From Candidatus Woesearchaeota archaeon (GTDB lineage: Archaea; Nanobdellota; Nanobdellia; Pacearchaeales; GW2011-AR1), in NCBI GenBank assembly GCA_964493885.1, contig CAZBPV010000001.1:1-54950 (forward strand): DNA of 54,950 bases, given 5' to 3'. Below are positions 1 through 54,950 of this stretch, piece after piece. The notes beneath the pieces are model-generated. The model had not been told where the DNA came from, did no database searches, and saw only the letters and a program-made list of their open reading frames with translations. Numbering within the stretch: position 1 is the stretch's first letter; each line of letters starts with the position of its first letter. The position numbers and the translations under genes are program-made.

Positions 1-112
1 TCAAACGAGAACTAATTTTCGGTTTTGCCTAGGACATATGTCCCTTGGACATACAGAATAATCTAAAGAATAAGCTTTTTAAACCAACTTTTATTATACT
101 TTTCAAGGTAAA

Positions 113-718
113 ATGTTCTTTTTAACTGAAGTTGAGGATTATGTAAGAGTAGAACCAAAATTATTTGGATTGCCTACTGCTGAAGCTGTTGAAAAACAGC
201 TCAAAGAAACCTATAGCAATTACTATGATAAGGAAATAGGAAAGATTGTTTCTGTTGTTAAAATACTTGATATTGGAGAAGGAGTAATTATTCCTGGCGA
301 CGGAGCAGCATACCACAATTCAAAATTTAGGCTTCTTGCATGGAAACCAGAACTTCAAGAACTTGCTTTTGGAACAATAGCAGAAATTACAACTTTCGGA
401 GCTTTTATTGATTTAGGAGTTATGAGGGGAATGATTCACATTAGTCAGACAATGGATGATTATGTGAGTTTTTCAAAATCAAATACTCTTACTGGAAAAA
501 ATTCAAAAAGAAGTTTAAAATCTGGAGATTTATGCCTTGCTAGAGTTGTTGCAGTAAGTCATAAAGGTGATGAGCCAAAAATTGGATTAACTATGAGACA
601 GCCTGGATTAGGAAAATTAGAATGGATTAAAGAAGATCAGATTAAACGACAAAAAGCAGAAGCAAAGGTATTAAAATCAGAAGAAAAGGCCTCTAAGGGA
701 GGAAAAAAGAAAAAATAA
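113..718 (+). CDS. rpoE: DNA-directed RNA polymerase subunit E' (Rpo7) with S1 domain
   Basis: 201-aa ORF. S1/OB-like segment GTIAEITTFGAFIDLG...GMIHISQ. Heads the conserved archaeal rpoE'-spt4-rps24e-rps27ae order. Confidence 0.85.
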   Translation: MFFLTEVEDYVRVEPKLFGLPTAEAVEKQLKETYSNYYDKEIGKIVSVVKILDIGEGVIIPGDGAAYHNSKFRLLAWKPELQELAFGTIAEITTFGAFIDLGVMRGMIHISQTMDDYVSFSKSNTLTGKNSKRSLKSGDLCLARVVAVSHKGDEPKIGLTMRQPGLGKLEWIKEDQIKRQKAEAKVLKSEEKASKGGKKKK

Positions 719-719
719 A

Positions 720-911
720 ATGGCTAAAGTTAAGGCATGTAAAATTTGTGGAAATGTTGTTGAAACTGGGGATAAATGTCCTAAATGTGATTCTAAAGAA
801 TTAACAGAAAGTTTTAAGGGAAGAGTAATTATTTTAAATCCAGAAAAATCTGAGATAGCTCAGAAATTAAATAAAAAAGAAAAAGGAAACTTTGCAATTA
901 AAACTAGATAA
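720..911 (+). CDS. spt4: Transcription elongation factor Spt4 / RpoE''
   Basis: 63 aa with zinc ribbon CKIC...CPKC. Starts 2 nt after the rpoE' stop, the typical position. Confidence 0.8.
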   Translation: MAKVKACKICGNVVETGDKCPKCDSKELTESFKGRVIILNPEKSEIAQKLNKKEKGNFAIKTR

Positions 912-912
912 A

Positions 913-1242
913 ATGGAAATACTAAAAGAAGAACAAAATCCTTTATTTGATAGGAAAGAAGTTTACGGGAAATTGCTTTCAAAAGCATCTCCAGTAAAAG
1001 GAGAAATTGCAAAAATGCTTTCTGATAAATACTCTGTTCCTGCAGATGCAATTAGAGTCTTGACTATTAAAGGAAAGTTTGGAACAAATGAATTTTGGAT
1101 AAAAGCTCATGTTTATAAAAGTTTAGAAGAAAAAAATAAAACAGAAAGATTAACTAAAAAAGAAATTGAATCTGAAAGTAAATCTGCAATAAAAGAAGAG
1201 CCAAAACAGGTTCCAGCTCCAGCACCCGAGGTAACAGCATAA
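913..1242 (+). CDS. rps24e: 30S ribosomal protein S24e (eS24)
   Basis: The ORF opens at 892, but the ATG at 913 gives MEILKEEQNPLFDRKEV...GKFGTNEFWIKAHVY, which is S24e-like. Operon context supports it. Confidence 0.85.
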   Translation: MEILKEEQNPLFDRKEVYGKLLSKASPVKGEIAKMLSDKYSVPADAIRVLTIKGKFGTNEFWIKAHVYKSLEEKNKTERLTKKEIESESKSAIKEEPKQVPAPAPEVTA

Positions 1243-1478
1243 TGGCAAAGGGAGAAAAAAAAGGGAAAAAAACCAAAAAGAATAAAAAGACTAGCAAGAA
1301 ATACTTAAAATATAAGATTGATGGAGATAAAATAACACGAGAGAGATTCTGCCCAAGATGCGGACCCGGGATATTTTTAATGAATGCCAAGAACAGAAAA
1401 TACTGTGGAAAGTGCCATTATTCTGAGTTTGAAGTTAAAAAAGAAGTTGCTGAAAAATCAGAACCTAAAAAAGAGTAA
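1242..1478 (+). CDS. rps27ae: 30S ribosomal protein S27ae (eS31)
   Basis: 78 aa with a Lys-rich N-terminus and zinc ribbon CPRCG...CGKC. ATG overlaps the rps24e stop (TAATG). Confidence 0.85.
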   Translation: MAKGEKKGKKTKKNKKTSKKYLKYKIDGDKITRERFCPRCGPGIFLMNAKNRKYCGKCHYSEFEVKKEVAEKSEPKKE

Positions 1479-1558
1479 GTTCTAATATTGATTATGATTG
1501 GGCAATGTCTAAACATTAATAAGCCCACACATTTTAATTAATTTTCTTAATTATGAAA

Positions 1559-1612
1559 CCCTGGGATAGATGTTCTAGGTATCAAAAAGAGTCCTAAAAC
1601 CTCTATCCTGGG
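1559..1612 (+). other. Long imperfect hairpin in intergenic spacer (possible sRNA or processing element)
   Basis: CCTGGGATAGATGTTCTAGG-13 nt-CCTAAAACCTCTATCCTGGG. About 20 stacked positions with 2 mismatches and 2 G-U pairs. Confidence 0.3.
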
Positions 1613-1793
1613 TAAAAAGAGGTGATATATTATCTAACATTGCTTTCTATTTAAACCTTTCGGTTATGTTACCTCTCAATAATGACAAGAGTTATTATTT
1701 CCAAAGTGACAATCAAGGTTTTTAAACAAAATCTTTTCAAATGTAGTTACTAAGGTTAAATATTTTTATAAAACCCCTTTTCCTAGATTACAT

Positions 1794-2678
1794 ATGGAAG
1801 AAATTAAAACTTCAGTCAAACAGGAACAGATTCATGACTTATTATTTAGTCGTGAAATTGGCTGGCAGGAAATTATTTATGATTTAATCAATACTGAGCA
1901 ATTAAATCCTTGGGATATTGATATAACAATACTTACTGAAGGTTATCTTAAAAAAATAAGCGAGCTTGAAGAAGCTGATTTCTTTGTCTCAAGCAAGGTT
2001 CTTTTAGCAGCCTCTTTTCTTTTAAGAATTAAATCTGAGATCTTATTAAATAAGTATATAAAAAGCATCGATGAAATACTTTTTGGAAAAAAGGAAAGCA
2101 CATATCATAAACTTGAAAGAATTGAATTAGATGAAGAATTACCAGAACTTATTCCTCGTTCTCCAATCCCAAGATTCAAGAAAGTAACTCTTCAGGAACT
2201 TATCTCTGCTCTGAATCAGGCAATCCATACAGAGAATAGAAGAATAAAAAAAGAGATAATAAATAGAAATGCTTTAAGAGAATCTGAAATATCCTTACCA
2301 AAAAGAAGATTTAGTATAAAAGACAAAATAAAACAGCTTTATACTAAACTTGTTCTCCACTTTAATGATAATAAGGAAAGCACAAAAATAACTTATTCAG
2401 AATTTATAGGAACAGATAGAGAAAATAGAATCCTCTCTTTTGCACCTCTACTCCATCTAGACAATCAAAAAAAAGTCTGGCTTGCTCAAACCAATCATTT
2501 TGATGAAATAGATATCTGGCTTAAGCATATCTTCTTAAAACATAATTCAGACCCAATAGAAGAGCTTAGAAAAGAACTTGAAGCAGAACTTAGGGAATTA
2601 GACAGCAAAAAAAGAAAAAGAATACAAAAAATCAATAAGGATTTTGAAAACCCTCTGGGAGAGGAATTAAATAATTAA
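1794..2678 (+). CDS. scpA: Segregation and condensation protein A (ScpA, kleisin)
   Basis: N-terminus LNPWDIDITILTEGYLKKI...ADFFVSSKVLLAASFLLRIKSE matches the ScpA signature as I recall it. Confidence 0.7.
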   Translation: MEEIKTSVKQEQIHDLLFSREIGWQEIIYDLINTEQLNPWDIDITILTEGYLKKISELEEADFFVSSKVLLAASFLLRIKSEILLNKYIKSIDEILFGKKESTYHKLERIELDEELPELIPRSPIPRFKKVTLQELISALNQAIHTENRRIKKEIINRNALRESEISLPKRRFSIKDKIKQLYTKLVLHFNDNKESTKITYSEFIGTDRENRILSFAPLLHLDNQKKVWLAQTNHFDEIDIWLKHIFLKHNSDPIEELRKELEAELRELDSKKRKRIQKINKDFENPLGEELNN

Positions 2679-2722
2679 TCTAAAACAATAATACTTTTAA
2701 ACCTAGATTATCTGTTTTTTTT

Positions 2723-3121
2723 ATGGCTGACAAGCAATATAAATTTGAAGGTTCAGGAAAAACTACAAGAGAAGCAGATAACACTCTAAAAGATAGTAAA
2801 AAAGATTTGGTTGCTAAACTTAAAAAAGCTGATGCAAGCCTTGAATTGCAGGCTACAAAAACAGATTACCATGCAAGATATTCCTCTAAAAAAGAAGGTT
2901 CTGAATTAGAAGAGTTTTCAGTCCGGGCTTCTGAAGGTTGGGTAGAACTTGAAACAAAAGCAAAAACTCACGCAGATTTAAGGGATTATACTCCAAGGTA
3001 TACTGTTACAGAATTTGTTGAATTAACAGATGAGCAGCAAAAAGCTTTGACAAAAAAACCAACAACTGCATATTCCCCTAGGGCAAAAAGATTAGAAGAA
3101 TTAGATGCTTTAAGAGATTAA
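2723..3121 (+). CDS. Hypothetical protein
   Basis: 132-aa ORF, charged and non-repetitive. No motif recognised. Confidence 0.4.
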   Translation: MADKQYKFEGSGKTTREADNTLKDSKKDLVAKLKKADASLELQATKTDYHARYSSKKEGSELEEFSVRASEGWVELETKAKTHADLRDYTPRYTVTEFVELTDEQQKALTKKPTTAYSPRAKRLEELDALRD

Positions 3122-3142
3122 TTCTTAGGTGTATTTTTTATA

Positions 3143-4762
3143 ATGGAACACTTTCCAGAACAATCAGTTAAATTAGCAAGAGAAATAGCAGGCAAATATA
3201 GAAAAAGAACAAGTTCTAAATCAATGCTTGCAGCTTACATTTATAATAACAATTTCTTGCATATTGGATACGGCTTTAGCGAGTCTATAAAAAAAGGCAA
3301 TTGCGGAAGATTTCTTCATGAAATAGACAAAGAAACTGATTGCTTTACAATGGCAGGAGTTTTATATCTTGTTGCAAAAGAAGCAGGACTTAAACCAGAA
3401 CTTTATTATGTGCAGGGAATGAGAGATACTGTTGAAGGAGATAACAGAGAAGAAAGAGGAAGAAATGATCATTCTTTTATTACTGTTAGAACTGGAAAAA
3501 ATGAGCAAGTAGTAATAGATCCATTTATGGAATTATTTGGAGATGTGAAATTTAATAAAAAAAATAACAAGATGAAGGTTTATTTTAAATCTGAGAGGCA
3601 GGTAACAGAAAGGGATTACCAATTAATGATGAAACTATCTGAACAAGAGTATGTTAAAAGATTGCAAAAACAAAGAACTCCTGAAGGAGGAAGAATTGCC
3701 TTGTCTGCTACACAAAGATTATCAAGTTCTTTTGATAATAATGTATATTTGACTTTTTTGTCTGAAGAATCATCTCTTAAATCTTCCCTGCATTTTACTC
3801 CTTCTTTATTTCATCCAGATCCATATAATCAGGCCATAATGTTTGATTTAGTAACAAGAGTCAATAAAGACGGAACTTTTTCTTTTGATGATGGAACTTT
3901 TTTAAATTATAATGCTGAAGCATCAGGATGGACTCAGCATACTAATCCTCAGATTCCTTTTTCTTTTAGTGTAAGGGATGCTCAAAAAATGTTTAAAATA
4001 TTTGATGAATTCATGAGATTAAAAGGGAGAAAATCCCCAATTTCAAGAATGTTTTCATTTAAATTAGCTCATGCTCTTTATTCTGGAGGATTTTATGATG
4101 ATTTTACTACACTTCCAAATACTCTTGCAAGAAAAGTAGTTGCTGGTTCTAAAGATTGGAAAGATATTCTTGGATGGCAAGAACAAATATCACAAAATTT
4201 TGCAAAAAAAGCAAGAGAAGATGAAAGAACTTATAAGACTCTTTTAAGAGAAGCTCATAGAACAAAAAAAGTAGATAAAGCATATTCAAGAAAAAATCCT
4301 CTCGCACTAACTTCAACAGAACATCAAAGAATTAAATTAATAGAAGAAGGATTTGAAAAATACTCTTCTGTATTAAGGGGTGCTGTAGAAACAATAATCC
4401 AAGGGAGAGCAATAGCTTCTGGAATAAAAAAAGGAAGTAAATATCATGCAGAAAGAAAAACCTCTCAAGCTTTAGTAAGAAAAGGTTTGGAAGTTAAGTA
4501 TTTTGAGCAAATGGCTCAGTTTAATGGCTCTTCTTTTCCGTTTGCTTTTCACATAGTTGCAGATAAATCATTGGATTTTAAACAATTTGATTTGCAAAAA
4601 ATGTCTGTTCCAGAATTAAGACAAGGATTAACTCAAAAAGATATTCAGAGAGCTGCCCAAAGATTTTTCTTTTTAAGCATTCTTAATTCATGGCATCTAA
4701 AAGATGCATTATTTTTAAAGCAATATAAACGAGGCTTGGAAAAGATTCTTGATTCCAGATAG
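3143..4762 (+). CDS. Hypothetical protein with N-terminal transglutaminase-like Cys-His-Asp core
   Basis: DCFTMAGVLYLVAKEAGL...NDHSFITV...VVIDPF gives spacing like the transglutaminase/cysteine-protease fold. The rest is unknown. Confidence 0.45.
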   Translation: MEHFPEQSVKLAREIAGKYRKRTSSKSMLAAYIYNNNFLHIGYGFSESIKKGNCGRFLHEIDKETDCFTMAGVLYLVAKEAGLKPELYYVQGMRDTVEGDNREERGRNDHSFITVRTGKNEQVVIDPFMELFGDVKFNKKNNKMKVYFKSERQVTERDYQLMMKLSEQEYVKRLQKQRTPEGGRIALSATQRLSSSFDNNVYLTFLSEESSLKSSLHFTPSLFHPDPYNQAIMFDLVTRVNKDGTFSFDDGTFLNYNAEASGWTQHTNPQIPFSFSVRDAQKMFKIFDEFMRLKGRKSPISRMFSFKLAHALYSGGFYDDFTTLPNTLARKVVAGSKDWKDILGWQEQISQNFAKKAREDERTYKTLLREAHRTKKVDKAYSRKNPLALTSTEHQRIKLIEEGFEKYSSVLRGAVETIIQGRAIASGIKKGSKYHAERKTSQALVRKGLEVKYFEQMAQFNGSSFPFAFHIVADKSLDFKQFDLQKMSVPELRQGLTQKDIQRAAQRFFFLSILNSWHLKDALFLKQYKRGLEKILDSR

Positions 4763-4792
4763 CCTTAAAAACCTATTTTTTATATTTTAATT

Positions 4793-5461
4793 ATGCGTTG
4801 CGGAGTATTATTTTCAGGTGGAAAAGATTCTTGCTATTCAGCATATCTTGCTAAGAATCACGGGAATGAACTAGCTTGCTTAATAACTCTGATTTCTGAA
4901 AACCCTGAATCTTATATGTTTCATACCCCTTCAATCTCTAAAACATCTAAACAAGCAAAAGCAATGAATATTCCTTTATTAATTCATAAGACTAAGGGTG
5001 AAAAAGAAAAAGAACTAAAAGATTTGCAAGATGCAATTAAAATTGCAAAAGATAAATACAAGATTGAGGCAATTGTAACTGGCGCTCTTCACTCTGTTTA
5101 TCAAGCTTCAAGAATACAAAAAATCTGTGATACTCTTGGATTGCAGTGCATCAATCCATTATGGCATAAAGACGAAGTTGCTTATCTTCAGGAATTAATA
5201 GATGATAGATTCAAGGTTATGATAATTGGAGTTTTTGCTTATCCTCTAGATAAATCCTGGCTTGGAAGAATTATAGATACTAAATTTATTGATGATGTTA
5301 AAAAATTAAAAGAAAAATACAAGATTCATGTTGCCGGAGAAGGCGGAGAATTTGAAACTTTTGTTCTGGACTGCCCTCTTTTTAATAAACCCCTTAATCT
5401 TATTAATAAAATAATATCAGGAGAAAAAAATTCCTGGAAAATGGAGATAGAAGTTGAATAA
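4793..5461 (+). CDS. Diphthine-ammonia ligase-like PP-loop ATPase (Dph6/MJ0570 family)
   Basis: PP-loop LFSGGKDS at the N-terminus and C-terminal GEGGEFETFVLDCPLF. Confidence 0.75.
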   Translation: MRCGVLFSGGKDSCYSAYLAKNHGNELACLITLISENPESYMFHTPSISKTSKQAKAMNIPLLIHKTKGEKEKELKDLQDAIKIAKDKYKIEAIVTGALHSVYQASRIQKICDTLGLQCINPLWHKDEVAYLQELIDDRFKVMIIGVFAYPLDKSWLGRIIDTKFIDDVKKLKEKYKIHVAGEGGEFETFVLDCPLFNKPLNLINKIISGEKNSWKMEIEVE

Positions 5462-6210
5462 TGGAAACAGATGAGATACCAAACCTTGAATTAGGACAGC
5501 ATTTTTTAATAGATGAGAGAATACTAGACAAAGAGATAGATGCAGCAAATATTTCTGAAACTGACAAGATAATTGAAATAGGGGCTGGAAAAGGAGAATT
5601 AACAAATCTTTTAGTTAAAAATTCTAAAATTGTTCTTGCTTTTGAAAAAGATTCTTCATTAAAAAGATATCTAGATAAACTTAAGCATAAAAATTTAACA
5701 ATTGTTTATGATGATGCTATGAAATATGATTGGAGAAATTACAATAAAATTGTCTCTAATATCCCGTATTTTTTATCTGGGGATTTAATGCTAAAGGCAA
5801 TAAAAGATAATATACAAGACATTATTATAATTGTTGGAGAAGAGTTTAAAGATAAATTAATTAATAAAAGTGGAAAAATAGGATTTATTGCAAATCTTTT
5901 TTATAATATTATCCCTGTTCTTGAAGTTGATAAAAATAGTTTCTTTCCTATACCAAGAGTTAATTCCTGGCTTATCACACTTCATAAAAAGCAATTAAAT
6001 GATTCTGAAAAATTCCTAATTAATGTAATTAACAGAGAGGGTAAAATAAAAAATTCTATTTTATATGCCTTAGTTAATATAGGAAAAACAAAAAAGCAAG
6101 CAAAAGCAATGATAGACTCAATGGAACTAAGCCAGCAAGTTCTTGAAAAGCCAACAAGCAAATTAACTGAAGCACTTCTTATTAAAATAAAAGAATCATT
6201 AAATCTTTAA
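5461..6210 (+). CDS. rsmA: 16S rRNA (adenine-N6,N6)-dimethyltransferase KsgA/Dim1
   Basis: LGQHFLID, SAM motif IIEIGAGKGELT, and NIPY motif. Confidence 0.8.
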   Translation: METDEIPNLELGQHFLIDERILDKEIDAANISETDKIIEIGAGKGELTNLLVKNSKIVLAFEKDSSLKRYLDKLKHKNLTIVYDDAMKYDWRNYNKIVSNIPYFLSGDLMLKAIKDNIQDIIIIVGEEFKDKLINKSGKIGFIANLFYNIIPVLEVDKNSFFPIPRVNSWLITLHKKQLNDSEKFLINVINREGKIKNSILYALVNIGKTKKQAKAMIDSMELSQQVLEKPTSKLTEALLIKIKESLNL

Positions 6211-7335
6211 TATTTTTTCTTTACCAGTTTTCATATTCTTAACCTTAAATTCTTTTTTCTTAACCTCTCTCTCACCCACAAAAATTACTTTGTTAATTTT
6301 ATATGAATTTGCATACTCCAGAGCTTTTGAAGGTTTGCCATAGAATAATGTTACTATCTCTCCTTTTTCCCTTAAGATTTGAGCAATCTCTATTGCTTTT
6401 CTATCTTGCTCAAGTGAGATAATAAGATAACCTTCTTTTTTATCGTCGATTTTTGTGATACTTGATATTCTCTCTAATCCAAAAGAAATTCCTGTTGATT
6501 GCAAATTTTCAATCTTGTAGCTTCCTCCAGCAACAATTGTTTCTTTTATTCCTCCAGCCCTTATTTCGAAAACACTTCCATTATAGTAGCTCAATCCTCT
6601 AACAATGCTCGGAGAAAAGATAGCTTTTAATCCATAAATCTTGCAGTATTCCATAAGGCTAATTATTTCCTTATATGATTCAAATTGACTGAAGAATTTT
6701 TCTCCTTTTTTTAATAAGCTTATTACATTCTCTGCCTTATACTTCTTTAAATTATTTCTAACATCTTTTTCTGGAAGCTTATCATACTTATCTATTTCTT
6801 TTAAAACTGATTCTTTGTCTTTTTCTTTTATTCCCTCGCTATCAAGAATTTCATTAAGCAATTTTCTGTTGTTAATAAGAATTATTGGATTAATCCCTGC
6901 TTTTTTTAGAACTTCATTTGCAAGCGCCAGAATTTCTGCTTCATCTTTTACACTGCTTCCAACTATATCTGCATCACACTGAACAAATTGCCTGAATCTG
7001 TTTGAAGAAACTGGCTCATCTCTGAAAACCTCTCCTATTTGATATCTTTTAAATGGAAGTTTTTGATTTTTTGCAATTCTCTTTAATTGAAATGTAAATT
7101 CATATCTCAGTGCAAGCTCCCTCTTTCCTTTGTCTTTTAATTTGAATATATCTGAAACAGCCTCATCTCTTTCATTGCCTCCCTTAACAAATTCTTCATA
7201 CTCAATAATTGGAGTCTCAACTGGCTTAAACCCGTATCTTTCAAGAGAATTAATTATAATTTTCTTTAATTCTGCTCTTTTTTCAGCTTCTTCTCCAACA
7301 TAATCTTTGAATCCTTTGACGTTTTCAGTTTTCAT
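6199..7335 (-). CDS. hisS: Histidyl-tRNA synthetase
   Basis: GFKDY..., motif 2-like YQIGEVFRDEPVSSNRFRQFVQCDADIVG, and a C-terminal anticodon-binding-like alpha/beta segment. GGAGG lies 4 nt upstream of the ATG. Confidence 0.85.
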   Translation of the reverse strand: MKTENVKGFKDYVGEEAEKRAELKKIIINSLERYGFKPVETPIIEYEEFVKGGNERDEAVSDIFKLKDKGKRELALRYEFTFQLKRIAKNQKLPFKRYQIGEVFRDEPVSSNRFRQFVQCDADIVGSSVKDEAEILALANEVLKKAGINPIILINNRKLLNEILDSEGIKEKDKESVLKEIDKYDKLPEKDVRNNLKKYKAENVISLLKKGEKFFSQFESYKEIISLMEYCKIYGLKAIFSPSIVRGLSYYNGSVFEIRAGGIKETIVAGGSYKIENLQSTGISFGLERISSITKIDDKKEGYLIISLEQDRKAIEIAQILREKGEIVTLFYGKPSKALEYANSYKINKVIFVGEREVKKKEFKVKNMKTGKEKILKI

Positions 7336-7354
7336 TTTGCCTCCTTTGATTTCA

Positions 7355-7367
7355 GGGCGAAAGGAGA
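7355..7367 (-). repeat. Third copy of the tRNA-His 3' end (TCTCCTTTCGCCC)
   Basis: Identical to the last 13 nt of the tRNA-His gene. Lies 19 nt upstream of the hisS ATG. Confidence 0.8.
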
Positions 7368-7405
7368 CTGAAATTTTCTATTTCGTACTCCTTTCTTCTT
7401 TATCA

Positions 7406-7431
7406 GGGCGAAAGGAGAGAATTGAACTCTC
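7406..7431 (-). repeat. Second copy of the tRNA-His 3' end (T-arm plus 3' acceptor strand, 26 nt)
   Basis: GAGAGTTCAATTCTCTCCTTTCGCCC is identical to tRNA-His positions 49-73 plus one trailer C (7525-7500). Confidence 0.85.
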
Positions 7432-7499
7432 TTTGTCAAGTTTCTGTCCTTGATAAGTGCAGAGTTGATGTCTCCAAAACCACCCTGTGTTTTGTCGAG

Positions 7500-7571
7500 G
7501 GCGAAAGGAGAGAATTGAACTCTCGTCTGACGAGCCACAGTCGCCTGTTCTACCATTGAACTACATTCGCC
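7500..7571 (-). tRNA. tRNA-His (anticodon GTG) with encoded G-1
   Basis: Hand-folded cloverleaf: G-1 opposite C73; acceptor GCGAATG/CTTTCGC (one U-U at 6:67); D arm GTTC/GAAC; anticodon stem GGCGA/TCGTC; loop CTGTGGC; T arm GAGAG-TTCAATT-CTCTC. No encoded CCA. Confidence 0.9.
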
Positions 7572-7670
7572 ATAAGGGAACCAAGATTCCTGGACATTCA
7601 ATCTCCCTATGATTGAGCCAGTCTTGATCCCTATGTTTAATTTAATTGAATAAGGTATAAAAAAGTTCTT

Positions 7671-7684
7671 ATCAGCGTCTAGAG
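7671..7684 (+). repeat. Left flanking direct repeat ATCAGCGTCTAGAG
   Basis: Matches ATCAGCGTAGCTAGAG at 16041-16056 apart from a 2-nt indel. Lies immediately outside the left terminal inverted repeat. Confidence 0.7.
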
Positions 7685-7721
7685 GGCTTTGTTAAATAAA
7701 TAGTGCTTGTTAAATAAGTCT
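7684..7721 (+). repeat. Left terminal inverted repeat of the island (partly duplicated)
   Basis: GGGCTTTGTTAAATAA (7684-7699) and GCTTGTTAAATAAGTCT (7705-7721) both match the reverse complement of 16021-16040. Confidence 0.75.
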
Positions 7722-8064
7722 ATTCTTCTATTTTCATACCCAATTCATTCAATTTTTTTATTATTGCTCTACTTGCTTGAACTCTTTCTTTTCTTTGGTC
7801 GTAAAATGTTTTGGCAGAAAGGACTAAGATAATTAAGGATAAATCAATAAAAACAGAGACCATTAGCCAGTTTAACGTTTGTGCAAAAATTACAATAAAA
7901 ATAGCAAAAATTAAAGAGAAGCTAAAATATATCTTAGAATACATATTTTCTTTAAGAGTTCTTATTTCATCAGAAACGTACCTTAAACTTTGAATATTTA
8001 TATACTTGGCTTGAGCTAATGGGTCTTTTTCAAAATCTATTCTTTCATTATAGAATTTAACCAT
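7720..8064 (-). CDS. Small membrane protein (two predicted TM helices)
   Basis: 114 aa with hydrophobic stretches IYFSFSLIFAIFIVIFA and LMVSVFIDLSLIILVL. Confidence 0.45.
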   Translation of the reverse strand: MVKFYNERIDFEKDPLAQAKYINIQSLRYVSDEIRTLKENMYSKIYFSFSLIFAIFIVIFAQTLNWLMVSVFIDLSLIILVLSAKTFYDQRKERVQASRAIIKKLNELGMKIEE

Positions 8065-8069
8065 AAATA

Positions 8070-8096
8070 ATTATGGTACCGACATATTTATATAGT
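8070..8096 (+). promoter_or_regulatory. TATA-box promoter module, copy 1 of a 27-bp repeat
   Basis: ATTATGGTACCGACATATTTATATAGT, with TTTATATA at 8087-8094, 24 nt before the ATG at 8119 (leaderless geometry). Matches 10611-10637 at 26 of 27 positions. Confidence 0.55.
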
Positions 8097-8118
8097 TTAT
8101 TGTGATTGAGTTTTTATA

Positions 8119-8277
8119 ATGAAAATAATAAAAGTAATGTCAAAAAAGGTGAAGGATAAGGAATATTCAAAATATCTTCTTAATTTGCCTAAGGATGTAG
8201 TTGAAGAATCTAAACTTTTAGGAAAGGATTTGAAAGCTAAAGCAGAGAAAGATAAGATTATTATTGAGAAAGATTAA
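8119..8277 (+). CDS. AbrB/SpoVT-like small DNA-binding protein (52 aa, below the ORF-track cutoff)
   Basis: MKIIKVMSKKVKDKEYSKYLLNLPKDVVEESKLLGKDLKAKAEKDKIIIEKD. The LNLPKDVVE...DKIIIEK pattern resembles a swapped-hairpin AbrB/MazE fold. Confidence 0.5.
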   Translation: MKIIKVMSKKVKDKEYSKYLLNLPKDVVEESKLLGKDLKAKAEKDKIIIEKD

Positions 8278-9350
8278 TTTAGAAGTAATTTAGAAATAAA
8301 AGGATTTTCGGATATAATCGGTTTTTTAAGAATATAATCTTTCATCTTAAAATTTTCTAAAAAAATATTTGTTTGGTTTTGAAGCTCTTTTTTAATTCTA
8401 CTGGAGTTATTTGTTATGTTTATATTTTTAGGTTCAATACTTTCTTGTTCACCAAACTTTTTATAATAATATGTTTGTGCATCAAAGAATCTCGCTTTAT
8501 GTTTCCATATCTCTTTTTGGTCTATTTTTTCTGTTTTTACATTTGGATTAAATCTTTGGGGTTCACGATTGATTCCAATAATACTTGCCCCCCCTATGCT
8601 TGAAAGTATGTCTGAAGAAGGAGTGTTTTGGCTTTTTATATTTGATAGAATTTCTCTTTTTATGTTTGTAAAATAGAATATAGACTCTCTAAAAACATCT
8701 TTTGAATCAAGAAGTCTTCTAATTCTTCTTATTCTTGCAGAAGTACTTTTGTTTATGGGTTTTCCCTCAAAGTCAAACCAGATATAATGATACCCTTTTT
8801 TTATGTAATGTTCAACAAGAGTGTTTATTCCCTCCATAGATAATCTCATGGATATAGGAACAAAGATTGGTTTTGAATTCATTTCTTTAAAAAAGTCATA
8901 GCAGTAATCAATAAATTTTATATAATCCTCTAAGGAAATTATTTTTTTAGTTATATTTGGAATAATTAGTATATCCTTAGAATGACTATAAAGATATTCT
9001 AAAAATGAATCTAAAGTCATGTTATCCTGTTCGGATAAGGGATTAAAGCGAAATGTTAAACTTACTATATTAAAGAACTCTGAAGCCCATTTCTTATCTT
9101 GGAAAAAATTGTCTATCCTCTTATCATCTTCAGAAGATACAATACTTTTTATTTGAGAGAAGTCCTTTATGTACTTTGAAATTTCAATTATCTCTTTTTT
9201 ATTGGATAAATTAACAAAACTTTTATTCAAAAATTTTATATCAAATGTCTTTTCTGGCATATCAAATGTCTTATTGCCTATCTTAAACCTCTTAATATTA
9301 AATTGGCTGGTTTTATCTGGAATGTACTCTTTTATGTTTATTTCTGACAT
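8274..9350 (-). CDS. Hypothetical 358-aa protein, last gene of the four-gene operon
   Basis: The start overlaps the PIN-like gene by 13 nt. Alternating hydrophobic strands and helices (IFVPISM, YIWFDFEG, SIFYFTNI, ASIIGIN) suggest an alpha/beta fold. No motif recognised. Confidence 0.6.
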   Translation of the reverse strand: MSEINIKEYIPDKTSQFNIKRFKIGNKTFDMPEKTFDIKFLNKSFVNLSNKKEIIEISKYIKDFSQIKSIVSSEDDKRIDNFFQDKKWASEFFNIVSLTFRFNPLSEQDNMTLDSFLEYLYSHSKDILIIPNITKKIISLEDYIKFIDYCYDFFKEMNSKPIFVPISMRLSMEGINTLVEHYIKKGYHYIWFDFEGKPINKSTSARIRRIRRLLDSKDVFRESIFYFTNIKREILSNIKSQNTPSSDILSSIGGASIIGINREPQRFNPNVKTEKIDQKEIWKHKARFFDAQTYYYKKFGEQESIEPKNINITNNSSRIKKELQNQTNIFLENFKMKDYILKKPIISENPFISKLLLN

Positions 9351-9883
9351 ATTTCCTTTCTTAATTCATTTAATATTTCTACTTTTATTCTGAAATTTGA
9401 TTTCTCAATATCATCATACAAATTAAGAGTTTCATTCTTATTAAATATTTTGTAATTTAAACAACATTTTTTAATGAAAGTAACAGTTCCAAAAAGGTGG
9501 GAACTTAGCTCTATTAAATTTCTTTCTATGAACTTTCTTGGTTTACTATCATCAATTATAATAAAGAAATCTTTTTCTTTTGATAGATTATAAACAAAAT
9601 AAGCAGTAATAATTATATCATATTCCCCTCTTTTTATTTCCTGTTTTGACAAAAAAGGTTGTATTGGTTTTCCAATATCAAAAGAGGGAACAAAAAAAGT
9701 ATTAAGATTTTTATGGTTTGATATTTTTCTCCAATTTTTTGAATCTTTTATCTCCTCGGAAACCTTGGGAGGAATATGTGTTTTAAAGTTGTCAAGAATC
9801 CTAATCAAGTAGTCAGATTTATTTATACAGTCAAGAAAACAAATATAGAAACTTGAATCAGCCACTAATTCGTTTAGCACCAC
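9338..9883 (-). CDS. PIN-like (DUF3368-type) putative nuclease toxin
   Basis: N-terminal ADSSFYICF, then KRGEYDIIITA and IIIDDSKPRKFIE...GTVTFI. Resembles the D/E/D arrangement and the GE..DD..R..GT pattern of PIN_3 proteins. Confidence 0.5.
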   Translation of the reverse strand: MVLNELVADSSFYICFLDCINKSDYLIRILDNFKTHIPPKVSEEIKDSKNWRKISNHKNLNTFFVPSFDIGKPIQPFLSKQEIKRGEYDIIITAYFVYNLSKEKDFFIIIDDSKPRKFIERNLIELSSHLFGTVTFIKKCCLNYKIFNKNETLNLYDDIEKSNFRIKVEILNELRKEICQK

Positions 9884-10392
9884 TTTAATTCCTCTGCTTT
9901 CTCTTCACTAATTAAACCTTTTTTTAGAAGGTTCTTAATAATCTTTAATTTGATTTCATTATTAAATAGAAATTTACATCTATTTGATTTTTCCATAAAC
10001 TCGGGATAAGAACAATAAATAATAAAAAGTAATTCATCTTCTTCAAGTTTTTCATATACTTCCCTAATAAATTTAATTAAGACTAATGATTCTTTTTTCT
10101 CTTTAAGGGAAATTTCTTTAAACTGCTCCTTTCCTTTTTCTGATAATAAAAATTTGTTGCCCATCTTTGAAAAAGAATTTTCAAAATATAGGGGGTCATC
10201 TAATGAATCGTGAATAACCTCTGAAAAAGGACCTTGATAATGTTTTTTAAAATCAAAGAGAACTTCTAATTCTTTCAAAGTTCTTGTCAGTAAGAAAAGT
10301 TCCTTTTGAATAAAAAGTTCATCAATTGGTTTTTCTTGCAAACCTAATAATAAAATTAACTTTTTTTCAGCTTCCTCAATTTCATCATTCAT
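9874..10392 (-). CDS. Panacea/YwgA-like putative antitoxin or adaptor
   Basis: IQKELFLL...FDFKKHYQGPFSEVIHDSLD resembles the QK..Y...F.F....GP(Y/F)S motif of DUF4065-type proteins. Overlaps the PIN-like gene by 10 nt. Confidence 0.4.
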   Translation of the reverse strand: MNDEIEEAEKKLILLLGLQEKPIDELFIQKELFLLTRTLKELEVLFDFKKHYQGPFSEVIHDSLDDPLYFENSFSKMGNKFLLSEKGKEQFKEISLKEKKESLVLIKFIREVYEKLEEDELLFIIYCSYPEFMEKSNRCKFLFNNEIKLKIIKNLLKKGLISEEKAEELKWC

Positions 10393-10396
10393 TTTT

Positions 10397-10549
10397 TTAT
10401 TTTAATTGCAATTTATTTGAAAATAACCAAGCATGGATTATTTCTTTTATAAGCTTTGATTTATCCATATCATACTTTTTAACTGCTTGTTCCCAGAGTT
10501 TCCAATCCTCATCTTCTAAGTATGCTACTATTCTCTTTGTTGATGACAT
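10397..10549 (-). CDS. Ribbon-helix-helix (CopG-like) protein (50 aa, below the ORF-track cutoff)
   Basis: MSSTKRIVAYLEDEDWKLWEQAVKKYDMDKSKLIKEIIHAWLFSNKLQLK shows a beta-strand/helix/helix pattern. Its stop is 4 nt before the next gene's ATG. Confidence 0.55.
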   Translation of the reverse strand: MSSTKRIVAYLEDEDWKLWEQAVKKYDMDKSKLIKEIIHAWLFSNKLQLK

Positions 10550-10562
10550 TCTTTAAGCATTA

Positions 10563-10596
10563 AAGTGTGCTACACTTATGTTTAAGAGTGTGCTAC
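10563..10596. promoter_or_regulatory. Candidate operator of the RHH operon
   Basis: Perfect palindrome AAGTGT-GCT-ACACTT (10563-10577). AGTGTGCTAC is repeated at 10587-10596, 23 bp apart, between a minus-strand TATA-like box (10597-10606) and the RHH ATG. Confidence 0.45.
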
Positions 10597-10610
10597 TATT
10601 TATAAAGATT

Positions 10611-10637
10611 ATTATGGTACCGAAATATTTATATAGT
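10611..10637 (+). promoter_or_regulatory. TATA-box promoter module, copy 2 of the 27-bp repeat
   Basis: ATTATGGTACCGAAATATTTATATAGT, with TTTATATA at 10628-10635, 21 nt before the transposase ATG at 10657. Confidence 0.55.
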
Positions 10638-10656
10638 GGTGGTACCTGAATTATCT

Positions 10657-11880
10657 ATGGAAACAAATTGGAAGAAATTAACAAGATATAAGCGAGGGAG
10701 ATTAATCTCTAAAGACTTAAAAATAGAGAAAGTTGAGGATAAATGGAAGGTTCCTTCTCAATCTGGAAAAGGGTTTTACTATGTTCACTTTGATGGACAT
10801 AGACCAAAATGCAACTGTCTGGATTGTAGAATAAGACATGGAAGATGCAAACACATAATCGCTGTAGAATTATCTATTCAAGAGAAGATAGACATAGATG
10901 GAACCATCTCTCAAATAAAGAGAGTAAGAATCGGATATGCCCAAAATTGGAAAGCTTATGATAAATCTCAAACAAATGAAAAATTATTCTTTCTAAGACT
11001 CTTAAGGGATTTATGTACAAATATTGAACAACCAGTGTATAAGTTTGGAAGACCAAACTTTCCTTTTTCAGAAATGGTTTTCAATTCGGTCCTTAAGATT
11101 TATTCAACTTTCTCATTAAGAAGATTTATGTCGGATATGAAAATTGCAAAACAGATGGGCTTAATTGAAAATTTATGCACATATCCAACAATTAGCAATT
11201 TTATGCAGAAAAAAGAACTAACCAGAGTTTTGAAATCTTTAATTAAATTGAGTTCAAGTCCATTAAGTTCTGTTGAAACATCTTTTGCAGTAGACAGCTC
11301 TGGTTTTTCTACTTGTAGATTCGCAAGATGGTTTGATGAAAAATGGGGAAAAGAAAAGAAGTATAAAATTTGGCTAAAGGCACATTTAATTTCAGGAATC
11401 AAAACAAATATTGTCACTGCTGTAGAAATTACAGAAGGAAAAGTGAACGATAGTCCTCAACTAAATAAACTTGTTAATGAAACAGCTAAGCAATTTAGTG
11501 TAGGTGAAGTTAGTTGTGACAAAGCTTACAGTTCAAGAAAGAACTTAGAGCTTATTCATAATGTAGGTGCTGTTCCCTACATCCCATTCAAAAAGAATGC
11601 AACTGGAAAATCCAGAGGTTCATGTGTTTGGAGTAAAATGTACTATTACTTCATGTATAAGCATGATGAATTTCAAGAACATTATCATAAAAGGAGTAAT
11701 GCTGAAACAGTTTTCCATATGATTAAAACAAAATTTAGAGATAATCTAAGGAGTAAAACAAAAACTGCTCAAGTTAATGAACTTCTCTGTAAGGTTCTTT
11801 GCCACAATTTATGTGTTATAATTCAAGAGATTAATGAATTGGGAATTAGGGGGAAGTTTGTTGTAGAGGAGAGAAAATGA
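10657..11880 (+). CDS. DDE transposase (IS4/IS5-like) with N-terminal SWIM zinc finger
   Basis: SWIM CNCLDC...CKH. DDE candidates are AVDSSGF, SCDKAYSS and YHKRSNAETVF (a Y-x2-R-x3-E motif). The ORF track opens at a GTG at 10636. Confidence 0.75.
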   Translation: METNWKKLTRYKRGRLISKDLKIEKVEDKWKVPSQSGKGFYYVHFDGHRPKCNCLDCRIRHGRCKHIIAVELSIQEKIDIDGTISQIKRVRIGYAQNWKAYDKSQTNEKLFFLRLLRDLCTNIEQPVYKFGRPNFPFSEMVFNSVLKIYSTFSLRRFMSDMKIAKQMGLIENLCTYPTISNFMQKKELTRVLKSLIKLSSSPLSSVETSFAVDSSGFSTCRFARWFDEKWGKEKKYKIWLKAHLISGIKTNIVTAVEITEGKVNDSPQLNKLVNETAKQFSVGEVSCDKAYSSRKNLELIHNVGAVPYIPFKKNATGKSRGSCVWSKMYYYFMYKHDEFQEHYHKRSNAETVFHMIKTKFRDNLRSKTKTAQVNELLCKVLCHNLCVIIQEINELGIRGKFVVEERK

Positions 11881-11942
11881 GTAAAAAATATAAAACGGCA
11901 AATTTAAATAGTCCTAATTCTTATAAAAGGAAAGGAGAAAAG

Positions 11943-13928
11943 ATGGCGGTTGAAAGAAAGAATGAGGCAAAAAAAGATATTATTCTATATAACTTCTTAA
12001 AAGATAATAGAAAATATAAAAATTCTTGGGATATAAAAAAAACAAATAATAATATCATTCAATCTATTTTGGATAAAGCAAGTAAAAGAAAAACGGATAA
12101 AAGAGGAGAACCAGATTTACTCTATATTGATGAATCGCATAAATTGTTAATTTTACTTGAAAATAAAGATAGTATAAAACAACATCAATCTAAAGAAGGA
12201 AACAATGTTGAAGGTTATGCTGTTGACGGAGTAAAACATTATTTATCTTTTTTTACAGAAAATTATATTGAAACATTACCTTCTCCGAATAAAAAATATT
12301 TAAAAAATTGGAAAATTGTTGGAATAGCAGTTTCAGGAAATATATTGGACTTGTATAATCATCTTATTTCTACATTTATCATAAATAAGAGTGAAATAAA
12401 AGATATTGAAACAAAAGAAATTTTGAACGAAGAAGATTATCTTTCTCTTTTTGAAAATGTAGATATGGAAAAACTAATAAGAGAAGTATCAGAATCTTCT
12501 AAAAGAATAAATAATAAATTACGTTCTTTAGATTCGCAAAAGAGACCCGTGTTACTTAGTGGATTGATGATTTGTTTATTCACAAGAGATGGAAGAAATG
12601 ATTTTAAGGAGGGATATATGGGTTGGGAGGTTAAAACAGTTATAAATAATATTCCTACTACAATCAATCAAATTTTAAAAAAAGAAGGAATACCTAAGGA
12701 TAAAATAGAAGTGTTAACTAATGAACTATCATTTATTAAAACTGACCAAGATTTAAATAACACAGAAATCTTAAAAGAAATATTAGAGGAATTAGATAAA
12801 AATGTTATCCCCCTATTTACCAAAGAAACTAATTATGATATTTTGGGAAAATTTTATGAGGAATTTCTGAGATATGCTGGAATAAGTAACGTTAAGAACG
12901 GAATAATTTTGACTCCGAGCCATATAACTAAGCTTTTTACTGAATTAGTAGATATAAAAAACAATGATGTAATATTAGACACTTGTTGTGGAACTGGAAC
13001 ATTTTTAATATCTTCTATGAATAAACTATTCTTTGAAATAAATAAATCTAATATAAGGAACAAGGTAGACCTAATTAAAAATATAAAAGAAAAACAACTT
13101 ATAGGTTTTGAAAAAAGTTCTACTATGTATGCTCTTGCTATCTCAAATATGTTATTTAGAGGCGATGGAAAATCAAAAGTATTTAACGTAGATTCTTTCT
13201 CAGATGAAGCAAAGAATATACTAAATAATTTAAAAAAAGAAGGGATAGTACCAACAATTGGATTCATAAATCCTCCTTATGGGGGACAGGATAATAAGGA
13301 TAAACCCACCAAAAAAGAAATTCAATTTTTAGAGAATATGTTAGATTCAGTTAGCAGATTTGGAGTAATAATTGCTCCCCTTTCTACGTATATAAAAGAA
13401 GAGTCAGTTAGAGAAAGGATATTATCCAAACATACTTTAAAATGTGTTATAAATATGCCAAAAGAATTATTTCAACCAAATGCTTCAGCTCATACTGCAG
13501 TTGCAGTTTTTGAAACAAATAAACCCCACAATAACAAAGAAGTCGTATTTTATGATTTAAAAGAGGATGGTCTTATTTTATCTAAGAACAGAGGAAGAAC
13601 AGATGCCTTAAACAAATGGGGAGGAATAAAGAAAAAGTTATTTGAAGAATTAAATAATCCTGATAAGTTTAGTGATGGGTTTCATTTATTAAAAACTACT
13701 ATAACTGGAGAAGATGAATGGATAATCCAAGCCCATAGCCAAACGGATTATCATAATTTAAATGATGAATCTTTTACTAAGAGTATAAAAGAATATACAA
13801 TCTTCTCAACAAAAGTTAAATTGGGATTATTGGATAAAGATATAGACGAACTAACTCTTTTAGAAATATTAAATGAAAATAATATCTCTGCGGAGGAGGT
13901 ATTGAATGAAAGTGATTCCTCAAACTAA
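11943..13928 (+). CDS. BcgI-like (type IIB/IIG) restriction-modification subunit: N-terminal PD-ExK nuclease fused to an N6-adenine methyltransferase
   Basis: GEPDLLYID...LLILLENK (PD...ExK), SAM motif ILDTCCGTGTF, and catalytic NPPYGG. The ORF opens at 11877, but GGAGA precedes the ATG at 11943. Confidence 0.65.
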   Translation: MAVERKNEAKKDIILYNFLKDNRKYKNSWDIKKTNNNIIQSILDKASKRKTDKRGEPDLLYIDESHKLLILLENKDSIKQHQSKEGNNVEGYAVDGVKHYLSFFTENYIETLPSPNKKYLKNWKIVGIAVSGNILDLYNHLISTFIINKSEIKDIETKEILNEEDYLSLFENVDMEKLIREVSESSKRINNKLRSLDSQKRPVLLSGLMICLFTRDGRNDFKEGYMGWEVKTVINNIPTTINQILKKEGIPKDKIEVLTNELSFIKTDQDLNNTEILKEILEELDKNVIPLFTKETNYDILGKFYEEFLRYAGISNVKNGIILTPSHITKLFTELVDIKNNDVILDTCCGTGTFLISSMNKLFFEINKSNIRNKVDLIKNIKEKQLIGFEKSSTMYALAISNMLFRGDGKSKVFNVDSFSDEAKNILNNLKKEGIVPTIGFINPPYGGQDNKDKPTKKEIQFLENMLDSVSRFGVIIAPLSTYIKEESVRERILSKHTLKCVINMPKELFQPNASAHTAVAVFETNKPHNNKEVVFYDLKEDGLILSKNRGRTDALNKWGGIKKKLFEELNNPDKFSDGFHLLKTTITGEDEWIIQAHSQTDYHNLNDESFTKSIKEYTIFSTKVKLGLLDKDIDELTLLEILNENNISAEEVLNESDSSN

Positions 13929-14895
13929 ATGGGAATGGTTTGATATTACTTCTCTTTTCAAAATTGAAAAAGGAGAAAGATTAGTAAAAACCGATAGGAT
14001 AGATGGAGAAGTTCCATTAATTACTGCCTCTTCTAAGAATAATGGAATTGTGGATTTCTTGTCTAAAGAGGTCTTTAAAGAAAAAAAGAAAACTTTTGAT
14101 AATAAAATAACTATTGATATGTTCTTTAATACATTCTATCAGGACGAAGAGTATTTTAGTGATGACAATGTCCATACATTAATCCCTCTGTTTAATAAAA
14201 ATAATTTATACATAATGTTGTTTCTCCTAACAATTTTAAGACAATCTGCTTATAAGTATGGCTATGGGAGGCAATTGAGAATAAAGAGATTAGAATTGGA
14301 AAAAATTAAACTCCCTGCTGACGAAGAAGGAAATCCAGACTGGAAGTTTATGGAGAAGTACATGAGAGAACTTTCCAAGAAGGTTTATTTTGATAAAAAA
14401 GTTAAAAAAGTAAGCTTAAGGAAAGTAGAAACTAAAAATTGGGGGAAATTTGTAATAGGGGCACTATTTAAAAATAATTTTAAAAGGGGGATGAGATTAA
14501 TTGAGATTGATAGAACTAAAGGGGATATTCAATATTACTCTGCTTCAAGTAAAAATAATGGTTTAACTGATATGATTGCAAATCCCATTTTTATAGAAAA
14601 AGATGCACTCATATATTCCACATTTGGGGATTCCTTTTATGTTGAAGGAGAATTTACTGCAAGTGATGAAATAACTATTTTGAAACATCCAGAGATGAAC
14701 AAATATAATGGTCTTTTTATAGCAACAATTCTTAAAGAAAATAAATATAAATATGGCTTTGGGAGAAAAGCATTTTTGAATAAATTATTAAAAGATACAA
14801 TTAAACTCCCTGCTGACGAAGAAGGAAATCCAGACTGGAAGTTTATGGAGAAGTACATTAAATCATTACCTTATTCCAAAACATTGGAGAATTAA
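13906..14895 (+). CDS. Restriction-modification specificity (HsdS/BcgIB-like) subunit with two target-recognition domains
   Basis: Two halves each carry ...ASSKNNG... and end in IKLPADEEGNPDWKFMEKY. Overlaps the upstream gene by 23 nt. Confidence 0.75.
   Translation: MKVIPQTKWEWFDITSLFKIEKGERLVKTDRIDGEVPLITASSKNNGIVDFLSKEVFKEKKKTFDNKITIDMFFNTFYQDEEYFSDDNVHTLIPLFNKNNLYIMLFLLTILRQSAYKYGYGRQLRIKRLELEKIKLPADEEGNPDWKFMEKYMRELSKKVYFDKKVKKVSLRKVETKNWGKFVIGALFKNNFKRGMRLIEIDRTKGDIQYYSASSKNNGLTDMIANPIFIEKDALIYSTFGDSFYVEGEFTASDEITILKHPEMNKYNGLFIATILKENKYKYGFGRKAFLNKLLKDTIKLPADEEGNPDWKFMEKYIKSLPYSKTLEN
14304..14363 (+). repeat. 60-bp perfect internal direct repeat of the S gene, copy 1
   Basis: AATTAAACTCCCTGCTGACGAAGAAGGAAATCCAGACTGGAAGTTTATGGAGAAGTACAT is identical to 14799-14858. 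Confidence 0.9.
14799..14858 (+). repeat. 60-bp perfect internal direct repeat of the S gene, copy 2
   Basis: Identical to 14304-14363. Encodes the conserved spacer helices of the S subunit. Confidence 0.9.
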
Positions 14896-14924
14896 AATGA
14901 TAACCTTCAAACTCATAAAATAAA

Positions 14925-15500
14925 ATGGTAGACATCATAACAATAATACTTATCATAGTCCTTCTGGTGGGTTTGTTTATTGCTTATAGGATTGGACATA
15001 AAGCAGGGGCTTTTAAAAGAGATATATTCTGGGAAGGAGAATTGCCTAATTACAGAAAAGATGCTATCATGAAATCCAGAGCAGTATTAGGAGGACAATT
15101 CTCAGAACAGTTAGCTCCTTATCTTCCTAATTTTGATTATTTACCCACTGAATGTAGATTCATTGGGAAACCCATAGATTTTATTGTCTTCAAGGGAATG
15201 GATGATAAAGACATTAATGAAGTTGTGTTTGTTGAAGTAAAAAGTGGAAATGCTAAATTAAATCAACATGAAAAGAATCTTAAAGAAACTATAGACAAAA
15301 AGAGAGTCAAATGGGTTGAATACAGAATACCTGAAGAATTGCACAGTAATAAAACAGAACTTGGAGATAAAATTTCTAATGTGGTAAACGGAATAGAAGA
15401 GGATGTTAAGAAGTTTTTATGTGAATCTTGTGGAAGAGCAATCAAACATAAAGGAAAATGCTTTGCTTGTAATATTAAGGCTAAAAAAGAAAGAAAATGA
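14925..15500 (+). CDS. Membrane-anchored endonuclease related to archaeal Holliday junction resolvase (COG4741/Endonuc_Holl-like) with C-terminal zinc ribbon
   Basis: N-terminal TM helix, then SRAVLGGQFSEQLAPYLPNF...FIGKPIDFIVF...VVFVEVKSGNAKL, and C-terminal CESCG...CFAC. Confidence 0.55.
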   Translation: MVDIITIILIIVLLVGLFIAYRIGHKAGAFKRDIFWEGELPNYRKDAIMKSRAVLGGQFSEQLAPYLPNFDYLPTECRFIGKPIDFIVFKGMDDKDINEVVFVEVKSGNAKLNQHEKNLKETIDKKRVKWVEYRIPEELHSNKTELGDKISNVVNGIEEDVKKFLCESCGRAIKHKGKCFACNIKAKKERK

Positions 15501-15991
15501 AAGACGGAAAACCAGATAACAATAATATAGGAAATACTGGAGAGTATTTTATTGCATCCATTCTTTCTTCAAAGGGGTATATAACCACCATAACACTTGG
15601 TCGTGCTGAAGCATATGATATAATTGCAATAAGACCTGATGGAAAAACAATCAAAATTCAAGTTAAAACTGCATGGTATGATAATAAGATATTTAGGCTG
15701 TCTCCAAAGGATGCTGAGGAAAGAAATTTGGAATATTTCTATGCTTTTGTTACATTAAAAGAGAATAAATCTCCTTGGGAATATTATATTGTTCCTGCAG
15801 AAATAGTTTCTAAACATGTTGGTGAAGGGCATAATATTTGGTTAAATTCTCTTGGAAAAAAAGGGCAGAAACATAATGATAGTTTAGTTAGAACATTTAG
15901 TTCAAAAATAGGCAAATGTAGTCCAAAGTGGTTTACTCAAGAGTTAGTAGATTCTTTTAAGAATAATATACATGCTTTAGAAAAAGATTAA
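15497..15991 (+). CDS. PD-(D/E)XK-like nuclease-fold protein
   Basis: GNTGEYFIASILSSKGY...AYDIIAIRPDGKTIKIQVKT shows an E...D...QxK pattern. ATGA overlap with the upstream gene. Confidence 0.4.
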   Translation: MKDGKPDNNNIGNTGEYFIASILSSKGYITTITLGRAEAYDIIAIRPDGKTIKIQVKTAWYDNKIFRLSPKDAEERNLEYFYAFVTLKENKSPWEYYIVPAEIVSKHVGEGHNIWLNSLGKKGQKHNDSLVRTFSSKIGKCSPKWFTQELVDSFKNNIHALEKD

Positions 15992-16020
15992 AATTCTGTT
16001 AAAAAAGTAGGCTAAAATCA

Positions 16021-16040
16021 AGACTTATTTAACAAAGCCC
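16021..16040 (-). repeat. Right terminal inverted repeat of the island
   Basis: The reverse complement GGGCTTTGTTAAATAAGTCT matches 7684-7699 and 7705-7721. Confidence 0.75.
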
Positions 16041-16056
16041 ATCAGCGTAGCTAGAG
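16041..16056 (+). repeat. Right flanking direct repeat ATCAGCGTAGCTAGAG
   Basis: Direct copy of 7671-7684 with a 2-nt insertion. Lies immediately outside the right inverted repeat. Confidence 0.7.
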
Positions 16057-16154
16057 AAATCTTCTATATTAGTTGTGGGGAAACCCCCAAACTTTAGCTA
16101 TCATAATATTCCGCATACCAACTACTTTTTAAACCTAACTATTTTGAATTTTAT

Positions 16155-17375
16155 ATGCCAAGGTATGAATTACTAGCTCCTGTAGGGGATTTTTCAATGC
16201 TAGTTGCAGCTATAAATGCAGGAGCAGATGCAGTTTACTTTGGGCTTAAAGAATTTTCTATGAGAACTGGTTCAAAGAACTTTGATATAAATGAACTGGA
16301 TAAAATCACTGAACTCTGCAAGCCAAAATCAGTAAAAAGATACTTAACACTAAACACAATAGTTTATGATAATGAACTGGATAAAATAGAAAAAATAATA
16401 AAAAAAATAAAAAAGAAAGTAGATGCAGTGATTTGTTGGGATTTGTCAGTAATTCAATTATGTAGAAAATATAAAATTCCTTTTCATATATCTACTCAAG
16501 CATCTGTTTCAAATACTGAATCCGCTAAGTTTTATAAAAAATTAGGAGCAAAAAGAATTATCCTTGCACGAGAACTAAATCTTAATCAAATAAAAAAAAT
16601 ATCAAAAGTAATAGATGTTGAGTGTTTTGCTCACGGAGCAATGTGTGTTGCAGTTTCAGGAAGATGCTTCACCTCTCAATTTTTATTTGGAAAATCTGCA
16701 AATAGAGGAGAGTGTCTTCATCCCTGCAGAAGAAGCTACATAGTAAAATGTTCAGAACCAGTTCCTCACTCGTCTGCCAAATTTGTCATACGAGACAAGC
16801 AAGAAGGTTATGAACTTGAATTAAACAATGATAAGGTAATGTCTGCAAAAGACTTATGCACTCTTCCATTTATTGAAAAAATGAAGCAAGCAGGAATAAA
16901 AAGTTTTAAAATTGAAGGAAGAAACCGTGATCCGAGATATGTTGATACTGTTGTTAGGGTTTATAGAAAAGCTTTGGATGAAACACTTACTCCTGAAAAA
17001 ATAAAAGCTGGAATCGATTTACTCAAATTAGTATATAACAGACAATTCTCATCTGGTTTCTATATTAAAATGCCTACCTCAGATGATTTTGCAAAAGTTG
17101 AGCATAGTGCTTCTAAAATAGTTAAACATTTTATAGGAAAAGTAACTCACTACTTTGATAATATTAATGTAGCTACAATAAAACTTGTTTCAGATTTAAA
17201 AGTTGGTGATTCAATAATTATAATTGGAAAAACAACTGGAATAATAAATTCCAAGGTAGATTATATGGAAATAAAAAAGAAATCTATAATCAAAGCTGGA
17301 AAAGGAAATGAAATAGGCTTAAAGCTACCCAAAGTAAGAAAAAACGATGAAGTCTATGCACTAAACAAAAAATAA
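16155..17375 (+). CDS. Peptidase U32 family protein (collagenase-like / RNA hydroxylation family)
   Basis: ELLAPVGD...AGADAVYFG...HISTQ...ILARELN...FAHGAMCVAVSGRC...CRR matches the U32 pattern. Confidence 0.75.
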   Translation: MPRYELLAPVGDFSMLVAAINAGADAVYFGLKEFSMRTGSKNFDINELDKITELCKPKSVKRYLTLNTIVYDNELDKIEKIIKKIKKKVDAVICWDLSVIQLCRKYKIPFHISTQASVSNTESAKFYKKLGAKRIILARELNLNQIKKISKVIDVECFAHGAMCVAVSGRCFTSQFLFGKSANRGECLHPCRRSYIVKCSEPVPHSSAKFVIRDKQEGYELELNNDKVMSAKDLCTLPFIEKMKQAGIKSFKIEGRNRDPRYVDTVVRVYRKALDETLTPEKIKAGIDLLKLVYNRQFSSGFYIKMPTSDDFAKVEHSASKIVKHFIGKVTHYFDNINVATIKLVSDLKVGDSIIIIGKTTGIINSKVDYMEIKKKSIIKAGKGNEIGLKLPKVRKNDEVYALNKK

Positions 17376-17377
17376 AA

Positions 17378-17821
17378 TTAAGGATAACTGTTTATTGCAC
17401 TGCAGAATTTCTCTTCACCAGCTTGTATAAAGTAGATTCTAACATCTGCTTTTGTAGCATCTATTGTTACAGTAGTAGTAATTGTCTTTGTTGCTGCAAC
17501 ATTACCAGGAAAGAATTCTTCCTCTAAGCTATTCTCATCATTGCTTAAAGTAAGCCCAACACCGTCTACTGGTTCTCCTGCAGAGCCTAAAGCTCTTTCA
17601 ACAACAATACTACAATCATATTCATCACCAGATGCAACACAAGATACACTTGTTGGTTCTATTATTATCCCAACACATTTCTGACTGACTTCAATTGATG
17701 CTTCTTGTCCTCCAAGAATATTAAGTATTACTGCCCATACAATTCCTACAGCAACTAAAACTAAACCAATCATTATTATTGTAAGAATAATCCCAGACAG
17801 ACCTTTTTTATTATTTAACAT
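17378..17821 (-). CDS. Archaeal type IV pilin-like protein (class III signal peptide)
   Basis: The MLNNKKG/LSGIILTIIMIGLVLVAVGIVW N-terminus resembles a prepilin peptidase site followed by a hydrophobic helix. Confidence 0.6.
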   Translation of the reverse strand: MLNNKKGLSGIILTIIMIGLVLVAVGIVWAVILNILGGQEASIEVSQKCVGIIIEPTSVSCVASGDEYDCSIVVERALGSAGEPVDGVGLTLSNDENSLEEEFFPGNVAATKTITTTVTIDATKADVRIYFIQAGEEKFCSAINSYP

Positions 17822-17863
17822 AATTTAACCTCCTTTCTTATTTTTTAATAGTTTTTGGTTTTT

Positions 17864-19066
17864 TTAAACTTTATTAAATTGTTCTAGAAGCCTGAAAAAA
17901 TCTTTTTGCTCCAAAACCTTGTCAACTTCACTTAAACCAATATGCTCGGCCATCTTCCAAAATGCCTCAGGCTTAAATCCTCTTTTTCTTAATGAAATTA
18001 AAGTTGGAAGTCTTGGATCATCCCATCCTTTGTATTTGCCCTCTTCAATCCCTTTCCTAAACTGTGTTGAGGATATTTCCATATCCTTAAAATGATATCT
18101 TCCTAAAAATGCACTCCAAGGATATTTCTTCCCTAATACTTTAAAAATCATTTCCTGTCTTAATGCATTGTCTCTGTGGTCTTTTCCTCTTATTAGATGA
18201 GTCATCTTCATCTCAATATCATCTACTGAAACAGCAAGATTCATCAATGGCCACACTCTATATTTATTCTTTTGTCTAGGATGTTTTGCAGTATTTATTC
18301 TTGCAAGCGGGAAATCTCTCATTGCAGGATTTTTATGCTTTATGTCTGACTTAAATCTTAGAACAGCTCCCCCTTCTTTGTATCCCTTTTTGTCCAACAT
18401 TTTTTTCCATCTCTCTTCATTTTCCTTGGCACTCAAATCTCTGCACGGGCATGGCCTTTCTTTTGTTGCAAGTTCTTTAAATTCTTCAGCTGAGCATGTG
18501 CAGACATATGCTGCGCCTTTTTTGATTAATTTTTCAGAATAATTATAATATAATTTCATCCTGTCTGACTGAATAACAACTATTGCCTTTCCATACGTAA
18601 GCCATTTCGCATCTTCTTCTAGTAGTTTGTATGCCTTTGAATCAATATTTTCAGGATTTGTGTCTTCAATTCTAACATAAAATTTGCCCCCATATTTCCT
18701 TACATAATCAAAACTAAATGAAGCATTTATTCCATGAAAAACATGCATCGGTCCTGATGGAGAAGGAGCAATTCTCATAATAACTCCTGTTTTTGGCACA
18801 TTAGGAAGTTCTGGCAAGCCCTCTCTTTCTTTTCTTTCACTCACCACTTTTTCTAATTTTTCAAATTCTTTTTTCTGTTCTTCTAAAGAGAATAAGTTAA
18901 CCTCTTTAATTACCTCTGCAATTTTCTTCCCATAAGTTTTCATGTCTTCTTTTTTTAATCCTTCATGAAATAATGCAGAAATTATACTTCCTTGCTGTGC
19001 TTTTCCATTATAAGCAATAGCATTTTTTAATGCATACCCTCTTATTTTTTTATCTAGATTATTCAT
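17864..19066 (-). CDS. gltX: Glutamyl-tRNA synthetase, catalytic core only (no anticodon-binding domain)
   Basis: Archaeal-type N-terminus IRGYALKNAIAYNGKAQQGSII, HIGH-like SPSGPMHVFHG, and GWDDPRLPTLISLRKRGFKPEAF. The ORF stops about 50 aa after GWDDPR. Confidence 0.75.
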   Translation of the reverse strand: MNNLDKKIRGYALKNAIAYNGKAQQGSIISALFHEGLKKEDMKTYGKKIAEVIKEVNLFSLEEQKKEFEKLEKVVSERKEREGLPELPNVPKTGVIMRIAPSPSGPMHVFHGINASFSFDYVRKYGGKFYVRIEDTNPENIDSKAYKLLEEDAKWLTYGKAIVVIQSDRMKLYYNYSEKLIKKGAAYVCTCSAEEFKELATKERPCPCRDLSAKENEERWKKMLDKKGYKEGGAVLRFKSDIKHKNPAMRDFPLARINTAKHPRQKNKYRVWPLMNLAVSVDDIEMKMTHLIRGKDHRDNALRQEMIFKVLGKKYPWSAFLGRYHFKDMEISSTQFRKGIEEGKYKGWDDPRLPTLISLRKRGFKPEAFWKMAEHIGLSEVDKVLEQKDFFRLLEQFNKV

Positions 19067-19112
19067 TTATATATAATATAAAATGGCTTTATATCTTTTT
19101 TGAATTTCAGCA

Positions 19113-19478
19113 TTAATAAGAACTAGGAATTATCTTTTTTTCAATTACTTCAATTCTTTGCTGAAGATGATAAATCTGATTGCTTAAATCTTCAATTTTA
19201 TCAGTTATATCCATAAGTCTTCTTGCAAGTTTTCTTCTTTTCTCATCTGTATTAATTGAATCTGAAGAACTATTAGGATTTGCATCTGTTGTGGTTGTTG
19301 TAGAACTTGACATGCCAAAAATACCAAAACCACCAGAAAAAGGAACATCTGAATTATCTGAAGAACTCTGGGGTTTAGTCTCTTCTTTTAGTTCCTTAAG
19401 CCTTTCCTGTTGTTTCTTGTATCTCTCGCTTAAATCCAGGACATCTGGCCCTCTTTTGAAAAACCATCCCATGTGCAA
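19113..19478 (-). CDS. Hypothetical protein with a Ser/Thr-rich linker and C-terminal coiled coil
   Basis: 121-aa ORF. No motif recognised. Confidence 0.4.
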   Translation of the reverse strand: MHMGWFFKRGPDVLDLSERYKKQQERLKELKEETKPQSSSDNSDVPFSGGFGIFGMSSSTTTTTDANPNSSSDSINTDEKRRKLARRLMDITDKIEDLSNQIYHLQQRIEVIEKKIIPSSY

Positions 19479-19563
19479 ATAATGCTTGAGATGTTTTTAA
19501 ACTTAGTTGTTATACATTAGAAACATTTTTTAAACTATATTTCATTACTATCCTGATAAAAAG

Positions 19564-21021
19564 ATGGCATCAGCATATCAAATAATCGGAAAGATAAACC
19601 CTTTGCTTTATTCTAAGAATGGAAAAGATCTTCTTAAGGAATATGGTTCATCAAATAATATTCCCGCAGATAAGGTAGAACCTGTGGCAATTAGAATAGA
19701 TAAAGATAAAATTAATTTAATTTCTGGTTCAGAATCTAAGCACACAATTGTCTATGAATCTTACTCTGAAACTCTTGAACCAATCTATTATTTTATTCTT
19801 GATTTAATGGAAGACATGGGATTACAGCCAGAAAAACTAGTTGATAATTTCTCTCCTTCCCCAAGTTCAACTCAGTTTTCAGAACTCGGAACACGGGCAA
19901 GTGCAATGCAGCAGCATGCATCAAAAATTCTGGCAGATATTAATGTAGTTTTGAGAAGTGTATTAAATATTATCTATGATTTAAAGGATTTTAGATTAAG
20001 GCTCCAGAGTTATGAAGACCTTAAAGATAAAGATCCTGATAAAAGTGCAGCAGCAAGATTAAGTTTAAAGCAAATCTGGCTGGATAAAGTTGATGTTAAT
20101 AAGGGAAACTCAAGCATAAAGGCAATGGCGCTTGGGCAGGGAGGGTTTGTAACTTTAATAGATGCTTTTTTAGCAGCTAATGATGTATCAGATATAACTC
20201 ATAAACTTGATTTAAATGATAGAGTAAAAAGAATTCTTATTCCAAGAATACAGGAATTTAATTACTGGATTGCTCAATCTGAAGTTGAATTACGAAAAAG
20301 ATATGAGCTTGAAAAAAATTACTTAAGAAGCCAGGTTAATTCTCTTAAACTTTACTCAAGATGGGCAAAACCATACTTAATTGCTGCGCAGCAATTAGAA
20401 CAGACACCTACAAAAAGTGCTTCTTTGGTTAAGTCATTTAACAGAACAATTCTTCAGCTGACTATCATGGGAAAAGCAAAAGTAAAAAAAGAAGCAGTTG
20501 TTCCAAAAAATTCTCAAAAATATGTTACACGAGATTATAATTCCTGCATTTTAGTTGATTTTGTATTTAGAGCAGTTCCTGCACAGACAAATTACATTGG
20601 AAGAGCAGATGTTAAATTCACTGCATACTCCTTAAATGATGATGAATTAAAAAAATTCCAAGAAGAGTTTGCTGAATCAGATTTAACTGATGTTTTAAAG
20701 CTTATTGAAGGAGCTACAGGTGAAAGTTTAAAACAAATGCAAGATGAAATAAACTTTTTCTTAGAAGAAAAAACCAGTGAAGCCAAAAAGACATCTGCCT
20801 CTGAAGAAAGCAATCCTTTTTTAGCATTATTCGGATTTTATGATAAATCTCCAGAAAAAAAATTAGAGAAAGAAGAAGGAGAAAAAAAGACTGTTGTAAA
20901 GCCAGATACTTGGATTGAAAAAGAATATTTAAGGTCTGCTGGAGCAGTTAAAGCTTCTGAAGTTGCATTTACTCTTTTTGATATTTATAAGAAAGCTCAC
21001 GGCATGCCAAGTTATACTTAA
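19564..21021 (+). CDS. Hypothetical 485-aa protein
   Basis: Long non-repetitive ORF, followed 7 nt later by the next ORF. No motif recognised. Confidence 0.55.
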   Translation: MASAYQIIGKINPLLYSKNGKDLLKEYGSSNNIPADKVEPVAIRIDKDKINLISGSESKHTIVYESYSETLEPIYYFILDLMEDMGLQPEKLVDNFSPSPSSTQFSELGTRASAMQQHASKILADINVVLRSVLNIIYDLKDFRLRLQSYEDLKDKDPDKSAAARLSLKQIWLDKVDVNKGNSSIKAMALGQGGFVTLIDAFLAANDVSDITHKLDLNDRVKRILIPRIQEFNYWIAQSEVELRKRYELEKNYLRSQVNSLKLYSRWAKPYLIAAQQLEQTPTKSASLVKSFNRTILQLTIMGKAKVKKEAVVPKNSQKYVTRDYNSCILVDFVFRAVPAQTNYIGRADVKFTAYSLNDDELKKFQEEFAESDLTDVLKLIEGATGESLKQMQDEINFFLEEKTSEAKKTSASEESNPFLALFGFYDKSPEKKLEKEEGEKKTVVKPDTWIEKEYLRSAGAVKASEVAFTLFDIYKKAHGMPSYT

Positions 21022-21027
21022 TTCTCA

Positions 21028-21567
21028 ATGGCAAACAAGAAAAAAATAAAAGAAAATAAAAAACCAAAGAAAAAACCAGAAATTAAAGAAGAAATAAAAA
21101 AAGAGAGAGAAGAAACTGGTTTAGAAAAGCAGACTTCAGATAAAGTAATTGATGAAGAAAAAATTGCTCAATTTCTTGAGTCAACTCTTAGCACGCCTGT
21201 TCTAGAAAAAATTGCAACAGCTCAGCAGATAGAGACTCCAGAATGGGGAATTGCAGAAGATTCATCGAGAAAAGAACCAGCAAGAGATTACACCTTGCTT
21301 GAAGAAGGTGTTGAAAAAGACTATAAATCTTCAGCAATTCAAGAAGGAGTAGTAGAGCCTTCTGCAATTAAATTTGAAAGAGTGGATATTGCAACTGTTG
21401 GACGAGCTCCTCGAGATATAGCTAGAAGAGATGTTCATCTTTTCAATCCAGAAGAAACAAGAACAAGTTCAAGAGAAGATTATAATCTTGTTGAATTTGA
21501 AGAAAATTTTAAAGCTGGAACAATAGGAACAGAAGTTGGAAGAAAATACAAGCCTAGGCATCAATAG
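21028..21567 (+). CDS. Hypothetical Lys/Glu-rich protein
   Basis: 179-aa ORF, probably co-transcribed with 19564-21021. Confidence 0.45.
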   Translation: MANKKKIKENKKPKKKPEIKEEIKKEREETGLEKQTSDKVIDEEKIAQFLESTLSTPVLEKIATAQQIETPEWGIAEDSSRKEPARDYTLLEEGVEKDYKSSAIQEGVVEPSAIKFERVDIATVGRAPRDIARRDVHLFNPEETRTSSREDYNLVEFEENFKAGTIGTEVGRKYKPRHQ

Positions 21568-22138
21568 TATAATCAAAAACTTTATCATACGGGATAAACC
21601 AGCTTACAGTATCTTTTATTGAAGCTTTTTCCCATAACTTTCTAAAAAGTCTTATTGAATTTCCATGAGATGAAATCGCAACACTAACTTTATTTTTCTT
21701 CATGAAATTAATTAAGTATTTAATAAATGGTTTTACTCTTTTTTCAACTTGCTTGAAATTCTCTCCTTTAGGAATTTTAACATCCCACCCTCTATGAACT
21801 TCCTTATATTTTTTTTCTCCATACTTTTTTATAAATGAATCATGCGACATGCCAGAATAAATCCCATAATTTCTTTCAATCATTCTGTCATCAGTTATTA
21901 TTTTTTTGCATTCTGGATGATATTTCAAGACAGGCTTTAGTGTGTCCTTGCTCCTTGATAAATGAGTCTGAAATGCAACCTGAAACTTTTTATTTTTTAG
22001 TTTCCCAGCAATTACCTCTGCATGCCTAATCCCTTTTGGAGCAAGCTTAGAATCCTTCCACCCAGTAAACCAGCCATTTTTATTGTAGAATGTCTGCCCG
22101 TGCCTGAATAAATAAATGTGTAATTTTTGTTTTTTCAT
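21554..22138 (-). CDS. Histidine phosphatase (phosphoglycerate mutase-like) family protein
   Basis: LFRHGQTFYNKNGWFTGWKDSKL (RHG motif) and the second His motif SSHGNSIR. Confidence 0.7.
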   Translation of the reverse strand: MKKQKLHIYLFRHGQTFYNKNGWFTGWKDSKLAPKGIRHAEVIAGKLKNKKFQVAFQTHLSRSKDTLKPVLKYHPECKKIITDDRMIERNYGIYSGMSHDSFIKKYGEKKYKEVHRGWDVKIPKGENFKQVEKRVKPFIKYLINFMKKNKVSVAISSHGNSIRLFRKLWEKASIKDTVSWFIPYDKVFDYTIDA

Positions 22139-22863
22139 TTTAATTTTCTTGCTTTAAAGATAATTGTTGGAGGAGATTTATTCATATTTTTAGGAACATA
22201 ATCCCATAATCCCGCCCAGGGATCTCCCTTGTATTTTTTCCTTGAATCTGGTTCAATTATTTCTTCAACATTTAAACCAGTTTCTGTAAGAAAATTAAAT
22301 AACTCACTGATTGTATAATTATAAGCAACAAAAGTTTCTTTTCCATAGTTTGCAGTAAATTTTCCAGTATCAAAGTAACTTTTTTTCTCCCCTATAATAA
22401 CTCCAAAAAAAGGATGATCTAAACTTAAAACAAAAATCCCATCTTTTTTTAAAACTCTATGAATCTCCTTAAATGTTCCTAGAATATTATCTGCATACTG
22501 CAATGCAAAAGCTGAAAATACAATATCCTGGCTATTTGATTTTACTTCAGGAAATTTTCTAAAATCCCTTTGTATAAATTTAATTTTGACTTTGTTTTTT
22601 TCAGCAAGTTTTTTTGCAAATTTAAGTTGCTCTTCTGAAATATCAATTCCTGTAACTTTAGCTCCTTTTTTTGCCATGGCAATTCCACATTGAGCTCCAC
22701 CACATCCAACCTCAAGCACTTTTTTACCTTTTAGAGTTCCAAGCAGCTTTAATTTATCTTCAAAAGGAGCTCCTGGCCCGTAATGTATTCCTATCTTTAT
22801 CTTAGATTCTTTTTGATAATCCTTGCTAGCACTCTCCCACCATTTTTTTGTTTCCTTTGTCAT
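22135..22863 (-). CDS. Class I SAM-dependent methyltransferase
   Basis: Motif I VLEVGCGGAQCG followed by GIDISEEQL. Confidence 0.7.
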   Translation of the reverse strand: MTKETKKWWESASKDYQKESKIKIGIHYGPGAPFEDKLKLLGTLKGKKVLEVGCGGAQCGIAMAKKGAKVTGIDISEEQLKFAKKLAEKNKVKIKFIQRDFRKFPEVKSNSQDIVFSAFALQYADNILGTFKEIHRVLKKDGIFVLSLDHPFFGVIIGEKKSYFDTGKFTANYGKETFVAYNYTISELFNFLTETGLNVEEIIEPDSRKKYKGDPWAGLWDYVPKNMNKSPPTIIFKARKLK

Positions 22864-23327
22864 TTCAACACCTTTCCCATAGCAGCAATACTTTTGCTTT
22901 CTTTATATCCTAATTTTTTATAAAATTTAAATGCTCTAGATTTTCTACTAGTATAAAGGTAGACTGTATGTGCTTTTTTTCTTTTAGCCTCTTTTTCTAT
23001 AATTTTAATCAAAGCTTTTCCAATTCCTTGCTTTTGAAATTTGCTATCAACAATTAATTCTTCAACTATAATGTAAAGACCTTTTGAATAAGGATCATCT
23101 CTAATAATAATGGCCCCTGCAATTTTATTATTTATAATTGCAACAAAACCATAACCTATTCTTAGATAATTGGTAGTAGTTATTTTAGCCCTTTTATCTG
23201 TCCATCCATCATTATATGGTGGCTTGTTAAATTCTGTTTTAATTAATTTTGCAATCTTAATTATATCTTTTTTAGTAGCTTTTCGTATTTTCATTCCCAA
23301 CCTCTTTATATTTTTATTACTAGTCAT
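22860..23327 (-). CDS. GNAT family N-acetyltransferase
   Basis: Acetyl-CoA motif FQKQGIGKALI. ATGA overlap with the downstream gene. Confidence 0.65.
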   Translation of the reverse strand: MTSNKNIKRLGMKIRKATKKDIIKIAKLIKTEFNKPPYNDGWTDKRAKITTTNYLRIGYGFVAIINNKIAGAIIIRDDPYSKGLYIIVEELIVDSKFQKQGIGKALIKIIEKEAKRKKAHTVYLYTSRKSRAFKFYKKLGYKESKSIAAMGKVLK

Positions 23328-23360
23328 AAGGTATATAAATAACTTTCCACTAATTAAAAT

Positions 23361-25151
23361 ATGGCAAAAAAAGAGGAATATACAGTAAATAATATCTATC
23401 AGGGAGGGTATTCAAGCCTTGAACCAGGTTACGGTGATATCTTTACTGGTTATCATGTTTCTTCTAGTCAGTTAGGAGCTCCTACAAAACCAGATACTGC
23501 AAATCAGATTGCCCAGGTAAATATGCTTCTAAATCAAGGAATAATTCCTATTGAAATGGGGGCACTAAATCCTGAAGTTTTTGACCAGATTCCTAAGCAG
23601 CATTTTAAAGAAATTAACAGAATGGCTAAACTTACAGGAAGCGATATTTCTGTTCACGCTCCAATTATTGAGGCTTCTGGAATTGATGAACACGGATGGA
23701 ATGAATCTGCAAGGCAATTAGCAGAAAATCAGCTTAAAGAAGTTATTGACAGAACATCTCCTATGAATGAAAAAGGTGGAATGTCAGTTACTATTCACGG
23801 AGCTGGAAAAATTTACGGAGCAGAGTATCAAATGACTCCTGAAGGAAAAAAAGAATCAGGAATTTATGTAGTTAACAGGGAAACAGGAAAAATAACAACT
23901 GTCTTAACAGGAACTACTCAAGTCACTCCTGAAAGTAAAAATCTTCAAAAAGGAGATATTTTTAGTCCTAGAGATGAATTAGGATCTTTAAATAGAACTG
24001 AATGGGAAAATACTCTTTCAAAATTAATGCACGATAAAGTTGATGCTGATGCTAGAATAGATGCAGGTTCTTCAGTTATTCCATCTGAAAGTCTTAAAGA
24101 AATTGCAAAAGACCCAAACAAGGCAAGATTTTTGTATCCCGAGCAAGTCCAGGCATATAATAATTTAATTGCAGCTCAGCAATTTTTAGGGGATTCTAAC
24201 AGAGTTCTTAATTCAATGTTTGATAAGGCTTATAGATTTGGGACAGATGAGGATAGAGCAAAATTAACTGAATTAAGTGAAAGATATAAAAAACAAGTTG
24301 AAAAGTTTCAACATGAACCAGATCTTCAAAAAGCTCTAAAAACCAAGTCAGGAGCAATACAAGAATTGATTGTTAATTTAAAGGAAGTTCAACCACAAAT
24401 CTATCAACCAATAGAAGATTTTGCATTAGATAAATCTTCTGAAACTTTTGCAAATGTTGCATTGCATGCTTTTCAAAATTACAAGGACAAGGCTCCAACA
24501 ATTAATGTTGAAAACTTATTTCCAGGAATGGCTTTTTCTCACGGAAAAGAATTGCGGGCACTTATTGAAACTTCACGAGAAAAATTTGTAAAAAAAGCTG
24601 TTGCACAAGGATACTCTAAATCTCAAGCAGAAAAAGACGCAGAAAGAATAATTGGAGTAACACTAGATGTTGGGCATCTTAATATTGCAAAGAAAAAAGG
24701 ATTTAAAGATGAAGATTTGATAAAAGAAGTTAATGAAATTGCTAAGTTTGTAAAACATGTTCATCTAACAGATAATTTTGGCTACTCTGACAGCCATCTT
24801 CCTCCTGGCATGGGCAATGTTCCTATAAAAGAGATTTTAGAAAGACTTGAAAAAGAAGGATATGAAGGAAAGAAAATTGTTGAGGCTGGAGCATTTGTCC
24901 AGCATTTTGGAACCTCCCCATTTCCTGTTGCACTTGAAGCTCTTGGCTCTCCGATGTTTTCTTATGGAGAGACACCTTACTGGAATCAGGCTATTGGATT
25001 ACAGCAAGGATATTCAGGGGGTTTTGGTGAAATGCTTCCGCAAGTAAATTATGAGACATTTGGGGGAGGATTTTCTCAGCTTCCACTTGAACTTGGAGGG
25101 CAGAGACCTGGAGCAAAGGGAGCTAGGATGAGCGGAAAACCTATGGAGTAA
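23361..25151 (+). CDS. Xylose-isomerase-like TIM-barrel protein with a large central insertion
   Basis: ISVHAP..., then a C-terminal half LDVGHLNIA...VKHVHLTDNFGYSDSHLPPGMGNVP...VEAG typical of sugar-phosphate isomerase/AP-endonuclease-2 barrels. Confidence 0.5.
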   Translation: MAKKEEYTVNNIYQGGYSSLEPGYGDIFTGYHVSSSQLGAPTKPDTANQIAQVNMLLNQGIIPIEMGALNPEVFDQIPKQHFKEINRMAKLTGSDISVHAPIIEASGIDEHGWNESARQLAENQLKEVIDRTSPMNEKGGMSVTIHGAGKIYGAEYQMTPEGKKESGIYVVNRETGKITTVLTGTTQVTPESKNLQKGDIFSPRDELGSLNRTEWENTLSKLMHDKVDADARIDAGSSVIPSESLKEIAKDPNKARFLYPEQVQAYNNLIAAQQFLGDSNRVLNSMFDKAYRFGTDEDRAKLTELSERYKKQVEKFQHEPDLQKALKTKSGAIQELIVNLKEVQPQIYQPIEDFALDKSSETFANVALHAFQNYKDKAPTINVENLFPGMAFSHGKELRALIETSREKFVKKAVAQGYSKSQAEKDAERIIGVTLDVGHLNIAKKKGFKDEDLIKEVNEIAKFVKHVHLTDNFGYSDSHLPPGMGNVPIKEILERLEKEGYEGKKIVEAGAFVQHFGTSPFPVALEALGSPMFSYGETPYWNQAIGLQQGYSGGFGEMLPQVNYETFGGGFSQLPLELGGQRPGAKGARMSGKPME

Positions 25152-25215
25152 TCACTTTAAACTAATGAAATTGATTAAATTTAAAAACCAGAATTACATA
25201 AGATACATATAAAAG

Positions 25216-26061
25216 ATGGTGAAAAAAAAGAAAACTTCTAAACATAAGAAGAGAAAAGCTATTTCTGAGGAAGATATACCTACTTTAAAGATTAAAAAAG
25301 AATCAGAGATTGCAATGGACTTTGCTCTTAAGGTCTACAAGAAATTTGAGAAATCAATAAAATCTATTATTCTTTTTGGTTCAACTGTCAAGCAAACATC
25401 AGTTCCTGGTTCAGACATTGATGTAATAATTATAATTGATGATGTTTCAATTAAATGGGATGCTGAATTAGTTGCATGGTATCGAGAAGAACTTGATAAG
25501 ATTTTAAGAGCCAACCCTTATCAAAAAGGTTTGCATATTAATACAATAAAATTAAGCACTTGGTGGGAAGATTTGTTAAGAGGAGACCCAGTAGTAATAA
25601 ATGTTTTAAGATATGGAGAGACTCTTGTTGATTTAGGAGGGTTTTTTGAGCCTCTGAAATTCTTATTAATTCAGGGAAAGATAAAGCCAACTCCAGAAAC
25701 AGTCTACAATGCTCTTCAAAGGGCTCCATTACATCTTCAGAGAAGCAAGGCATCTGAATTAAATGCAATTGAAGGATTATACTGGTGCATGGTTGATTCT
25801 GCACAAGCAGCTCTTGTTGCTGCAAATGTCTCCCCCCCTTCTCCAGAACACATACCTGTGGATTTAAATCAAACTTTTATTTCATCTGGTATGCTTAATA
25901 AAAAATATGTTGAGTGGTTTAGAGAATTATTATTGCTCCATAAAAAGATTATCCACGGAGAAATAAATGATTTGAAAGGTGTTGAGATTGATGACTGGCA
26001 GGAAAGAACTCAGGAATTCTTAGATGTAATGATTGGCTTAGTAAAAGATATAGTTGGCTAG
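25216..26061 (+). CDS. Nucleotidyltransferase-domain protein
   Basis: LFGSTVKQTSVPGSDIDVIIIIDD (GS...D.D pol-beta-type NTase motif) plus a helical C-terminal domain similar to that of 37392-39167. Confidence 0.6.
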   Translation: MVKKKKTSKHKKRKAISEEDIPTLKIKKESEIAMDFALKVYKKFEKSIKSIILFGSTVKQTSVPGSDIDVIIIIDDVSIKWDAELVAWYREELDKILRANPYQKGLHINTIKLSTWWEDLLRGDPVVINVLRYGETLVDLGGFFEPLKFLLIQGKIKPTPETVYNALQRAPLHLQRSKASELNAIEGLYWCMVDSAQAALVAANVSPPSPEHIPVDLNQTFISSGMLNKKYVEWFRELLLLHKKIIHGEINDLKGVEIDDWQERTQEFLDVMIGLVKDIVG

Positions 26062-26090
26062 GCAAACTTAAAACTTTTCTTATTTTAGAA

Positions 26091-26642
26091 TTACTTCTTT
26101 TTAGGTTCTTTTTTTAACACCATTTCTTCTAATCTTCCACTTATTGCTTTAGCTCTTAATGCAAGTGCTTCAGCTACTTCTGAATCTAAAAATGCTGATG
26201 CATACATTCCAGTAAGTGTTTGAGCTTCTTTTTCATCTAAATCAGAAACATAAGTCTTAGCATACTTTTCTGAGACTTTCTTTTTTGAACCTAGTAATTT
26301 GACTATATCTTGAACAGTTATGTCTCCTAATGATTGATCCATTACACTTGAAGCTCTTTGTAGTAAATCATACTCTGAAAAACTTCCAGTGTATCTTTTT
26401 CTATCTTGTCTAGAATCCATTAGTGATTGAACCATAAAATCCTGAGCATATTCTGAGTGCAATGCAGGAAGATACTTGAAATCATGAACTGCTGAACTTC
26501 CAGCTTCTCCGTATTGTCCTGATATCTCAACTAAATGAGCTACAGACAAGCTTCTAAGAATTGGATCATTAAGATTATTCATTGCAAACTTTCTTTTATC
26601 TTCTCTTTCCTTTTTAGGAGGTGATTTTGTCATAATAAACAT
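26091..26642 (-). CDS. Hypothetical protein
   Basis: 183-aa ORF. No motif recognised. Confidence 0.4.
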   Translation of the reverse strand: MFIMTKSPPKKEREDKRKFAMNNLNDPILRSLSVAHLVEISGQYGEAGSSAVHDFKYLPALHSEYAQDFMVQSLMDSRQDRKRYTGSFSEYDLLQRASSVMDQSLGDITVQDIVKLLGSKKKVSEKYAKTYVSDLDEKEAQTLTGMYASAFLDSEVAEALALRAKAISGRLEEMVLKKEPKKK

Positions 26643-26698
26643 AACATATTAGGCTTTATAAATCTTTCTATTTGATGTATCTTAGAAGTAGTAACAGT

Positions 26699-27223
26699 TC
26701 AATGGTTCTCTTTATAGATAGTGCTTACCGTTATTGGGAGCTTTGATCTTATTTGTTTTATCACATGCCTTACTAATTGAGCTGCTTTAGGTGTCCCAAC
26801 TTCAAATTCAAATACAGGGCTACCTTTATCCACTATTGCAGCTTTTCCTATTGATTTTCCAAAGGATAACTGCATTCCTGTTTGCATTCTATCTGCACCT
26901 GCTCCAGTAAGCATTTTGTTTTCTCTTTGAATATGATGTGGAAAAGGAATAACTCTAAAATTATACTGCCCTGCAAGTGTTGTATCTAATTTCTTGTTTA
27001 CAAACTGCCTGCAAGCTTCTAAAGCAGCATCCCTGATTTGTCCTCTGTAATTTGCTACTAATGTAAATTTATATTTAAGATTTTTTATGTTTCCCATATG
27101 AAATTTTACTATCTTCTGGGGAGGAACTGTTTTTATGTATGATTTTCCTTTTAACTTGCTTATTCTTGTATATGGAACTACATGTTTTTTTGAGTATGCT
27201 GAAGCTTTTCTCATTGCTGCCAT
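26699..27223 (-). CDS. rpl10e: 50S ribosomal protein L10e (uL16)
   Basis: RKASAYSKK...YTR...GAGADRMQTGMQLSFGK is characteristic of L10e. Confidence 0.85.
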   Translation of the reverse strand: MAAMRKASAYSKKHVVPYTRISKLKGKSYIKTVPPQKIVKFHMGNIKNLKYKFTLVANYRGQIRDAALEACRQFVNKKLDTTLAGQYNFRVIPFPHHIQRENKMLTGAGADRMQTGMQLSFGKSIGKAAIVDKGSPVFEFEVGTPKAAQLVRHVIKQIRSKLPITVSTIYKENH

Positions 27224-27224
27224 T

Positions 27225-27497
27225 TTATTTTATCTCCACTTTTGTTGTAACTGCTTGCCCAGGAAGCCCTTTCTCAAATATAGCCCTCATAACTCCTTTG
27301 CCCCCGTGTGCATCTGCTATTTTTCCTTTGATTATCTTTCCAGCAGGTGATTTCCATTCAACACTTTTGCCAGCATATTTTTGAGCATCTTCTCTATTAT
27401 TAACACCCTCAACTTCTATTAGAAAGTGCCTTTCATGCACTGTTTTTAATCCTCTTCTGAATTGTATAACTTTGCCTGTTACCATAATTAGTATCAA
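27225..27497 (-). CDS. rpl35ae: 50S ribosomal protein L35Ae (eL33)
   Basis: GKSVEWKSPAGKIIKGKIADAHGGKGVMRAIFEKGLPGQA is L35Ae-like. The true start may be the Met at 27485. Confidence 0.8.
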   Translation of the reverse strand: MILIMVTGKVIQFRRGLKTVHERHFLIEVEGVNNREDAQKYAGKSVEWKSPAGKIIKGKIADAHGGKGVMRAIFEKGLPGQAVTTKVEIK

Positions 27498-27539
27498 TTA
27501 TTTTAGTTTTTAAAGGTTACTTATAATAAGAACAGAACT

Positions 27540-27995
27540 TTATTCTTCTGTTTTCTTGGATTTTTCCCTATGCTTATATCCTTCTTTAAGAATTATACTT
27601 TCTCCGATTTCTTTTATATCAGAGTATTTAATTGGAAATTTTTTGCCAATAAATCTGAAGTTTGAAATAATAAACTCTTCTACATGAGAATTTTTCATAA
27701 CAATATCCATAACCTTTCCAAGTTTTTTCCCTTCAGCTGTCAAGACATTAATCCCTTTGAATTTTGGAGCAGGAACTGTTTTCAAAAGAACTGCATCTTC
27801 TCCAAAATTTCTTACATTATTTATTCCAACATACAAGTCAGGCTTTGCAAACCCCATGTCAATTGTTATCCCAATAACTTTTCTATCACTATTATCTATA
27901 TGCACTTTTGTAACAACTCCTAAAATACTTCCATCAGGGTCTATTGCCTCTTTTCCTAGAATATCATCACTTGTTATTATTTCTTTTTTCCCCAT
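27540..27995 (-). CDS. PRC-barrel domain protein
   Basis: ILGKEAIDPDGSILGVVTKVHID and a second PRC-like half. Confidence 0.55.
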   Translation of the reverse strand: MGKKEIITSDDILGKEAIDPDGSILGVVTKVHIDNSDRKVIGITIDMGFAKPDLYVGINNVRNFGEDAVLLKTVPAPKFKGINVLTAEGKKLGKVMDIVMKNSHVEEFIISNFRFIGKKFPIKYSDIKEIGESIILKEGYKHREKSKKTEE

Positions 27996-28438
27996 GGTTC
28001 CTTAAGAATAATATTCTTTTTTGCAACAGCAATTAATTTTTTTGGGATAAAAACAGAGCTAAGGTAAAACGCTTTCTTAACTCTTAACTCCTCATAAGAG
28101 TTTGCAGTGCTTTTTCTTTTTAATTCAACTACTTTTCCTATTCTTTTTCCAGTTGAATCATAGACTTGTTTTCCAATTAAGTCAGTTACTGGGTCAATCT
28201 TAAGCATTATTGCATCAGCAGTATCTGACTTAAAGAATTCTTTACCAATAAAAACTCTGCTGTTTTTTTTGTATAAAACCCCAATCATGCAATCTTTTTT
28301 TATAATAATATCATAAACACTTCCAACTAATTCTCCTGTCTTTGAATAAACTCTTTTTCCAATATAAGAACTAAATTTTCCTGTTCCCTCAAGTTTTTTT
28401 GTTCTGCTTGACAAAACCTCTATTTTTCTTTCAAACAT
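27977..28438 (-). CDS. PRC-barrel domain protein (paralog)
   Basis: YIGKRVYSKTGELVGSVYDIII and LIGKQVYDSTGKRIGKVVEL. Confidence 0.55.
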   Translation of the reverse strand: MFERKIEVLSSRTKKLEGTGKFSSYIGKRVYSKTGELVGSVYDIIIKKDCMIGVLYKKNSRVFIGKEFFKSDTADAIMLKIDPVTDLIGKQVYDSTGKRIGKVVELKRKSTANSYEELRVKKAFYLSSVFIPKKLIAVAKKNIILKEPWGKKK

Positions 28439-28463
28439 TTTACCCTTCTATTAGATTATGATT

Positions 28464-29087
28464 TTATAGTATATAAAAATATGCTATAGTTATTATAATA
28501 AATTTAAGCAATGCTCCGAGGATAAATGAAAGATAAAATTTAATCTTATTATATTTAAAAACACCTAAGATTGCTGACAATGGCTGTGCTGGAAGAGGAA
28601 GCAGATTAAATAAAAACACAGTTAGCATACCATACTTATTTACTGAAACTTTAATTTTATAGAATTTTCTTGGAGTTATTAATTTTTTTGACAGCTCTGA
28701 AAACACACTCCCTATTTTATAATTTATAGTATATCCAATAATTAGTCCAATCATATAAATTAAAATAAGCAGAATTGCTGGAATTCCTGCTTTTAATGAT
28801 GCAAGGAATGTCAGTTCTATTGGAACTGGTATGAAAAACAACCCTCCAATTGCAGTTGTGTAAAATGCTCCCAAATAACTACCTGTATTAGCAAGGTTGC
28901 TTGTTATATGTAATATCACAGCATTTATTGTATTAACAAAGAAATTGTCCATCTTGCTCAAAAAGAAATAATAATATCCACAAAATCCAGCAATCAAAAT
29001 AATTGCCAGGCATAGATAAATGATAAATCTTATTTTCTTGCCATAATTGTATTCGAAGATGCTGTTACTGTTGAATTGGTTTGTCAT
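28464..29087 (-). CDS. DedA/VTT-like membrane protein
   Basis: Multi-TM protein with GGLFFIPVPIE and NLLPLPAQPLSAILG, resembling VTT-domain re-entrant loops. Confidence 0.45.
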   Translation of the reverse strand: MTNQFNSNSIFEYNYGKKIRFIIYLCLAIILIAGFCGYYYFFLSKMDNFFVNTINAVILHITSNLANTGSYLGAFYTTAIGGLFFIPVPIELTFLASLKAGIPAILLILIYMIGLIIGYTINYKIGSVFSELSKKLITPRKFYKIKVSVNKYGMLTVFLFNLLPLPAQPLSAILGVFKYNKIKFYLSFILGALLKFIIITIAYFYIL

Positions 29088-29800
29088 CTCAGCCTCTTTA
29101 TTAATTCTATTAATGCTTTTTTTCTATCTTTAGGAGTATTTTTTCCTTCAAGTATCTTTCTGAACTTTATTGCATAAATCCAGTTCTTTTTCTCCATAGG
29201 ATATCTCTCTTTATTTCTAAACTTTTCTAATTTATCCAGATTACTATCAAGATATGCTCCAAGATATTCATTTATTCCTTCATCATAATGCCAAAGCTTT
29301 TTCTTTATTTCTTGGAATTGAATTTTATTTTTGTCCAGAAGAATATGTATCCATTCATGTCTTAATCCATATTTCATTAGCCAATTATACCATTTTTTTA
29401 TTTTAGTCTTGGTGATAAGAGCAACTCTCTCAGTTTTCTTTAGTTTGTCAATAATTCTTTTATGATACCTTAACATTTCTTGCTTAATCTCTTCATTTGG
29501 AATCTTTTTAATTAAAATTAGTTCTTTTTCCATGTCTTTCCTGCTTGCAACACTTCCGCCTACTCTCCTTAAACAACTCTTGAAATCTTTAGAGGAAATA
29601 AACTTGTTAATGTTCTTTATTTTATCATCTTTTGTCTTGCCATACCTCCAATAAATTGAATCTGGACAATCTCCAATGTATTCAGATAAAATCTCCTCTC
29701 TTGGAGAAATCCATAAATATTGAAACCACTCTTTTTGGTATCTTAAATCAAAATCCCCAGCAAGTTTTTTTATTTGTGATTTAATGCCTCGTATTTTCAT
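29084..29800 (-). CDS. Hypothetical protein with HExxH motif (putative metallopeptidase)
   Basis: The only recognisable motif is LRHEWIHILL. ATGA overlaps on both sides. Confidence 0.4.
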   Translation of the reverse strand: MKIRGIKSQIKKLAGDFDLRYQKEWFQYLWISPREEILSEYIGDCPDSIYWRYGKTKDDKIKNINKFISSKDFKSCLRRVGGSVASRKDMEKELILIKKIPNEEIKQEMLRYHKRIIDKLKKTERVALITKTKIKKWYNWLMKYGLRHEWIHILLDKNKIQFQEIKKKLWHYDEGINEYLGAYLDSNLDKLEKFRNKERYPMEKKNWIYAIKFRKILEGKNTPKDRKKALIELIKRLR

Positions 29801-30999
29801 TTCAGCCTTTTCTCCTTAATCATTAGATAGATTATAATTGCAGGAATCATCACCAATGCAGATATAAAAATAGTATACCTTGCCCCTATTTTATCAACTA
29901 AAATTCCTGCTAGTGGCAATGAAATAATTGTAGCTATAGATAATATCAATCCCTCAATACTCCCTATCGTTGCCCTTAGCTTTGACGGGATAAACCTGTG
30001 GAAGTAGACTCTCTCTGCAGGTCTTTTTGCAAAATAGAAAAACAATGCACCAAGCATAACTGCTACTGCAAGTATCAAGTTAAATGCAAAGAGGATAAGT
30101 GAAGTAATAAGGGCGCATAAAACCATTCCAAGAATAATGAAATTCCTTTCTTTTCCTTTTTTTAATAATTTGGTTGCTAGCAGAGGAGATACCATAATTA
30201 CAACCGCTATCATACTCCATAAATATCCAAAAGCATAGTCAGGCATACCTAAACTTTGTAATAATGGAATCCAGCTAATATTTGCCTGTAAGTTCAATGA
30301 AAATAATGCTACAAATCCTGCTAATAAAAAGTAAAATAGTACATGATGTTTGTAACTATAATTTGCAGACCTTTTTGTTTGATTAATTAATTCTTTAAAT
30401 GCCTCTTTTATTTTTACCTTTCTTTTTATGTACCCTTCTTTAGCAAATGTGAGAATTAAGAACGAAGCTAAAAATGAAGCAGCTGCGACTGGCCAGATAA
30501 CCGAAACCCCAATTCTAGCTACAAGAAAAGCTCCAAATAATCCAGAGACAATTAACCCAAAACTATCAAATGCCTGAGCTTTTGTGAAATAATTGTGCAT
30601 AAGACTCTTATCTTCTTTTTTTATTAAATCAGCAATCCATGCTTCCTTGCTGCCAGAAGAGAAAGTTGACGCAAACCCTAGAAATGCAAAAGCAGCAAGC
30701 ATAAGATAATAGTTATTAAAAAAGAAAAGTGATAAAAAAGCAACCCCCTCCAGGAAATATCCAATTAAAACAGAAAATTTCCTTCCATATAAATCAGCAA
30801 TAGCTCCTGTTGGAATTTCAAAAAGTAATGAAACTAAAGGCATGATTGCAAATAGCAATCCTATTTGAAAGTAGCTTAGTGCCAAGTAATTAAAATAAAC
30901 CACAAAAAATGCTGGAGCAAAAAACAGCATCGGAGATAAAATAGAATCTAAGTAAAACGGCCACAGCAATTTTAATTCGTCTTTTTTAAAAAATGTCAT
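29797..30999 (-). CDS. MFS transporter
   Basis: About 12 TM segments and EIPTGAIADLYGRKFSVLIG (MFS loop 2-3 motif). Paralog of 47332-48531. Confidence 0.7.
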   Translation of the reverse strand: MTFFKKDELKLLWPFYLDSILSPMLFFAPAFFVVYFNYLALSYFQIGLLFAIMPLVSLLFEIPTGAIADLYGRKFSVLIGYFLEGVAFLSLFFFNNYYLMLAAFAFLGFASTFSSGSKEAWIADLIKKEDKSLMHNYFTKAQAFDSFGLIVSGLFGAFLVARIGVSVIWPVAAASFLASFLILTFAKEGYIKRKVKIKEAFKELINQTKRSANYSYKHHVLFYFLLAGFVALFSLNLQANISWIPLLQSLGMPDYAFGYLWSMIAVVIMVSPLLATKLLKKGKERNFIILGMVLCALITSLILFAFNLILAVAVMLGALFFYFAKRPAERVYFHRFIPSKLRATIGSIEGLILSIATIISLPLAGILVDKIGARYTIFISALVMIPAIIIYLMIKEKRLK

Positions 31000-31439
31000 C
31001 TCAGGCTCTTCTCAAACATTAAATTCTTTTTATTTGTTTTAATTAACTTAAATTTATTGTTCTTTAATACTTTTATAGATGCAAGGTTGCTTTTGTTTGG
31101 GCTTGCTCTTATTGTTTTTATTCCTAAATCTTTGGGGATTTTTTTTAAAATTTGTCTTACAGCTATTGTAGCAACTCCCTTTTTTCTGTATTTTGGAAGT
31201 ATGTAATATCCAATCTCATCATGATGATTGTATTTGAATGCTCCAATCGAACCAGCGAATTTATTATCAACTAATATTGCAAATTTATATTGTGATTTTC
31301 TTTTTAAGATTTTTTCAATTTCAAATCTAATATAGCCCCAAATGCTCTTTTCAAGCTCAATGGATGTTTTAGGATTAAACTTAAGTTTCATCATCCTTAA
31401 ACCATCTATAATATTAAATTTTCTTAATTTTACTTTCAT
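30996..31439 (-). CDS. GNAT family N-acetyltransferase
   Basis: YRKKGVATIAVRQIL motif. Confidence 0.6.
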   Translation of the reverse strand: MKVKLRKFNIIDGLRMMKLKFNPKTSIELEKSIWGYIRFEIEKILKRKSQYKFAILVDNKFAGSIGAFKYNHHDEIGYYILPKYRKKGVATIAVRQILKKIPKDLGIKTIRASPNKSNLASIKVLKNNKFKLIKTNKKNLMFEKSLR

Positions 31440-32191
31440 CCCAGGCTCTTCAAACTATTGTTTATTATACAAACATAATGGTGAATCTCTTTTTTATAAT
31501 TATACTTTATGTACTTAATCCGACAAAGCTCAAGCCATCGCAAGGTAATTATTGCAACAACAATTTTTGCTTTAATCAATTTTTTATCATTTTGTTTGTT
31601 ATCATTTAAGAAAAAATTAGCATAGTCCAGTATTGAAGGTCCATAAAACGATTTGCCGAAATCCACAATATACTCTCCATTCTTTCCCAAAATCTGATCC
31701 TTCCCCCAATCCCCATGAACAATTGAATAATCAGAATTAAAAATTTCAGAAAAATCTACCTTTAACTGAGCTTTTGTTTGTTTTCCAAAATCTCCCAAAT
31801 ATTTCTTAACCTCGAGAAAATCTCCATAAAATGCCTCAAAATTATATGTTTTAAATAAATTAGACTTTACCTTTTTTGTTTCTTTGTGAAATTTCTTGAT
31901 AATCTTAAGTGCAGTTTTAGAATTTACTTTCTTCTTGCTGCCAATATAATCCATTAAAAAAGAAACCTTTCCTTTTGATTTTTTAACCCAATAAATTTTA
32001 GGGATCTTTATTGTCCTGCACTTTTTGCTCAAAAGTTTCTGTTTCTTAACTTCATTAGCAAAATCTGAATGAATTGTCTTGAGCACAAATCTTTTACCAT
32101 CAATTTCAACAAGTTCCACATTTGAAAGTGGCCATTCATGAAGTGTTTTAATAATTTTCATCGCGTCCTCTTTTCTCTTTATATTAACCAT
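31436..32191 (-). CDS. Aminoglycoside-phosphotransferase/protein-kinase-like fold protein
   Basis: IVHGDWGKDQIL (catalytic loop-like) and VDFGKSFYGPSILDYANF (DFG-like). Confidence 0.55.
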   Translation of the reverse strand: MVNIKRKEDAMKIIKTLHEWPLSNVELVEIDGKRFVLKTIHSDFANEVKKQKLLSKKCRTIKIPKIYWVKKSKGKVSFLMDYIGSKKKVNSKTALKIIKKFHKETKKVKSNLFKTYNFEAFYGDFLEVKKYLGDFGKQTKAQLKVDFSEIFNSDYSIVHGDWGKDQILGKNGEYIVDFGKSFYGPSILDYANFFLNDNKQNDKKLIKAKIVVAIITLRWLELCRIKYIKYNYKKEIHHYVCIINNSLKSLG

Positions 32192-32290
32192 CTTAAGATT
32201 TTAAATTTAACTAAAACTTTTATAGGCTTAGCGATTAAGGCATAGAATCAATATATAAAAAGGGACTGCACAAATTAAAGAATAATCCTA

Positions 32291-33829
32291 CTATCTAGGA
32301 TAATAACTTCTACTTCCTCTTTGCTCTTCTTTCTGTTTTCTTTTCTCTTTAACTGGAACAGATCCATTATAAATTCCTTTTGCACGAACTATCCCTGTTT
32401 CTGAAAAACCAAGTTCTCTTGCTTTATACCCGAATGAACCTTTTTTACAATCAGTAATCTCTCCAATCATATCATAAACTCTCTGAGCAAGATATTCTCC
32501 AACTTTTGGGTAATTCACTAAACTAAATCGTTCTCTTTCCCCTTCATTAAAATATTTAATCACTTCTTTGTCAGATAATCCTTGAACTCTTGCTAAATGC
32601 ACTTCAACACTAACAGGTTCCACTAAACTTCTAAAATATTCCTTGTTTGGCATATCTAAATCTTCTAAAAGAGATTTGTAATGTTTAACAGCTAATCTTT
32701 CTGGACTCAATTTCTCCAATTTTCTTCTTATATCTTGTCTTAAAACTTCTTTTTGTTCTTCTCCTAAATGTTGCATAACTTCTTCTTTTAGAATAGAGTA
32801 ATCAGAGTTTTCTCTTGCTTGGTTAAATAAATATGATGCTTTATTCCCATCTATATTTCTAAAATCCGGAGTTAATTCTGGGAAAATGTCCATCGCCCTT
32901 TTAGCTCCCTCATATCCTTGAGCATGATTCTCAGAAGACAAATCTTTTGATTCTAAAAAATCTTTAATAAATCCATTCCAATAAGAATTAATGACTAACG
33001 GAATAGCAGGTTCGGAAAATCGAGCATACCAAAAAGGAGTGTTTATTATTGCTTTGCTGTCCATTGCGGGATTATATTCTCTTAATTTGAATGAACTTGA
33101 TTTTGATTGTTTTGATAATTCTTTTTGAAGATAATCAAAACCTCTTCTAACATTTTCTAATACATATTCTTTAGATTCCTCTGAAGAAAAATCTTTTTCA
33201 TACCATTGTCCAATTCTCATCCCTATTTCTTTTTTTACTTTTTCTGCAAAAGGATCTCTTAATGCAAAATCACTAAAAAATATAATTTCTTCAAGGTCAT
33301 TTCTTTTAGCTACTCTTTTATCCTTCCTTTTAACATGAGATCTTGAGAAAAAATTAATTATAGAATCAAGAGTGGGAAATGCAAAATACGTAAATCCTTT
33401 TTCATCTGTTCTTAGCTTTGACCCTTCATATCCTCTGTTATATATCGGAGGGATACCCTCTCTTTTCAAGGTTCTTGCTCTTTTAATACTTAATAATAGT
33501 CTGCCAGGAGTGGTTCTTGGATTATCTAAATGTGCCTCAGCAACCAATTTGTCATCTTCAGAGTCAAGAACATATTTTGCATCAGTTCTATCATCGGCAT
33601 ATAAATAATCTGAAAAATCTCTAATAAGTAATCCAGATAATTTTTTCATAGCAACAGCTTGTTTTTTAAATTTTTCATAATTCTCAGGTTTAATGTAATA
33701 TGTTCTTCCATTTTTTTCAAAGCTAAAAAATTTCTGACCGTATAGTTTGGATTCAAAATCATCTATTACAGTAGGAACTATTTTTATTGCTTCTTGTTCA
33801 GTTCGGTTTTCAAGTGTTTGGTCTATCAT
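32291..33829 (-). CDS. Hypothetical 512-aa protein
   Basis: Long ORF. No motif recognised. Confidence 0.5.
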   Translation of the reverse strand: MIDQTLENRTEQEAIKIVPTVIDDFESKLYGQKFFSFEKNGRTYYIKPENYEKFKKQAVAMKKLSGLLIRDFSDYLYADDRTDAKYVLDSEDDKLVAEAHLDNPRTTPGRLLLSIKRARTLKREGIPPIYNRGYEGSKLRTDEKGFTYFAFPTLDSIINFFSRSHVKRKDKRVAKRNDLEEIIFFSDFALRDPFAEKVKKEIGMRIGQWYEKDFSSEESKEYVLENVRRGFDYLQKELSKQSKSSSFKLREYNPAMDSKAIINTPFWYARFSEPAIPLVINSYWNGFIKDFLESKDLSSENHAQGYEGAKRAMDIFPELTPDFRNIDGNKASYLFNQARENSDYSILKEEVMQHLGEEQKEVLRQDIRRKLEKLSPERLAVKHYKSLLEDLDMPNKEYFRSLVEPVSVEVHLARVQGLSDKEVIKYFNEGERERFSLVNYPKVGEYLAQRVYDMIGEITDCKKGSFGYKARELGFSETGIVRAKGIYNGSVPVKEKRKQKEEQRGSRSYYPR

Positions 33830-33895
33830 TTTATTTATTTAGATTAAACTATTTATAAATCTTCCTAATTGTCACTACTTAAAAGAAACAATTAA

Positions 33896-34960
33896 TTATT
33901 CCAATACAACAATCTCTCTTCCTACAATCTGGTTTTCTCTGAATTCCGGGATTCTATGGGCAATTCTTAGATTAGTCTTTCTGCTTATTTTCTCTATATT
34001 ACACGAGACTCTTTGATTAATTGTTCTTATATAAGGAACACTAAAAACAAATCTTCCAGAGATTTTTTTCTTGAGATTATTAATTACAGAAACCATCAGG
34101 TTTTCAAAGTTTTCAGCAGTTTCCCTTGCCTTTTCTTTTGTAGGAATCTTTTTTAAAAGCTCTCCAAAATCTGGCTCAGAAACCATCACCTCTGCAAAAT
34201 CAATCCTAGCTCTTTTGGAATCATCATTAATTAAATGGTAATCTTTTTTATCAAATTTTGCCCAGTCTAAATTTCTTTTTGCACCTTCAATTGCATTTGA
34301 ATCTTTATCTATCCCAATAACTGGAATTCCTTGCAATAATGCTTCAGAAAGAATTGCTCCAATTCCGCAAAAACCATCTACAAGTTTTCCTTTCCTGATT
34401 TCTGATAAATTAATCATTATCTTTGCTAATCTTGGGGATATAGATAATGCACTTCTCCTGACTGGCTTTTCCATATCCCTTTTCTCAATCTTTTCATAAT
34501 CACAAACCTGTATTATCCTTCCAAAATAATCATCAAATGTAAAAAACTGTTCATCAAGATTTCGTGTTGAGAGGGTGGATGCAGTTTTTCCGTTTTGCAA
34601 TTCCATCATCCTTCCAAGTCTCTTCTCAGTTGCTTTTAATTTCTCATGCTTGAATCTTCTTTTAAGATACTCTCTTACCTTATCAGTCTTGTCAGAAAAA
34701 TCCCATATAACATAATTCATTTTATTGCTTGTTCCAAAATATAATTCTTCCTTATCCATATCTGGGATAATGCTCCCAAGTGCAATAACCCCCCCAAGAT
34801 TATCTATTATTTTGTCTTCTATTGGCTTTTCAATCTCAACAAGAATAGCATTTTCTTTTTGTTTGTAACCTATAACTTTATTTCCAATCCTTTTAAGAAA
34901 ACTATTAACTTCTGCAATAGATAATTCAATGTTTCTTCCTAGTATGAATAAGTATTTCAT
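33896..34960 (-). CDS. Trm11/Trm14-like RNA methyltransferase (degenerate motif IV)
   Basis: SAM motif LVDGFCGIGAILSEALLQG..IGIDKD. Motif IV reads SEPDFG instead of DPPYG. Confidence 0.5.
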   Translation of the reverse strand: MKYLFILGRNIELSIAEVNSFLKRIGNKVIGYKQKENAILVEIEKPIEDKIIDNLGGVIALGSIIPDMDKEELYFGTSNKMNYVIWDFSDKTDKVREYLKRRFKHEKLKATEKRLGRMMELQNGKTASTLSTRNLDEQFFTFDDYFGRIIQVCDYEKIEKRDMEKPVRRSALSISPRLAKIMINLSEIRKGKLVDGFCGIGAILSEALLQGIPVIGIDKDSNAIEGAKRNLDWAKFDKKDYHLINDDSKRARIDFAEVMVSEPDFGELLKKIPTKEKARETAENFENLMVSVINNLKKKISGRFVFSVPYIRTINQRVSCNIEKISRKTNLRIAHRIPEFRENQIVGREIVVLE

Positions 34961-35490
34961 TTTATTTCTTTAAGAATATATTTCTCAATAAAGTATTTTG
35001 AAGTTTTTGTAATCTTTTCTGGCTGAGACAATAATTTTTTTAATTCATTAATCCCAAAATACTTTATCTCTTCAATCTCTTCTTTATCTATTTTAAATTT
35101 ATTTATTGGAATCTCTTTTTTAATTAAAAATATTTTGACAAATCTATAATTTTTTCCTTTATGCGAAGTTATTTCTATTATTTCTTTTGCAATCTCATTA
35201 AGTTCTGTTTTATTAATCTTAATCCCCAACTCTTCTTCAAACTCTCTTGCTGCCGCTTCTCCATAATTTTGTTCAGCAGGAAAATGCCCTGAACTTGAGG
35301 TATCCCACAAATGATTATCTTCTCTTTTGTGCAATAGCAATTGATTCTTTGAATTAATAAGATAGTTAATTACCTCTCTATGCAATGAACCTTCTTCATG
35401 AGCTTTTTTTCTTGTAGTCTTGCCTATAATCTCATCTTTTTTATTTACTACTGCAATTCTCTCATCTGGATTATGAGGTATTTTTCCCAT
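34957..35490 (-). CDS. NUDIX hydrolase
   Basis: Nudix box GHFPAEQNYGEAAAREFEEELGI. Confidence 0.75.
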   Translation of the reverse strand: MGKIPHNPDERIAVVNKKDEIIGKTTRKKAHEEGSLHREVINYLINSKNQLLLHKREDNHLWDTSSSGHFPAEQNYGEAAAREFEEELGIKINKTELNEIAKEIIEITSHKGKNYRFVKIFLIKKEIPINKFKIDKEEIEEIKYFGINELKKLLSQPEKITKTSKYFIEKYILKEIK

Positions 35491-35540
35491 ATTAGTATTA
35501 TCTGCATTGAATTTATAAACTTATCAAACTTATTTGAAAT

Positions 35541-36075
35541 ATGCTTGATTTTATTATTGTAAAAACACTAAATGAATTTGGAAGAGGCACTATTCTTGAC
35601 AGTATAAGTTATCTCATAAGTGCTAAATGGTTTTTATTTATCCTCCTTGCAATTCTGGCATTAATTATTATAAAACTGGATAAAAAATATAAAAAAGTAA
35701 TCATCGCCCTTTTAATTGCAATGGTTTTATATTTCTTCATTGGTGAAATACTCATTAAAGTTGTCAGTCCTTATCTTGGATTGGAAATAACACGTCCTTA
35801 TCTTGCATTTCCAGATGAAATCATTCCTATTGGGCGTTTAAACACAGATTCATCTTTCCCGTCTTCTCATATGTCAAGTACTATTGCAGTTGTAGCGATT
35901 TTGTGCTTTTACTACAGAAAAAAGTGGATATGGATTTCAGGAGCAGTCTTTATTAATGGCTCTTTCACGATTGCATAACGGCATGCACTATCCAACAGAT
36001 ATTCTTGGAGGGATAGTTCTTGGATTGATTTATGGGGTAATAGCAATAATTTTAAGTAAGAAATATTCCAAATGA
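35541..36075 (+). pseudogene. PAP2-family phosphatase interrupted by a +1 frameshift
   Basis: Frame 1 carries SFPSSH and stops at 35976-35978. The next frame continues LMALSRLHNGMHYPTDILGG (SR...H...D motif) to the TGA at 36073-36075. The shift lies near the T-run at 35948-35950. Confidence 0.7.
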
Positions 36076-36600
36076 TTATGGTCTGATAGAGACTATCTGC
36101 ATTAATTTATCAATTCTATCTTCTAAATCTCCAGTATTTACTCCAATTGAATTAAGATCATTTAATAGAAATTTTGCAGGCCAAATATGAGTATTCCAAA
36201 AATATCCCCCTTCTCTAATCTGTTTTATCCTTCGTCCAACATGAATCTTTCTTGCTTGCAATGTTCGTCTTCCTTTTATATGAGGTTCAGCAAGTTTAAC
36301 TGCTTCTTCTAATAAAGCAATTGCTGAATCTGGAACATCTTTCTCAAAATCTTGATTTAACCTTACTACTCTCTGATAATTGTTCCACATTTTTTCAAGA
36401 TAACTTTTTTGTTTTAGAGTTATTTCTTCATCTCTACCTGCTTTTTTTAGGATTGATGTAATTGGTACTCTATATTTAGACAGAAAAGTAGAATATAATG
36501 ACCCTTCAGGATAATTGCCAATTCTTTTGTCATTAAGCATCTGACTAGCTCTATCTAATGTTTCAATGCATTCTGATGCTTTAATTCTAGGGGTATCCAT
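36076..36600 (-). CDS. Hypothetical protein
   Basis: 174-aa ORF. No motif recognised. Confidence 0.4.
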   Translation of the reverse strand: MDTPRIKASECIETLDRASQMLNDKRIGNYPEGSLYSTFLSKYRVPITSILKKAGRDEEITLKQKSYLEKMWNNYQRVVRLNQDFEKDVPDSAIALLEEAVKLAEPHIKGRRTLQARKIHVGRRIKQIREGGYFWNTHIWPAKFLLNDLNSIGVNTGDLEDRIDKLMQIVSIRP

Positions 36601-36611
36601 TATTCTTATTT

Positions 36612-37358
36612 TTATTTCTTTTCAAATCTTTTCATAGCTTCTTTAACAGCTCCTAATTTCTTCATAAATCCTTCATCATTGCCCATATAATCATGCTCTA
36701 AAACAAGATAATTAAACGTCTCAGCAAACTGCTCATTTGAAAAATCAACAGCATCACTTAACTTTGCTTCAGGAGAAATCCAGTAAAAATAAGAATAAAA
36801 TGAAGCATGTCCTCTTACAGGTTTTTTTCCACTTATCTTTCCAAGACTCTTATCAACTTCCCAAAAAACTTTTGCAATCTTTTCTTTTTCTTCTTGTGTT
36901 AATAAACTATAATAAATATGCCCAATTTCATGTATTACTGTTCCTAACATAGGATACTTGGATGGAACACACCATCTTTGATTAATTGATTTTCCACTTT
37001 CTTTTTCAAAATCTTGTTCATGTCTTTTATAATCTTGTAATAAAATTAAATAATTATTCCCAAACTGATTATAATTAAAGTCTTCTGATAAAAATTCCTT
37101 ATTATCCCTGCACAATCCAGGAGATTTTCCTGCTCCGATAATTTCTCTATTTTCTTTAAAAATTATTTTCTGTGCTTGATATCTCACATTTACCTTATCT
37201 ATTGCTTCCTTAATAATCACAAGCTCTTGTTTTGAAAGTCCAGGAGTTTCAGCAGTCAGTCTTCTTTCTAATCTTGCTTCTGGCTTTGCATCAGGAGAAC
37301 AGTTTCCAGTTAAGATTGGCAATCCTATTCCTAATAGCAATGCTGTAAGTGTTTTCAT
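36612..37358 (-). CDS. Secreted/lipoprotein-like putative zinc metallopeptidase
   Basis: Signal-like N-terminus ending ...LTGNC, and HExxH motif VIHEIGHIYY. Confidence 0.5.
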   Translation of the reverse strand: MKTLTALLLGIGLPILTGNCSPDAKPEARLERRLTAETPGLSKQELVIIKEAIDKVNVRYQAQKIIFKENREIIGAGKSPGLCRDNKEFLSEDFNYNQFGNNYLILLQDYKRHEQDFEKESGKSINQRWCVPSKYPMLGTVIHEIGHIYYSLLTQEEKEKIAKVFWEVDKSLGKISGKKPVRGHASFYSYFYWISPEAKLSDAVDFSNEQFAETFNYLVLEHDYMGNDEGFMKKLGAVKEAMKRFEKK

Positions 37359-37391
37359 TTTCTTGATGATTTAATCCGCAGTTTTTTAGAA

Positions 37392-39167
37392 TTATAATAC
37401 AATCTCAAAATCACCAAGCTCTTTTTTTAATAAAGCAAATACTTTTGGATTAATTTGAACATCACCTTTTGTTTTCTGAGCTGCAACTGCTTTTTCAACA
37501 TCATTCATTGTACATTTTTCAACCTTATCTGTTATCTTCTTTATTTCATTTCCAAGTAATAAGAAGCTCATGTTATCTGCATTTAGTAATTCAGCAACTC
37601 CGTCCTTGTATTTTAATCTCATTCTTCCTTTTGTTAATGAAACTAATTCACATCTTTGGGTAAATTCAAGCAATGAATTAACAAGTATTGTTGAGTTCTT
37701 CCTTGCATCATCAATTTTCTTTGAATCCAGTTTTCCTTTTTTAAATTCTTTTCTTGCTTCAATAACCTCTTTAAGTATTTTCAAGTGCTGATTTGTGAAT
37801 TTTCCTTTTTTCACAAAATTCTTTTCAAAATCATTTGTCATTTTTTCTACAGCCAAATCTCCAACAATATTCTTCATTAATTCCATAACATCTGTATAAA
37901 TTTGTTCAATAGTTCTTTCTTCATATCTTTTTTCAATTTGTTTTCTCAACTCTCTCAGTCTTTTCAAGTATTTTTCTAAATCTTTTAGTAATTCATCAAT
38001 TTCTTTCCCTGAAACTTTAAACTTTGGATCATGTTCAAATTCCTTAAATAATTTCACAGCTTTTTCAAGAACAGAAATCTCTGATTTTTTGAGCATTTTT
38101 TCTTTATTTACAAAAATTTCTTCCATTAGTTTTGGAGTTTCCTTATGAGTAGGGGGAGCATGTCCACTAAGCATAATTAATGCTTGGCTTGGATTTAAAG
38201 CTCCGTAATAAACATCAATCATTGCATCTACTAATCTCCTTTCTGCCATCTCAGTTGTCTTGTCTGCACTCTTCATAAACATGTCAATTGATTCTGGTGA
38301 AGGTTTAAGTTTACCCATTTTAAGCAAAGATTTCCAAGGCATGAAAGTTCCTCTATCATAAATTGGAATCCCATCTCGTATGAATGTAAAAATTACAGGG
38401 CTTGCATCTTTAACACTCTCCCAGAAATCAGTAAGAAGATAAGTCTGGATATGAAGAGTATTTTTAACTCCAGCAAAAGCAATAGCTTCAGAAAGATGCT
38501 GTCCTGCAATAATGCTCCTTAATCTTTCTTTTAATTCAAGCCTTGGCATTCTCTTAACATCAGTATCATTAATAATAATAAAAATATCTGCATCACTTGT
38601 CTTTGTTGCATCCCCTCTAATCAAACTTCCCCCAATAACATATGAAACAACATATTTTTCAAATTTTCTTAAGACAAGATTTTTATGTATCTCTGCAAGC
38701 CTCAAAACTCCTAAAAACCCAGTATCATGCAGTGGAAAAGACATTGCAATAGCAGCAGTCAAATCAAATTTGCTGTCTAAACAATTTTCCCAGACATCTA
38801 CTGGACTTTTAATCTGAAGCCAGATTTTTTGCCCCTTGATTTTATCCATTTCTTTAACAATCTCAGGCTTGAACTTTGGAATCTCCTTGTATTTATCTTC
38901 TGGAACAATCATATACAAATGAAGATGTTTTTCTGTTTCTTTTGGAACTTCCTCTTCTTCAATAAAAATAGGAATAGATTGAGGAGGCAAAATACTTATT
39001 GATTGAGTAAAAGGATATTTTTTAAGAATCCAGTTTTTCAATTTATCCAGTTCTTTCTTTGTTTTTTCCATTTCTTTCTGGACTTTTTCATTAACTTGAG
39101 GAACAACTGGCTTTTGAGAAGAATACTTGTCATTTAGGTTCATGCCAGGGATGTTGTCATCTGTCAT
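37392..39167 (-). CDS. Large nucleotidyltransferase-domain protein
   Basis: IGGSLIRGDATKTSDADIFIIINDTD NTase motif. The helical domain is similar to that of 25216-26061. Confidence 0.55.
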   Translation of the reverse strand: MTDDNIPGMNLNDKYSSQKPVVPQVNEKVQKEMEKTKKELDKLKNWILKKYPFTQSISILPPQSIPIFIEEEEVPKETEKHLHLYMIVPEDKYKEIPKFKPEIVKEMDKIKGQKIWLQIKSPVDVWENCLDSKFDLTAAIAMSFPLHDTGFLGVLRLAEIHKNLVLRKFEKYVVSYVIGGSLIRGDATKTSDADIFIIINDTDVKRMPRLELKERLRSIIAGQHLSEAIAFAGVKNTLHIQTYLLTDFWESVKDASPVIFTFIRDGIPIYDRGTFMPWKSLLKMGKLKPSPESIDMFMKSADKTTEMAERRLVDAMIDVYYGALNPSQALIMLSGHAPPTHKETPKLMEEIFVNKEKMLKKSEISVLEKAVKLFKEFEHDPKFKVSGKEIDELLKDLEKYLKRLRELRKQIEKRYEERTIEQIYTDVMELMKNIVGDLAVEKMTNDFEKNFVKKGKFTNQHLKILKEVIEARKEFKKGKLDSKKIDDARKNSTILVNSLLEFTQRCELVSLTKGRMRLKYKDGVAELLNADNMSFLLLGNEIKKITDKVEKCTMNDVEKAVAAQKTKGDVQINPKVFALLKKELGDFEIVL

Positions 39168-39247
39168 AGTGAAAAATAGAGGTTTTTATTTATAAAGGTT
39201 TGCTAACAGATAAACTTAAAAGTATGAAATGCCCTTTAAAATTATAA

Positions 39248-39319
39248 GGTCCATTCGTTCATCGGCTAGGACAATTCGTTTACACCGAATAAAGACAGGT
39301 TCGACTCCTGTATGGACCA
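39248..39319 (+). tRNA. tRNA-Val (anticodon TAC)
   Basis: Hand-folded: acceptor GGTCCAT/ATGGACC; D arm GTTC/GGAC; anticodon stem ATTCG/CGAAT; loop TTTACAC; T arm ACAGG-TTCGACT-CCTGT; discriminator A. Confidence 0.9.
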
Positions 39320-39321
39320 TA

Positions 39322-39329
39322 TTTTTTTT
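39322..39329 (+). terminator. Oligo-T terminator after tRNA-Val
   Basis: A T8 run starts 3 nt after the tRNA 3' end. Confidence 0.5.
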
Positions 39330-39429
39330 CTTAATAATCTTTAAATAACCATGATAATTATTAAATTCAATCAGCCTTGAGCCTAATTTAATAGAAGGGG
39401 TTGATAAGGGAAATCTTAGTTTCCTTTAT

Positions 39430-39534
39430 GCGCTTGTAGTTCAGTGGTAGAATCTCTCGTTGCCATGGCAGGATTTATCATGACATTCTGCTTGCAGAAA
39501 CGAGGTGACTCGGGTTCGAATCCCGACAGGCGCA
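39430..39534 (+). tRNA. tRNA-Gly (anticodon GCC) with a 34-nt intron at the canonical 37/38 position
   Basis: Acceptor GCGCTTG/CAGGCGC; anticodon stem TCTCG/CGAGG; loop TTGCCA[intron 39466-39499]A; T arm TCGGG-TTCGAAT-CCCGA. Confidence 0.85.
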
Positions 39535-39542
39535 TTTTGAAT

Positions 39543-39613
39543 GCGCTATTAGTTTATCGGTAGAATTCGAGATTCCCAATCTCGTGGGCCGGGTTCAATT
39601 CCCGGATGGCGCA
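39543..39613 (+). tRNA. tRNA-Gly (anticodon CCC)
   Basis: Acceptor GCGCTAT/ATGGCGC; anticodon stem CGAGA/TCTCG; loop TTCCCAA; T arm CCGGG-TTCAATT-CCCGG. Confidence 0.9.
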
Positions 39614-39647
39614 TTTCTTAACTTTTATAATTTCTTAACTTTTATAA
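39614..39647 (+). repeat. Perfect tandem duplication of the 17-bp unit TTTCTTAACTTTTATAA (contains a TATA-like box)
   Basis: Units at 39614-39630 and 39631-39647, between tRNA-Gly(CCC) and the tspO-like gene. Confidence 0.85.
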
Positions 39648-39669
39648 ATACCATTTTCTTTAGTTTAAT

Positions 39670-40281
39670 ATGACTAAAAAGAGGGTGAAAAAGAAAAAGA
39701 AATTTTCTAAGAAAAAGGTTTCTCGTAAAAAGAAAAAAAAGCTTTGGGAAACAAAAAAAAGAAGGCTCCCTAAGACTTCAGCAATAAAAGATGCAGAAAA
39801 GATTCTTGAGCTTGAAGACAAGCATCACTGGAAACCATTTATACTCTCAGTTGTAATTGTGTTTGCATTTGCAGCTATTGGAAATCTTTTTACAGCTCCA
39901 GTAGTAAGAAGTGCGTGGTATGAATCAATTAAACCAAGCATTACTCCTCCAAACTGGATTTTCCCAGTTGTCTGGAATATATTATTCTTTTTGATTGCAG
40001 TTTCATTATATCTAGCCTGGATTCATTCTAGAAGAGATGAGAAAAATATTGTTGCAGGAGAATTTGGAATTAATTTATTCTTAAATGTATTCTGGAGTTT
40101 CTTGTTCTTTGGGTTAAAATCTCCTTTGTTTGCATTTATTTGCTTAATTTTCTTGTGGGTTTCAATACTCTCAATGATTTATATAACTGGGAAAATCAAT
40201 AAAAAAGCTTCATATGTTCTTATCCCATACTTGCTTTGGGTTACTTTTGCAGGTGTGCTTAATTTCTTAATATTAATATGA
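39670..40281 (+). CDS. tspO: TspO/MBR family protein with a Lys-rich N-terminal extension
   Basis: WYESIKPSITPPNWIFPVVWNILFFLIAVSLYLAW and five TM segments. The first 40 aa or so are poly-Lys/Arg. Confidence 0.65.
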   Translation: MTKKRVKKKKKFSKKKVSRKKKKKLWETKKRRLPKTSAIKDAEKILELEDKHHWKPFILSVVIVFAFAAIGNLFTAPVVRSAWYESIKPSITPPNWIFPVVWNILFFLIAVSLYLAWIHSRRDEKNIVAGEFGINLFLNVFWSFLFFGLKSPLFAFICLIFLWVSILSMIYITGKINKKASYVLIPYLLWVTFAGVLNFLILI

Positions 40282-41129
40282 TATATCTTCCAGTTATAGG
40301 AGCCCTAGCACTAGCATCTGGTTTTATACTAGAGAGATTAGTATTAAAAAAGAAGCAAATAGACATCAAACTCTATCAAACAGCAAGCTTCTTAGCAATA
40401 GTTCTTGTGATGCTTCCTTTGATTTATTTTTTCTGGAGACTGGATTTACAGGCACTAACTCCAGGCAATTTGTTTATTTTTGCTTTAGTTGTTTTATTTT
40501 CAATTATTGCAAACCTCTTTACTTTTTATTCAATGAAATGGGAAAAAGTTTCTAACTTAGAGCCAGCAAAGGTCCTTGAGCCATTATTTGTTATTATTCT
40601 GGCAATTATATTTAGTTTTTTTACAGTTGGTTTATATGATAGAAATCTTAGCATAATTATCCCAGCAATAATCGCTGCACTAGCCTTGGTGTTTTCACAT
40701 ATTAAAAAACATCATTTAGATTTTAACAAATACTTCCTTGCAGCAATTGCAGGAAGCTTTTTCTTTGGTTTGGAATTAGTTATTTCAAGATTAGTTCTTG
40801 ATTATTATTCGCCTATGACTTTTTATCTTTTTAGATCTCTGGCAGTATTTCTTATTAGTTTAATTATATTCAAACCCCAATTCTCAAAAATAGACAAGCA
40901 AAGTAAATGGTATATTTTAATTACAGGAGCAATCTGGGTTGTTTACAGGACAGTAGTTTATTATGGTTATTTAAATCTCGGAGTTATTTTCACAACCCTA
41001 ATTTTAATGCTAGGTCCTGTGTTTGTTTTTGCATTTGCTAGAATATTTTTAAAAGAAAAGCTTAATTGGAGAAACATTGTAGCTGCATTTGTTATTGTTG
41101 CATGCGTTGTTTATGCTGTGATAGTGTGA
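40278..41129 (+). CDS. EamA/DMT-type transporter
   Basis: About 10 TM helices in two similar halves. ATGA overlap with tspO. Confidence 0.5.
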   Translation: MIYLPVIGALALASGFILERLVLKKKQIDIKLYQTASFLAIVLVMLPLIYFFWRLDLQALTPGNLFIFALVVLFSIIANLFTFYSMKWEKVSNLEPAKVLEPLFVIILAIIFSFFTVGLYDRNLSIIIPAIIAALALVFSHIKKHHLDFNKYFLAAIAGSFFFGLELVISRLVLDYYSPMTFYLFRSLAVFLISLIIFKPQFSKIDKQSKWYILITGAIWVVYRTVVYYGYLNLGVIFTTLILMLGPVFVFAFARIFLKEKLNWRNIVAAFVIVACVVYAVIV

Positions 41130-41158
41130 TTATAATTCATCTAAACAAGGAGAGCATA

Positions 41159-41236
41159 ATGACTATGCTTGCATCTGAAGAAATATTAAAAAAAGAATGG
41201 GACAATGAATTAGACGAGAGGTGGAATAATGTATGA
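41159..41236 (+). CDS. Mini antitoxin-like ORF (25 aa) upstream of mazF
   Basis: MTMLASEEILKKEWDNELDERWNNV, preceded by AGGAGAG. It overlaps the mazF ATG. The LASE..L.K.W....DE.W pattern resembles C-terminal tails of MazE/AbrB-type antitoxins. Confidence 0.4.
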   Translation: MTMLASEEILKKEWDNELDERWNNV

Positions 41237-41555
41237 ACAAATGGAGATTGTATTAATTCCTTTTCCTTATTCTGATTTAAGTCTCTCTAAAAAAAGACCA
41301 GCACTAATTATTTCTAATGAAAAAATAAACAAAATGCAAGATAGAATTTGTTGCCTTATAACAACCAAACCACATAAAGATAATTTAAAAATAGAAAAGA
41401 GTTTTATTAAAGAAGGAAACTTGCCATTTCAGAGTTTTATCAAGCCCCACAGAATATTTACTATTAATGAGAACATAATGATAAAGAAACTTTGCAAGAT
41501 TAATAACAATCTTCATAAATTAGTTATAAAGAAGATTCACGAATACTTGGAATAA
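41229..41555 (+). CDS. mazF: MazF/PemK family toxin (mRNA interferase)
   Basis: IVLIPFPYSDLSLSKKRPALIIS...ICCLITTKP...SFIKPHRIFTIN matches the PemK pattern. Confidence 0.7.
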   Translation: MYEQMEIVLIPFPYSDLSLSKKRPALIISNEKINKMQDRICCLITTKPHKDNLKIEKSFIKEGNLPFQSFIKPHRIFTINENIMIKKLCKINNNLHKLVIKKIHEYLE

Positions 41556-41647
41556 AACGGAAATTCAATAAAATTTCCAGAGGCATTATCTAAAACAAAG
41601 CCTTTCAGGCTTTAATGCGATAAAATATCTGTCTTTTCGCATAAAGT

Positions 41648-41658
41648 CTGTTAGGCGT
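41648..41658 (+). repeat. CTGTTAGGCGT (contains GTTAGGC), inverted partner of 42219-42229
   Basis: Perfect 11-bp inverted repeat bracketing ORF 41683-42123. Confidence 0.8.
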
Positions 41659-41682
41659 AATTGTTCGGTGGCGCTAAAAGAA

Positions 41683-42123
41683 TTATATACTCTTTCTTTC
41701 TAAGTGTGTTTGCAAGATGGCTTCAAGCGCTCTATTTAGATAAGAGAACTCTTGCTCGCCAATTCTTAATCCAATATTACTTGCCTCAGCTTTTAGCCAA
41801 TATAAAAAATATTCACGAGAATCATCAAGTCTTGGACCATCTGGACATGAAAAAACGCCTGGTGCAATATAATGTAATGTTTCTTCAACAAATCCTTCAT
41901 CACTAAGTGTCTGTCCTAAAAGCTTCGGCTTTTCTCCAGTTTTCAAATAATTCGCCCATAATGTTCTAATTAAACCTCCATATTCATCCATGGGCCAAGA
42001 GTTCTCTGCTATTTTACCTTTACCCTTTTCATACACAGAAAGGTGATATTTTCCGCTTGAAGCCATAGAATGTATAGTAATATCATCACGAATTGTTGAT
42101 AATTCTTCTGACATAATATACAA
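41683..42123 (-). CDS. Hypothetical protein (cassette ORF)
   Basis: 146-aa ORF (possibly starting at MSEEL). No motif recognised. Confidence 0.45.
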   Translation of the reverse strand: MYIMSEELSTIRDDITIHSMASSGKYHLSVYEKGKGKIAENSWPMDEYGGLIRTLWANYLKTGEKPKLLGQTLSDEGFVEETLHYIAPGVFSCPDGPRLDDSREYFLYWLKAEASNIGLRIGEQEFSYLNRALEAILQTHLERKSI

Positions 42124-42150
42124 TAATTAGTTAGTTTTTATAAATCTATC

Positions 42151-42243
42151 GCGCCGCCTCGCAACTCAAAATTACTTCGTAATTTTGCCACGTCCTGCGG
42201 ACTTTCGCTTCATTCAGGACGCCTAACAGCGATTAGTTTCAAT
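42151..42243 (+). repeat. Structured intergenic repeat, member b
   Basis: Hairpin AAAATTAC-ttc-GTAATTTT (42168-42186), block CGTCCTGCGGACTTTC (42191-42206), stem GTCCTG/CAGGAC, and tail GCCTAACAGCGATTAGTTTCAAT. Confidence 0.6.
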
Positions 42244-42270
42244 TCCCAAAACAAGCTCCCCTAGATAGTA

Positions 42271-42336
42271 AGATTGTCGCGAGACGATACGATAATTTCT
42301 AACGAAAACTGGGGGCTGACACGGACGACCAACCAG
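42271..42336 (+). repeat. Left arm of nested inverted repeats flanking the HNH segment
   Basis: AGATTGTCGCGAG (42271-42283), GGGGCTGAC (42312-42320), CCAACCAG (42329-42336). Confidence 0.7.
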
Positions 42337-42370
42337 ACAAATTTTTAAGCTTCTGATTCTTGATTTAGAT

Positions 42371-42904
42371 ATGATTAAATTGTTTATCTTGGGTATTGAA
42401 TTTGAGAGTGAGAGTCATTATTACCGAGACGATGGATTTGTTAAGGATATACATAAACATGGTGCAGACATTTATCAAGAATTTGGAGATAATTCCGACA
42501 CATACTATCTTCAATTAGCATTACATGAGCGAGAAATACCTTTAGTTTCTGGCAATACTATGTGTAGAGATAATTCTTATCCCATTAAAATAATTAGCTT
42601 TTATCTACATTCTGATTCTCCCTTGAAAGAGACATTTGTCAGAGGTCATGAAGAAACCCATGCTCTAGAAAAAATGGGTAAACTAGATTTACTTCAAGAA
42701 AAACTTACCAGTCTTGGACTTAATGTAAAGATATTATCCTATTTAGATGTAGAATTAATTGCAGATATTGGGGGTTTGTACGCCGTTATTCTGCATGGAT
42801 TTGATTCTTTATTCATAACAGCCTTTTTAAATAATCATGGCGAAAATGGAAAAATAATTCTGGAGATTTATCGTAAATTTTTAGAATCTAAGGATATACA
42901 ATAA
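42371..42904 (+). CDS. Hypothetical protein with HExxH motif
   Basis: 177 aa. RGHEETHAL is the only recognisable motif. Confidence 0.4.
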   Translation: MIKLFILGIEFESESHYYRDDGFVKDIHKHGADIYQEFGDNSDTYYLQLALHEREIPLVSGNTMCRDNSYPIKIISFYLHSDSPLKETFVRGHEETHALEKMGKLDLLQEKLTSLGLNVKILSYLDVELIADIGGLYAVILHGFDSLFITAFLNNHGENGKIILEIYRKFLESKDIQ

Positions 42905-43005
42905 AGCAGTTCAAAAAATAATCCCAAAAGAACTTGTTATTTGACCTTTAACTACCTCAATTTCTTAAAAGACAAATTTTTAATCTCTTGATTCTTGGTT
43001 TTAAG

Positions 43006-43464
43006 ATGGATAAAGAAAAGCAAAGAGCAAGATACAAAAAGTATTATCAAAAGAACAGGGAAAGAATAAAACTCAAGAAAAAATTATATGGCAGAGAATA
43101 TCGTAAAAAGAATATAGATTTAATGGGCGAAAAGTGGAAAGAATATAAAAAAGAATGGCAAAAAAAGAATAAAGATAAGATAAGAATAAAGAAAAGAATA
43201 TATTCTCAAAAAATAAAAGAAAATTTTTTATTGAAATACAAATTGGGAAAATACTGTTCTTTTTGTGGTTATAATGAACACCCAGAAATATTGCAATTTC
43301 ACCATAAGAATAGGAAAGATAAATCTTTCAGAATTTCTGAATTTAGAAGAACTCCAAATTTATTATTACTAAACGAAGAAATAAACAAATGTATTTTATT
43401 ATGTCCTAATTGTCATTATTTATTTCATTTAAAGGAAAGAAAAAAGGAGATAGATAATGGATAA
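43006..43464 (+). CDS. HNH endonuclease with a Lys/Tyr-rich repeat N-terminus
   Basis: CSFCGY...LQFHHKNRKDKSF...KCILLCPNCH. The ORF track opens at a TTG at 42988; the ATG at 43006 parallels the paralog's MDKEK start. Confidence 0.7.
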   Translation: MDKEKQRARYKKYYQKNRERIKLKKKLYGREYRKKNIDLMGEKWKEYKKEWQKKNKDKIRIKKRIYSQKIKENFLLKYKLGKYCSFCGYNEHPEILQFHHKNRKDKSFRISEFRRTPNLLLLNEEINKCILLCPNCHYLFHLKERKKEIDNG

Positions 43465-43978
43465 GGAAAAAAGTAGAGCAAGAGACAAAGAATATTATCA
43501 TAAAAATTTAGAGAAAATTAGAGCAAGGAAAAGAAAACAAATGAGAGAGTTTAGAAAAAACAATAAAGAAAGAGTAAAAGAACAAAAGAAAAAGTATTAC
43601 CAAAAGAATAAGGATAAAATAAAAGAACAGAGAAAAGTGTATGTTAAAGAATACTATCAAAATAATAAAGAAAAGATTAAAGAATATGGAAAAAAAAGAT
43701 GGAAAGAATATTATCAGAAAACGAAAACAATAAAGAGAGAAAAACTTCTAAAAAAACAAGAGTTTGTATTGAGTTATAAAAAAGATAAATGTTGCGAACT
43801 CTGTGGATATAAGGAATATCCGGAGATATTACAATTTCATCATAAGAATAGGAAAGATAAATCTTTCACTATTGGGAGGAAATATGGAAAAAATCTTAAA
43901 TTAATTAAGGCAGAAATGGATAAATGTATATTATTATGTCCTAATTGTCATTCTTGGTTGCATTTTAATGAAGAGTAA
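43457..43978 (+). CDS. HNH endonuclease (tandem paralog)
   Basis: CELCGY...LQFHHKNRKDKSF...KCILLCPNCH. The N-terminus has repeated YYQKNKEKIKE-type units. Overlaps the upstream paralog by 8 nt. Confidence 0.7.
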   Translation: MDKEKSRARDKEYYHKNLEKIRARKRKQMREFRKNNKERVKEQKKKYYQKNKDKIKEQRKVYVKEYYQNNKEKIKEYGKKRWKEYYQKTKTIKREKLLKKQEFVLSYKKDKCCELCGYKEYPEILQFHHKNRKDKSFTIGRKYGKNLKLIKAEMDKCILLCPNCHSWLHFNEE

Positions 43979-44031
43979 GAAAAATAACTGAAACTAATAA
44001 CTTCGGTTAAACTAAAACTAATCGAGCCTAA

Positions 44032-44072
44032 CCAACCAGTCAGCCCCTCTAACTATATACTCGCGACAATCT
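44032..44072 (+). repeat. Right arm of nested inverted repeats flanking the HNH segment
   Basis: CCAACCAG (44032-44039, direct copy), GTCAGCCCC (44039-44047), CTCGCGACAATCT (44060-44072). GCCTAAC sits at 44026-44032. Confidence 0.7.
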
Positions 44073-44137
44073 CTAATTATAATAAACTGAAGGTTTCCCA
44101 CCTTCCACCCCCAACCACCCTCACTTGTTTTGTGAAC

Positions 44138-44296
44138 TTCTCCGCTCCTCAATCGCTCGGTAAATTTGTGGGTTGCCTCAAATTTATTTGCTCATGATGG
44201 TGCTCGACCTCTCCGCTCTGATCTTCTCATCCAATCACTTGTTCCAAGTTCAGGGAGAAAATCGGGGCTAGGGAGACTAACATAATTAGTTTCAAT
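44138..44296 (+). repeat. Structured intergenic repeat, divergent member d2
   Basis: Hairpin TAAATTTG-10 nt-CAAATTTA (44161-44186) and tail GACTAACATAATTAGTTTCAAT, which matches the tail of member b. Confidence 0.35.
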
Positions 44297-44373
44297 AGAA
44301 TTTTCACCTAATTTATTAAAGAGAGCCGAGGATCTTCGAAATATTTATAATTTATTATTCAATTCGTTTTTAT

Positions 44374-44778
44374 ATGGAAAAAACTATTTGGACACCTCGT
44401 TTGTACGGATCTTGTGATTTTGGAGTTTATTTAGATAGAGATTTCGCAAGAGATATGATTCAATCTAAAGTTTCAAACGAAAGACAAATGAGGATGAATG
44501 AATTAGCAAATGAAGAATTAAAAAGACTTGGAACCAATTGGTTAAATCCCTATACCTTTCACGAAGGTTCTTGTTTTATTTTCCAATTTTATATAGGTCA
44601 AAACGGTGTTTGGTTATCTACAAATCCTCAGACTATTGACGATTTACTTAATGGAAAAGAATCTTCTAAACCAATTGAATATGATTCTCATAATGTAGAT
44701 GTTCCAAGTCAAGCTTATGTTTTAATGCGATTATTTGATAAATGGGTTGAATATGCTGATGCTTTCAAAAGTAAATAA
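44374..44778 (+). CDS. Hypothetical protein (cassette ORF)
   Basis: 134-aa ORF bracketed by the 9-bp inverted repeat GAGAGCCGA (44321-44329) / TCGGCTCTC (44784-44792). Confidence 0.45.
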   Translation: MEKTIWTPRLYGSCDFGVYLDRDFARDMIQSKVSNERQMRMNELANEELKRLGTNWLNPYTFHEGSCFIFQFYIGQNGVWLSTNPQTIDDLLNGKESSKPIEYDSHNVDVPSQAYVLMRLFDKWVEYADAFKSK

Positions 44779-44913
44779 CGGTTTTCGGCTCTCAATTTAT
44801 TTAGAAATAATTTTTTTCCTCCGCCCGAAAGCAAAATTATTTAAATTGGTGTAACTTACAAAAATTAAGAGGTGTTAGCACCTCAAGATGCTTAATTCTT
44901 GAAAAAATCAAAA

Positions 44914-45678
44914 ATGGATAAGGAAAGTATAGATACAATAATAGTATGTGGAGGAAAGGGAACCAGAATCGAAGAATTAACTAATCAACATGGATGTAAG
45001 TCCTTAGTTCCCATTTCAGGTATTCCTATAATCTCTTATTTAACACATATTATTAGAAAAACAGTTCCCAATTCAAATTTAATACTTGCAATAGATAATC
45101 CCTCATTACAAAGAGGATTTGAGGAGGCTTATGAAAGACAAGGCATTAATAATTACCAATTTTTTCTAGGATTACCTCGAGGGCCAGTTCAAGCATTTTA
45201 TGAGGCAGGACATCTTTGTAGGTCTGATAGAGCATTAATATTTTTTGGTAATCAATTAGTTTCTCCTACCCATTTAGAAAGATTATTATCTCATAATCCA
45301 GGGTCTATGGTTTTTTCAGGATTCGATTTACTCTCTGAAAATAATTGTAAAATAGCAACAATTGATGAATCTTCTAGAGTTTTAGATGTAACAAGATATT
45401 TATATTTAGAAAAATTGAAGGAATCAGAAGTATATTTAGATGTGCCTTATGTAGTACCAAATAACTTTTTCTCAATGGAAACTTTTCCAGAAATTAAAAG
45501 ACTTTTTGTAAAAACTCCTATGGATAAAGTTGTTTTAAGTGGAGAGGAAGATGTTCTTGTTGAAATGTCCGATTTTCCCCCAGAATTTCATTTTAAAGAA
45601 GATCTTGCATCTTTAGATAGAATTGCTAAGAGATATTTCTCAGATTTAATTGCTAGATGGGGTGAAAAACATGGCTGA
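44914..45678 (+). CDS. Sugar-phosphate nucleotidyltransferase-like protein
   Basis: IIVCGGKGTRIEELT...KSLVPISGIPIISY resembles the NTP-transferase G-x-G-x-R loop. The ORF track opens at a TTG at 44899. Confidence 0.55.
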   Translation: MDKESIDTIIVCGGKGTRIEELTNQHGCKSLVPISGIPIISYLTHIIRKTVPNSNLILAIDNPSLQRGFEEAYERQGINNYQFFLGLPRGPVQAFYEAGHLCRSDRALIFFGNQLVSPTHLERLLSHNPGSMVFSGFDLLSENNCKIATIDESSRVLDVTRYLYLEKLKESEVYLDVPYVVPNNFFSMETFPEIKRLFVKTPMDKVVLSGEEDVLVEMSDFPPEFHFKEDLASLDRIAKRYFSDLIARWGEKHG

Positions 45679-46216
45679 TCCTTATTGTTTAATTATTTCA
45701 GGTCCCTCTGGGAGTGGAAAAACAACCACTGCAAAAATGCTCTGGAAAAGTTTAGATGGAAATCCTGCCTACTTAAGTTTAGACTCAATTAAACATCTTG
45801 TTAGTAGTGCAGAATCTACTGATTATTTTTTAGATTTAGCTAGATTAAATGCCTTATCATTAACAGAAAATTTTCTCTGTAGAAATCATCCCATAATAAT
45901 AGAAAAAGCCTTCGGAAATTATAAGTATGTTAGAGATTTTATCGAATTAGCTGATAATTTACAAGTAAAAAGTCATTATTTTAAACTAAATGCACCATTA
46001 GAAATTTTAATAGAAAGAGCAGATAGAAGAAGAAACGCTTCTTTAAGAGAAAAAGTTGAATCTGGGGAATGGCCTCTTCCGATAGGTAATAGAGAAACTG
46101 TGACTAGTATTTATAATTTTTTTATGAAATATCAGCATAATGAGGGAATTGAAATAGATACTTCAAATAAGACTCCTGAAGAGGTTACACAATTAATTAG
46201 GTCATACCTAATCTAA
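45671..46216 (+). CDS. P-loop kinase (AAA_33/zeta-toxin-like fold)
   Basis: Walker A GPSGSGKTT. The ATG at 45671 overlaps the upstream stop (ATGGCTGA). Confidence 0.55.
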   Translation: MADPYCLIISGPSGSGKTTTAKMLWKSLDGNPAYLSLDSIKHLVSSAESTDYFLDLARLNALSLTENFLCRNHPIIIEKAFGNYKYVRDFIELADNLQVKSHYFKLNAPLEILIERADRRRNASLREKVESGEWPLPIGNRETVTSIYNFFMKYQHNEGIEIDTSNKTPEEVTQLIRSYLI

Positions 46217-46816
46217 TTCTAAATGTTGAAGAGAATTTACTAATTCAAAAGAGTATTTTTTTGATTGATCAATGTTAATAACTGAAAGAGATGTATTCCC
46301 TTTTGTGGAATATTCTTTTGTATTTTCAATTTTATCCTTATGTAAGTATGTAAGAATGCAGGATATAGGGCCTCCATGACTTACTATTAATACTTGATCC
46401 GTATCATCATGTTCTTTTATTAGATTTTCAAAAAATGTTATTGCTCTTTGCCAGCATTCCCTAAGACTTTCTCCTTTCTCAGGTTTAAAATCTTCATAAG
46501 GTATTTGTGATTCTTTAACTACTTTTTTAAATTTAGAACTATGTTGCCCTTCAAAAACTCCCTTTGCCTGTTCTCTTATTTTATTATTTTGAACTAAAAC
46601 AACTTTTTGATGATGCTTAAGTATCTCTTCTGCAGTTTTTACACATCTATCTAAATCACTAGAATATGCATGAGTTATTTCTATATTCTTAAGTTTCTTT
46701 GAAATCTCTTTTGCTTGTTCTATTCCTAAATGAGTTAATTGGGAATTAAAGTGACCTTGAGAAATCTTATTAAGATTCTCATTAGTTTGACCATGTCTAA
46801 CGATATAAATTCTCAT
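46208..46816 (-). CDS. Histidine phosphatase family protein (second paralog)
   Basis: IVRHGQTNEN and VSHGGPI motifs. Convergent with the kinase gene, overlapping it by 9 nt. Confidence 0.65.
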   Translation of the reverse strand: MRIYIVRHGQTNENLNKISQGHFNSQLTHLGIEQAKEISKKLKNIEITHAYSSDLDRCVKTAEEILKHHQKVVLVQNNKIREQAKGVFEGQHSSKFKKVVKESQIPYEDFKPEKGESLRECWQRAITFFENLIKEHDDTDQVLIVSHGGPISCILTYLHKDKIENTKEYSTKGNTSLSVINIDQSKKYSFELVNSLQHLELD

Positions 46817-46914
46817 AATAACCAATACAAATCTTTATTTAAAAATCTTATCTCTCTCTACTTTTATTTTTATTTTAGTAAACTCATAATTAATTCCACC
46901 CCTAAGATTATTTT

Positions 46915-46956
46915 ATCTTCTTTCTTAGAAAGAAAGAAGCAAAGAAGGGCGCACAC
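46915..46956 (+). repeat. About 45-bp repeat with a palindromic core, copy 1
   Basis: ATCTTCTTTCTTAGAAAGAAAGAAGCAAAGAAGGGCGCACAC, homologous to 48545-48589. Confidence 0.7.
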
Positions 46957-47055
46957 CTCAAATTTAATGGGATGGCCAGAAGCCCACCTAAACTAAGAGA
47001 GATTTTAGAAATATTAAAGACGGAGAATTGGAAACTTGCTCCGTTTCACTCCGCA

Positions 47056-47116
47056 CCTCGCCTTGCAGGCTCTCACAAAATCAAAGATTTTGTTCGGGAG
47101 AGTTGAACAGGGCTTA
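47056..47116 (+). repeat. Structured intergenic repeat, member e
   Basis: CCTCGCCTTGCAGGCTCTCA-CAAAATCaaaGATTTTG-...TGAACAGGGCTTA. About 50 of 61 positions are identical to member g. Confidence 0.75.
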
Positions 47117-47132
47117 TGTCTAATTGTTTGAA

Positions 47133-47284
47133 GGCACTAAACTTTGAAATTAAAAGATAATTAAAGATGGCACTTCAATACCCCCGACCACCTGCCCCAT
47201 TTACGAGGTGCGTGCTTGGTTTTTCGCATCACGAAAAACAGGTAGTATTTTTCTTCGAAAAAGAAACTTATCTGGGCACTTTGC
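47133..47284 (+). repeat. Three GGCACT(T) sites upstream of the MFS gene
   Basis: GAAGGCACT (47130-47138), GGCACTT (47169-47175), GGCACTTTGC (47275-47284). Mirrored by three AAGTGCC sites downstream of the gene. Confidence 0.65.
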
Positions 47285-47331
47285 ATAACTTAATAAAGAA
47301 GAAAATTATTTTAAAATAAAAGAGGAATCAA

Positions 47332-48531
47332 ATGAAAATCTTTCAAAAAAACGAACTTAAACTACTAGGAATTTTTTATTTGGAAGCTTTAATTTCTTCT
47401 ATATTTGTTTTTTTCCCTGCATTTATGATAATTTATTTTGTAAACATTGGTTTAAGTTTTTTTCAAATTTCTTTAATTACTACAATTTTACTTCTTTTTA
47501 GATTTGTTTTTGAAATTCCAACAGGGGCAATAGCAGATGTTTTTGGAAGAAAGTTTTCTGTTTTACTTGGTTTACTAATTGCAGGAATTACCTTTTTCTT
47601 TTTATTATTTTTTGATAGTTTTTATAGCCTTATGATTATCTTTGCTATACTTGGTTTTGCGGGAACATTTGAGTCTGGAGCAAGAGAATCTTGGGCTGTT
47701 GACTTAATAAAAAAAGAAAAGAAAAATAATTTACAACAGCATTATTTTGTAAAACTTGATAGTATTGCTAGTTTTGGACTTGTTCTCTCTGGAATTATTG
47801 GAGCATTAGTTGTTAAAAATTTTGGTCTTTCTTCAATTTGGTTTTTTGCGGGAATTGCTTGCCTTATTTCTTTTTTCTTACTCGGATTTGCAAAAGAACA
47901 TTTTGTTAAAAGAAAAGTTAAGATTAAAGATTCTTTTAAAGATTTAACAAAACAATCTAAAGTTTCAATAAACTATGCAAGACGTCATAAGGTTTTATTT
48001 TTGTTTTTAATAGCTACTGCATTTATTGTTTTTGCTAATGAATTTAACGGAGCTCTTGCTTGGGTTCCTTTTTTACAAAATCTTGGATTTCCAGAACATG
48101 CATTTGGTTATTTATGGTCTGCAATGGGGGTAATGGGAATTTTTGCTCCTTTCGTTTCTTTAAAATTCCTCAAAAAAGGAAAAGAAAGGAAATTTATTTT
48201 GACTACAATAATCTTGACAATTTTAGTTTTAACACTTGTAATCTTTGTTAAAAGTATTTTGTTTGCATTTTTGATTATTTTATCCCAATTATTTTTTGGA
48301 GGAATGAGTCGCCCTGTAGAAAGAAGTTATTTTCATAAATTCGTAAAAAGTAAATTGAGGGCAACTGTTGGAAGCGTTGAAAGTATGTTAATTGGTTTAG
48401 TCGCTTTAATTGCAATGCCTCTTGCTGGTTTAAGTGTTGATTATTTTGGAGCAAGATATACCATTTTATTATCAGCCCTTTTAATGATTCCTTCAGCAAT
48501 AATTTTCTTCAAAATCAAAAACGGAAAATAG
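47332..48531 (+). CDS. MFS transporter (paralog of 29797-30999)
   Basis: EIPTGAIADVFGRKFSVLLG. Colinear similarity to the other MFS along its whole length. Confidence 0.7.
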   Translation: MKIFQKNELKLLGIFYLEALISSIFVFFPAFMIIYFVNIGLSFFQISLITTILLLFRFVFEIPTGAIADVFGRKFSVLLGLLIAGITFFFLLFFDSFYSLMIIFAILGFAGTFESGARESWAVDLIKKEKKNNLQQHYFVKLDSIASFGLVLSGIIGALVVKNFGLSSIWFFAGIACLISFFLLGFAKEHFVKRKVKIKDSFKDLTKQSKVSINYARRHKVLFLFLIATAFIVFANEFNGALAWVPFLQNLGFPEHAFGYLWSAMGVMGIFAPFVSLKFLKKGKERKFILTTIILTILVLTLVIFVKSILFAFLIILSQLFFGGMSRPVERSYFHKFVKSKLRATVGSVESMLIGLVALIAMPLAGLSVDYFGARYTILLSALLMIPSAIIFFKIKNGK

Positions 48532-48654
48532 CAAAGTGCCTGCCATCTCTTCTTTCTTGAAAAGAAAGAAGCAAAAAGGAAAGCACACATCCCCATACAA
48601 TAAGACAGCATCCCTCCGTCCTAAAGTGCCCTATTTAAGATTAATACAAGTGCC
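48531..48654 (+). repeat. Three AAGTGCC sites downstream of the MFS gene
   Basis: GCAAAGTGCC (48531-48540, begins in the stop codon), AAGTGCC (48624-48630), AAGTGCCTTC (48648-48657). Confidence 0.65.
48545..48589 (+). repeat. About 45-bp repeat with a palindromic core, copy 2
   Basis: ATCTCTTCTTTCTTGAAAAGAAAGAAGCAAAAAGGAAAGCACACA, homologous to 46915-46956. Confidence 0.7.
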
Positions 48655-48663
48655 TTCTCACAG

Positions 48664-48745
48664 CTCTGCGGATTTTCTACGAAAATCCTCGGGGTCGTCT
48701 TGCAGACTTTCGCTTCGCTCACCCTCACTTAACACAGATTCAACG
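48664..48745 (+). repeat. Structured intergenic repeat, member f
   Basis: Hairpin GGATTTTC-tac-GAAAATCC (48670-48688), block CGTCTTGCAGACTTTC (48696-48711), tail ACTTAACACAGATTCAACG. Confidence 0.65.
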
Positions 48746-49003
48746 CAATGCTGGCTCGGGCTCTTCAACAAGTCGTTTTAACTTATTATTATCAGGATCG
48801 AAATCAAATTCATAATGATTTCCACAAGAAGGACAAACTGTTCCAATACCTATGTTGCGAATGGCATCATCTTCACAGCCAAATTTTCTCATTGTTTCTA
48901 AATATAGTTTAGGAGTATTCCCATTATCTGGAAAATTTTCCGCTTTGTCATACAATCCACAGCCGTCGCAACTTATATTTTCGACCCTTATATATTGTGC
49001 CAT
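48740..49003 (-). CDS. Small Cys-rich zinc-ribbon protein
   Basis: MAQYIRVENISCDGCG...CPSCGNHYEF. The ORF track extends to 49108, but that extension runs through repeat member h. Confidence 0.45.
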   Translation of the reverse strand: MAQYIRVENISCDGCGLYDKAENFPDNGNTPKLYLETMRKFGCEDDAIRNIGIGTVCPSCGNHYEFDFDPDNNKLKRLVEEPEPALR

Positions 49004-49054
49004 ATTTATAGTATTCTTGTTGAGGTTAATAAATTTATCGCCCTCGCCAGCACA

Positions 49055-49139
49055 CTCTGCGGTTTCCTTCGAAAATTCTTGCCACGCTGCGCTCTCAAAT
49101 CCCTCCAAGTTTTCGGACGAAACTAACAGGAATTCAACG
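49055..49139 (+). repeat. Structured intergenic repeat, degenerate member h
   Basis: CTCTGCGG-TTTCCttcGAAAATTC-TTGCCACGCTGCG...AACTAACAGGAATTCAACG. Followed by the hairpin TTTTTTGC-tac-GCAAAAAA (49143-49161). Confidence 0.5.
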
Positions 49140-49213
49140 AAATTTTTTGCTACGCAAAAAACTCTGCACGAGATTAATTTTAGTTATAGAGTTCCCACCC
49201 AAAACAGCACGGG

Positions 49214-49894
49214 TTACTTATTTAACCATTTAACAAAACTTTGAAATTTGCTTTTTGGATTTTCTCCAAAATATTTAAGAAACATTTTATTATAATTTGC
49301 TTTGTTAGGTCTCTTAATAAAATCATTCATGAAGGAAATAATTACTTTTGAATTGTTGTCGGATACAAATTCTATGAAATATCTCCATATAGAATAATTT
49401 AATCTTACAGTTTTCTTATTTGGGTAATTTCTATATAAATATCTATATTGCAATATTTTATGATTTATCTTTTTTGTTTTTATTTCCTTTAAGGTTTCTT
49501 TTTTTGGTAAGGGGTATCCCCCAATAAAATTTGCTAGCCCTTCATGAATCCATGTCGGTTTTGTAATCCCATAAAAGAGAGCAAAAAATACATGGTTCAT
49601 CTCATGGTCAAGAAGAATTTTATAATCTTTGTCGCTTCTTTTAAGAAATTTTTGTTCCTTTGCAACAAAAGTACCATCTCTTAAAACAGTCCCTGTGCCA
49701 AATGGAAAATAATAATATTTGGATTCTTCTTTCCATTCTTTTTCTGCATTGCATATAACTATCTTAAATTTTTTGCTCGGAGTTCTGCCAAAGATTGTTT
49801 TATTTTTCTCATAAGCTTCGAAAATCCAATTTTCAATTTTGCTTGGAATTTCTTTGCTTGATTTTAATATGGCAAATTTCAAATCTTTTTCCAT
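49214..49894 (-). CDS. Peptidase MA-like putative zinc metallopeptidase
   Basis: LLDHEMNHVFF (HExxH) plus a downstream WIHEGLANF. Confidence 0.55.
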   Translation of the reverse strand: MEKDLKFAILKSSKEIPSKIENWIFEAYEKNKTIFGRTPSKKFKIVICNAEKEWKEESKYYYFPFGTGTVLRDGTFVAKEQKFLKRSDKDYKILLDHEMNHVFFALFYGITKPTWIHEGLANFIGGYPLPKKETLKEIKTKKINHKILQYRYLYRNYPNKKTVRLNYSIWRYFIEFVSDNNSKVIISFMNDFIKRPNKANYNKMFLKYFGENPKSKFQSFVKWLNK

Positions 49895-49981
49895 ATAATG
49901 AGAATATAAATGGTTATTTAATAACTTTACTAAACTCGTGCTATCCCGCCCTTAAAATTAGTCTAAAATTAATCTCGCTTG

Positions 49982-50041
49982 CCTCGCCTTGCAGGCTTTC
50001 AGAAAATCAAAGATTTTCTTCAGGTCGCTGAACAGGGCTTA
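49982..50041 (+). repeat. Structured intergenic repeat, member g
   Basis: CCTCGCCTTGCAGGCTTTCA-GAAAATCaaaGATTTTC-...TGAACAGGGCTTA. Confidence 0.75.
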
Positions 50042-50056
50042 AATTCAATTTTTCAT

Positions 50057-50082
50057 GGAATAATCTCTGGTCCAAAATACTT
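50057..50082 (-). repeat. Duplicate of the last 26 nt of the radical-SAM coding sequence
   Basis: GGAATAATCTCTGGTCCAAAATACTT is identical to 50123-50148. It lies in frame and is followed by its own stop codon (50053-50055). Confidence 0.85.
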
Positions 50083-50118
50083 TTCTAAGCAATTTTTAAA
50101 TTGATTCAGTGAAGTATT

Positions 50119-51231
50119 TTAAGGAATAATCTCTGGTCCAAAATACTTCTCATACTCAAAGTCTTTTTCATTTACAATACCTTTTTTAATTAAGTCTTTT
50201 ATTTCAGGCATTTTATCTCTGATGCTTCTAATTAAATGAATAACAGTCTCGCAAATCATATCCTGCCCTTTTTCAGGCCAGAGTTTTGCCTTGTTAAAAT
50301 ACAAGCATCTTCCCCCGCAAATTCTCTTGTAAGTGCATTTCTTGCATCTTCCATCAACATTAAACTTCTTCAAATCCTCAATTTTTGAATCAAGGTTTCC
50401 TGTATAAAAATCAGTGATATTATTCATGATAGGGCAGGCAGTAATATCTCCTTTTGTAGTTATAGTATAACCTGCATGTCCTGCACCACATCTTAATCTT
50501 GAAGTTTTTCCATAATAATATGTTTCAAATATTCCAAGCAAGGGATATAATTTCAAGACCCCTTTATTTTTCTTCATTTCATCCACCCAAAAATTAATAA
50601 GTTTGCTCAGTGATTTATTATACTCATCAACAAACTGCCTGAATTCTCTTTCATTAAAATCATTTTTATAGAATCCAGCATCAATCTGCCAGTGGACAGA
50701 ATCAAATTCTTTTAGGTCTATAAGGTGCTTAACTTGTTCAAATAAATCTGAAAAAGAAATTGTCATTCTCGCAATAATCTCTCCTTTAAACCCATTTTCT
50801 CTAATAAATTGAATATTGTCTAGTATTAATTCATAAGTTCCAACTCCTCTGTTATAATCTGTTCTCTCAACATCCCCGTCAATTGAAACCAAAATTCTTG
50901 AAAATCTATTAATATATTCTTTAGGCACAGTATCAAGAAGTCTTCCATTAGTCTGCATACAGTATCTTACAGAATCACCAAACAAATCCATTATCTCTTT
51001 TAGATTATCAATCTTCAATAATGGCTCCCCTCCATAAAAAATAATTACTGGATTCTTGTCTTGCAAAATAAATTCCTTTAATTTCTGCATGTCAATTCCA
51101 ATATCACACGGAGAACTAAAATCAAACTTAAATTTTTTATCTAAATCATTGTCAAAATCATTCATAGATTTTTCATAACAATATTTGCATTGTGAATTGC
51201 ACTTTTCTGTTAAAATAATGTGCCAGTACAT
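50119..51231 (-). CDS. Radical SAM enzyme with a SPASM/twitch-like C-terminal Cys cluster
   Basis: CNSQCKYC (CxxxCxxC) at the N-terminus, and C-terminal CGAGH...CP...CKKC...CGGRC. Confidence 0.75.
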   Translation of the reverse strand: MYWHIILTEKCNSQCKYCYEKSMNDFDNDLDKKFKFDFSSPCDIGIDMQKLKEFILQDKNPVIIFYGGEPLLKIDNLKEIMDLFGDSVRYCMQTNGRLLDTVPKEYINRFSRILVSIDGDVERTDYNRGVGTYELILDNIQFIRENGFKGEIIARMTISFSDLFEQVKHLIDLKEFDSVHWQIDAGFYKNDFNEREFRQFVDEYNKSLSKLINFWVDEMKKNKGVLKLYPLLGIFETYYYGKTSRLRCGAGHAGYTITTKGDITACPIMNNITDFYTGNLDSKIEDLKKFNVDGRCKKCTYKRICGGRCLYFNKAKLWPEKGQDMICETVIHLIRSIRDKMPEIKDLIKKGIVNEKDFEYEKYFGPEIIP

Positions 51232-51339
51232 ATAAAATTAGTAATTAAACTAGTATAAATAAATTATTATAATCGTTTTTAGATAAATAGATCATTTAAT
51301 TGCAATAATCCTTAAAAATAGAATATTCATTAAAAAATT

Positions 51340-52098
51340 ATGAATTTTTTAAAATATCTCACATTATTAACATTATTAATTGGTGGAGGCTGCGATGTTA
51401 TCCAGAAAGGAAGAGTAAATGAATATAGAATTAATAGAACTCAAGAGGAGCTTTCTGATGCAAAGAATGACACTTCAAGAATTTTTACTTATTTTGAAAA
51501 AAGGAGCGATAAGATAGAGGAAAGAAATAGAGATGAACAAGAAAGAACTTTTCAATATAGAGAAAGCACAGAAAGAAGATTCCAAAATCTTTCTAATTTT
51601 TTAAAAGAATTAGATTCTGCAATGGTTTTTGGTTTTAAATACATGGATTTTCAGATAGAAACTTTACAAAAAAATCAACTAGATGAAGGTAGAAGAATAA
51701 AAAATTTAGGTTCAAGTCTCCTTGATTTAGATGAAAAAGATTCTCTCTTAGAAAAGAATATATCTGAGTTATCAAAAGATTATATAGTCCTTTCAATAGA
51801 TTACCAAAACTTAATAAGATTAACAGATTCATTAATTGAAGAGCAGAGTAAATTAAAAGGAACTTTAATTCAAGAAGAAAAAAGCAGGAAAGAAATTGAA
51901 TTAAAATATAAGGAATTATTAAATTCTTTTTTAAATTATCAAGAAGATATTGAGGATAGAATTCAAGAAATAGAAAATAAGGTTGCAATTCAAGAAGAAG
52001 AAGATATTGATAAAAAAATTCAAGAAATAGAAGACAGGATTGAAATTCAAGAAGAAGGGTTCAATAAAGAAATGCCTCTTAAAATAGGATTCTTTTAA
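51340..52098 (+). CDS. Secreted/lipoprotein-like coiled-coil protein
   Basis: Signal-like LTLLTLLIGGGC, then heptad-rich sequence with C-terminal IQEIE..IQEE repeats. Confidence 0.45.
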   Translation: MNFLKYLTLLTLLIGGGCDVIQKGRVNEYRINRTQEELSDAKNDTSRIFTYFEKRSDKIEERNRDEQERTFQYRESTERRFQNLSNFLKELDSAMVFGFKYMDFQIETLQKNQLDEGRRIKNLGSSLLDLDEKDSLLEKNISELSKDYIVLSIDYQNLIRLTDSLIEEQSKLKGTLIQEEKSRKEIELKYKELLNSFLNYQEDIEDRIQEIENKVAIQEEEDIDKKIQEIEDRIEIQEEGFNKEMPLKIGFF

Positions 52099-53702
52099 AA
52101 ATCAGTATTTCCTGGATTTCCTTGGAAATTCATGCCTTTCTTTTTTCCTGATGCAGCTATAACATCATCAATTCTTAAAATCATTATTGCAACTTCAGAT
52201 GCAGAATTAATTGCCTGGCTTTTTATCTTGTATGGCTCAATTATCCTAGCTTCAAGGGCATTCTCAATCTTATTTGTCAGCAAATTTAATCCAGCATTTT
52301 TCTCCCCTGAATCATGCCTAGCTTTTAATTCAGTAAGAATATCAATTGGATCCATTCCTGCATTTTCTGCAAGCGTAGCAGGAATAAATTCTAGTGCACA
52401 GGCAAATTCTTCAACAGCAAGCTGCTCTCTTCCATTTAATCCTTGTGAAAATTCTCTTAGTCTTTTTGCAAGTTCAATTTCAACAGCTCCTCCCCCAACA
52501 ACAACCATGCCTGTTTTAAGAGCAGATATAATATCACCTAACCCATCTCTAATTGCTCTCTCAATTTCATCAATTACATGACTGCTTCCTCCATGAATAA
52601 GTATTGTCAGTGCCCTAGGATTTTTGCACCCTTTTATATAAGTCATAACATCATCGCCATGCCTGATTTCTTCTACTACTTTCGCATCCCCTAATTCAAA
52701 TGCATCAAGCTCATTTAGATTGCTTACAATCTTCCCATTCGTTGCTTTGGCAATCTTTTCCATATCACCTTTTCCAACTCTCCTGCAGACATATATGCCA
52801 TCCTTAGCAAATAAATACTGGGCAAAATCATCAACCCCTTTCTGGCAAAAAACTACATTTGCTCCGCTTGCTTTTACTTTCTCAACCATTCTATTTATTG
52901 TCTTTTCCTCATCTTCAAGAAAATTTTGCAATTGTTCTGGAGAAGATATTGAAATCCTTGTGTTTATCTCAGGATTCTTTACTTCAATTGGAAAATCAAT
53001 TAATGCAATCTTTGCATCTTCAACTTTTGGAGGCATCTCATTTGAAACTTTTTCCTTGTCTATTATTATCCCTGAAATAAGTTCAGTGTCTTCTACACCA
53101 TCTCCTTTTATTTTTTCAATTTTTATGTCATTAATGTCTATTTTATTATTTCTTTCAACTTGTTTAACAGCATTTACAAGTATGCTCGAGAGTTTTTCTT
53201 TTGCCCCCTCTGCACTTTTCCCAGTCATAGCAGTCATTGCAATCTGTCTTAAAACAGATTCATCATTAGGAGTTATTCTAAGTGAGATTTCCTTAAGTAT
53301 TTCTTGTGCTTTTTCAGCAGCTAATCTGTATCCTTTAGTAATAACTGTAGGATGAATTTTTTTATCAAGAAGTCTTTCAGCATTTTCAAGAAGTTTTCCA
53401 GCAATCATAACTGCTGTTGTTGTTCCATCCCCAACTTCTGATTCTTGAGTCTTTGCAATCTCCACCATCATTTTTGCTGCAGGATGCTCTATTTGCATTT
53501 CATTAAGAATAGTCACGCCATCATTTGTAATTATAATATCATCAGTAGGAGAAACCAGCATTTTGTCCATTCCTTTTGGCCCAAGTGTTGTTTTAATCAT
53601 GTCAGCAACCATCTTAGCAGCCATAATATTATTTCTTTGTGCGTCTTTTCCAATCATTCTTTGTATATCTTCAGGCATTAGAACTAAAGGTTTATCAGAC
53701 AT
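52095..53702 (-). CDS. ths: Thermosome subunit (group II chaperonin)
   Basis: [27 protein letters not shown]. The likely start is MSDKPLV at 53702; the ORF track opens at 53723. Confidence 0.9.
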
Positions 53703-53802
53703 ATAGAAAAAATCCCAAAACACTTATTTAAACATTATTATAATGAAATGTAACCTTCAATTTTTAAAAAATATTTATAAGCATTAACTATCTAAATTGT
53801 CT

Positions 53803-54363
53803 ATGAAACATATTAATCACATTCTTGTTGCAGATTTAATGACACGAGAGCCCCTCTCTATAAAACCTGAAACAAATCTTCTTGATTGTGCAAAAATTAT
53901 GGTTAAGAAAAAAACAGGAAGCCTTCTTCTTGTTTTAGGAAAGAGGCTTATTGGAATAATATCACTAAGAGATATTCTATGGGCACTAGTTAAAAAATCA
54001 AAAGAAGATTTATCTAAGATAAAGGCAGTAGATATCTCCCCAAGGAAAATAGCAACAATCTCTCCATTAAGAACTATTGGAGATGCTTTAAAGAAAATGA
54101 AGAATCTAAAGTTTGAGAGACTGCCAGTTATTCAAAATAATGAACTTGTTGGAATCCTGACAATAAAGGATATTCTTAATTTCCACCCTGAAATTTACCC
54201 TGAATTAGATGAATACTCTGAGATACGAGAAGAAGAGGAAAAACTTAATAGAATAAGAAAAAAAGGAATAGTAGATGGAATTTGTGAAAGATGCGGAACA
54301 CGGGATATGCTTGTAAAATTCAATGGCATGAGAATCTGTGTCTCCTGCAGGGACTCTCTCTAA
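53803..54363 (+). CDS. CBS-domain pair protein with C-terminal zinc ribbon
   Basis: Two CBS-like units (VADLMTREP...; VGILTIKDIL) and CERCG...CVSC. The ATG at 53803 lies within an ORF that opens at a TTG at 53797. Confidence 0.65.
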   Translation: MKHINHILVADLMTREPLSIKPETNLLDCAKIMVKKKTGSLLLVLGKRLIGIISLRDILWALVKKSKEDLSKIKAVDISPRKIATISPLRTIGDALKKMKNLKFERLPVIQNNELVGILTIKDILNFHPEIYPELDEYSEIREEEEKLNRIRKKGIVDGICERCGTRDMLVKFNGMRICVSCRDSL

Positions 54364-54406
54364 GAAAACTATTTAAATAAACTTTATTTATTGTATTTAT
54401 AAAAAG

Positions 54407-54910
54407 ATGGCAGAAAAAGACGAAATATTCTCAAGCAAGGTAAAGTATACAGGAATTCTCGATTTCCCTGATTTTTATAGATTTTGTTATGACTGGCTTA
54501 CTGGAGAGACAGGTATGACTATGGTAGAAGAGCAGTATGTTGAAAAATTAGCAGGAGATTCAAAAAATATTGATATTATCTGGACTGGTTCAAGGAAAGT
54601 CACAGATTACTTTAAATTTGAGATTAAAGTAACATATAGAATAATTGGATTAACTAAGGTTGAAATTTCAAGGGATAATATTAAAGTTAAGACAAATAAA
54701 GGAAATGTAGAGGTTAAGCTTGCAGGAACTCTTGTAAGAGACTATGGTGGAAAATTTGAAGGAAGTGCAATAAACAAATTCTTAAGAAGCATATATGAGA
54801 AATGGGTTATTCCTTCAAGATTAGAGGATTATGAAGACAAGCTTGCAGGAGACTGTGATGAATTTCTAGCGCAAGTAAAGGCATATCTAGATTTAGAAGG
54901 AAAGAAGTAA
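54407..54910 (+). CDS. Hypothetical protein
   Basis: 167-aa ORF. No motif recognised. Confidence 0.45.
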   Translation: MAEKDEIFSSKVKYTGILDFPDFYRFCYDWLTGETGMTMVEEQYVEKLAGDSKNIDIIWTGSRKVTDYFKFEIKVTYRIIGLTKVEISRDNIKVKTNKGNVEVKLAGTLVRDYGGKFEGSAINKFLRSIYEKWVIPSRLEDYEDKLAGDCDEFLAQVKAYLDLEGKK

Positions 54911-54950
54911 AACCGAGTATAGAAATCCTTAAATACATATTTTTTTATAA

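What the first reader, a model, noticed from the sequence alone, without database searches (positions are those of the whole stretch)
7671..16056. 8.4-kb island with transposon-like ends: 16-20 bp terminal inverted repeats flanked by a 14/16 bp direct repeat
Seen:
- Left end: ATCAGCGTCTAGAG (7671-7684), immediately followed by GGGCTTTGTTAAATAA (7684-7699) and a second partial copy GCTTGTTAAATAAGTCT (7705-7721).
- Right end: AGACTTATTTAACAAAGCCC (16021-16040, the reverse complement of the left repeat), immediately followed by ATCAGCGTAGCTAGAG (16041-16056).
- The layout is therefore DR-TIR ... TIR-DR, as for a transposon with a long target-site duplication. It lies about 110 bp from tRNA-His.
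- The cargo is entirely accessory: a TA-like operon, an AbrB-like ORF, a SWIM-DDE transposase, a BcgI-like R-M pair and two nucleases.
- An extra AGTCTTGAT (7620-7628) matches the sequence continuing past the right repeat (16017-16025), which suggests an older rearrangement.

Established knowledge: IS4/IS5-type transposases normally make much shorter duplications, so the resident transposase may not have moved the whole unit.

Inference: this is a composite or non-autonomous mobile defence island, or an invertible segment.
Basis: partly seen in the sequence, partly recalled or inferred. Interest (0 to 1): 0.65.

Follow-up and report, generated by a model that had tools for sequence, protein, structure and literature searches.

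The report
Archaeal IS903-like transposon carrying defence genes
The 8.4-kb island is a real, recently mobile DNA transposon in a tiny groundwater (DPANN) archaeon: it is distantly related to the bacterial insertion sequence IS903 but carries a restriction-modification system and other passenger genes, and a near-identical copy sits in a virus- or plasmid-like DNA from another sample.

Summary
They bound an 8,355-bp unit transposon (7685-16039) with one intact DDE transposase.

- **Mobility.** The same element (99.8% identical over 7.8 kb) lies in a 31.5-kb primase-encoding contig from another metagenome. It ends at the same tips there and is flanked by a perfect 9-bp duplication.
- **Family.** 25 independent relatives in DPANN archaea have GGCTTTGT… tips and perfect 9-bp duplications. 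The complete elements measure 3.7-11.4 kb, and 23 of 35 carry an adenine-methylase R-M gene.
- **Relation to IS903.** The 18-bp end is 16/18 identical to the IS903 inverted repeat, which also makes 9-bp duplications. The transposase is IS5-like.
- **Empty sites.** About 35 related genomes keep HisRS–tRNA-His–U32 with a 185-320-bp spacer and no element.
- **What is atypical.** The 14/16-bp direct repeat is a real duplication of target DNA, but it is unique in the family and unexplained.

Not supported: a composite, non-autonomous or invertible element, an "older rearrangement", a TA-like operon, or an AbrB-like ORF.

Unexpectedly, the family inserts 6-7 bp from TATA-like boxes.

The parts
7685..16039 (+). 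The whole unit transposon, 8,355 bp, tip to tip.
   Evidence: The tips coincide with the break points of similarity to a second copy in another context (L002/L094) and with the tips of 35 related elements.
7671..7684 (.). Left copy of the duplicated target, ATCAGCGT--CTAGAG. It lacks the AG present in the right copy.
   Evidence: It follows spacer DNA that is orthologous to the L014 spacer.
7685..7703 (+). Left terminal inverted repeat, GGCTTTGTTAAATAAATAG.
   Evidence: (I20). It shares the first 15-16 nt with the right end.
7705..7721 (+). Second, subterminal copy of the end motif, GCTTGTTAAATAAGTCT. Probably a second transposase-binding site (inference).
   Evidence: The same tandem arrangement is kept in L094, L005 and L007.
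7720..8064 (-). Variable left-end ORF of 114 aa; function unknown.
   Evidence: No family hit. In the L094 copy it is replaced by an unrelated 125-aa ORF.
8067..8096 (+). 30-nt direct repeat, copy 1. It contains the TATA-like TTTATATA and lies upstream of the 52-aa ORF.
   Evidence: (D6): 93% identical to 10608-10637.
8119..8277 (+). Small 52-aa ORF. In relatives that lack the 4-gene module it lies directly upstream of the transposase.
8274..9350 (-). 358-aa passenger protein. The predicted fold is a TIM barrel most like tRNA-guanine transglycosylases; function unknown.
   Evidence: No Pfam, NCBIfam, PADLOC or PDB sequence hit. AlphaFold pLDDT 91.3. Foldseek best matches are TGT, E 2e-5, TM 0.45-0.58. 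122 mainly archaeal homologues.
9338..9883 (-). 181-aa passenger protein; function unknown.
   Evidence: Only a weak PADLOC hit, PDC-S70, E 5e-6. No PDB hit.
9874..10392 (-). 172-aa passenger protein; function unknown.
   Evidence: Weak PADLOC hit PDC-M19A, E 7e-9. No PDB hit.
10397..10549 (-). 50-aa first gene of the 4-gene module; possibly a small DNA-binding protein.
   Evidence: No significant hit here. Orthologues carry a weak NikA-like (ribbon-helix-helix) mark.
10608..10637 (+). 30-nt direct repeat, copy 2, abutting the transposase start.
   Evidence: D6.
10636..11880 (+). DDE transposase of 414 aa, IS5 family-like, with an extra N-terminal domain of about 100 aa that is weakly SWIM-like.
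   Evidence: PF01609 E 3.5e-22; SWIM E 0.0028, below cut-off. NF033579 IS5 130.3 bits against a cut-off of 140. 23% identical to the IS903B transposase, E 2e-10, with D220, D295, E357 and Y(2)R(3)E(6)K aligned.
11877..13928 (+). Fused endonuclease-methyltransferase of a BcgI-like (type IIB/IIG) R-M system, 683 aa.
   Evidence: PF02384 E 4.9e-30. PADLOC REase_MTase_IIG E 1.7e-56.
13906..14895 (+). Specificity subunit of the R-M system, 329 aa, with two target-recognition halves.
   Evidence: PF01420 E 5.2e-30. PADLOC Specificity_II E 6e-34. Internal 80-nt repeat (D1).
14925..15500 (+). Endonuclease related to the archaeal Holliday-junction resolvase, 191 aa.
   Evidence: PF10107 E 6.4e-35.
15497..15991 (+). 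PD-(D/E)XK nuclease, 164 aa.
   Evidence: PF11645 E 2.8e-7.
16021..16039 (-). Right terminal inverted repeat; on the minus strand it reads GGCTTTGTTAAATAAGTCT.
   Evidence: Its first 18 nt are 16/18 identical to the IS903B inverted repeat GGCTTTGTTGAATAAATC.
16040..16056 (.). Extra C (16040) followed by the right, ancestral-looking copy of the duplicated target, ATCAGCGTAGCTAGAG.
   Evidence: This copy continues into a motif conserved in element-free relatives.
7654..7665 (-). TATA-like box GGTATAAAAAAG beside the insertion. It is probably the promoter of tRNA-His (inference).
   Evidence: Conserved in relatives. In the short spacer of L015 it lies about 24 nt from the tRNA 5' end. The family inserts 6-7 bp from such boxes.

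Best explanation
Window 7685-16039 is an autonomous unit (non-composite) DNA transposon of a DPANN-archaeal lineage related to the IS903 group of the IS5 family.

**How it most likely works**
- The single DDE transposase (10636-11880) binds the GGCTTTGTTAAATAAG ends. The left end carries a second, subterminal copy of this motif.
- It cuts at the tips and joins them to target DNA, normally with a 9-bp stagger.
- Everything between the ends moves as passengers: a BcgI-like R-M system, two nucleases, a 4-gene module of unknown function and small ORFs.

**Where it landed.** This copy sits in the short spacer between tRNA-His and the U32 peptidase gene, just beyond a TATA-like box.

**Shown**
- The exact ends.
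- The same element in a second, unrelated context with a 9-bp duplication.
- The family-wide pairing of transposase, tips and 9-bp duplication.
- Empty orthologous sites in related genomes.

**Inferred**
- That the resident enzyme is active.
- Whether transposition is cut-and-paste or replicative.
- Why this copy carries a 14/16-bp rather than a 9-bp duplication. Candidate causes are an aberrantly long stagger, or a repair event at the left junction, followed by small indels.
For: 1. **Second context.** L002, L003, L004 and L094 match window 8061-16039 at 99.57%, with only 13 differences after 8257.
   - Similarity stops exactly at 16039. The left tip is conserved and is flanked by a perfect 9-bp duplication, TAACATTTG.
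   - Contigs of run X4 show the same two break points, at 7684 and 16039.
   - That contig encodes a D5-like primase-helicase (phrog_864, E 2e-52) and many small ORFs, with no housekeeping genes in the 22 kb held.
2. **Family.**
   - 25 independent insertions have RGCTTTGT...ACAAAGCY tips around a homologous transposase and perfect 9-bp duplications. The complete elements measure 3.7-11.4 kb.
   - More than 6,700 homologous transposases were found, largely from Pacearchaeota and other archaea.
3. **IS903 link.**
   - IS903B in plasmid Rts1 is 1,057 bp with inverted repeat GGCTTTGTTGAATAAATC and a 9-bp duplication.
   - The window's right end is 16/18 identical to that repeat.
   - ISVa2 shares the GGCTTTGTTG tip.
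   - The transposase's best NCBIfam hit is IS5, E 9.7e-38, and the catalytic residues align with IS903B.
4. **Empty sites.**
   - About 35 relatives keep HisRS-tRNA-His-U32-GluRS. Many have a spacer of only 185-320 bp, and none of the 80 loci fetched has a transposase within 10 kb.
   - The 274-bp spacer of L014 aligns with the window's left flank and then its right flank.
5. **Occupied junctions.** Both junctions are confirmed in independent data: contigs of run X1 and GCA_035256385.1.
Against: - The 9-mers next to the window's tips match at only 3 of 9 positions. This copy instead has a 14/16-bp repeat with a 2-nt gap and an extra C. No other of 36 elements shows this.
- No empty site was found in the same species.
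- No excision, circle or inversion joint appeared in the runs available. These are assembled contigs, which drop rare variants.
- The transposase scores just below NCBI's IS5 cut-off (130.3 against 140), and its activity is untested.
Confidence: 0.88

Rival explanations
1. The island is non-autonomous or composite. Another enzyme moved it in trans, and the resident transposase is a passenger or a separate nested IS.
For: This copy's duplication is longer than the 9 bp typical of the enzyme type. A 30-nt direct repeat brackets the internal segment 8067-10637.
Against: - There is only one transposase gene and no IS copies at the ends.
- In 36 elements the same transposase family always lies inside the same tips, and no separate short IS with its own ends surrounds it.
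- The tips and the duplication length match those of its bacterial homologue IS903.
Confidence: 0.05
2. The long repeat arose by homologous recombination between two independent insertions of the element about 7 bp apart. The left junction would come from one allele and the right junction from the other.
For: - Several family members have one or both flanks that do not match as a duplication (L008, L009, L145, L157, L162). That is what recombination or assembly switching between copies would produce.
- The family has a strong target preference, so repeated hits at one spot are plausible.
Against: - The second site would lie about 14 nt from the TATA-like box, outside the 5-9 nt range seen in the family.
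- This model still needs a 2-nt deletion and an extra C.
- Neither parental junction was found in any run.
Confidence: 0.15
3. It is a tRNA-targeted genomic island integrated by a site-specific recombinase, and the direct repeats are attachment sites.
For: It lies 114 bp from tRNA-His, and partial copies of the tRNA 3' end lie nearby at 7405-7431 and 7353-7367.
Against: - No integrase or recombinase domain occurs in any ORF.
- The repeat is not tRNA sequence, and the element lies on the 5' side of the tRNA.
- The tRNA fragments lie outside the element, on its other side.
- The element sits in unrelated, non-tRNA sites elsewhere, with 9-bp duplications.
Confidence: 0.01
4. It is an invertible segment, or the repeats are a common intergenic motif unrelated to the island's boundaries.
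For: Inverted repeats flank the segment.
Against: - The motif occurs only twice in 55 kb.
- No strand-switch joints were seen.
- The gene order and orientation are the same in the second context.
- Similarity to other copies ends exactly at the repeats.
Confidence: 0.01

Closest known systems
IS903 / IS903B (IS5 family, IS903 group; enterobacterial plasmids, ends of Tn903)
   Same: - A DDE transposase of the PF01609 type with an aligned D, D, E and Y(2)R(3)E(6)K signature.
- An 18-bp terminal repeat that is 16/18 identical: GGCTTTGTTGAATAAATC in IS903B against GGCTTTGTTAAATAAGTC here.
- A 9-bp target duplication, seen in IS903B in Rts1 and in 25 relatives of the window's element.
   Different: - IS903 is 1,057 bp with a single gene. 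This element is 8,355 bp with 10 passenger ORFs, and the complete elements found measured 3.7-11.4 kb.
- The transposase is only 23% identical, carries an extra N-terminal domain of about 100 aa, and scores just below the NCBIfam IS5 cut-off.
- The host is a DPANN archaeon.
- This particular copy has a 14/16-bp rather than a 9-bp duplication.
Unit transposons and 'transporter IS' (tIS) of bacteria: IS-like elements with passenger genes between one pair of ends
   Same: One transposase, short terminal inverted repeats, a target duplication, and accessory or defence cargo moved as one unit.
   Different: - Such cargo-carrying DNA transposons were listed in 2019 as a class not detected in archaea (PMC6563490, Discussion).
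- A 2026 survey of archaeal IS elements does not mention passenger genes (PMC13343696, term search).
Tn903-type composite transposons
   Same: IS903-type ends and accessory cargo.
   Different: Composite transposons have a complete IS copy at each end. Here there is only one transposase gene and 19-37-bp ends.
BcgI (type IIB restriction-modification)
   Same: A fused endonuclease-methyltransferase subunit together with a separate specificity subunit.
   Different: Recognition sequence and activity are untested. It is cargo, not part of the transposition machinery.

Membership tests
IS5 family, IS903 group | DDE transposase of the DDE_Tnp_1 type with the D, D, E triad and Y(2)R(3)E(6)K | tested here: met
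   PF01609 E 3.5e-22. BLASTP to the IS903B transposase gives E 2e-10, with D220, D295, E357, Y350, R353 and K364 aligned.
IS5 family, IS903 group | Passes NCBI's curated IS5 transposase model | tested here: inconclusive
   The best model is NF033579 (IS5), at 130.3 bits against a cut-off of 140, E 9.7e-38. The next best models are IS1182 and IS4, which score far lower.
IS5 family, IS903 group | Terminal inverted repeats of about 18 bp beginning GGCTTTGTTG | tested here: met
   The window's right end is 16/18 identical to the IS903B repeat read from plasmid Rts1. ISVa2 shares GGCTTTGTTG.
IS5 family, IS903 group | 9-bp target-site duplication | tested here: inconclusive
   Met in 25 independent relatives, including the near-identical copy L094. 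Not met in the window's own copy, where the adjacent 9-mers match 3/9 and there is a 14/16-bp repeat instead.
IS5 family, IS903 group | Simple IS of about 1-1.5 kb that encodes only the transposase | tested here: not met
   This element is 8,355 bp with 11 ORFs. The complete family elements found measured 3.7-11.4 kb.
Unit transposon / transporter IS | A single pair of inverted ends enclosing one transposase plus passenger genes, and moving as one piece | tested here: met
   The same ends and cargo are found in two unrelated contexts at 99.6-99.8% identity.
Composite transposon | Two complete IS copies flanking the cargo | tested here: not met
   There is one transposase ORF, and the ends are only 19-37 bp long.
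Integrase-type tRNA-targeted genomic island | A tyrosine or serine recombinase, and attachment sites that duplicate the 3' part of a tRNA gene | tested here: not met
   No recombinase domain was found. The repeat is not tRNA sequence, and the element lies on the 5' side of tRNA-His.
Invertible DNA segment | An invertase gene, and both orientations present in the population | tested here: not met
   No invertase was found and no strand-switch joints. The runs are assembled contigs, so rare forms could have been missed.
Toxin-antitoxin operon (for 8274-10549) | A two-gene module with a recognisable toxin and antitoxin family | tested here: not met
   It is a four-gene operon with no TA family hit in Pfam, NCBIfam or PADLOC. 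The largest protein is a TIM barrel most like tRNA-guanine transglycosylases.

The most novel reading that the evidence does not exclude
The window holds one member of a large, apparently undescribed family of IS903-related unit transposons in DPANN archaea.
- None of the complete elements found is a bare IS; all carry cargo, and about two thirds carry R-M genes.
- They move between chromosomes and extrachromosomal virus- or plasmid-like DNA.
- They choose targets 6-7 bp from the far side of archaeal TATA boxes. That would be promoter-adjacent targeting, perhaps guided by TBP/TFB-bent DNA or by the resemblance of the target to the element's own end, which has TTAAATAA 7 bp from the tip.

If so, these would be cargo-carrying DNA transposons of a class reported as not seen in archaea, with a safe-haven insertion rule reminiscent of some eukaryotic elements.
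Probability: 0.45. Interest if true: 0.75.

Novelty: new variant of a known kind. Interest (0 to 1): 0.6.

Why it matters
- **Gene flow in DPANN archaea.** These archaea have tiny genomes and depend on hosts, and little is known about how they exchange genes. Here a single transposon carries a complete R-M system and nucleases. It is found 99.8% identical in a chromosome and in a primase-encoding extrachromosomal-type contig from a different sample. That is direct evidence of recent transfer of defence genes, and it ties that virus or plasmid to Pacearchaeota-like hosts.
- **A conserved transposase-DNA interface.** The near-identity of the ends to those of IS903, with only 23% transposase identity, suggests that end recognition has been conserved across the two domains. 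It also makes the element testable with the genetics already built for IS903.
- **Target choice.** The TATA-adjacent target rule, if confirmed, would be a new example of promoter-guided transposon targeting in archaea.

Tried and rejected
- **Exact look-ups** of the U32 peptidase, the transposase and GluRS found nothing on record.
- **IMG/VR scans** with the end sequence and with the transposase found nothing.
- **Empty-site search.** An exact pattern (left flank, 0-30 nt, right flank) found nothing in JGI metagenome contigs.
- **Possible empty-site joint.** A joint 7574->16069 in run X1 had only 27 nt on one side. It could not be recovered when each junction was laid separately. X1 instead confirms both occupied junctions, so I treat that joint as unreliable.
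- **Generic inverted-repeat search** in the AT-rich loci gave mostly spurious pairs. I replaced it with a tip-motif search.
- **Rfam** has no family for the conserved motif beside the insertion.
- **PDB sequence searches** of the 358-, 172- and 181-aa proteins gave nothing.
- **Promoter-restoring idea.** I considered that the outward-facing TTATTTAA in the end replaces a displaced promoter. Where genes could be seen, they lie on the far side of the TATA-like box and are read away from the element. The promoter therefore stays with its gene, and I dropped the idea.
- **Circularity of the 31.5-kb contig** could not be shown, because its first 9.3 kb could not be fetched. It is only suggested by two assemblies of almost equal length (31,512 and 31,478 bp) whose ends are shifted by about 2.4 kb.


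Full report
**Observation**

The 20-nt end motif occurs only at these two places in the window, against 0.01 expected by chance. A flush direct repeat this good arose in about 1.6e-4 of random position pairs.

The host is a low-GC archaeon, about 30% GC. It has diphthamide synthase, Spt4 and ribosomal proteins S24e and S27e. Its closest relatives are Pacearchaeota, Woesearchaeota or Nanoarchaeota MAGs from groundwater and sediment.

**The element is mobile and the ends are exact**

The last gene of the island led to three contigs: JGI Ga0315286_10000564, an ENA contig and a Logan contig.
- They carry the same ten genes in the same order.
- They match window 8061-16039 at 99.57%, with only 13 differences after 8257.
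- Similarity stops exactly at 16039.
- The left tip, GGCTTTGTTAAATAAG, is conserved.
- The element is flanked there by a perfect 9-bp duplication, TAACATTTG.
- Contigs of run X4 show the same two break points.

That second context is a 31.5-kb contig with these features:
- It encodes a D5-like primase-helicase, a CoiA-like nuclease and many small co-directional ORFs.
- The 22 kb I could read hold no housekeeping genes.
- Two assemblies give nearly the same length with ends shifted by about 2.4 kb. This suggests a circular virus or plasmid, but I could not show it.

The two copies are mosaic at the left end.
- The 114-aa ORF is replaced by an unrelated 125-aa ORF.
- The small 52-aa ORF region is about 12% diverged.

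**Family**

The transposase has more than 6,700 homologues, largely from Pacearchaeota and other archaea. I fetched 80 metagenomic loci and several close relatives.
- In 36 elements the tips RGCTTTGT...ACAAAGCY enclose the transposase.
- 25 independent insertions have perfect 9-bp duplications.
- The complete elements measure 3.7 to 11.4 kb.
- In 23 of 35 elements an N6-adenine methylase or R-M gene follows the transposase. Other recurrent cargo is PD-(D/E)XK and Cas4-like nucleases.
- The 4-gene module (50, 172, 181 and 358 aa) is confined to the closest subclade and is therefore cargo.

**Relation to IS903**
- NCBIfam's best model for the transposase is IS5, at 130.3 bits against a cut-off of 140.
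- From memory I recalled the IS903 end. I then tested it: the 47-mer matches more than 5,000 plasmids at 100%, under genes annotated as IS903B.
- In plasmid Rts1 the element is 1,057 bp, with inverted repeat GGCTTTGTTGAATAAATC and the 9-bp duplication GACACAACG.
- The window's right end is 16/18 identical to that repeat. The transposases are only 23% identical, but the catalytic residues align.
- ISVa2 shares the tip.

This pairing of homologous enzyme, homologous ends and equal duplication length is the main reason to think the resident transposase moves the whole unit.

**Insertion site**
- The order HisRS, tRNA-His, U32 peptidase, 147-aa gene, GluRS is conserved in about 35 relatives. Many of them have only 185-320 bp between tRNA-His and U32, and none has the transposase within 10 kb.
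- The 274-bp spacer of L014 aligns first with window 7571-7670 and then with 16049-16154. The element therefore interrupts an ancestral spacer of about 230 bp.
- The right repeat copy continues into a motif conserved in relatives. The left copy lacks AG.
- AGTCTTGAT at 7620-7628 lies in the conserved spacer, so it is a chance match.

**The long repeat**

This copy is the only one of 36 with a long duplication. Read against the family rule, the right junction is canonical except for the extra C16040. The left junction carries additional target bases.

I cannot decide between three explanations:
- an aberrant 16-19-bp stagger followed by small indels;
- a repair event at the left junction;
- recombination between two nearby insertions.

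No same-species empty site was found.

**Cargo**
- The 683-aa and 329-aa proteins form a BcgI-like type IIB pair.
- Two nucleases follow.
- The 358-aa protein has no sequence family. Its confident model (pLDDT 91.3) is a TIM barrel most like tRNA-guanine transglycosylases, but only weakly (TM 0.45-0.58).
- 'TA-like' and 'AbrB-like' are not supported.

**Target preference (unexpected)**
- In 20 of 25 insertions a TATA-like hexamer ends 5-10 nt from the duplication, mostly 6-7 nt. The background at random intergenic positions is 15% (p about 1e-12).
- In the window's own genes the same hexamer ends 21-22 nt before the start codon.
- At several targets a gene starts at that distance on the far side of the box and is read away from the element. 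The family therefore seems to insert just upstream of promoters.
- In the window the box at 7654-7665 is probably the tRNA-His promoter. That would explain why the element lies near the tRNA without any integrase.

**Literature**
- A 2019 survey lists cargo-carrying DNA transposons among the classes not detected in archaea (PMC6563490).
- A 2026 archaeal IS survey does not mention passenger genes (PMC13343696).
- My searches were limited.

**Verdict**

This is a real transposon and a new archaeal, cargo-bearing variant of a known IS group. One feature of this copy, the long duplication, remains unexplained.

Noticed in passing
window 7353-7367, 7405-7431 and 7498-7524: The 3' part of tRNA-His is repeated between HisRS and the tRNA: a perfect 27-nt copy and a shorter third copy. 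These may be leftover attachment sites of integrase-type elements. They lie outside the transposon and are unrelated to it.
   Followed up: no
window 16046-16107 (and the tRNA-His-U32 spacers of L014, L020, L021, L024, L035, L042): A conserved 60-75-nt motif lies upstream of the U32 peptidase gene. A 10-bp closing stem (CAGCTAGAAA / TTTTAGCTGT) has three pairs with compensatory changes, and there is an inner GC hairpin. There is no Rfam match. It could be a small RNA or a regulatory palindrome. The transposon's target duplication includes its 5' arm.
   Followed up: partly
25 related loci (e.g. L005 6946-6965, L164 9082-9101, L107 10230-10249); window 7654-7665: The family inserts with its 9-bp duplication 6-7 nt from a TATA-like box in 20 of 25 cases, against 15% at random intergenic positions. 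Where visible, the gene served by that box is read away from the element. The element's own end has TTAAATAA 7 nt from the tip, which is the same geometry.
   Followed up: partly
L094 1-7017 and L002 10544-17291 (JGI Ga0315286_10000564, 31.5 kb): The second home of the transposon is a contig with a D5-like primase-helicase, a CoiA-like nuclease and dozens of small ORFs on one strand. Two assemblies of almost equal length have shifted ends, which suggests a circular virus or plasmid of a DPANN archaeon.
   Followed up: partly
window 7722-8256 against L094 7055-7590: The two near-identical copies are mosaic at the left end. The 114-aa ORF is swapped for an unrelated 125-aa ORF, and the 52-aa ORF region is about 12% diverged, while the remaining 7.8 kb differ at only 13 positions. 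This points to recombination between family members.
   Followed up: partly
window 8067-8096 and 10608-10637: A 30-nt direct repeat (93% identical, containing TTTATATA) brackets the 52-aa ORF and the 4-gene module. In relatives without the module the 52-aa ORF sits directly before the transposase. The module therefore looks like a later insertion with a duplicated promoter.
   Followed up: partly
window 8274-9350 (-): The 358-aa protein belongs to a family of about 120 proteins with no Pfam family. It is found in Pacearchaeota, Bathyarchaeota, Nitrososphaerota, Archaeoglobales, Thermococcus and Asgard archaea. The predicted fold is a TIM barrel weakly resembling tRNA-guanine transglycosylases and the CBASS protein Cap10.
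   Followed up: partly
L102 1-8290 and L123 1-8519: In two metagenomic contigs the 88-96 nt flanking the element on the left are the reverse complement of those on the right. This could be an assembly artefact or a sign of inversion or hairpin forms; it is unexplained.
   Followed up: no
L008 and L009 compared with L007: The same element (transposase 78% identical to the window's) appears with one alternative flank each in different Rifle-type assemblies. The likely cause is several copies per population, or recombination or assembly switching between copies.
   Followed up: no
window 15900-15992 in run X10: A contig from a 2025 groundwater metagenome matches the end of the PD-(D/E)XK gene exactly and then diverges right after its stop codon (15992). 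The gene therefore also exists with a different downstream context.
   Followed up: no
window 7574 / 16069 in run X1: A single low-depth contig appeared to join 7574 to 16069 with only 27 nt on one side. It could not be reproduced, and I treat it as unreliable rather than as an empty site.
   Followed up: partly
window 14284-14363 and 14779-14858: An 80-nt direct repeat (89% identical) lies inside the specificity-subunit gene. This is the usual conserved spacer between the two target-recognition halves and a possible substrate for specificity shuffling.
   Followed up: no

Follow-up and report, generated by a model that had tools for sequence, protein, structure and literature searches.

A candidate three-component toxin–antitoxin-like module of archaea that joins a PIN-like nuclease to an unclassified TIM-barrel protein

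Archaeal immunity and toxin–antitoxin (TA) biology are thinly characterized, and the closest described relatives of the locus reported here are drawn from several different kinds of system. In DarTG the C-terminal domain of DarG binds and inhibits its toxin. TGT-like barrels are also used in defense systems, as in DpdA and the CBASS protein Cap10. Systems of more than two components include the tripartite TAs (TAC, paaR-paaA-parE and PIN+HTH+DUF955), and PrrC is nested in the EcoprrI type I restriction-modification (R-M) system. Among PIN-based systems, UPF0175 (COG2886), a predicted HTH antitoxin (PMC2701414), pairs exclusively with PINs of the COG2405 family (PMC5499597), whose members commonly retain two to five active-site residues (PMC5499597). 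PDC-S70, the PADLOC entry for UPF0175/COG2405-DUF3368 PIN pairs, is listed there as a candidate of one gene, taken from a cassette of two families; PIN-based and archaea-enriched, it is among the commonest such defense candidates in a census (PMC12988326). Finally, in PanAT a winged-helix, antitoxin-like Panacea domain is encoded directly upstream of the toxin (PMC8832971).

Here we describe a locus that can be compared with each of these. It lies in 54,950 nucleotides of a Candidatus Woesearchaeota archaeon (GCA_964493885.1 CAZBPV010000001.1:1-54950), hereafter the window. The features concerned are given below.

10564-10606, minus strand: promoter/operator-like region, a TTTATAAA box followed by two GTAGCACACT repeats
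10549-10397, minus strand: upstream small gene, 50 aa
10392-9874, minus strand: gene A, antitoxin-like, 172 aa
9883-9338, minus strand: gene B, PIN-like, 181 aa, GTG start
9350-8274, minus strand: gene C, 358 aa
8119-8277, plus strand: 52-aa ORF, convergent on gene C
10636-11880, plus strand: DDE transposase (DDE_Tnp_1 plus a SWIM-like finger; Pfam, 3.5e-22), divergent from the operon
8067-8096 and 10608-10637, plus strand: 30-nt direct repeat, 28/30 identical, bracketing the five-gene unit (0 expected by chance)

The four minus-strand ORFs are packed exactly as a sequence-only reading had placed them, with a 4-nt gap, a 10-nt overlap and a 13-nt overlap, and the 52-aa ORF does converge on gene C, 2 nt (8275-8276) being common to both stop codons. 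The genes are clearly real: homologues of A, B and C each recur in dozens of other loci with E-values of 1e-29 to 1e-170. In the surroundings, earlier read as a defense island, R-M genes, a transposase and two further nucleases are all present: the DDE transposase is joined in the window by an N6 methyltransferase, an HsdS-type specificity subunit, an Endonuc_Holl nuclease, a PDDEXK_5 nuclease and a tRNA-His gene. G+C content is 25-26% over 8-10 kb, the span of the cassette, against ~31% elsewhere in the window.

The conserved unit is the three genes A-B-C, with the small upstream gene as a variable slot. The four-gene module first envisaged survives as a triplet: the small gene may be RHH-like, or AbrB/MazE- or DUF2080-like, and is absent in about half of the loci. 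In 37 of 42 genome loci, from many archaeal phyla, A, B and C follow one another in this order, mostly with overlaps. Of the remaining five, L049 is cut by a contig edge, L039 is a degenerate copy where its contig ends, and L012, L044 and L048 hold C remnants or pseudogenes. The cassette recurs intact in ~40 archaeal lineages and on one viral contig, with the same gene order in every distant context examined. Loci were collected through C (L053 and L054 through A) rather than by a direct search for A-B pairs lacking C, and within this census C is found without A and B only as a remnant or at a contig edge. Nearly all of 39 distinct cassettes have A overlapping B; the overlap measures 1-29 nt, with a single exception, and so falls well inside the 100 nt from a putative toxin gene that is expected of Panacea antitoxins. 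Between B and C there is anything from 35 nt of overlap to a gap of 12 nt, the decayed L046 apart; these lengths derive from longest-ORF start calls. The three proteins co-evolve, as judged from the correlation of their pairwise-identity matrices (Mantel r 0.77-0.82, p<=5e-4), and mean pairwise identity is 41% for A, 35% for B and 38% for C.

The spread of the cassette is patchy: 42 loci among 185,579 species genomes. Its neighborhoods are unrelated (a ribosomal operon, integrases, housekeeping genes), although the cassette often adjoins integrases, transposases or R-M genes. On one IMG/VR viral contig it lies near a terminase-like gene; no copy was found among catalogued plasmids and phages. 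Together the compact operon, the antitoxin-like gene in first position, the overlapping ORFs and the patchy, mobile distribution match the layout of type II TA systems. As with PrrC in EcoprrI, the Methanogenium marinum copy is embedded in a type I R-M locus, and that of the window sits beside hsdM/hsdS-like genes; as with the tripartite TAs, there are more than two components. However, the components are unrelated: A-B-C has no chaperone, protease or ABC ATPase, and its link to R-M is one of gene proximity. We found no paper describing the A-B-C module.

Protein A resembles an antitoxin in both its parts: an N-terminal winged-helix part similar to Panacea and to the DarG C-terminal domain, with the motif FDFKKHYQGPFS, and a C-terminal tail similar to UPF0175. 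The likeness to DarG is a weak one, made up of three weak matches in mutual agreement without a single strong match. The PADLOC DarG profile matches at 5.3e-4 on profile positions 175-269 (PDC-M19A matches at 7e-9); in a PDB sequence-profile search the best match is 7yk3_B, the DarG C-terminal domain, over the same region and on the GPYS motif (E 0.8); and 7yk3_D and 7yk3_B head the Foldseek results for the AF2 model of A (pLDDT 93.8) with probabilities of 0.99 and 0.96, TM 0.44-0.49 and E 0.05. In contrast to DarTG, A has no macrodomain match, and neither B nor C matches the ADP-ribosyltransferase DarT, among Pfam and PADLOC profiles.

The Panacea assignment fared unevenly. The Pfam Panacea model (DUF4065, PF13274) matches 0/19 A-family members at thresholds of E<=1 to 10, whereas A homologues are named DUF4065, SocA-like Panacea or YwgA in UniRef and JGI, which suggests that other pipelines do assign DUF4065/Panacea to them; the DarG C-terminal domain matches speak for the assignment as well. 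A shares with PanAT (PMC8832971) the winged-helix antitoxin-like domain, a hydrophobic-K-x-hydrophobic ... G-P-x-S pattern and a position directly upstream of a putative toxin. However, third genes are rare and inconsistent in the PanAT survey (PMC8832971), while that of A-B-C is invariable; the supplementary files of the survey, as far as they were searched, make no mention of Thermococcus, Methanogenium, PIN or DUF3368. UPF0175 (PF03683) aligns with the final ~35 residues of distant members of the A family (E 1e-5 to 1.5e-6; 28.2 bits for family member P0325, where the cut-off is 27.9), closer members score E ~0.2, and A of the window has no match to the Pfam model. This tail had not been mentioned in the sequence-only reading. 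A of the window is acidic (pI 5.2).

Gene B is predicted, with support at the level of the family, to encode a PIN-like nuclease of the COG2405/DUF3368 type. The PADLOC PDC-S70 profile matches B of the window at 5.1e-6 over positions 4-156 of 161, and matches 32 of 38 B-family members (best 5.2e-10); these count plain HMM matches rather than PADLOC system calls. In Pfam, DUF3368 (PF11848) matches 12 of the 38 (best 8.1e-5), PIN two and PIN_12 one, and precomputed ‘weak’ DUF3368 matches are recorded on B homologues, with an unmarked match on one distant homologue. The call of a DUF3368-type PIN draws its support from the family, whereas B of the window has no Pfam PIN or DUF3368 match even at E<=10; a PDB sequence-profile search with it returned nothing. 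Across 38 sequences E44 and D111 show no variation, and at least 90% of the sequences keep D9 and E87. These acidic residues have a spacing typical of PINs; the fourth canonical Asp is not conserved.

A and B thereby recall the UPF0175/COG2405 pairs, to which they are further alike in having the antitoxin-like gene first, in their overlapping ORFs and in their archaeal enrichment. They differ in that A is ~100 residues longer, carrying the extra N-terminal Panacea/DarG-like domain, and in the obligatory third gene, large and encoding a TIM barrel. In the literature on PDC-S70 we found no link to the C family.

Protein C is confidently predicted to be a TIM barrel, unclassified and strongly basic, that also has a beta-sheet at its N-terminus and a helical extension at its C-terminus. 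It has no match in Pfam, NCBIfam, PADLOC or PHROG; ten divergent relatives likewise have none in Pfam, including TGT (PF01702), and a PDB sequence-profile search found nothing. Its 122 homologues are all labeled ‘hypothetical’ and are almost all archaeal where the source names an organism, and the family comprises 317 representative clusters among 1.84 billion proteins. The AF2 model (pLDDT 91.3, pTM 0.91) has eight beta/alpha units, and Foldseek returns TIM barrels only, with tRNA-guanine transglycosylase (TGT) at the top (E 1.2e-5, TM about 0.45, and 0.40-0.56 across the TGT entries). DHODH, GH5 mannanases and PcrB score almost as well (TM about 0.4-0.46 for DHODH, GH5 and TGT), and a BFVD fold search places GH5 first and phage TGTs lower. 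The earlier description of C as a protein with no placeable motif is borne out by the profiles but not by the fold, which can be assigned.

Comparison with the TGT superfamily (TGT, DpdA and Cap10) shows a barrel of similar size, also with an N-terminal beta-sheet, and a basic character (family median pI 9.1, median charge +10) as expected of a nucleic-acid enzyme. The likeness stops at sequence: when the C profile is compared by hhalign with a bona fide TGT (L013:1404-2621), the probability is 0.3%. There is no Cys among the invariant or nearly invariant columns, and hence no zinc-binding Cys/His cluster (H284 is the sole conserved His), and a C-terminal helical bundle stands in place of the zinc subdomain. 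D193 and D247 are conserved. The putative link of C to nucleic acids draws on net charge and on a non-specific TIM-barrel fold match, which weakens the case for it.

The earlier proposal of a TA-like or defense module that cannot be assigned to a named system was upheld through every refutation test named beforehand: A-B-C occur strictly together in other archaea; C has no housekeeping homologue in profile and PDB sequence-profile searches; and profile and fold evidence points toward, rather than against, the PIN and Panacea-like calls.

Upstream of the operon, the TTTATAAA box (10606-10599) precedes both copies of GTAGCACACT and the ATG at 10549. The two copies are perfect (10596-10587 and 10573-10564, minus strand, 23 nt start to start); this 10-mer has no third site in the window, where shuffles give an expectation of 0, and both copies are kept in the related locus L011 with a diverged spacer between them. 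What had been described as a palindromic operator-like site is strictly a pair of direct GTAGCACACT copies, although the second falls within an imperfect palindrome, AGTGTAGCACACT. The 50-aa protein has a homologue at the equivalent position in L011 (E 5e-23) and, judged by eye, an RHH-like beta-alpha-alpha pattern. Its sole Pfam match is DUF6694 (E 0.009, below cut-off) and no RHH family profile matches it, which leaves the CopG-type RHH call without profile support in the window; we presume the protein to be a DNA-binding autoregulator. Its positional counterpart in L029 matches ParG at 0.041 and shows no similarity to the window protein by phmmer. In other loci the small genes upstream of A match MazE_antitoxin (5.8e-4 and 7.8e-3) and DUF2080 (6.1e-6). 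A variable regulator slot is typical of TA operons.

We propose that A-B-C is a self-contained, horizontally mobile, three-component TA-like module, probably serving defense (abortive infection) or addiction; the balance of the comparative evidence puts this reading at about an even chance. The TTTATAAA box would serve as the promoter of the operon, and the 50-aa protein, possibly jointly with A, would act as its repressor through the two GTAGCACACT repeats. A would be made first, and its UPF0175-like tail would neutralize B, a putative RNase; to our knowledge UPF0175 is the only antitoxin family that partners COG2405 PINs. The acidic Panacea-like half of A would probably hold C in check, much as the DarG C-terminal domain acts on DarT. 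No fusion or other direct evidence tying A to C was found. C itself may be a second nucleic-acid-directed enzyme, either a co-effector or a subunit that recruits substrate for B. TIM-barrel active sites lie at the C-terminal ends of the barrel strands, and the conserved polar residues of C (S167, D193, E195, T228, N229, R232, E233, S246, D247 and N261) are predicted to lie at or just past these ends. B and C would be set free once A is lost, titrated or degraded; infection by a virus, disappearance of the element and a block of the neighboring R-M system are possible triggers. One observation counts against the TA reading: A has the highest conservation of the three, which is not usual in a labile antitoxin and would suit a subunit with a structural or regulatory role.

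A bolder version, which we regard as unlikely though still worth stating, has C founding a new family of nucleic-acid-directed TIM-barrel effectors, possibly base-excising or base-exchanging and distantly TGT/DpdA-like, in a module of two effectors and one antitoxin. The UPF0175-like tail would then neutralize the PIN RNase and the Panacea/DarG-like half the TIM-barrel enzyme. If so, the module would be a nearly archaea-specific tripartite TA or defense system, and some single-gene ‘PDC-S70’ counts in archaea would really be a three-protein machine.

A distinct PDC-S70-type PIN branch is always accompanied by a two-domain antitoxin-like protein and an unclassified TIM-barrel protein, and therefore the unit to clone is three genes, not one. 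C brings in a family without annotation whose fold is confidently predicted and whose conserved residues resemble those of an active site, and A-B-C offers a specific example in which a single antitoxin may hold back two different enzymes. Since the cassette is present in Thermococcus litoralis DSM 5473, of a cultured and genetically approachable lineage, as well as in M. marinum, the hypothesis is directly testable.

Other readings of the same data deserve consideration. An ordinary two-gene UPF0175-type/COG2405-PIN pair of the PDC-S70 kind, with C as a passenger or cargo merely stabilized by it, would account for the combination of a UPF0175-like tail and a COG2405-like PIN, which is a known pairing, and would accord with the Panacea survey, where third genes in TA-like loci are mostly dispensable accessories (PMC8832971). 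We nonetheless consider it distinctly improbable: C is never intact without A and B, and the sampled loci (collected mainly through C) show no A-B without C; C overlaps or abuts B and co-evolves with both partners; it is the largest protein of the cassette and is conserved about as well as A and B; and the ~100 residues by which A exceeds a plain UPF0175 antitoxin would leave a whole extra domain without a partner. We give a similarly small chance to a complex for RNA or DNA processing or modification outside any conflict, in which a TGT-like base-exchange enzyme or glycosylase, a PIN endonuclease and a winged-helix adaptor or regulator would act, for example, in tRNA or rRNA maturation or repair in some archaea. 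TGTs are the best structural matches to C, C is basic, A is the most conserved component, unlike typical antitoxins, and PIN domains serve in RNA maturation too (PMC5499597). Such a role sits poorly, however, with the very patchy distribution of the cassette among genomes and of C among protein clusters, with its unrelated neighborhoods, often adjoining integrases, transposases and R-M genes, with the pseudogenized copies and the copy on a viral contig, and with a C protein that lacks both a sequence-level relation to TGT and the conserved Cys/His zinc cluster.

In the DPANN sub-branch, to which the window belongs, the chief role of the cassette might be maintenance (addiction) or regulation of a mobile element that bears a transposase, rather than host defense; it would then travel together with the DDE transposase and the 52-aa gene. 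A transposase homologue is found at the same divergent position in L011, L023, L024 and L029, and that of L023 has 81% nucleotide identity to the window (75% for the 52-aa gene) yet accompanies a very different A-B-C allele, its C having ~40% protein identity to C of the window. The 30-nt direct repeat brackets the five-gene unit, and DUF2080, seen in small genes upstream of A elsewhere, is a ‘putative transposon-encoded protein’ in Pfam. Each repeat copy lies ~30 nt upstream of a plus-strand ATG, and the repeat may be a shared TATA/operator or the end of an element. Against this, the cassette occurs without this transposase outside the sub-branch, a search for terminal inverted repeats at the bounds of a composite element found none, and in L011 only the transposase-side copy of the repeat was found, with 3 mismatches. 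Moreover, a mobile element explains linkage and not biochemistry, and is compatible with the three-component TA-like reading; as the principal function of the cassette we consider it very unlikely.

The convergent 52-aa gene is conserved in the DPANN sub-branch of the cassette, with homologues in the same position in L011, L012, L023 and L029 (E 1e-15 to 3e-17). The window protein had been called AbrB-like, for which the profiles give no support: it matches none, including those of the AbrB/MazE type. By eye, its K-K-V-K-D...LPK pattern is reminiscent of the DUF2080/MazE-like small genes that precede A elsewhere.

The sequence-only reading had described four minus-strand ORFs with a gap of 4 nt between the first two and overlaps of 10 and 13 nt at the junctions that follow, and ORF listing places them exactly so; that a small plus-strand ORF converges on the last of them, with overlapping stop codons, was borne out by both the listing and the sequence. 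At the heart of this arrangement is an obligate, co-evolving, mobile triplet (the A-B-C cassette): an antitoxin-like protein (A), a PIN-like protein with intact acidic residues (B) and a basic TIM barrel (C).

Features of the cassette region in the window (genes from the ORF listing, box from the sequence)
10636-11880, plus strand: DDE transposase
10606-10599, minus strand: TTTATAAA box, upstream of the 50-aa gene
10549-10397, minus strand: 50-aa gene
10392-9874, minus strand: A, 172 aa
9883-9338, minus strand: B, 181 aa, GTG start
9350-8274, minus strand: C, 358 aa
8119-8277, plus strand: 52-aa gene, convergent on C
8067-8096 and 10608-10637: 30-nt direct repeat, 28/30 identical, bracketing the five-gene unit (50-aa gene, A-B-C and 52-aa gene)

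The 122 homologues of C all carry the annotation hypothetical and lack Pfam domains; those with an organism name are almost all archaeal, and include Pacearchaeota, Woesearchaeota, Bathyarchaeia, Nitrososphaeria, Archaeoglobi, Thermococci, Promethearchaeota and Jordarchaeum. An exhaustive profile search returned only 317 clusters from 1.84 billion representatives. In six distant contexts the same triplet (∼180 aa, ∼180 aa and ∼390 aa, with C last) is found on one strand, in neighbourhoods that are otherwise unrelated: a ribosomal protein operon, an integrase with Cdc6, metabolic genes. Scanning genomes, one per species, yielded 42 loci, in 37 of which HMMs detected A and B directly upstream of C; loci as a whole were gathered via C or via A. 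Of the exceptions, L049 lies at a contig edge, L039 is degenerate and sits at the end of its contig, and the other three (L012, L044 and L048) are remnants or pseudogenes of C. Where C occurs without A and B it is damaged in every case, a pattern that fits decay following loss of the partner genes.

Remnants of C without A and B
L012, 4037-5023: N-terminally truncated ORF of 328 aa; convergent 52-aa gene kept
L044 (Cenarchaeum), 3665-5218, and L048 (Nitrosopumilaceae), 4049-4615: split or fragmentary

Removal of duplicates left 39 distinct cassettes, the junctions of which were measured with longest-ORF start calls. With one exception, A and B overlap by 1-29 nt; between B and C the spacing runs from 35 nt of overlap to 12 nt of gap, the decayed L046 copy excepted. 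Identity matrices of the three proteins correlate with one another (Mantel r 0.77-0.82, p≤5e-4), which indicates that the genes travel together, both by inheritance and by transfer. No fusion of A, B or C with one another was detected among the 333 proteins collected.

The core is one of three genes and not, as had been proposed, four: the 50-aa gene falls outside it. The small gene abutting A varies and is present in about half of the cassettes; RHH-like genes are found at some loci, matches to MazE/AbrB (E 6e-4) or DUF2080 (E 6e-6) at others, and a homologue of the window's own 50-aa protein was found in L011 only. The 52-aa gene is conserved in place in L011, L012, L023 and L029, all from the DPANN sub-branch.

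Protein A has no significant Pfam match. Its PADLOC matches are PDC-M19A (7e-9) and DarG (5e-4), the latter over the C-terminal half of the profile. The best match of the family profile in the PDB is the DarG C-terminal domain (7yk3_B), a weak hit (E 0.8) on the motif F..KH.YGPYS; in Foldseek the AF2 model (pLDDT 93.8) has the same structure as its top hit (chains D and B, probability 0.99 and 0.96, TM 0.44-0.49), followed by generic MarR/PadR winged helices. The suggestion that A is Panacea-like is backed by this DarG likeness and by homologues named ‘DUF4065 domain-containing’, ‘Antitoxin SocA-like Panacea domain’ or ‘YwgA’ in public sources, but Pfam DUF4065 matches none of the 19 members scanned; the links to Panacea and DarG are weak. 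Over the last ∼35 residues members of the A family match UPF0175 (E down to 1.5e-6, one member above the gathering score). UPF0175/COG2886 is a predicted HTH antitoxin (PMC2701414) that pairs exclusively with COG2405 PINs (PMC5499597). Given such a tail joined to a DarG/Panacea-like part, A looks from its sequence like a two-part antitoxin. The window's A is acidic (pI 5.2).

The assignment of B to the PIN-like DUF3368 proteins draws its support from elsewhere than the window protein's own Pfam search, which gave no match: B matches PADLOC's PDC-S70 over nearly the full profile (5e-6), and among 38 family members 32 match PDC-S70, 12 DUF3368 and three other PIN models. PDC-S70 is a PIN-domain, archaea-enriched and untested defence candidate (PMC12988326). 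E44 and D111 do not vary and D9 and E87 hardly do, an acidic set that is typical of PIN domains. A sequence-profile search of the PDB with the 38 sequences found no match; the fold expected for B is a PIN fold closest to 2mdt.

C was reported as a 358-aa protein that could not be placed. For its sequence this still holds: there is no match in Pfam, NCBIfam, PADLOC, PHROGs or PDB sequence profiles, nor a Pfam domain in ten divergent relatives. Its fold, however, can be assigned, as AF2 (pLDDT 91.3, pTM 0.91) and Foldseek give a confident TIM barrel, modelled as a four-stranded N-terminal sheet, eight beta/alpha units and a C-terminal helical bundle. Foldseek returns TIM barrels only, with tRNA-guanine transglycosylases (TGTs) at the top (E 1e-5, TM 0.40-0.56) and DHODH, GH5 mannanases, PcrB and Cap10 close behind; against a viral structure library GH5 comes first and phage TGTs are weaker. 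The resemblance of the model to TGT is the best but unspecific, and weak. Active sites of TIM barrels lie at the C-terminal ends of the barrel strands, and it is at or just past these ends, as predicted from the secondary-structure string, that the invariant or nearly invariant polar residues of C would be located (S167, D193, E195, T228, N229, R232, E233, S246, D247 and N261). Proteins of this family are basic throughout (median pI 9.1, median charge +10) and have no conserved zinc-binding Cys/His cluster; the family is an unclassified component of the cassette. Homology of C to TGT was considered and rejected by sequence (hhalign 0.3%), using as comparator a gene that by eye looks like a bona fide TGT (L013, Nanoarchaeota, 1404-2621, minus strand). 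This gene lies divergently beside a cassette, a single case and probably a coincidence.

Upstream of the 50-aa gene, the TTTATAAA box is followed by two perfect copies of GTAGCACACT, 23 nt apart; this 10-mer is absent elsewhere in the window (expected 0). An operator-like palindrome had been proposed here: a near-palindrome, AGTGTAGCACACT, does enclose the second copy, but the main feature is the pair of repeats. L011 keeps both copies while the spacer between them has diverged, so that the pair is, in sequence terms, a small phylogenetic footprint. G+C in the window falls to 25-26% across the cassette.

In five DPANN loci a DDE transposase of one family is located divergently upstream of the cassette: in the window, L011 (1456-2700), L023 (1430-2677), L024 (1221-2204) and L029 (1631-2644). 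L023 shares 81% identity with the window in the transposase DNA and 75% in the 52-aa gene, but the A-B-C allele that lies between these two genes is very different, with C ∼40% identical in protein. Cassettes may thus be exchanged within a transposase-linked framework, or insertion beside such cassettes may have recurred. The 30-nt direct repeat contains GGTACC and a TTTATATA box, and each copy stands ∼30 nt upstream of a plus-strand ATG, that of the 52-aa gene and Met8 of the transposase; in L011 only the transposase-side copy was found. A promoter/operator shared by the two genes is one possible role of the repeat, the end of an element another. Terminal inverted repeats, sought both for a composite transposon from ∼7680 to ∼11900 and for an IS around the transposase, gave nothing convincing. 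A stretch of ∼40 nt, GGGCTTTGTTAAATAAATAGTGCTTGTTAAATAAGTC, with an internal TTGTTAAATAA repeat, lies just after the stop of a 114-aa membrane-protein ORF (window 7680-7722, L011 5574-5614, L023 5657-5694); it is 83-89% identical in L011 and L023, within flanking DNA that is not conserved, and may mark where an element ends, or act as a terminator or binding site.

The cassette also occurs in cultured Thermococcus litoralis DSM 5473, at ∼1.755 Mb of CP006670.1, and a divergent branch with a 450-aa C adjoins an integrase. A predicted viral contig (L055, IMGVR_UViG_3300002733_000190) carries a divergent A(207)-B(184)-C(403) at 3782-6149, 1.6 kb from a gene that by eye is terminase large subunit-like (7757-8371); this was the one contig found in IMG/VR, and tblastn with C gave no match in PLSDB or INPHARED. 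In Methanogenium marinum (L054, JAKELO010000002.1, 1-8783) the cassette is nested in a type I R-M locus, with hsdR and an nSTAND3/Mrr_cat gene on one side and hsdS on the other. Such embedding is the arrangement on which PADLOC defence candidates were nominated. The layout in L050 (Methanomicrobiaceae) appears, from gene order only, to be similar. Placement beside or inside R-M loci (the window, M. marinum and possibly L050) invites the idea of a possible PrrC-like back-up role.

Among known systems the cassette comes closest to the UPF0175/COG2405-PIN pair (PDC-S70), from which it differs by the extra domain on A and by its obligatory TIM-barrel gene. It is not DarTG, as both the macrodomain and DarT are missing. 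The COG2405 systems with three components that the literature describes have HTH and DUF955 protease partners (PMC5499597), an arrangement that differs from A-B-C, and third genes in the Panacea survey are sporadic accessories, whereas C is obligatory. Our literature search found no description of the triplet, and T. litoralis locus tags also gave no match. The proposal of a TA-like or defence module outside the named systems is partly supported, with three core genes.

We consider the chances about even that the cassette is a tripartite TA or defence system in which the roles of the components are putative. The small upstream protein, perhaps with A, would repress the promoter via the GTAGCACACT repeats; A would neutralise B, a putative RNase, through the UPF0175-like tail and C through the acidic Panacea/DarG-CTD-like half, so that residues ∼140-172 of A are predicted to contact B and residues 1-100 to contact C; C would be a second nucleic-acid-directed enzyme or a substrate-recruiting partner; and loss or titration of A would release both. 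Against this reading, A is the most conserved component (mean pairwise identity 41%, C 38%, B 35%; 36 triplets), and in TA pairs the reverse is usual. The evidence that the three genes form a conserved mobile module far outweighs that for the assigned roles. By sequence and zinc site C falls outside the TGT family. That C is a new TGT-like nucleic-acid effector held by A as a dual antitoxin is, we think, unlikely. A plain UPF0175-PIN pair with C as a passenger gene agrees with the nearest known kind, but among the loci gathered via C or A every cassette has C, and we rate it a little lower still; the same slight chance is given to a non-conflict RNA or DNA processing complex, with the high conservation of A in its favour and the placement in R-M loci against it. 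Least probable is that the cassette, in the DPANN branch, serves to maintain a transposase-linked element; this reading has the five transposase loci on its side and the unconvincing search for terminal repeats against it, and is compatible with a tripartite TA or defence system.

The surroundings in the window were described correctly: a DDE transposase, an N6 methyltransferase, an HsdS-like subunit and the nucleases Endonuc_Holl and PDDEXK_5 are all present. The R-M-like cluster has no recognisable HsdR, and could be a restriction system of unusual type in which the nucleases are split.

Genes of the R-M-like cluster, all within window 11877-15991
N6 methyltransferase, 683 aa, with an N-terminal extension of ∼320 residues
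HsdS-type subunit, 329 aa
Endonuc_Holl protein, 191 aa
PDDEXK_5 protein, 164 aa

On the opposite side of the cassette from the transposase and these genes are tRNA-His and HisRS. The 3′ end of tRNA-His (7499-7570) is repeated perfectly over 27 nt at 7405-7431, 93 nt downstream of the tRNA, and there is a third, shorter and partial copy ∼50 nt beyond that (7353-7367); these copies look like leftover attachment sites of integrations at tRNA-His. As an attachment site for the island itself tRNA-His was rejected: the duplicated 3′ end is on the far side of the tRNA, and the copies face away from the island and so do not bound it. Elsewhere in the window Rfam places a fourth tRNA (39430-39534), unreported by ARAGORN, between tRNA-Val and tRNA-Gly; at 105 nt it is presumably an intron-containing archaeal tRNA.

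Follow-up and report, generated by a model that had tools for sequence, protein, structure and literature searches.

Six accessory-gene cassettes (C1–C6, 41651-50038) in the genome of a Candidatus Woesearchaeota archaeon probably, on balance of the computational evidence, form an integron-like array of mobile units that belongs to a Xer-type system. The array was found in a 54,950-nucleotide stretch of DNA (GCA_964493885.1, CAZBPV010000001.1:1-54950; the window). An earlier reading of the sequence only had proposed a cassette array with co-oriented recombination sites and an RYYYAAC-like box at the crossover, and this proposal is supported here.

The region from 41.6 to 50.05 kb contains seven recombination-core-like sites, clustered in 8.5 kb with none in the remaining 46 kb of the 55-kb window. 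Six are on the plus strand, each preceded by a GC-rich module of 65-180 nt, and the orientation of these six is constant regardless of that of the genes. The window cores are 27-28 bp long and have a dif-like build (arm, 6-nt spacer, arm), consisting of an 8-11 nt arm that ends in TAA or GAA, a 5-6 nt spacer that starts with CA and an arm of the form TTA-N5-AAT. The left arms lack the outer ATT expected of a fully palindromic XerA site. The spacers vary from core to core, which would block classical two-strand Xer exchange. The tail pattern AACANNNNTTNNNNNNAAT has nine matches in the window where 3.8 are expected (nine were reached in 2 of 100 shuffles); five of the nine, all inside 8 kb, are plus-strand tails and belong to b, e, f, h and g, and in the tail of d2 the spacer is one base shorter than in the other members. 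GCCTAAC (42221 and 44026), GTTAGGC (41650) and GTTAAAC (44006) are where the sequence-only reading had placed them, and on recheck its coordinates and sequences were as given, apart from a 9-nt inverted repeat (44321/44785) that had been put one base off.

That repeat is one of five said to bracket individual cassettes. All five are present, but only the 13-nt (42271/44060; 0 of 2000 shuffles of the non-coding flanks) and 10-nt pairs (47275/48531; 5 of 2000) are individually significant; the same shuffles gave 203 of 2000 for the 9-nt pair and 549 of 2000 for the 7-nt GCACGAG pair, while the 11-nt pair (41648/42219) is made up of two core arms, complementary to each other, that belong to a single cassette. 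Between the opening right arm and the closing left arm of a cassette, complementarity is 8/8 positions in C1 and 7/8 in both C2 and C6, and the chance of at least four of five variable arm positions matching is, by our own calculation, about 0.016 per cassette. The idea that a cassette opens with a half-site able to pair with the cassette's own RYYYAAC holds for three of the six window cassettes and for both scorable neighbours in the related locus L134 (two consecutive cassettes, arms complementary 8/8), but is disobeyed by C3 (4/8), C4 (5/8) and C5 (3/8).

At the left end, site a (41615-41661) is a dif-like primary-site candidate, in which an 11-6-11 inverted repeat (ATGCGATAAAA, 41615-41625; TATCTG; TCTTTTCGCAT, 41632-41642) overlaps a core, TTTTCGCATAA-AGTCTG-TTAGGCGTAAT (41634-41661; on the minus strand ATTACGCCTAA CAGACT TTATGCGAAAA), with the crossover between 41650 and 41651. 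In six relatives (L109, L110, L114, L116, L121 and L124), sequence found about 100-150 nt upstream of a XerA-like gene can be aligned with site a, TAACA..TTAxGCG being invariant in the alignment, and site a resembles a primary (attI/dif-like) site.

All six cassettes and their closing cores are given on the plus strand. C1 (582 bp, 41651-42232) opens with the arm TTAGGCGTAAT, carries a minus-strand gene of 143-146 aa (41683-42123; no Pfam match, function not assigned) followed by module b (42151-42215), and closes with the arm and spacer AGGACGCCTAA CAGCGA (42216-42232). Core b is AGGACGCCTAA-CAGCGA-TTAGTTTCAAT (42216-42243), and the module upstream of it contains a 16-mer (42191-42206) and the hairpin AAAATTAC-ttc-GTAATTTT. 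C2 (2053 bp, 42233-44285) encodes a 177-aa protein with no assigned function (42371-42904) and two paralogous HNH proteins (42988-43464 and 43457-43978; weak HNH match, E = 0.005), has the 13-nt inverted repeat internally (42271-42283/44060-44072), and ends with module d2 (~44097-44270) and the arm and spacer GGGAGACTAA CATAA. Core d2, GGGAGACTAA-CATAA-TTAGTTTCAAT (44271-44296), has a 5-nt spacer and is the most diverged member. C3 (2828 bp, 44286-47113) is probably composite; it contains a 134-aa gene with no assigned function (44374-44778), Pfam-supported genes for an NTP-transferase (44899-45678), a P-loop kinase (45650-46216) and, on the minus strand, a histidine phosphatase (46208-46825), and module e (46916-47096), and its sequence reads as though a decayed site may lie at 44793-44898. 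Module e starts at 46916 with the hairpin TCTTCTTTCTT-aga-AAGAAAGAAG and has the 16-mer at 47059-47074; core e, GGAGAGTTGAA-CAGGGC-TTATGTCTAAT (47097-47124), has a right arm that exactly complements AGACATAA, a frequent left arm in other genomes.

C4 (1625 bp, 47114-48738) comprises an MFS transporter gene (47332-48531), the 10-nt inverted repeat (47275-47284/48531-48540) and module f (48548-48721), and is closed by core f, CCCTCACTTAA-CACAGA-TTCAACGCAAT (48722-48749). Another assembly, GCA_035256385.1, breaks at core f. C5 (394 bp, 48739-49132) has a minus-strand gene for an 87-aa Cys-rich protein (48740-49003), whose stop codon falls within the right arm of core f, and module h (49039-49115); the left arm of core h, GACGAAACTAA-CAGGAA-TTCAACGAAAT (49116-49143), exactly complements TTAGTTTC, the right arm that cores b and d2 have in common. 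C6 (906 bp, 49133-50038) has a minus-strand 226-aa gene (49214-49894; no Pfam match) and module g (49944-50021), and core g, AGGTCGCTGAA-CAGGGC-TTAAATTCAAT (50022-50049), which shares its spacer with core e, is the final core and marks where the array ends on the right. Pfam agrees with the initial gene calls for MazF, HNH, NTP-transferase, P-loop kinase, histidine phosphatase, MFS and radical SAM proteins, and gives no support to the labels 'metallopeptidase' and 'Zn-ribbon'.

The GC-richer spacers that had been noticed are confirmed, as 60-nt windows of at least 50% GC gather there (42143-42340, 44084-44274, 47011-47248, 48644-48778 and 49030-49141) in a genome of about 30% GC. The 16-nt block attributed to four members was confirmed, CGYCYTGCRGRCTYTC having four exact matches in the window (42191, 47059, 48696 and 49985), all on the plus strand; with up to three mismatches it has 11 matches against 1.5 expected, and none of 100 shuffles reached 11. 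The proposed repeat family also holds, with module d2 as its weakest member, sharing the tail and the CCCACC start and lacking the 16-mer. An nhmmer search with a DNA profile of the aligned modules recovered b (E = 2e-14), f (E = 1e-23) and g (E = 0.018), and module f contains a 20-mer, CGTCTTGCAGACTTTCGCTT, conserved across DPANN genomes. The A/T-stem hairpins described earlier are present, and the GC-rich structured repeat is not the recombined hairpin: it lies upstream of the core as an accessory module.

The 20-mer, which modules b and f share, matches 36 genome stretches, many at contig ends, about 32 of which are from Woese-, Pace-, Nano- and Aenigmatarchaeota. In these DPANN genomes the modules form co-oriented arrays and precede short cores, 22-28 nt palindromes or bulged hairpins of 80-180 nt; the latter are attC-like (ssDNA z-scores of -6 to -8.5), with an R''-L''...L'-R' architecture and a constant 2-nt bulge.

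As had been stated, no recombinase is encoded among the ORFs of the 55-kb window. In other genomes the module and core family is linked to xerA. A tyrosine recombinase gene lies within 4 kb of a module in five of the ~32 loci, upstream and divergent in four of the five. The best model for all five is archaeal XerA, with two above the cutoff (top score 247 bits for NF040815 XerA_Arch, cutoff 220), and the linked proteins are ~260 aa long and lack the IntI-specific insertion. In the reverse test, strict motif patterns were scanned around 80 XerA-like genes; of 34 matches outside the gene, 26 were upstream and divergent, adjoining a dif-like palindrome, three were upstream on the same strand and five were downstream, with only about a third of the XerA loci having such matches. 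All six module-profile matches around XerA-like genes were upstream and divergent. At 23 of 65 loci, an inverted repeat with arms of at least 9 bp comes after an xAACA box 90-137 nt upstream of xerA; by our own tally these 23 include most of the loci with the XerA closest to the query, and several of the repeats are 11-6-11 (e.g. GATTATCATAA ATTTAA TTATGATAATC). Several observations run against a Xer-type system: the lack of a recombinase gene in the window, the presence of mazF/mazEF and not xerA to the left of site a, the three cassettes that break the arm rule, the missing outer ATT of the left arms, the spacer differences between cores, the module-free homologues of the C5 and C6 genes elsewhere, and the small share of XerA loci with strict motif matches.

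A canonical integron array (CALIN), with IntI encoded elsewhere and the window sites being degenerate or attI-like derivatives of attC, is unlikely. When each core was folded, no attC hairpin and no significant ssDNA fold was obtained, and the window sites have no GTTRRRY partner, L''/L' stem or R' G. For want of that hairpin in any core, the identification as canonical attC sites was rejected. The earlier suggestion of 'attC-like' sites in the window therefore falls, while its alternative, a new type of recombination site, comes closer, as the cores are dif-like and the relatives include true attC-like hairpins. An integron origin would fit the RYYYAAC boxes that mark the crossover, the architecture and strong ssDNA fold of the relatives' long sites, and the cargo of the xerA-linked array L091 (ParE/MazE and HigB-like toxin-antitoxin pairs and small proteins without assigned function). 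Integrons from Nanoarchaeota and Aenigmatarchaeota, most of them CALINs, have been reported, as has the recombination of archaeal attCs by IntI1 (PMC9668308). However, neither the window ORFs nor the ~32 archaeal 20-mer loci yielded an IntI, and no model other than XerA was the best there; the integron-integrase model matched in two stretches and was below its cutoff in all five array-adjacent recombinases. No IntI is listed for the DPANN genomes consulted in Data S1 of PMC9668308, and mixed gene orientation and cassettes of several genes also argue against a canonical integron.

Cassette mobility is seen directly for one unit. Window positions 41651-42235 are 90.3% identical over 586 nt to the reverse complement of L134 (596-1178), with unrelated flanks on both sides and a different neighbourhood. 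The homology thus runs from the initial T of the TTA arm (41651) to 3 nt past the crossover, inside the TTA common to both downstream arms, so that in this second genome the breakpoints of C1 lie at the predicted crossover points; a homologue of the C1 protein (P0016) is 84% identical. Gene and module are shared as a single unit of 585 bp that breaks off at the cores, which argues against REP/MITE-like modules that spread alone between resident, immobile genes, the complementary arms being terminal repeats of small elements. We regard this explanation as improbable. It would suit the homologues of the C5 and C6 genes, found elsewhere in ordinary contexts without modules and with homology that ends at the gene ends (for these two cassettes gene capture and module insertion cannot be told apart), the modules that adjoin housekeeping genes at other loci, and the gene-less long sites, which could be such elements. 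It does not suit the strict co-orientation and clustering of the sites, or arrays that lie on one side of xerA and on one strand. That the modules are small structured RNA genes, or 3'-UTR/terminator elements, unrelated to recombination is very improbable: they are GC-rich islands with recurrent C-TTC-G loops and hairpin stems that covary between genomes (AAAATTAC/GTAATTTT vs AAAATCC/GGATTTT; GTCC-TGC-GGAC vs GCCC-TGC-GGGC), but an Rfam search gave no match even at E = 10, RNA fold z-scores are -2.75 to +0.2, the order of 16-mer and hairpin is permuted (b, f, h vs e, g), and palindromic cores, core-exact breakpoints and xerA linkage are left unexplained, although a structured-RNA role and a recombination role could coexist.

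Arrays of this type are like integrons and CALINs, including the archaeal integrons treated in Ghaly et al. 2022 (PMC9668308), in having accessory-gene cassettes, some with toxin-antitoxin genes, and co-oriented sites, a crossover that adjoins an RYYYAAC/GTTRRRY-type box, cassettes that open with a half-box complementing their own end, bulged ssDNA-type hairpins of 80-180 nt in relatives, and a recombinase gene divergent from the array beside the primary site. Unlike in integrons, the window sites are hairpin-free arm/spacer/arm cores, each preceded by a conserved module, a XerA-type recombinase is the one linked to such arrays, a dif-like palindrome serves as the primary site, gene orientation is mixed and some cassettes are multi-gene. 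The IMEX (CTXphi, VGJphi, TLCphi; see also PMC5357621) have dif-mimicking cores with inner TAA/TTA and a 6-nt spacer, double-stranded cores (VGJ-like) alongside forked hairpins of two inverted half-sites (CTX-like), tandem integration with co-oriented hybrid sites, and no recombinase of their own; here, by contrast, the units are gene cassettes of 0.4-2.8 kb and not phages, many per array, with a conserved accessory module, an archaeal host with a single XerA and a dif-like site adjoining xerA. Acinetobacter pdif (Re27) modules are likewise small accessory or toxin-antitoxin units with Xer-type 11-6-11 sites, shuffled between replicons, but pdif sites alternate inverted (C/D then D/C) on plasmids, whereas the cores here are co-oriented and chromosomal and have an upstream module. 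In XerS/difSL (see also PMC5357621), a dif-like palindrome precedes the recombinase gene by ~60-140 nt; such single-recombinase systems are known only from the resolution of chromosome dimers and not as the head of a cassette array. At cer/psi, as here, ~100-200 bp of conserved DNA lie on one side of the Xer core, at every site and in fixed orientation; the two share no sequence similarity.

In the Xer-type system proposed here, each cassette consists of a TTA-N5-AAT arm, one to four genes in either orientation, the module, a TAA/GAA arm and a 5-6 nt CA-spacer. The module is probably accessory DNA, either a binding platform or an ssDNA fold, comparable to attI direct repeats or cer/psi accessory sequences. 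On circularisation the cassette ends would form a dif-like core in which a 6-nt spacer separates two inverted 8-nt arms; this core for C1 is predicted to be ACGCCTAA-CAGCGA-TTAGGCGT. Site a, built like the dif-like primary site just upstream of xerA in relatives, would be the head of the array. We infer that an archaeal XerA-family tyrosine recombinase, encoded outside the window, would exchange strands at the spacer/TTA border, and that circles would be inserted at co-oriented cores or excised between them.

When aligned by their tails, the repeated sites of the array share one core plan, namely an arm ending in TAA or GAA, a spacer of 5–6 nt starting with CA, and a second arm of the form TTA-N5-AAT. 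Six of these cores are on the + strand: b at 42216–42243 (AGGACGCCTAA CAGCGA TTAGTTTCAAT), d2 at 44271–44296 (GGGAGACTAA CATAA TTAGTTTCAAT), e at 47097–47124 (GGAGAGTTGAA CAGGGC TTATGTCTAAT), f at 48722–48749 (CCCTCACTTAA CACAGA TTCAACGCAAT), h at 49116–49143 (GACGAAACTAA CAGGAA TTCAACGAAAT) and g at 50022–50049 (AGGTCGCTGAA CAGGGC TTAAATTCAAT). Site a (41634–41661) has inverted polarity. Each + strand core is preceded by a GC-rich module of 65–180 nt, which starts with a CCCACCC- or GCGCC-type motif (with an A/T hairpin ahead of it in e and f, repeat D18) and contains an A/T-stem hairpin and a 16-mer, itself a small hairpin (GTCT-TGC-AGAC, GTCC-TGC-GGAC or GCCT-TGC-AGGC); the d2 module lacks the 16-mer.

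The sequences and coordinates of the sequence-only reading were correct on rechecking. Four exact copies of the 16-mer CGYCYTGCRGRCTYTC lie between 42.2 and 50.0 kb, all on the + strand, and at up to three mismatches the window has 11 matches, against 1.5 expected. The tail pattern AACA-N4-TT-N6-AAT recovers b, e, f, h and g on the + strand, and the GC-rich 60-mers concentrate in the array spacers, as had been described. Of the inverted repeats said to bracket individual cassettes, those of 13 nt (42271/44060) and 10 nt (47275/48531) were significant when the test was redone on non-coding flanks only, while those of 9 nt and 7 nt were not; a comparison of cognate with non-cognate pairs that included coding sequence was uninformative because of AT-rich matches.

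The opening arm of a cassette complements its closing arm in C1 (TTAGGCGT/ACGCCTAA, 8/8), C2 (7/8) and C6 (7/8), and the rule fails in C3, C4 and C5. For arms left unpaired in the window, other genomes supply an exact partner (e.g. TTATGTCT/AGACATAA and TTCAACGC/GCGTTGAA). Rebuilt circular junctions form 8-6-8 palindromes in C1 (8/8), C2 (7/8) and C6 (7/8); the symmetry does not extend to the outermost 3 nt of the left arms. Xer/dif-type sites, including the attP of IMEX elements, have a central region of 6–8 bp between inverted arms of about 11 bp each, to which the recombinase binds. A chromosomal dif is present as one copy per chromosome at the replication terminus, whereas the window has seven cores within 8.5 kb; and the Xer sites of Acinetobacter pdif modules alternate in inverted orientation, whereas here a single core, site a, is inverted (judged from spacer polarity) and the other six share one orientation.

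Cassette C2 contains further repeated sequence. At 43986–44032, AACTGAAACTAA and AACTAAAACTAA form two tandem complements of its opening arm, parted by the mini-palindrome TAAC-TTCG-GTTA and with a second GCCTAAC afterwards; they could be the remains of decayed or nested cores. A 45-nt leader (AGACAAATTTTTAA...TGATTCTTG...) precedes both the 177-aa gene (42335–42379) and the first HNH gene (42970–43014), the copies being 80% identical, and the two HNH genes (42988–43978) are paralogous, with N-terminal segments that are Lys-rich and repeated (repeats D1–D3, D10 and D17).

The module is found well beyond this genome. The 20-mer CGTCYTGCRGACTTTCGCTT, common to modules b and f, has matches in 36 stretches of species-representative genomes, about 32 of them from DPANN archaea, with one match per stretch and many at contig ends; the related sequences belong to Woese-, Pace-, Nano- and Aenigmatarchaeota. 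In those loci, three kinds of site occur after the module: the same short core (L006, L014, L018, L026 and L038), a palindrome of 22–28 nt (e.g. ACATAAC-AGCGA-TCGC-GAT-GTTAGTT), or an element of 80–180 nt with the layout R''-A-L''...L'-GAT-R'. These long sites carry both attC boxes (e.g. ACTTAAC...GTTAATT). A stricter scan yielded twelve long sites; over the first 10 nt of L'', pairing with L' is complete (10/10) in nine of these and 9/10 in three, with at least eight different stem sequences. Single-stranded DNA folds gave z = −6 to −8.5 in five of the six long sites tested (the sixth −2.2), with a constant 2-nt bulge, and the long sites therefore look like attC. Co-oriented arrays of four sites each are present in three stretches (L003, L012 and L091), where every site has a module of the same style, though variable sequence, ahead of it. 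Archaeal integrons, mostly attC clusters without an integrase, have been described for these phyla, and the published archaeal attCs share the RYYYAAC...GTTRRRY frame (PMC9668308).

The modules and long sites of the window and of L003–L091 repeatedly contain small hairpins in which the stem varies but the loop, C-TTC-G or TGC, is constant (e.g. TTTGC-TTC-GCAAA, TTGAC-TTC-GTCAA and GAAAATCCT-TGC-AGGATTTTC), and the motif CCCAAATTT lies centrally in long sites. Such elements might serve as a code read by a protein.

The window itself encodes no tyrosine recombinase. A direct phmmer search found one no more than 4 kb from the module in five of the approximately 32 archaeal loci with the 20-mer, upstream of and divergent from the module in four of the five; Pfam counts over 96 large ORFs near 20-mer matches gave no integrase among the families with at least two members. 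The array-adjacent recombinases are about 260 aa long and two pass the NCBIfam XerA_Arch model (247 bits, cutoff 220). Their matches to the integron-integrase model TIGR02249 are below its cutoff (214 against 265 bits) and fall into two stretches, with model positions ~181–236 unmatched between them where the second stretch was reported, which indicates that the IntI-specific insertion is absent.

The linkage was also seen in the reverse direction, with the array-linked recombinases as queries and strict module and site patterns applied to the resulting 80 metagenome loci (L053–L132). Outside the xerA coding region, 26 of 34 motif matches were upstream on the divergent strand, three were upstream on the same strand and five downstream; five more were coding coincidences inside xerA. 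All six module-profile matches near xerA were upstream and divergent. Contigs began within 300 nt upstream of xerA in 25 of the 80 loci but ended within 300 nt after it in only 10, a pattern suggesting that the DNA just ahead of xerA is repeated or variable in many DPANN populations. In 23 of 65 loci, including, by our own tally, most of those with the XerA closest to the query, the interval 90–137 nt upstream of xerA holds an xAACA box and, after it, an inverted repeat whose arms span 9 bp or more. Several of these xerA-proximal sites are clean 11-6-11 palindromes (e.g. GATTATCATAA ATTTAA TTATGATAATC), the published format of archaeal dif (PMC2958812, PMC8371274). Reading away from xerA, the order is the palindrome, ...TG|TTA-N5-AAT, 30–50 nt and the first module. 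The full layout is seen in L091, where xerA is followed by four co-oriented long sites that separate ParE/MazE, HigB-like and unknown small genes and a 540-aa kinase-like gene. What these data show is genomic linkage, which makes a host Xer-family recombinase the candidate agent.

On the − strand, site a of the window is ATTACGCCTAA CAGACT TTATGCGAAAA, after which the last arm recurs in inverted form. The site can be aligned with the stretch next to xerA in six of these loci (L109, L110, L114, L116, L121 and L124), and for that reason looks like the head of the array. The mazF gene ends 60 nt from it, in the place taken by xerA in the relatives. A sequence resembling site a (TTTTCGCATAA AGTCTG TTAGGCGTAAT) also follows a C5-gene homologue in L141, at ~1255–1295 (CTCGCATAA ATTTCTG TTAGTTTTCCT); it has no module and is perhaps a bare core, perhaps a chance similarity.

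A more far-reaching reading, to which we give rather less than even odds, is of a DPANN cassette-capture platform in which a XerA-family recombinase works from a dif-like anchor site beside xerA, on cassettes with double-stranded dif-like cores (as in the window) or folded attC-like hairpins, each preceded by a conserved accessory module.

Another possible agent is an integron integrase supplied in trans, which would make the window a canonical CALIN. The attC of integrons is a 57–141 nt element bounded 5' by R'' (RYYYAAC) and 3' by R' (GTTRRRY), which forms an imperfect single-stranded hairpin with R and L stems and extrahelical bases. The long sites of the relatives resemble this form; in the window cores a RYYYAAC-like box is followed after 4–5 nt by TTA-N5-AAT, with no G before the TT and no second box. 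The sequence-only reading had raised attC-like sites for the window, and this part of it did not hold: a scan for RYYYAAC...GTTRRRY with an L''/L' stem gave AT-rich noise only, and single-stranded folds of each core with 80 nt downstream had z = +1.7 to −1.4. A MAFFT alignment of nine published archaeal attCs misplaced the L' boxes and was too poor for a usable covariance model. The window contains no IntI with the IntI-specific additional domain beside an attI.

Evidence for movement of a discrete cassette comes from C1, which carries a gene of unknown function. Its protein has a relative of 84% identity (P0016) on metagenome contigs such as L134. Window 41651–42235 is 90.3% identical to L134 at the DNA level over 586 nt, with no alignment beyond this interval; the homology runs from the first T of TTAGGCGTAAT to just past AACAGCGA|TTA. 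To the left is site a in the window as against another module and core (GCACGACTTAA CAGGGC) in L134; to the right is C2 as against TTATAAGATGG... leading into aldolase and IF-2B genes. The comparison of breakpoints between genomes that the sequence-only reading had proposed was thus positive for C1, with unrelated flanks, and C1 is, as in integrons, a discrete mobile cassette bounded at the crossover point. Compensatory changes separate the module hairpins of the two copies, and the neighbouring acetyltransferase cassette of L134 follows the arm rule (8/8). A second such breakpoint was not found, the relatives of the 226-aa (C6) and 87-aa (C5) genes being in ordinary neighbourhoods without modules. 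Modules that spread by themselves in the manner of MITEs would account for C5 and C6 but not for C1, and we consider them improbable. REP and MITE repeats are dispersed through the intergenic DNA of a whole genome whatever the gene content; within the 55 kb examined here the copies are clustered, with none in the other 46 kb, and those of the relatives are polarised beside xerA.

For an RNA role of the modules the results speak neither for nor against. In Rfam 15 only tRNAs passed the gathering threshold and nothing credible was found to E = 10 in 41000–50400; RNA folds of the modules were weak (z = −2.75 to +0.2). A single consensus RNA fold was rejected, as the stems flanking the 16-mer are inconsistent between variants, as were H/ACA or C/D box sRNAs, considered for the ACA of the tail, with no Rfam support and a conserved tail that reaches well past an ACA box. 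The strand bias and subterminal hairpins had prompted consideration of IS200/IS605-type ends, but palindromic cores and linkage to xerA suit tyrosine recombination better, and a Y1 transposase was absent among the 25 most frequent Pfam families of the 96 large ORFs in related loci. The idea that the repeats are partial tRNA copies, as attachment sites of tRNA-targeting elements beside the tRNA cluster at 39.2–39.6 kb, was dropped, since apart from a 10-nt match (TTCAATTCCC) no similarity was convincing.

The window has a GC content of about 30% and carries a thermosome gene at 52095–53723; together with the DPANN origin of the related sequences, this places the host among DPANN-type archaea. 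Two contigs of NCBI assembly GCA_035256385.1 (DATEYC010000103.1 and DATEYC010000159.1) are 100% identical to parts of it and end either side of module f (48551–48914 compared), which fits modules as assembly-breaking repeats. On its right edge the array has an exact direct repeat of 26 nt: one copy, at 50057–50082, lies 8 nt past the last core g, and the other, at 50123–50148, is the 3' end of the radical SAM gene (KYFGPEIIP and stop). The first copy would encode the same C-terminus with a different stop codon, and the repeat may be a scar of insertion or recombination. In the tRNA cluster, a 105-nt tRNA at 39430–39534 (Rfam, 53 bits), between tRNA-Val (39248–39319) and tRNA-Gly (39542–39614), is probably an archaeal tRNA with an intron, as suggested by the Rfam match without an ARAGORN call. 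Immediately past tRNA-Gly and upstream of the TspO gene, a unit of ~17 nt (ATTTCTTAACTTTTATA) is tandemly duplicated (~39614–39650), including a TTCTTAAC box and a TATA-like element. An 80-nt direct repeat of 89% identity (14284–14363/14779–14858), in or beside ORF 13906–14895, is unrelated to the cassette array.

For the window itself we tentatively favour a cassette array of an integron-like platform, in which a XerA-family enzyme would make the crossover at spacer|TTA. This reading draws on the Xer-site build of the short cores and on the long hairpins, whose stem repeats the layout of arm, CA-spacer and TTA-arm in folded form. The pair of short and folded sites recalls IMEX elements, which have double-stranded and folded attP sites. 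The spacers differ between cores, which would favour exchange of a single strand, finished by replication, as in integrons and CTXphi. That the module sequence is so strongly conserved from phylum to phylum hints at an accessory region bound by protein.

Cassette arrays in these archaea are already known. Our literature search found no short dif-like cores, obligatory module or linkage to xerA or dif for such arrays, and no link of attC-like sites to archaeal XerA. The integrases of integrons are believed to have arisen from Xer-like recombinases, and we know of no described system intermediate between Xer and the integron. Were an IntI acting in trans responsible, the window would be one more archaeal CALIN, with unusual short sites. 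If the wider XerA-based reading is true, the platform would stand beside the integron as its Xer-based equivalent, or be related to the integron's ancestor, and some DPANN 'CALINs' would not be IntI-dependent. The combination of a XerA-type enzyme, a dif-like primary site, dif-like double-stranded cassette cores and attC-like hairpin sites would open the question of the origin of integron integrases to experiment. It would alter the interpretation of attC-like site clusters in small-genome archaea, would account for the frequent assembly breaks just upstream of xerA, and would indicate a way in which DPANN archaea, with their otherwise reduced genomes, gain genes.
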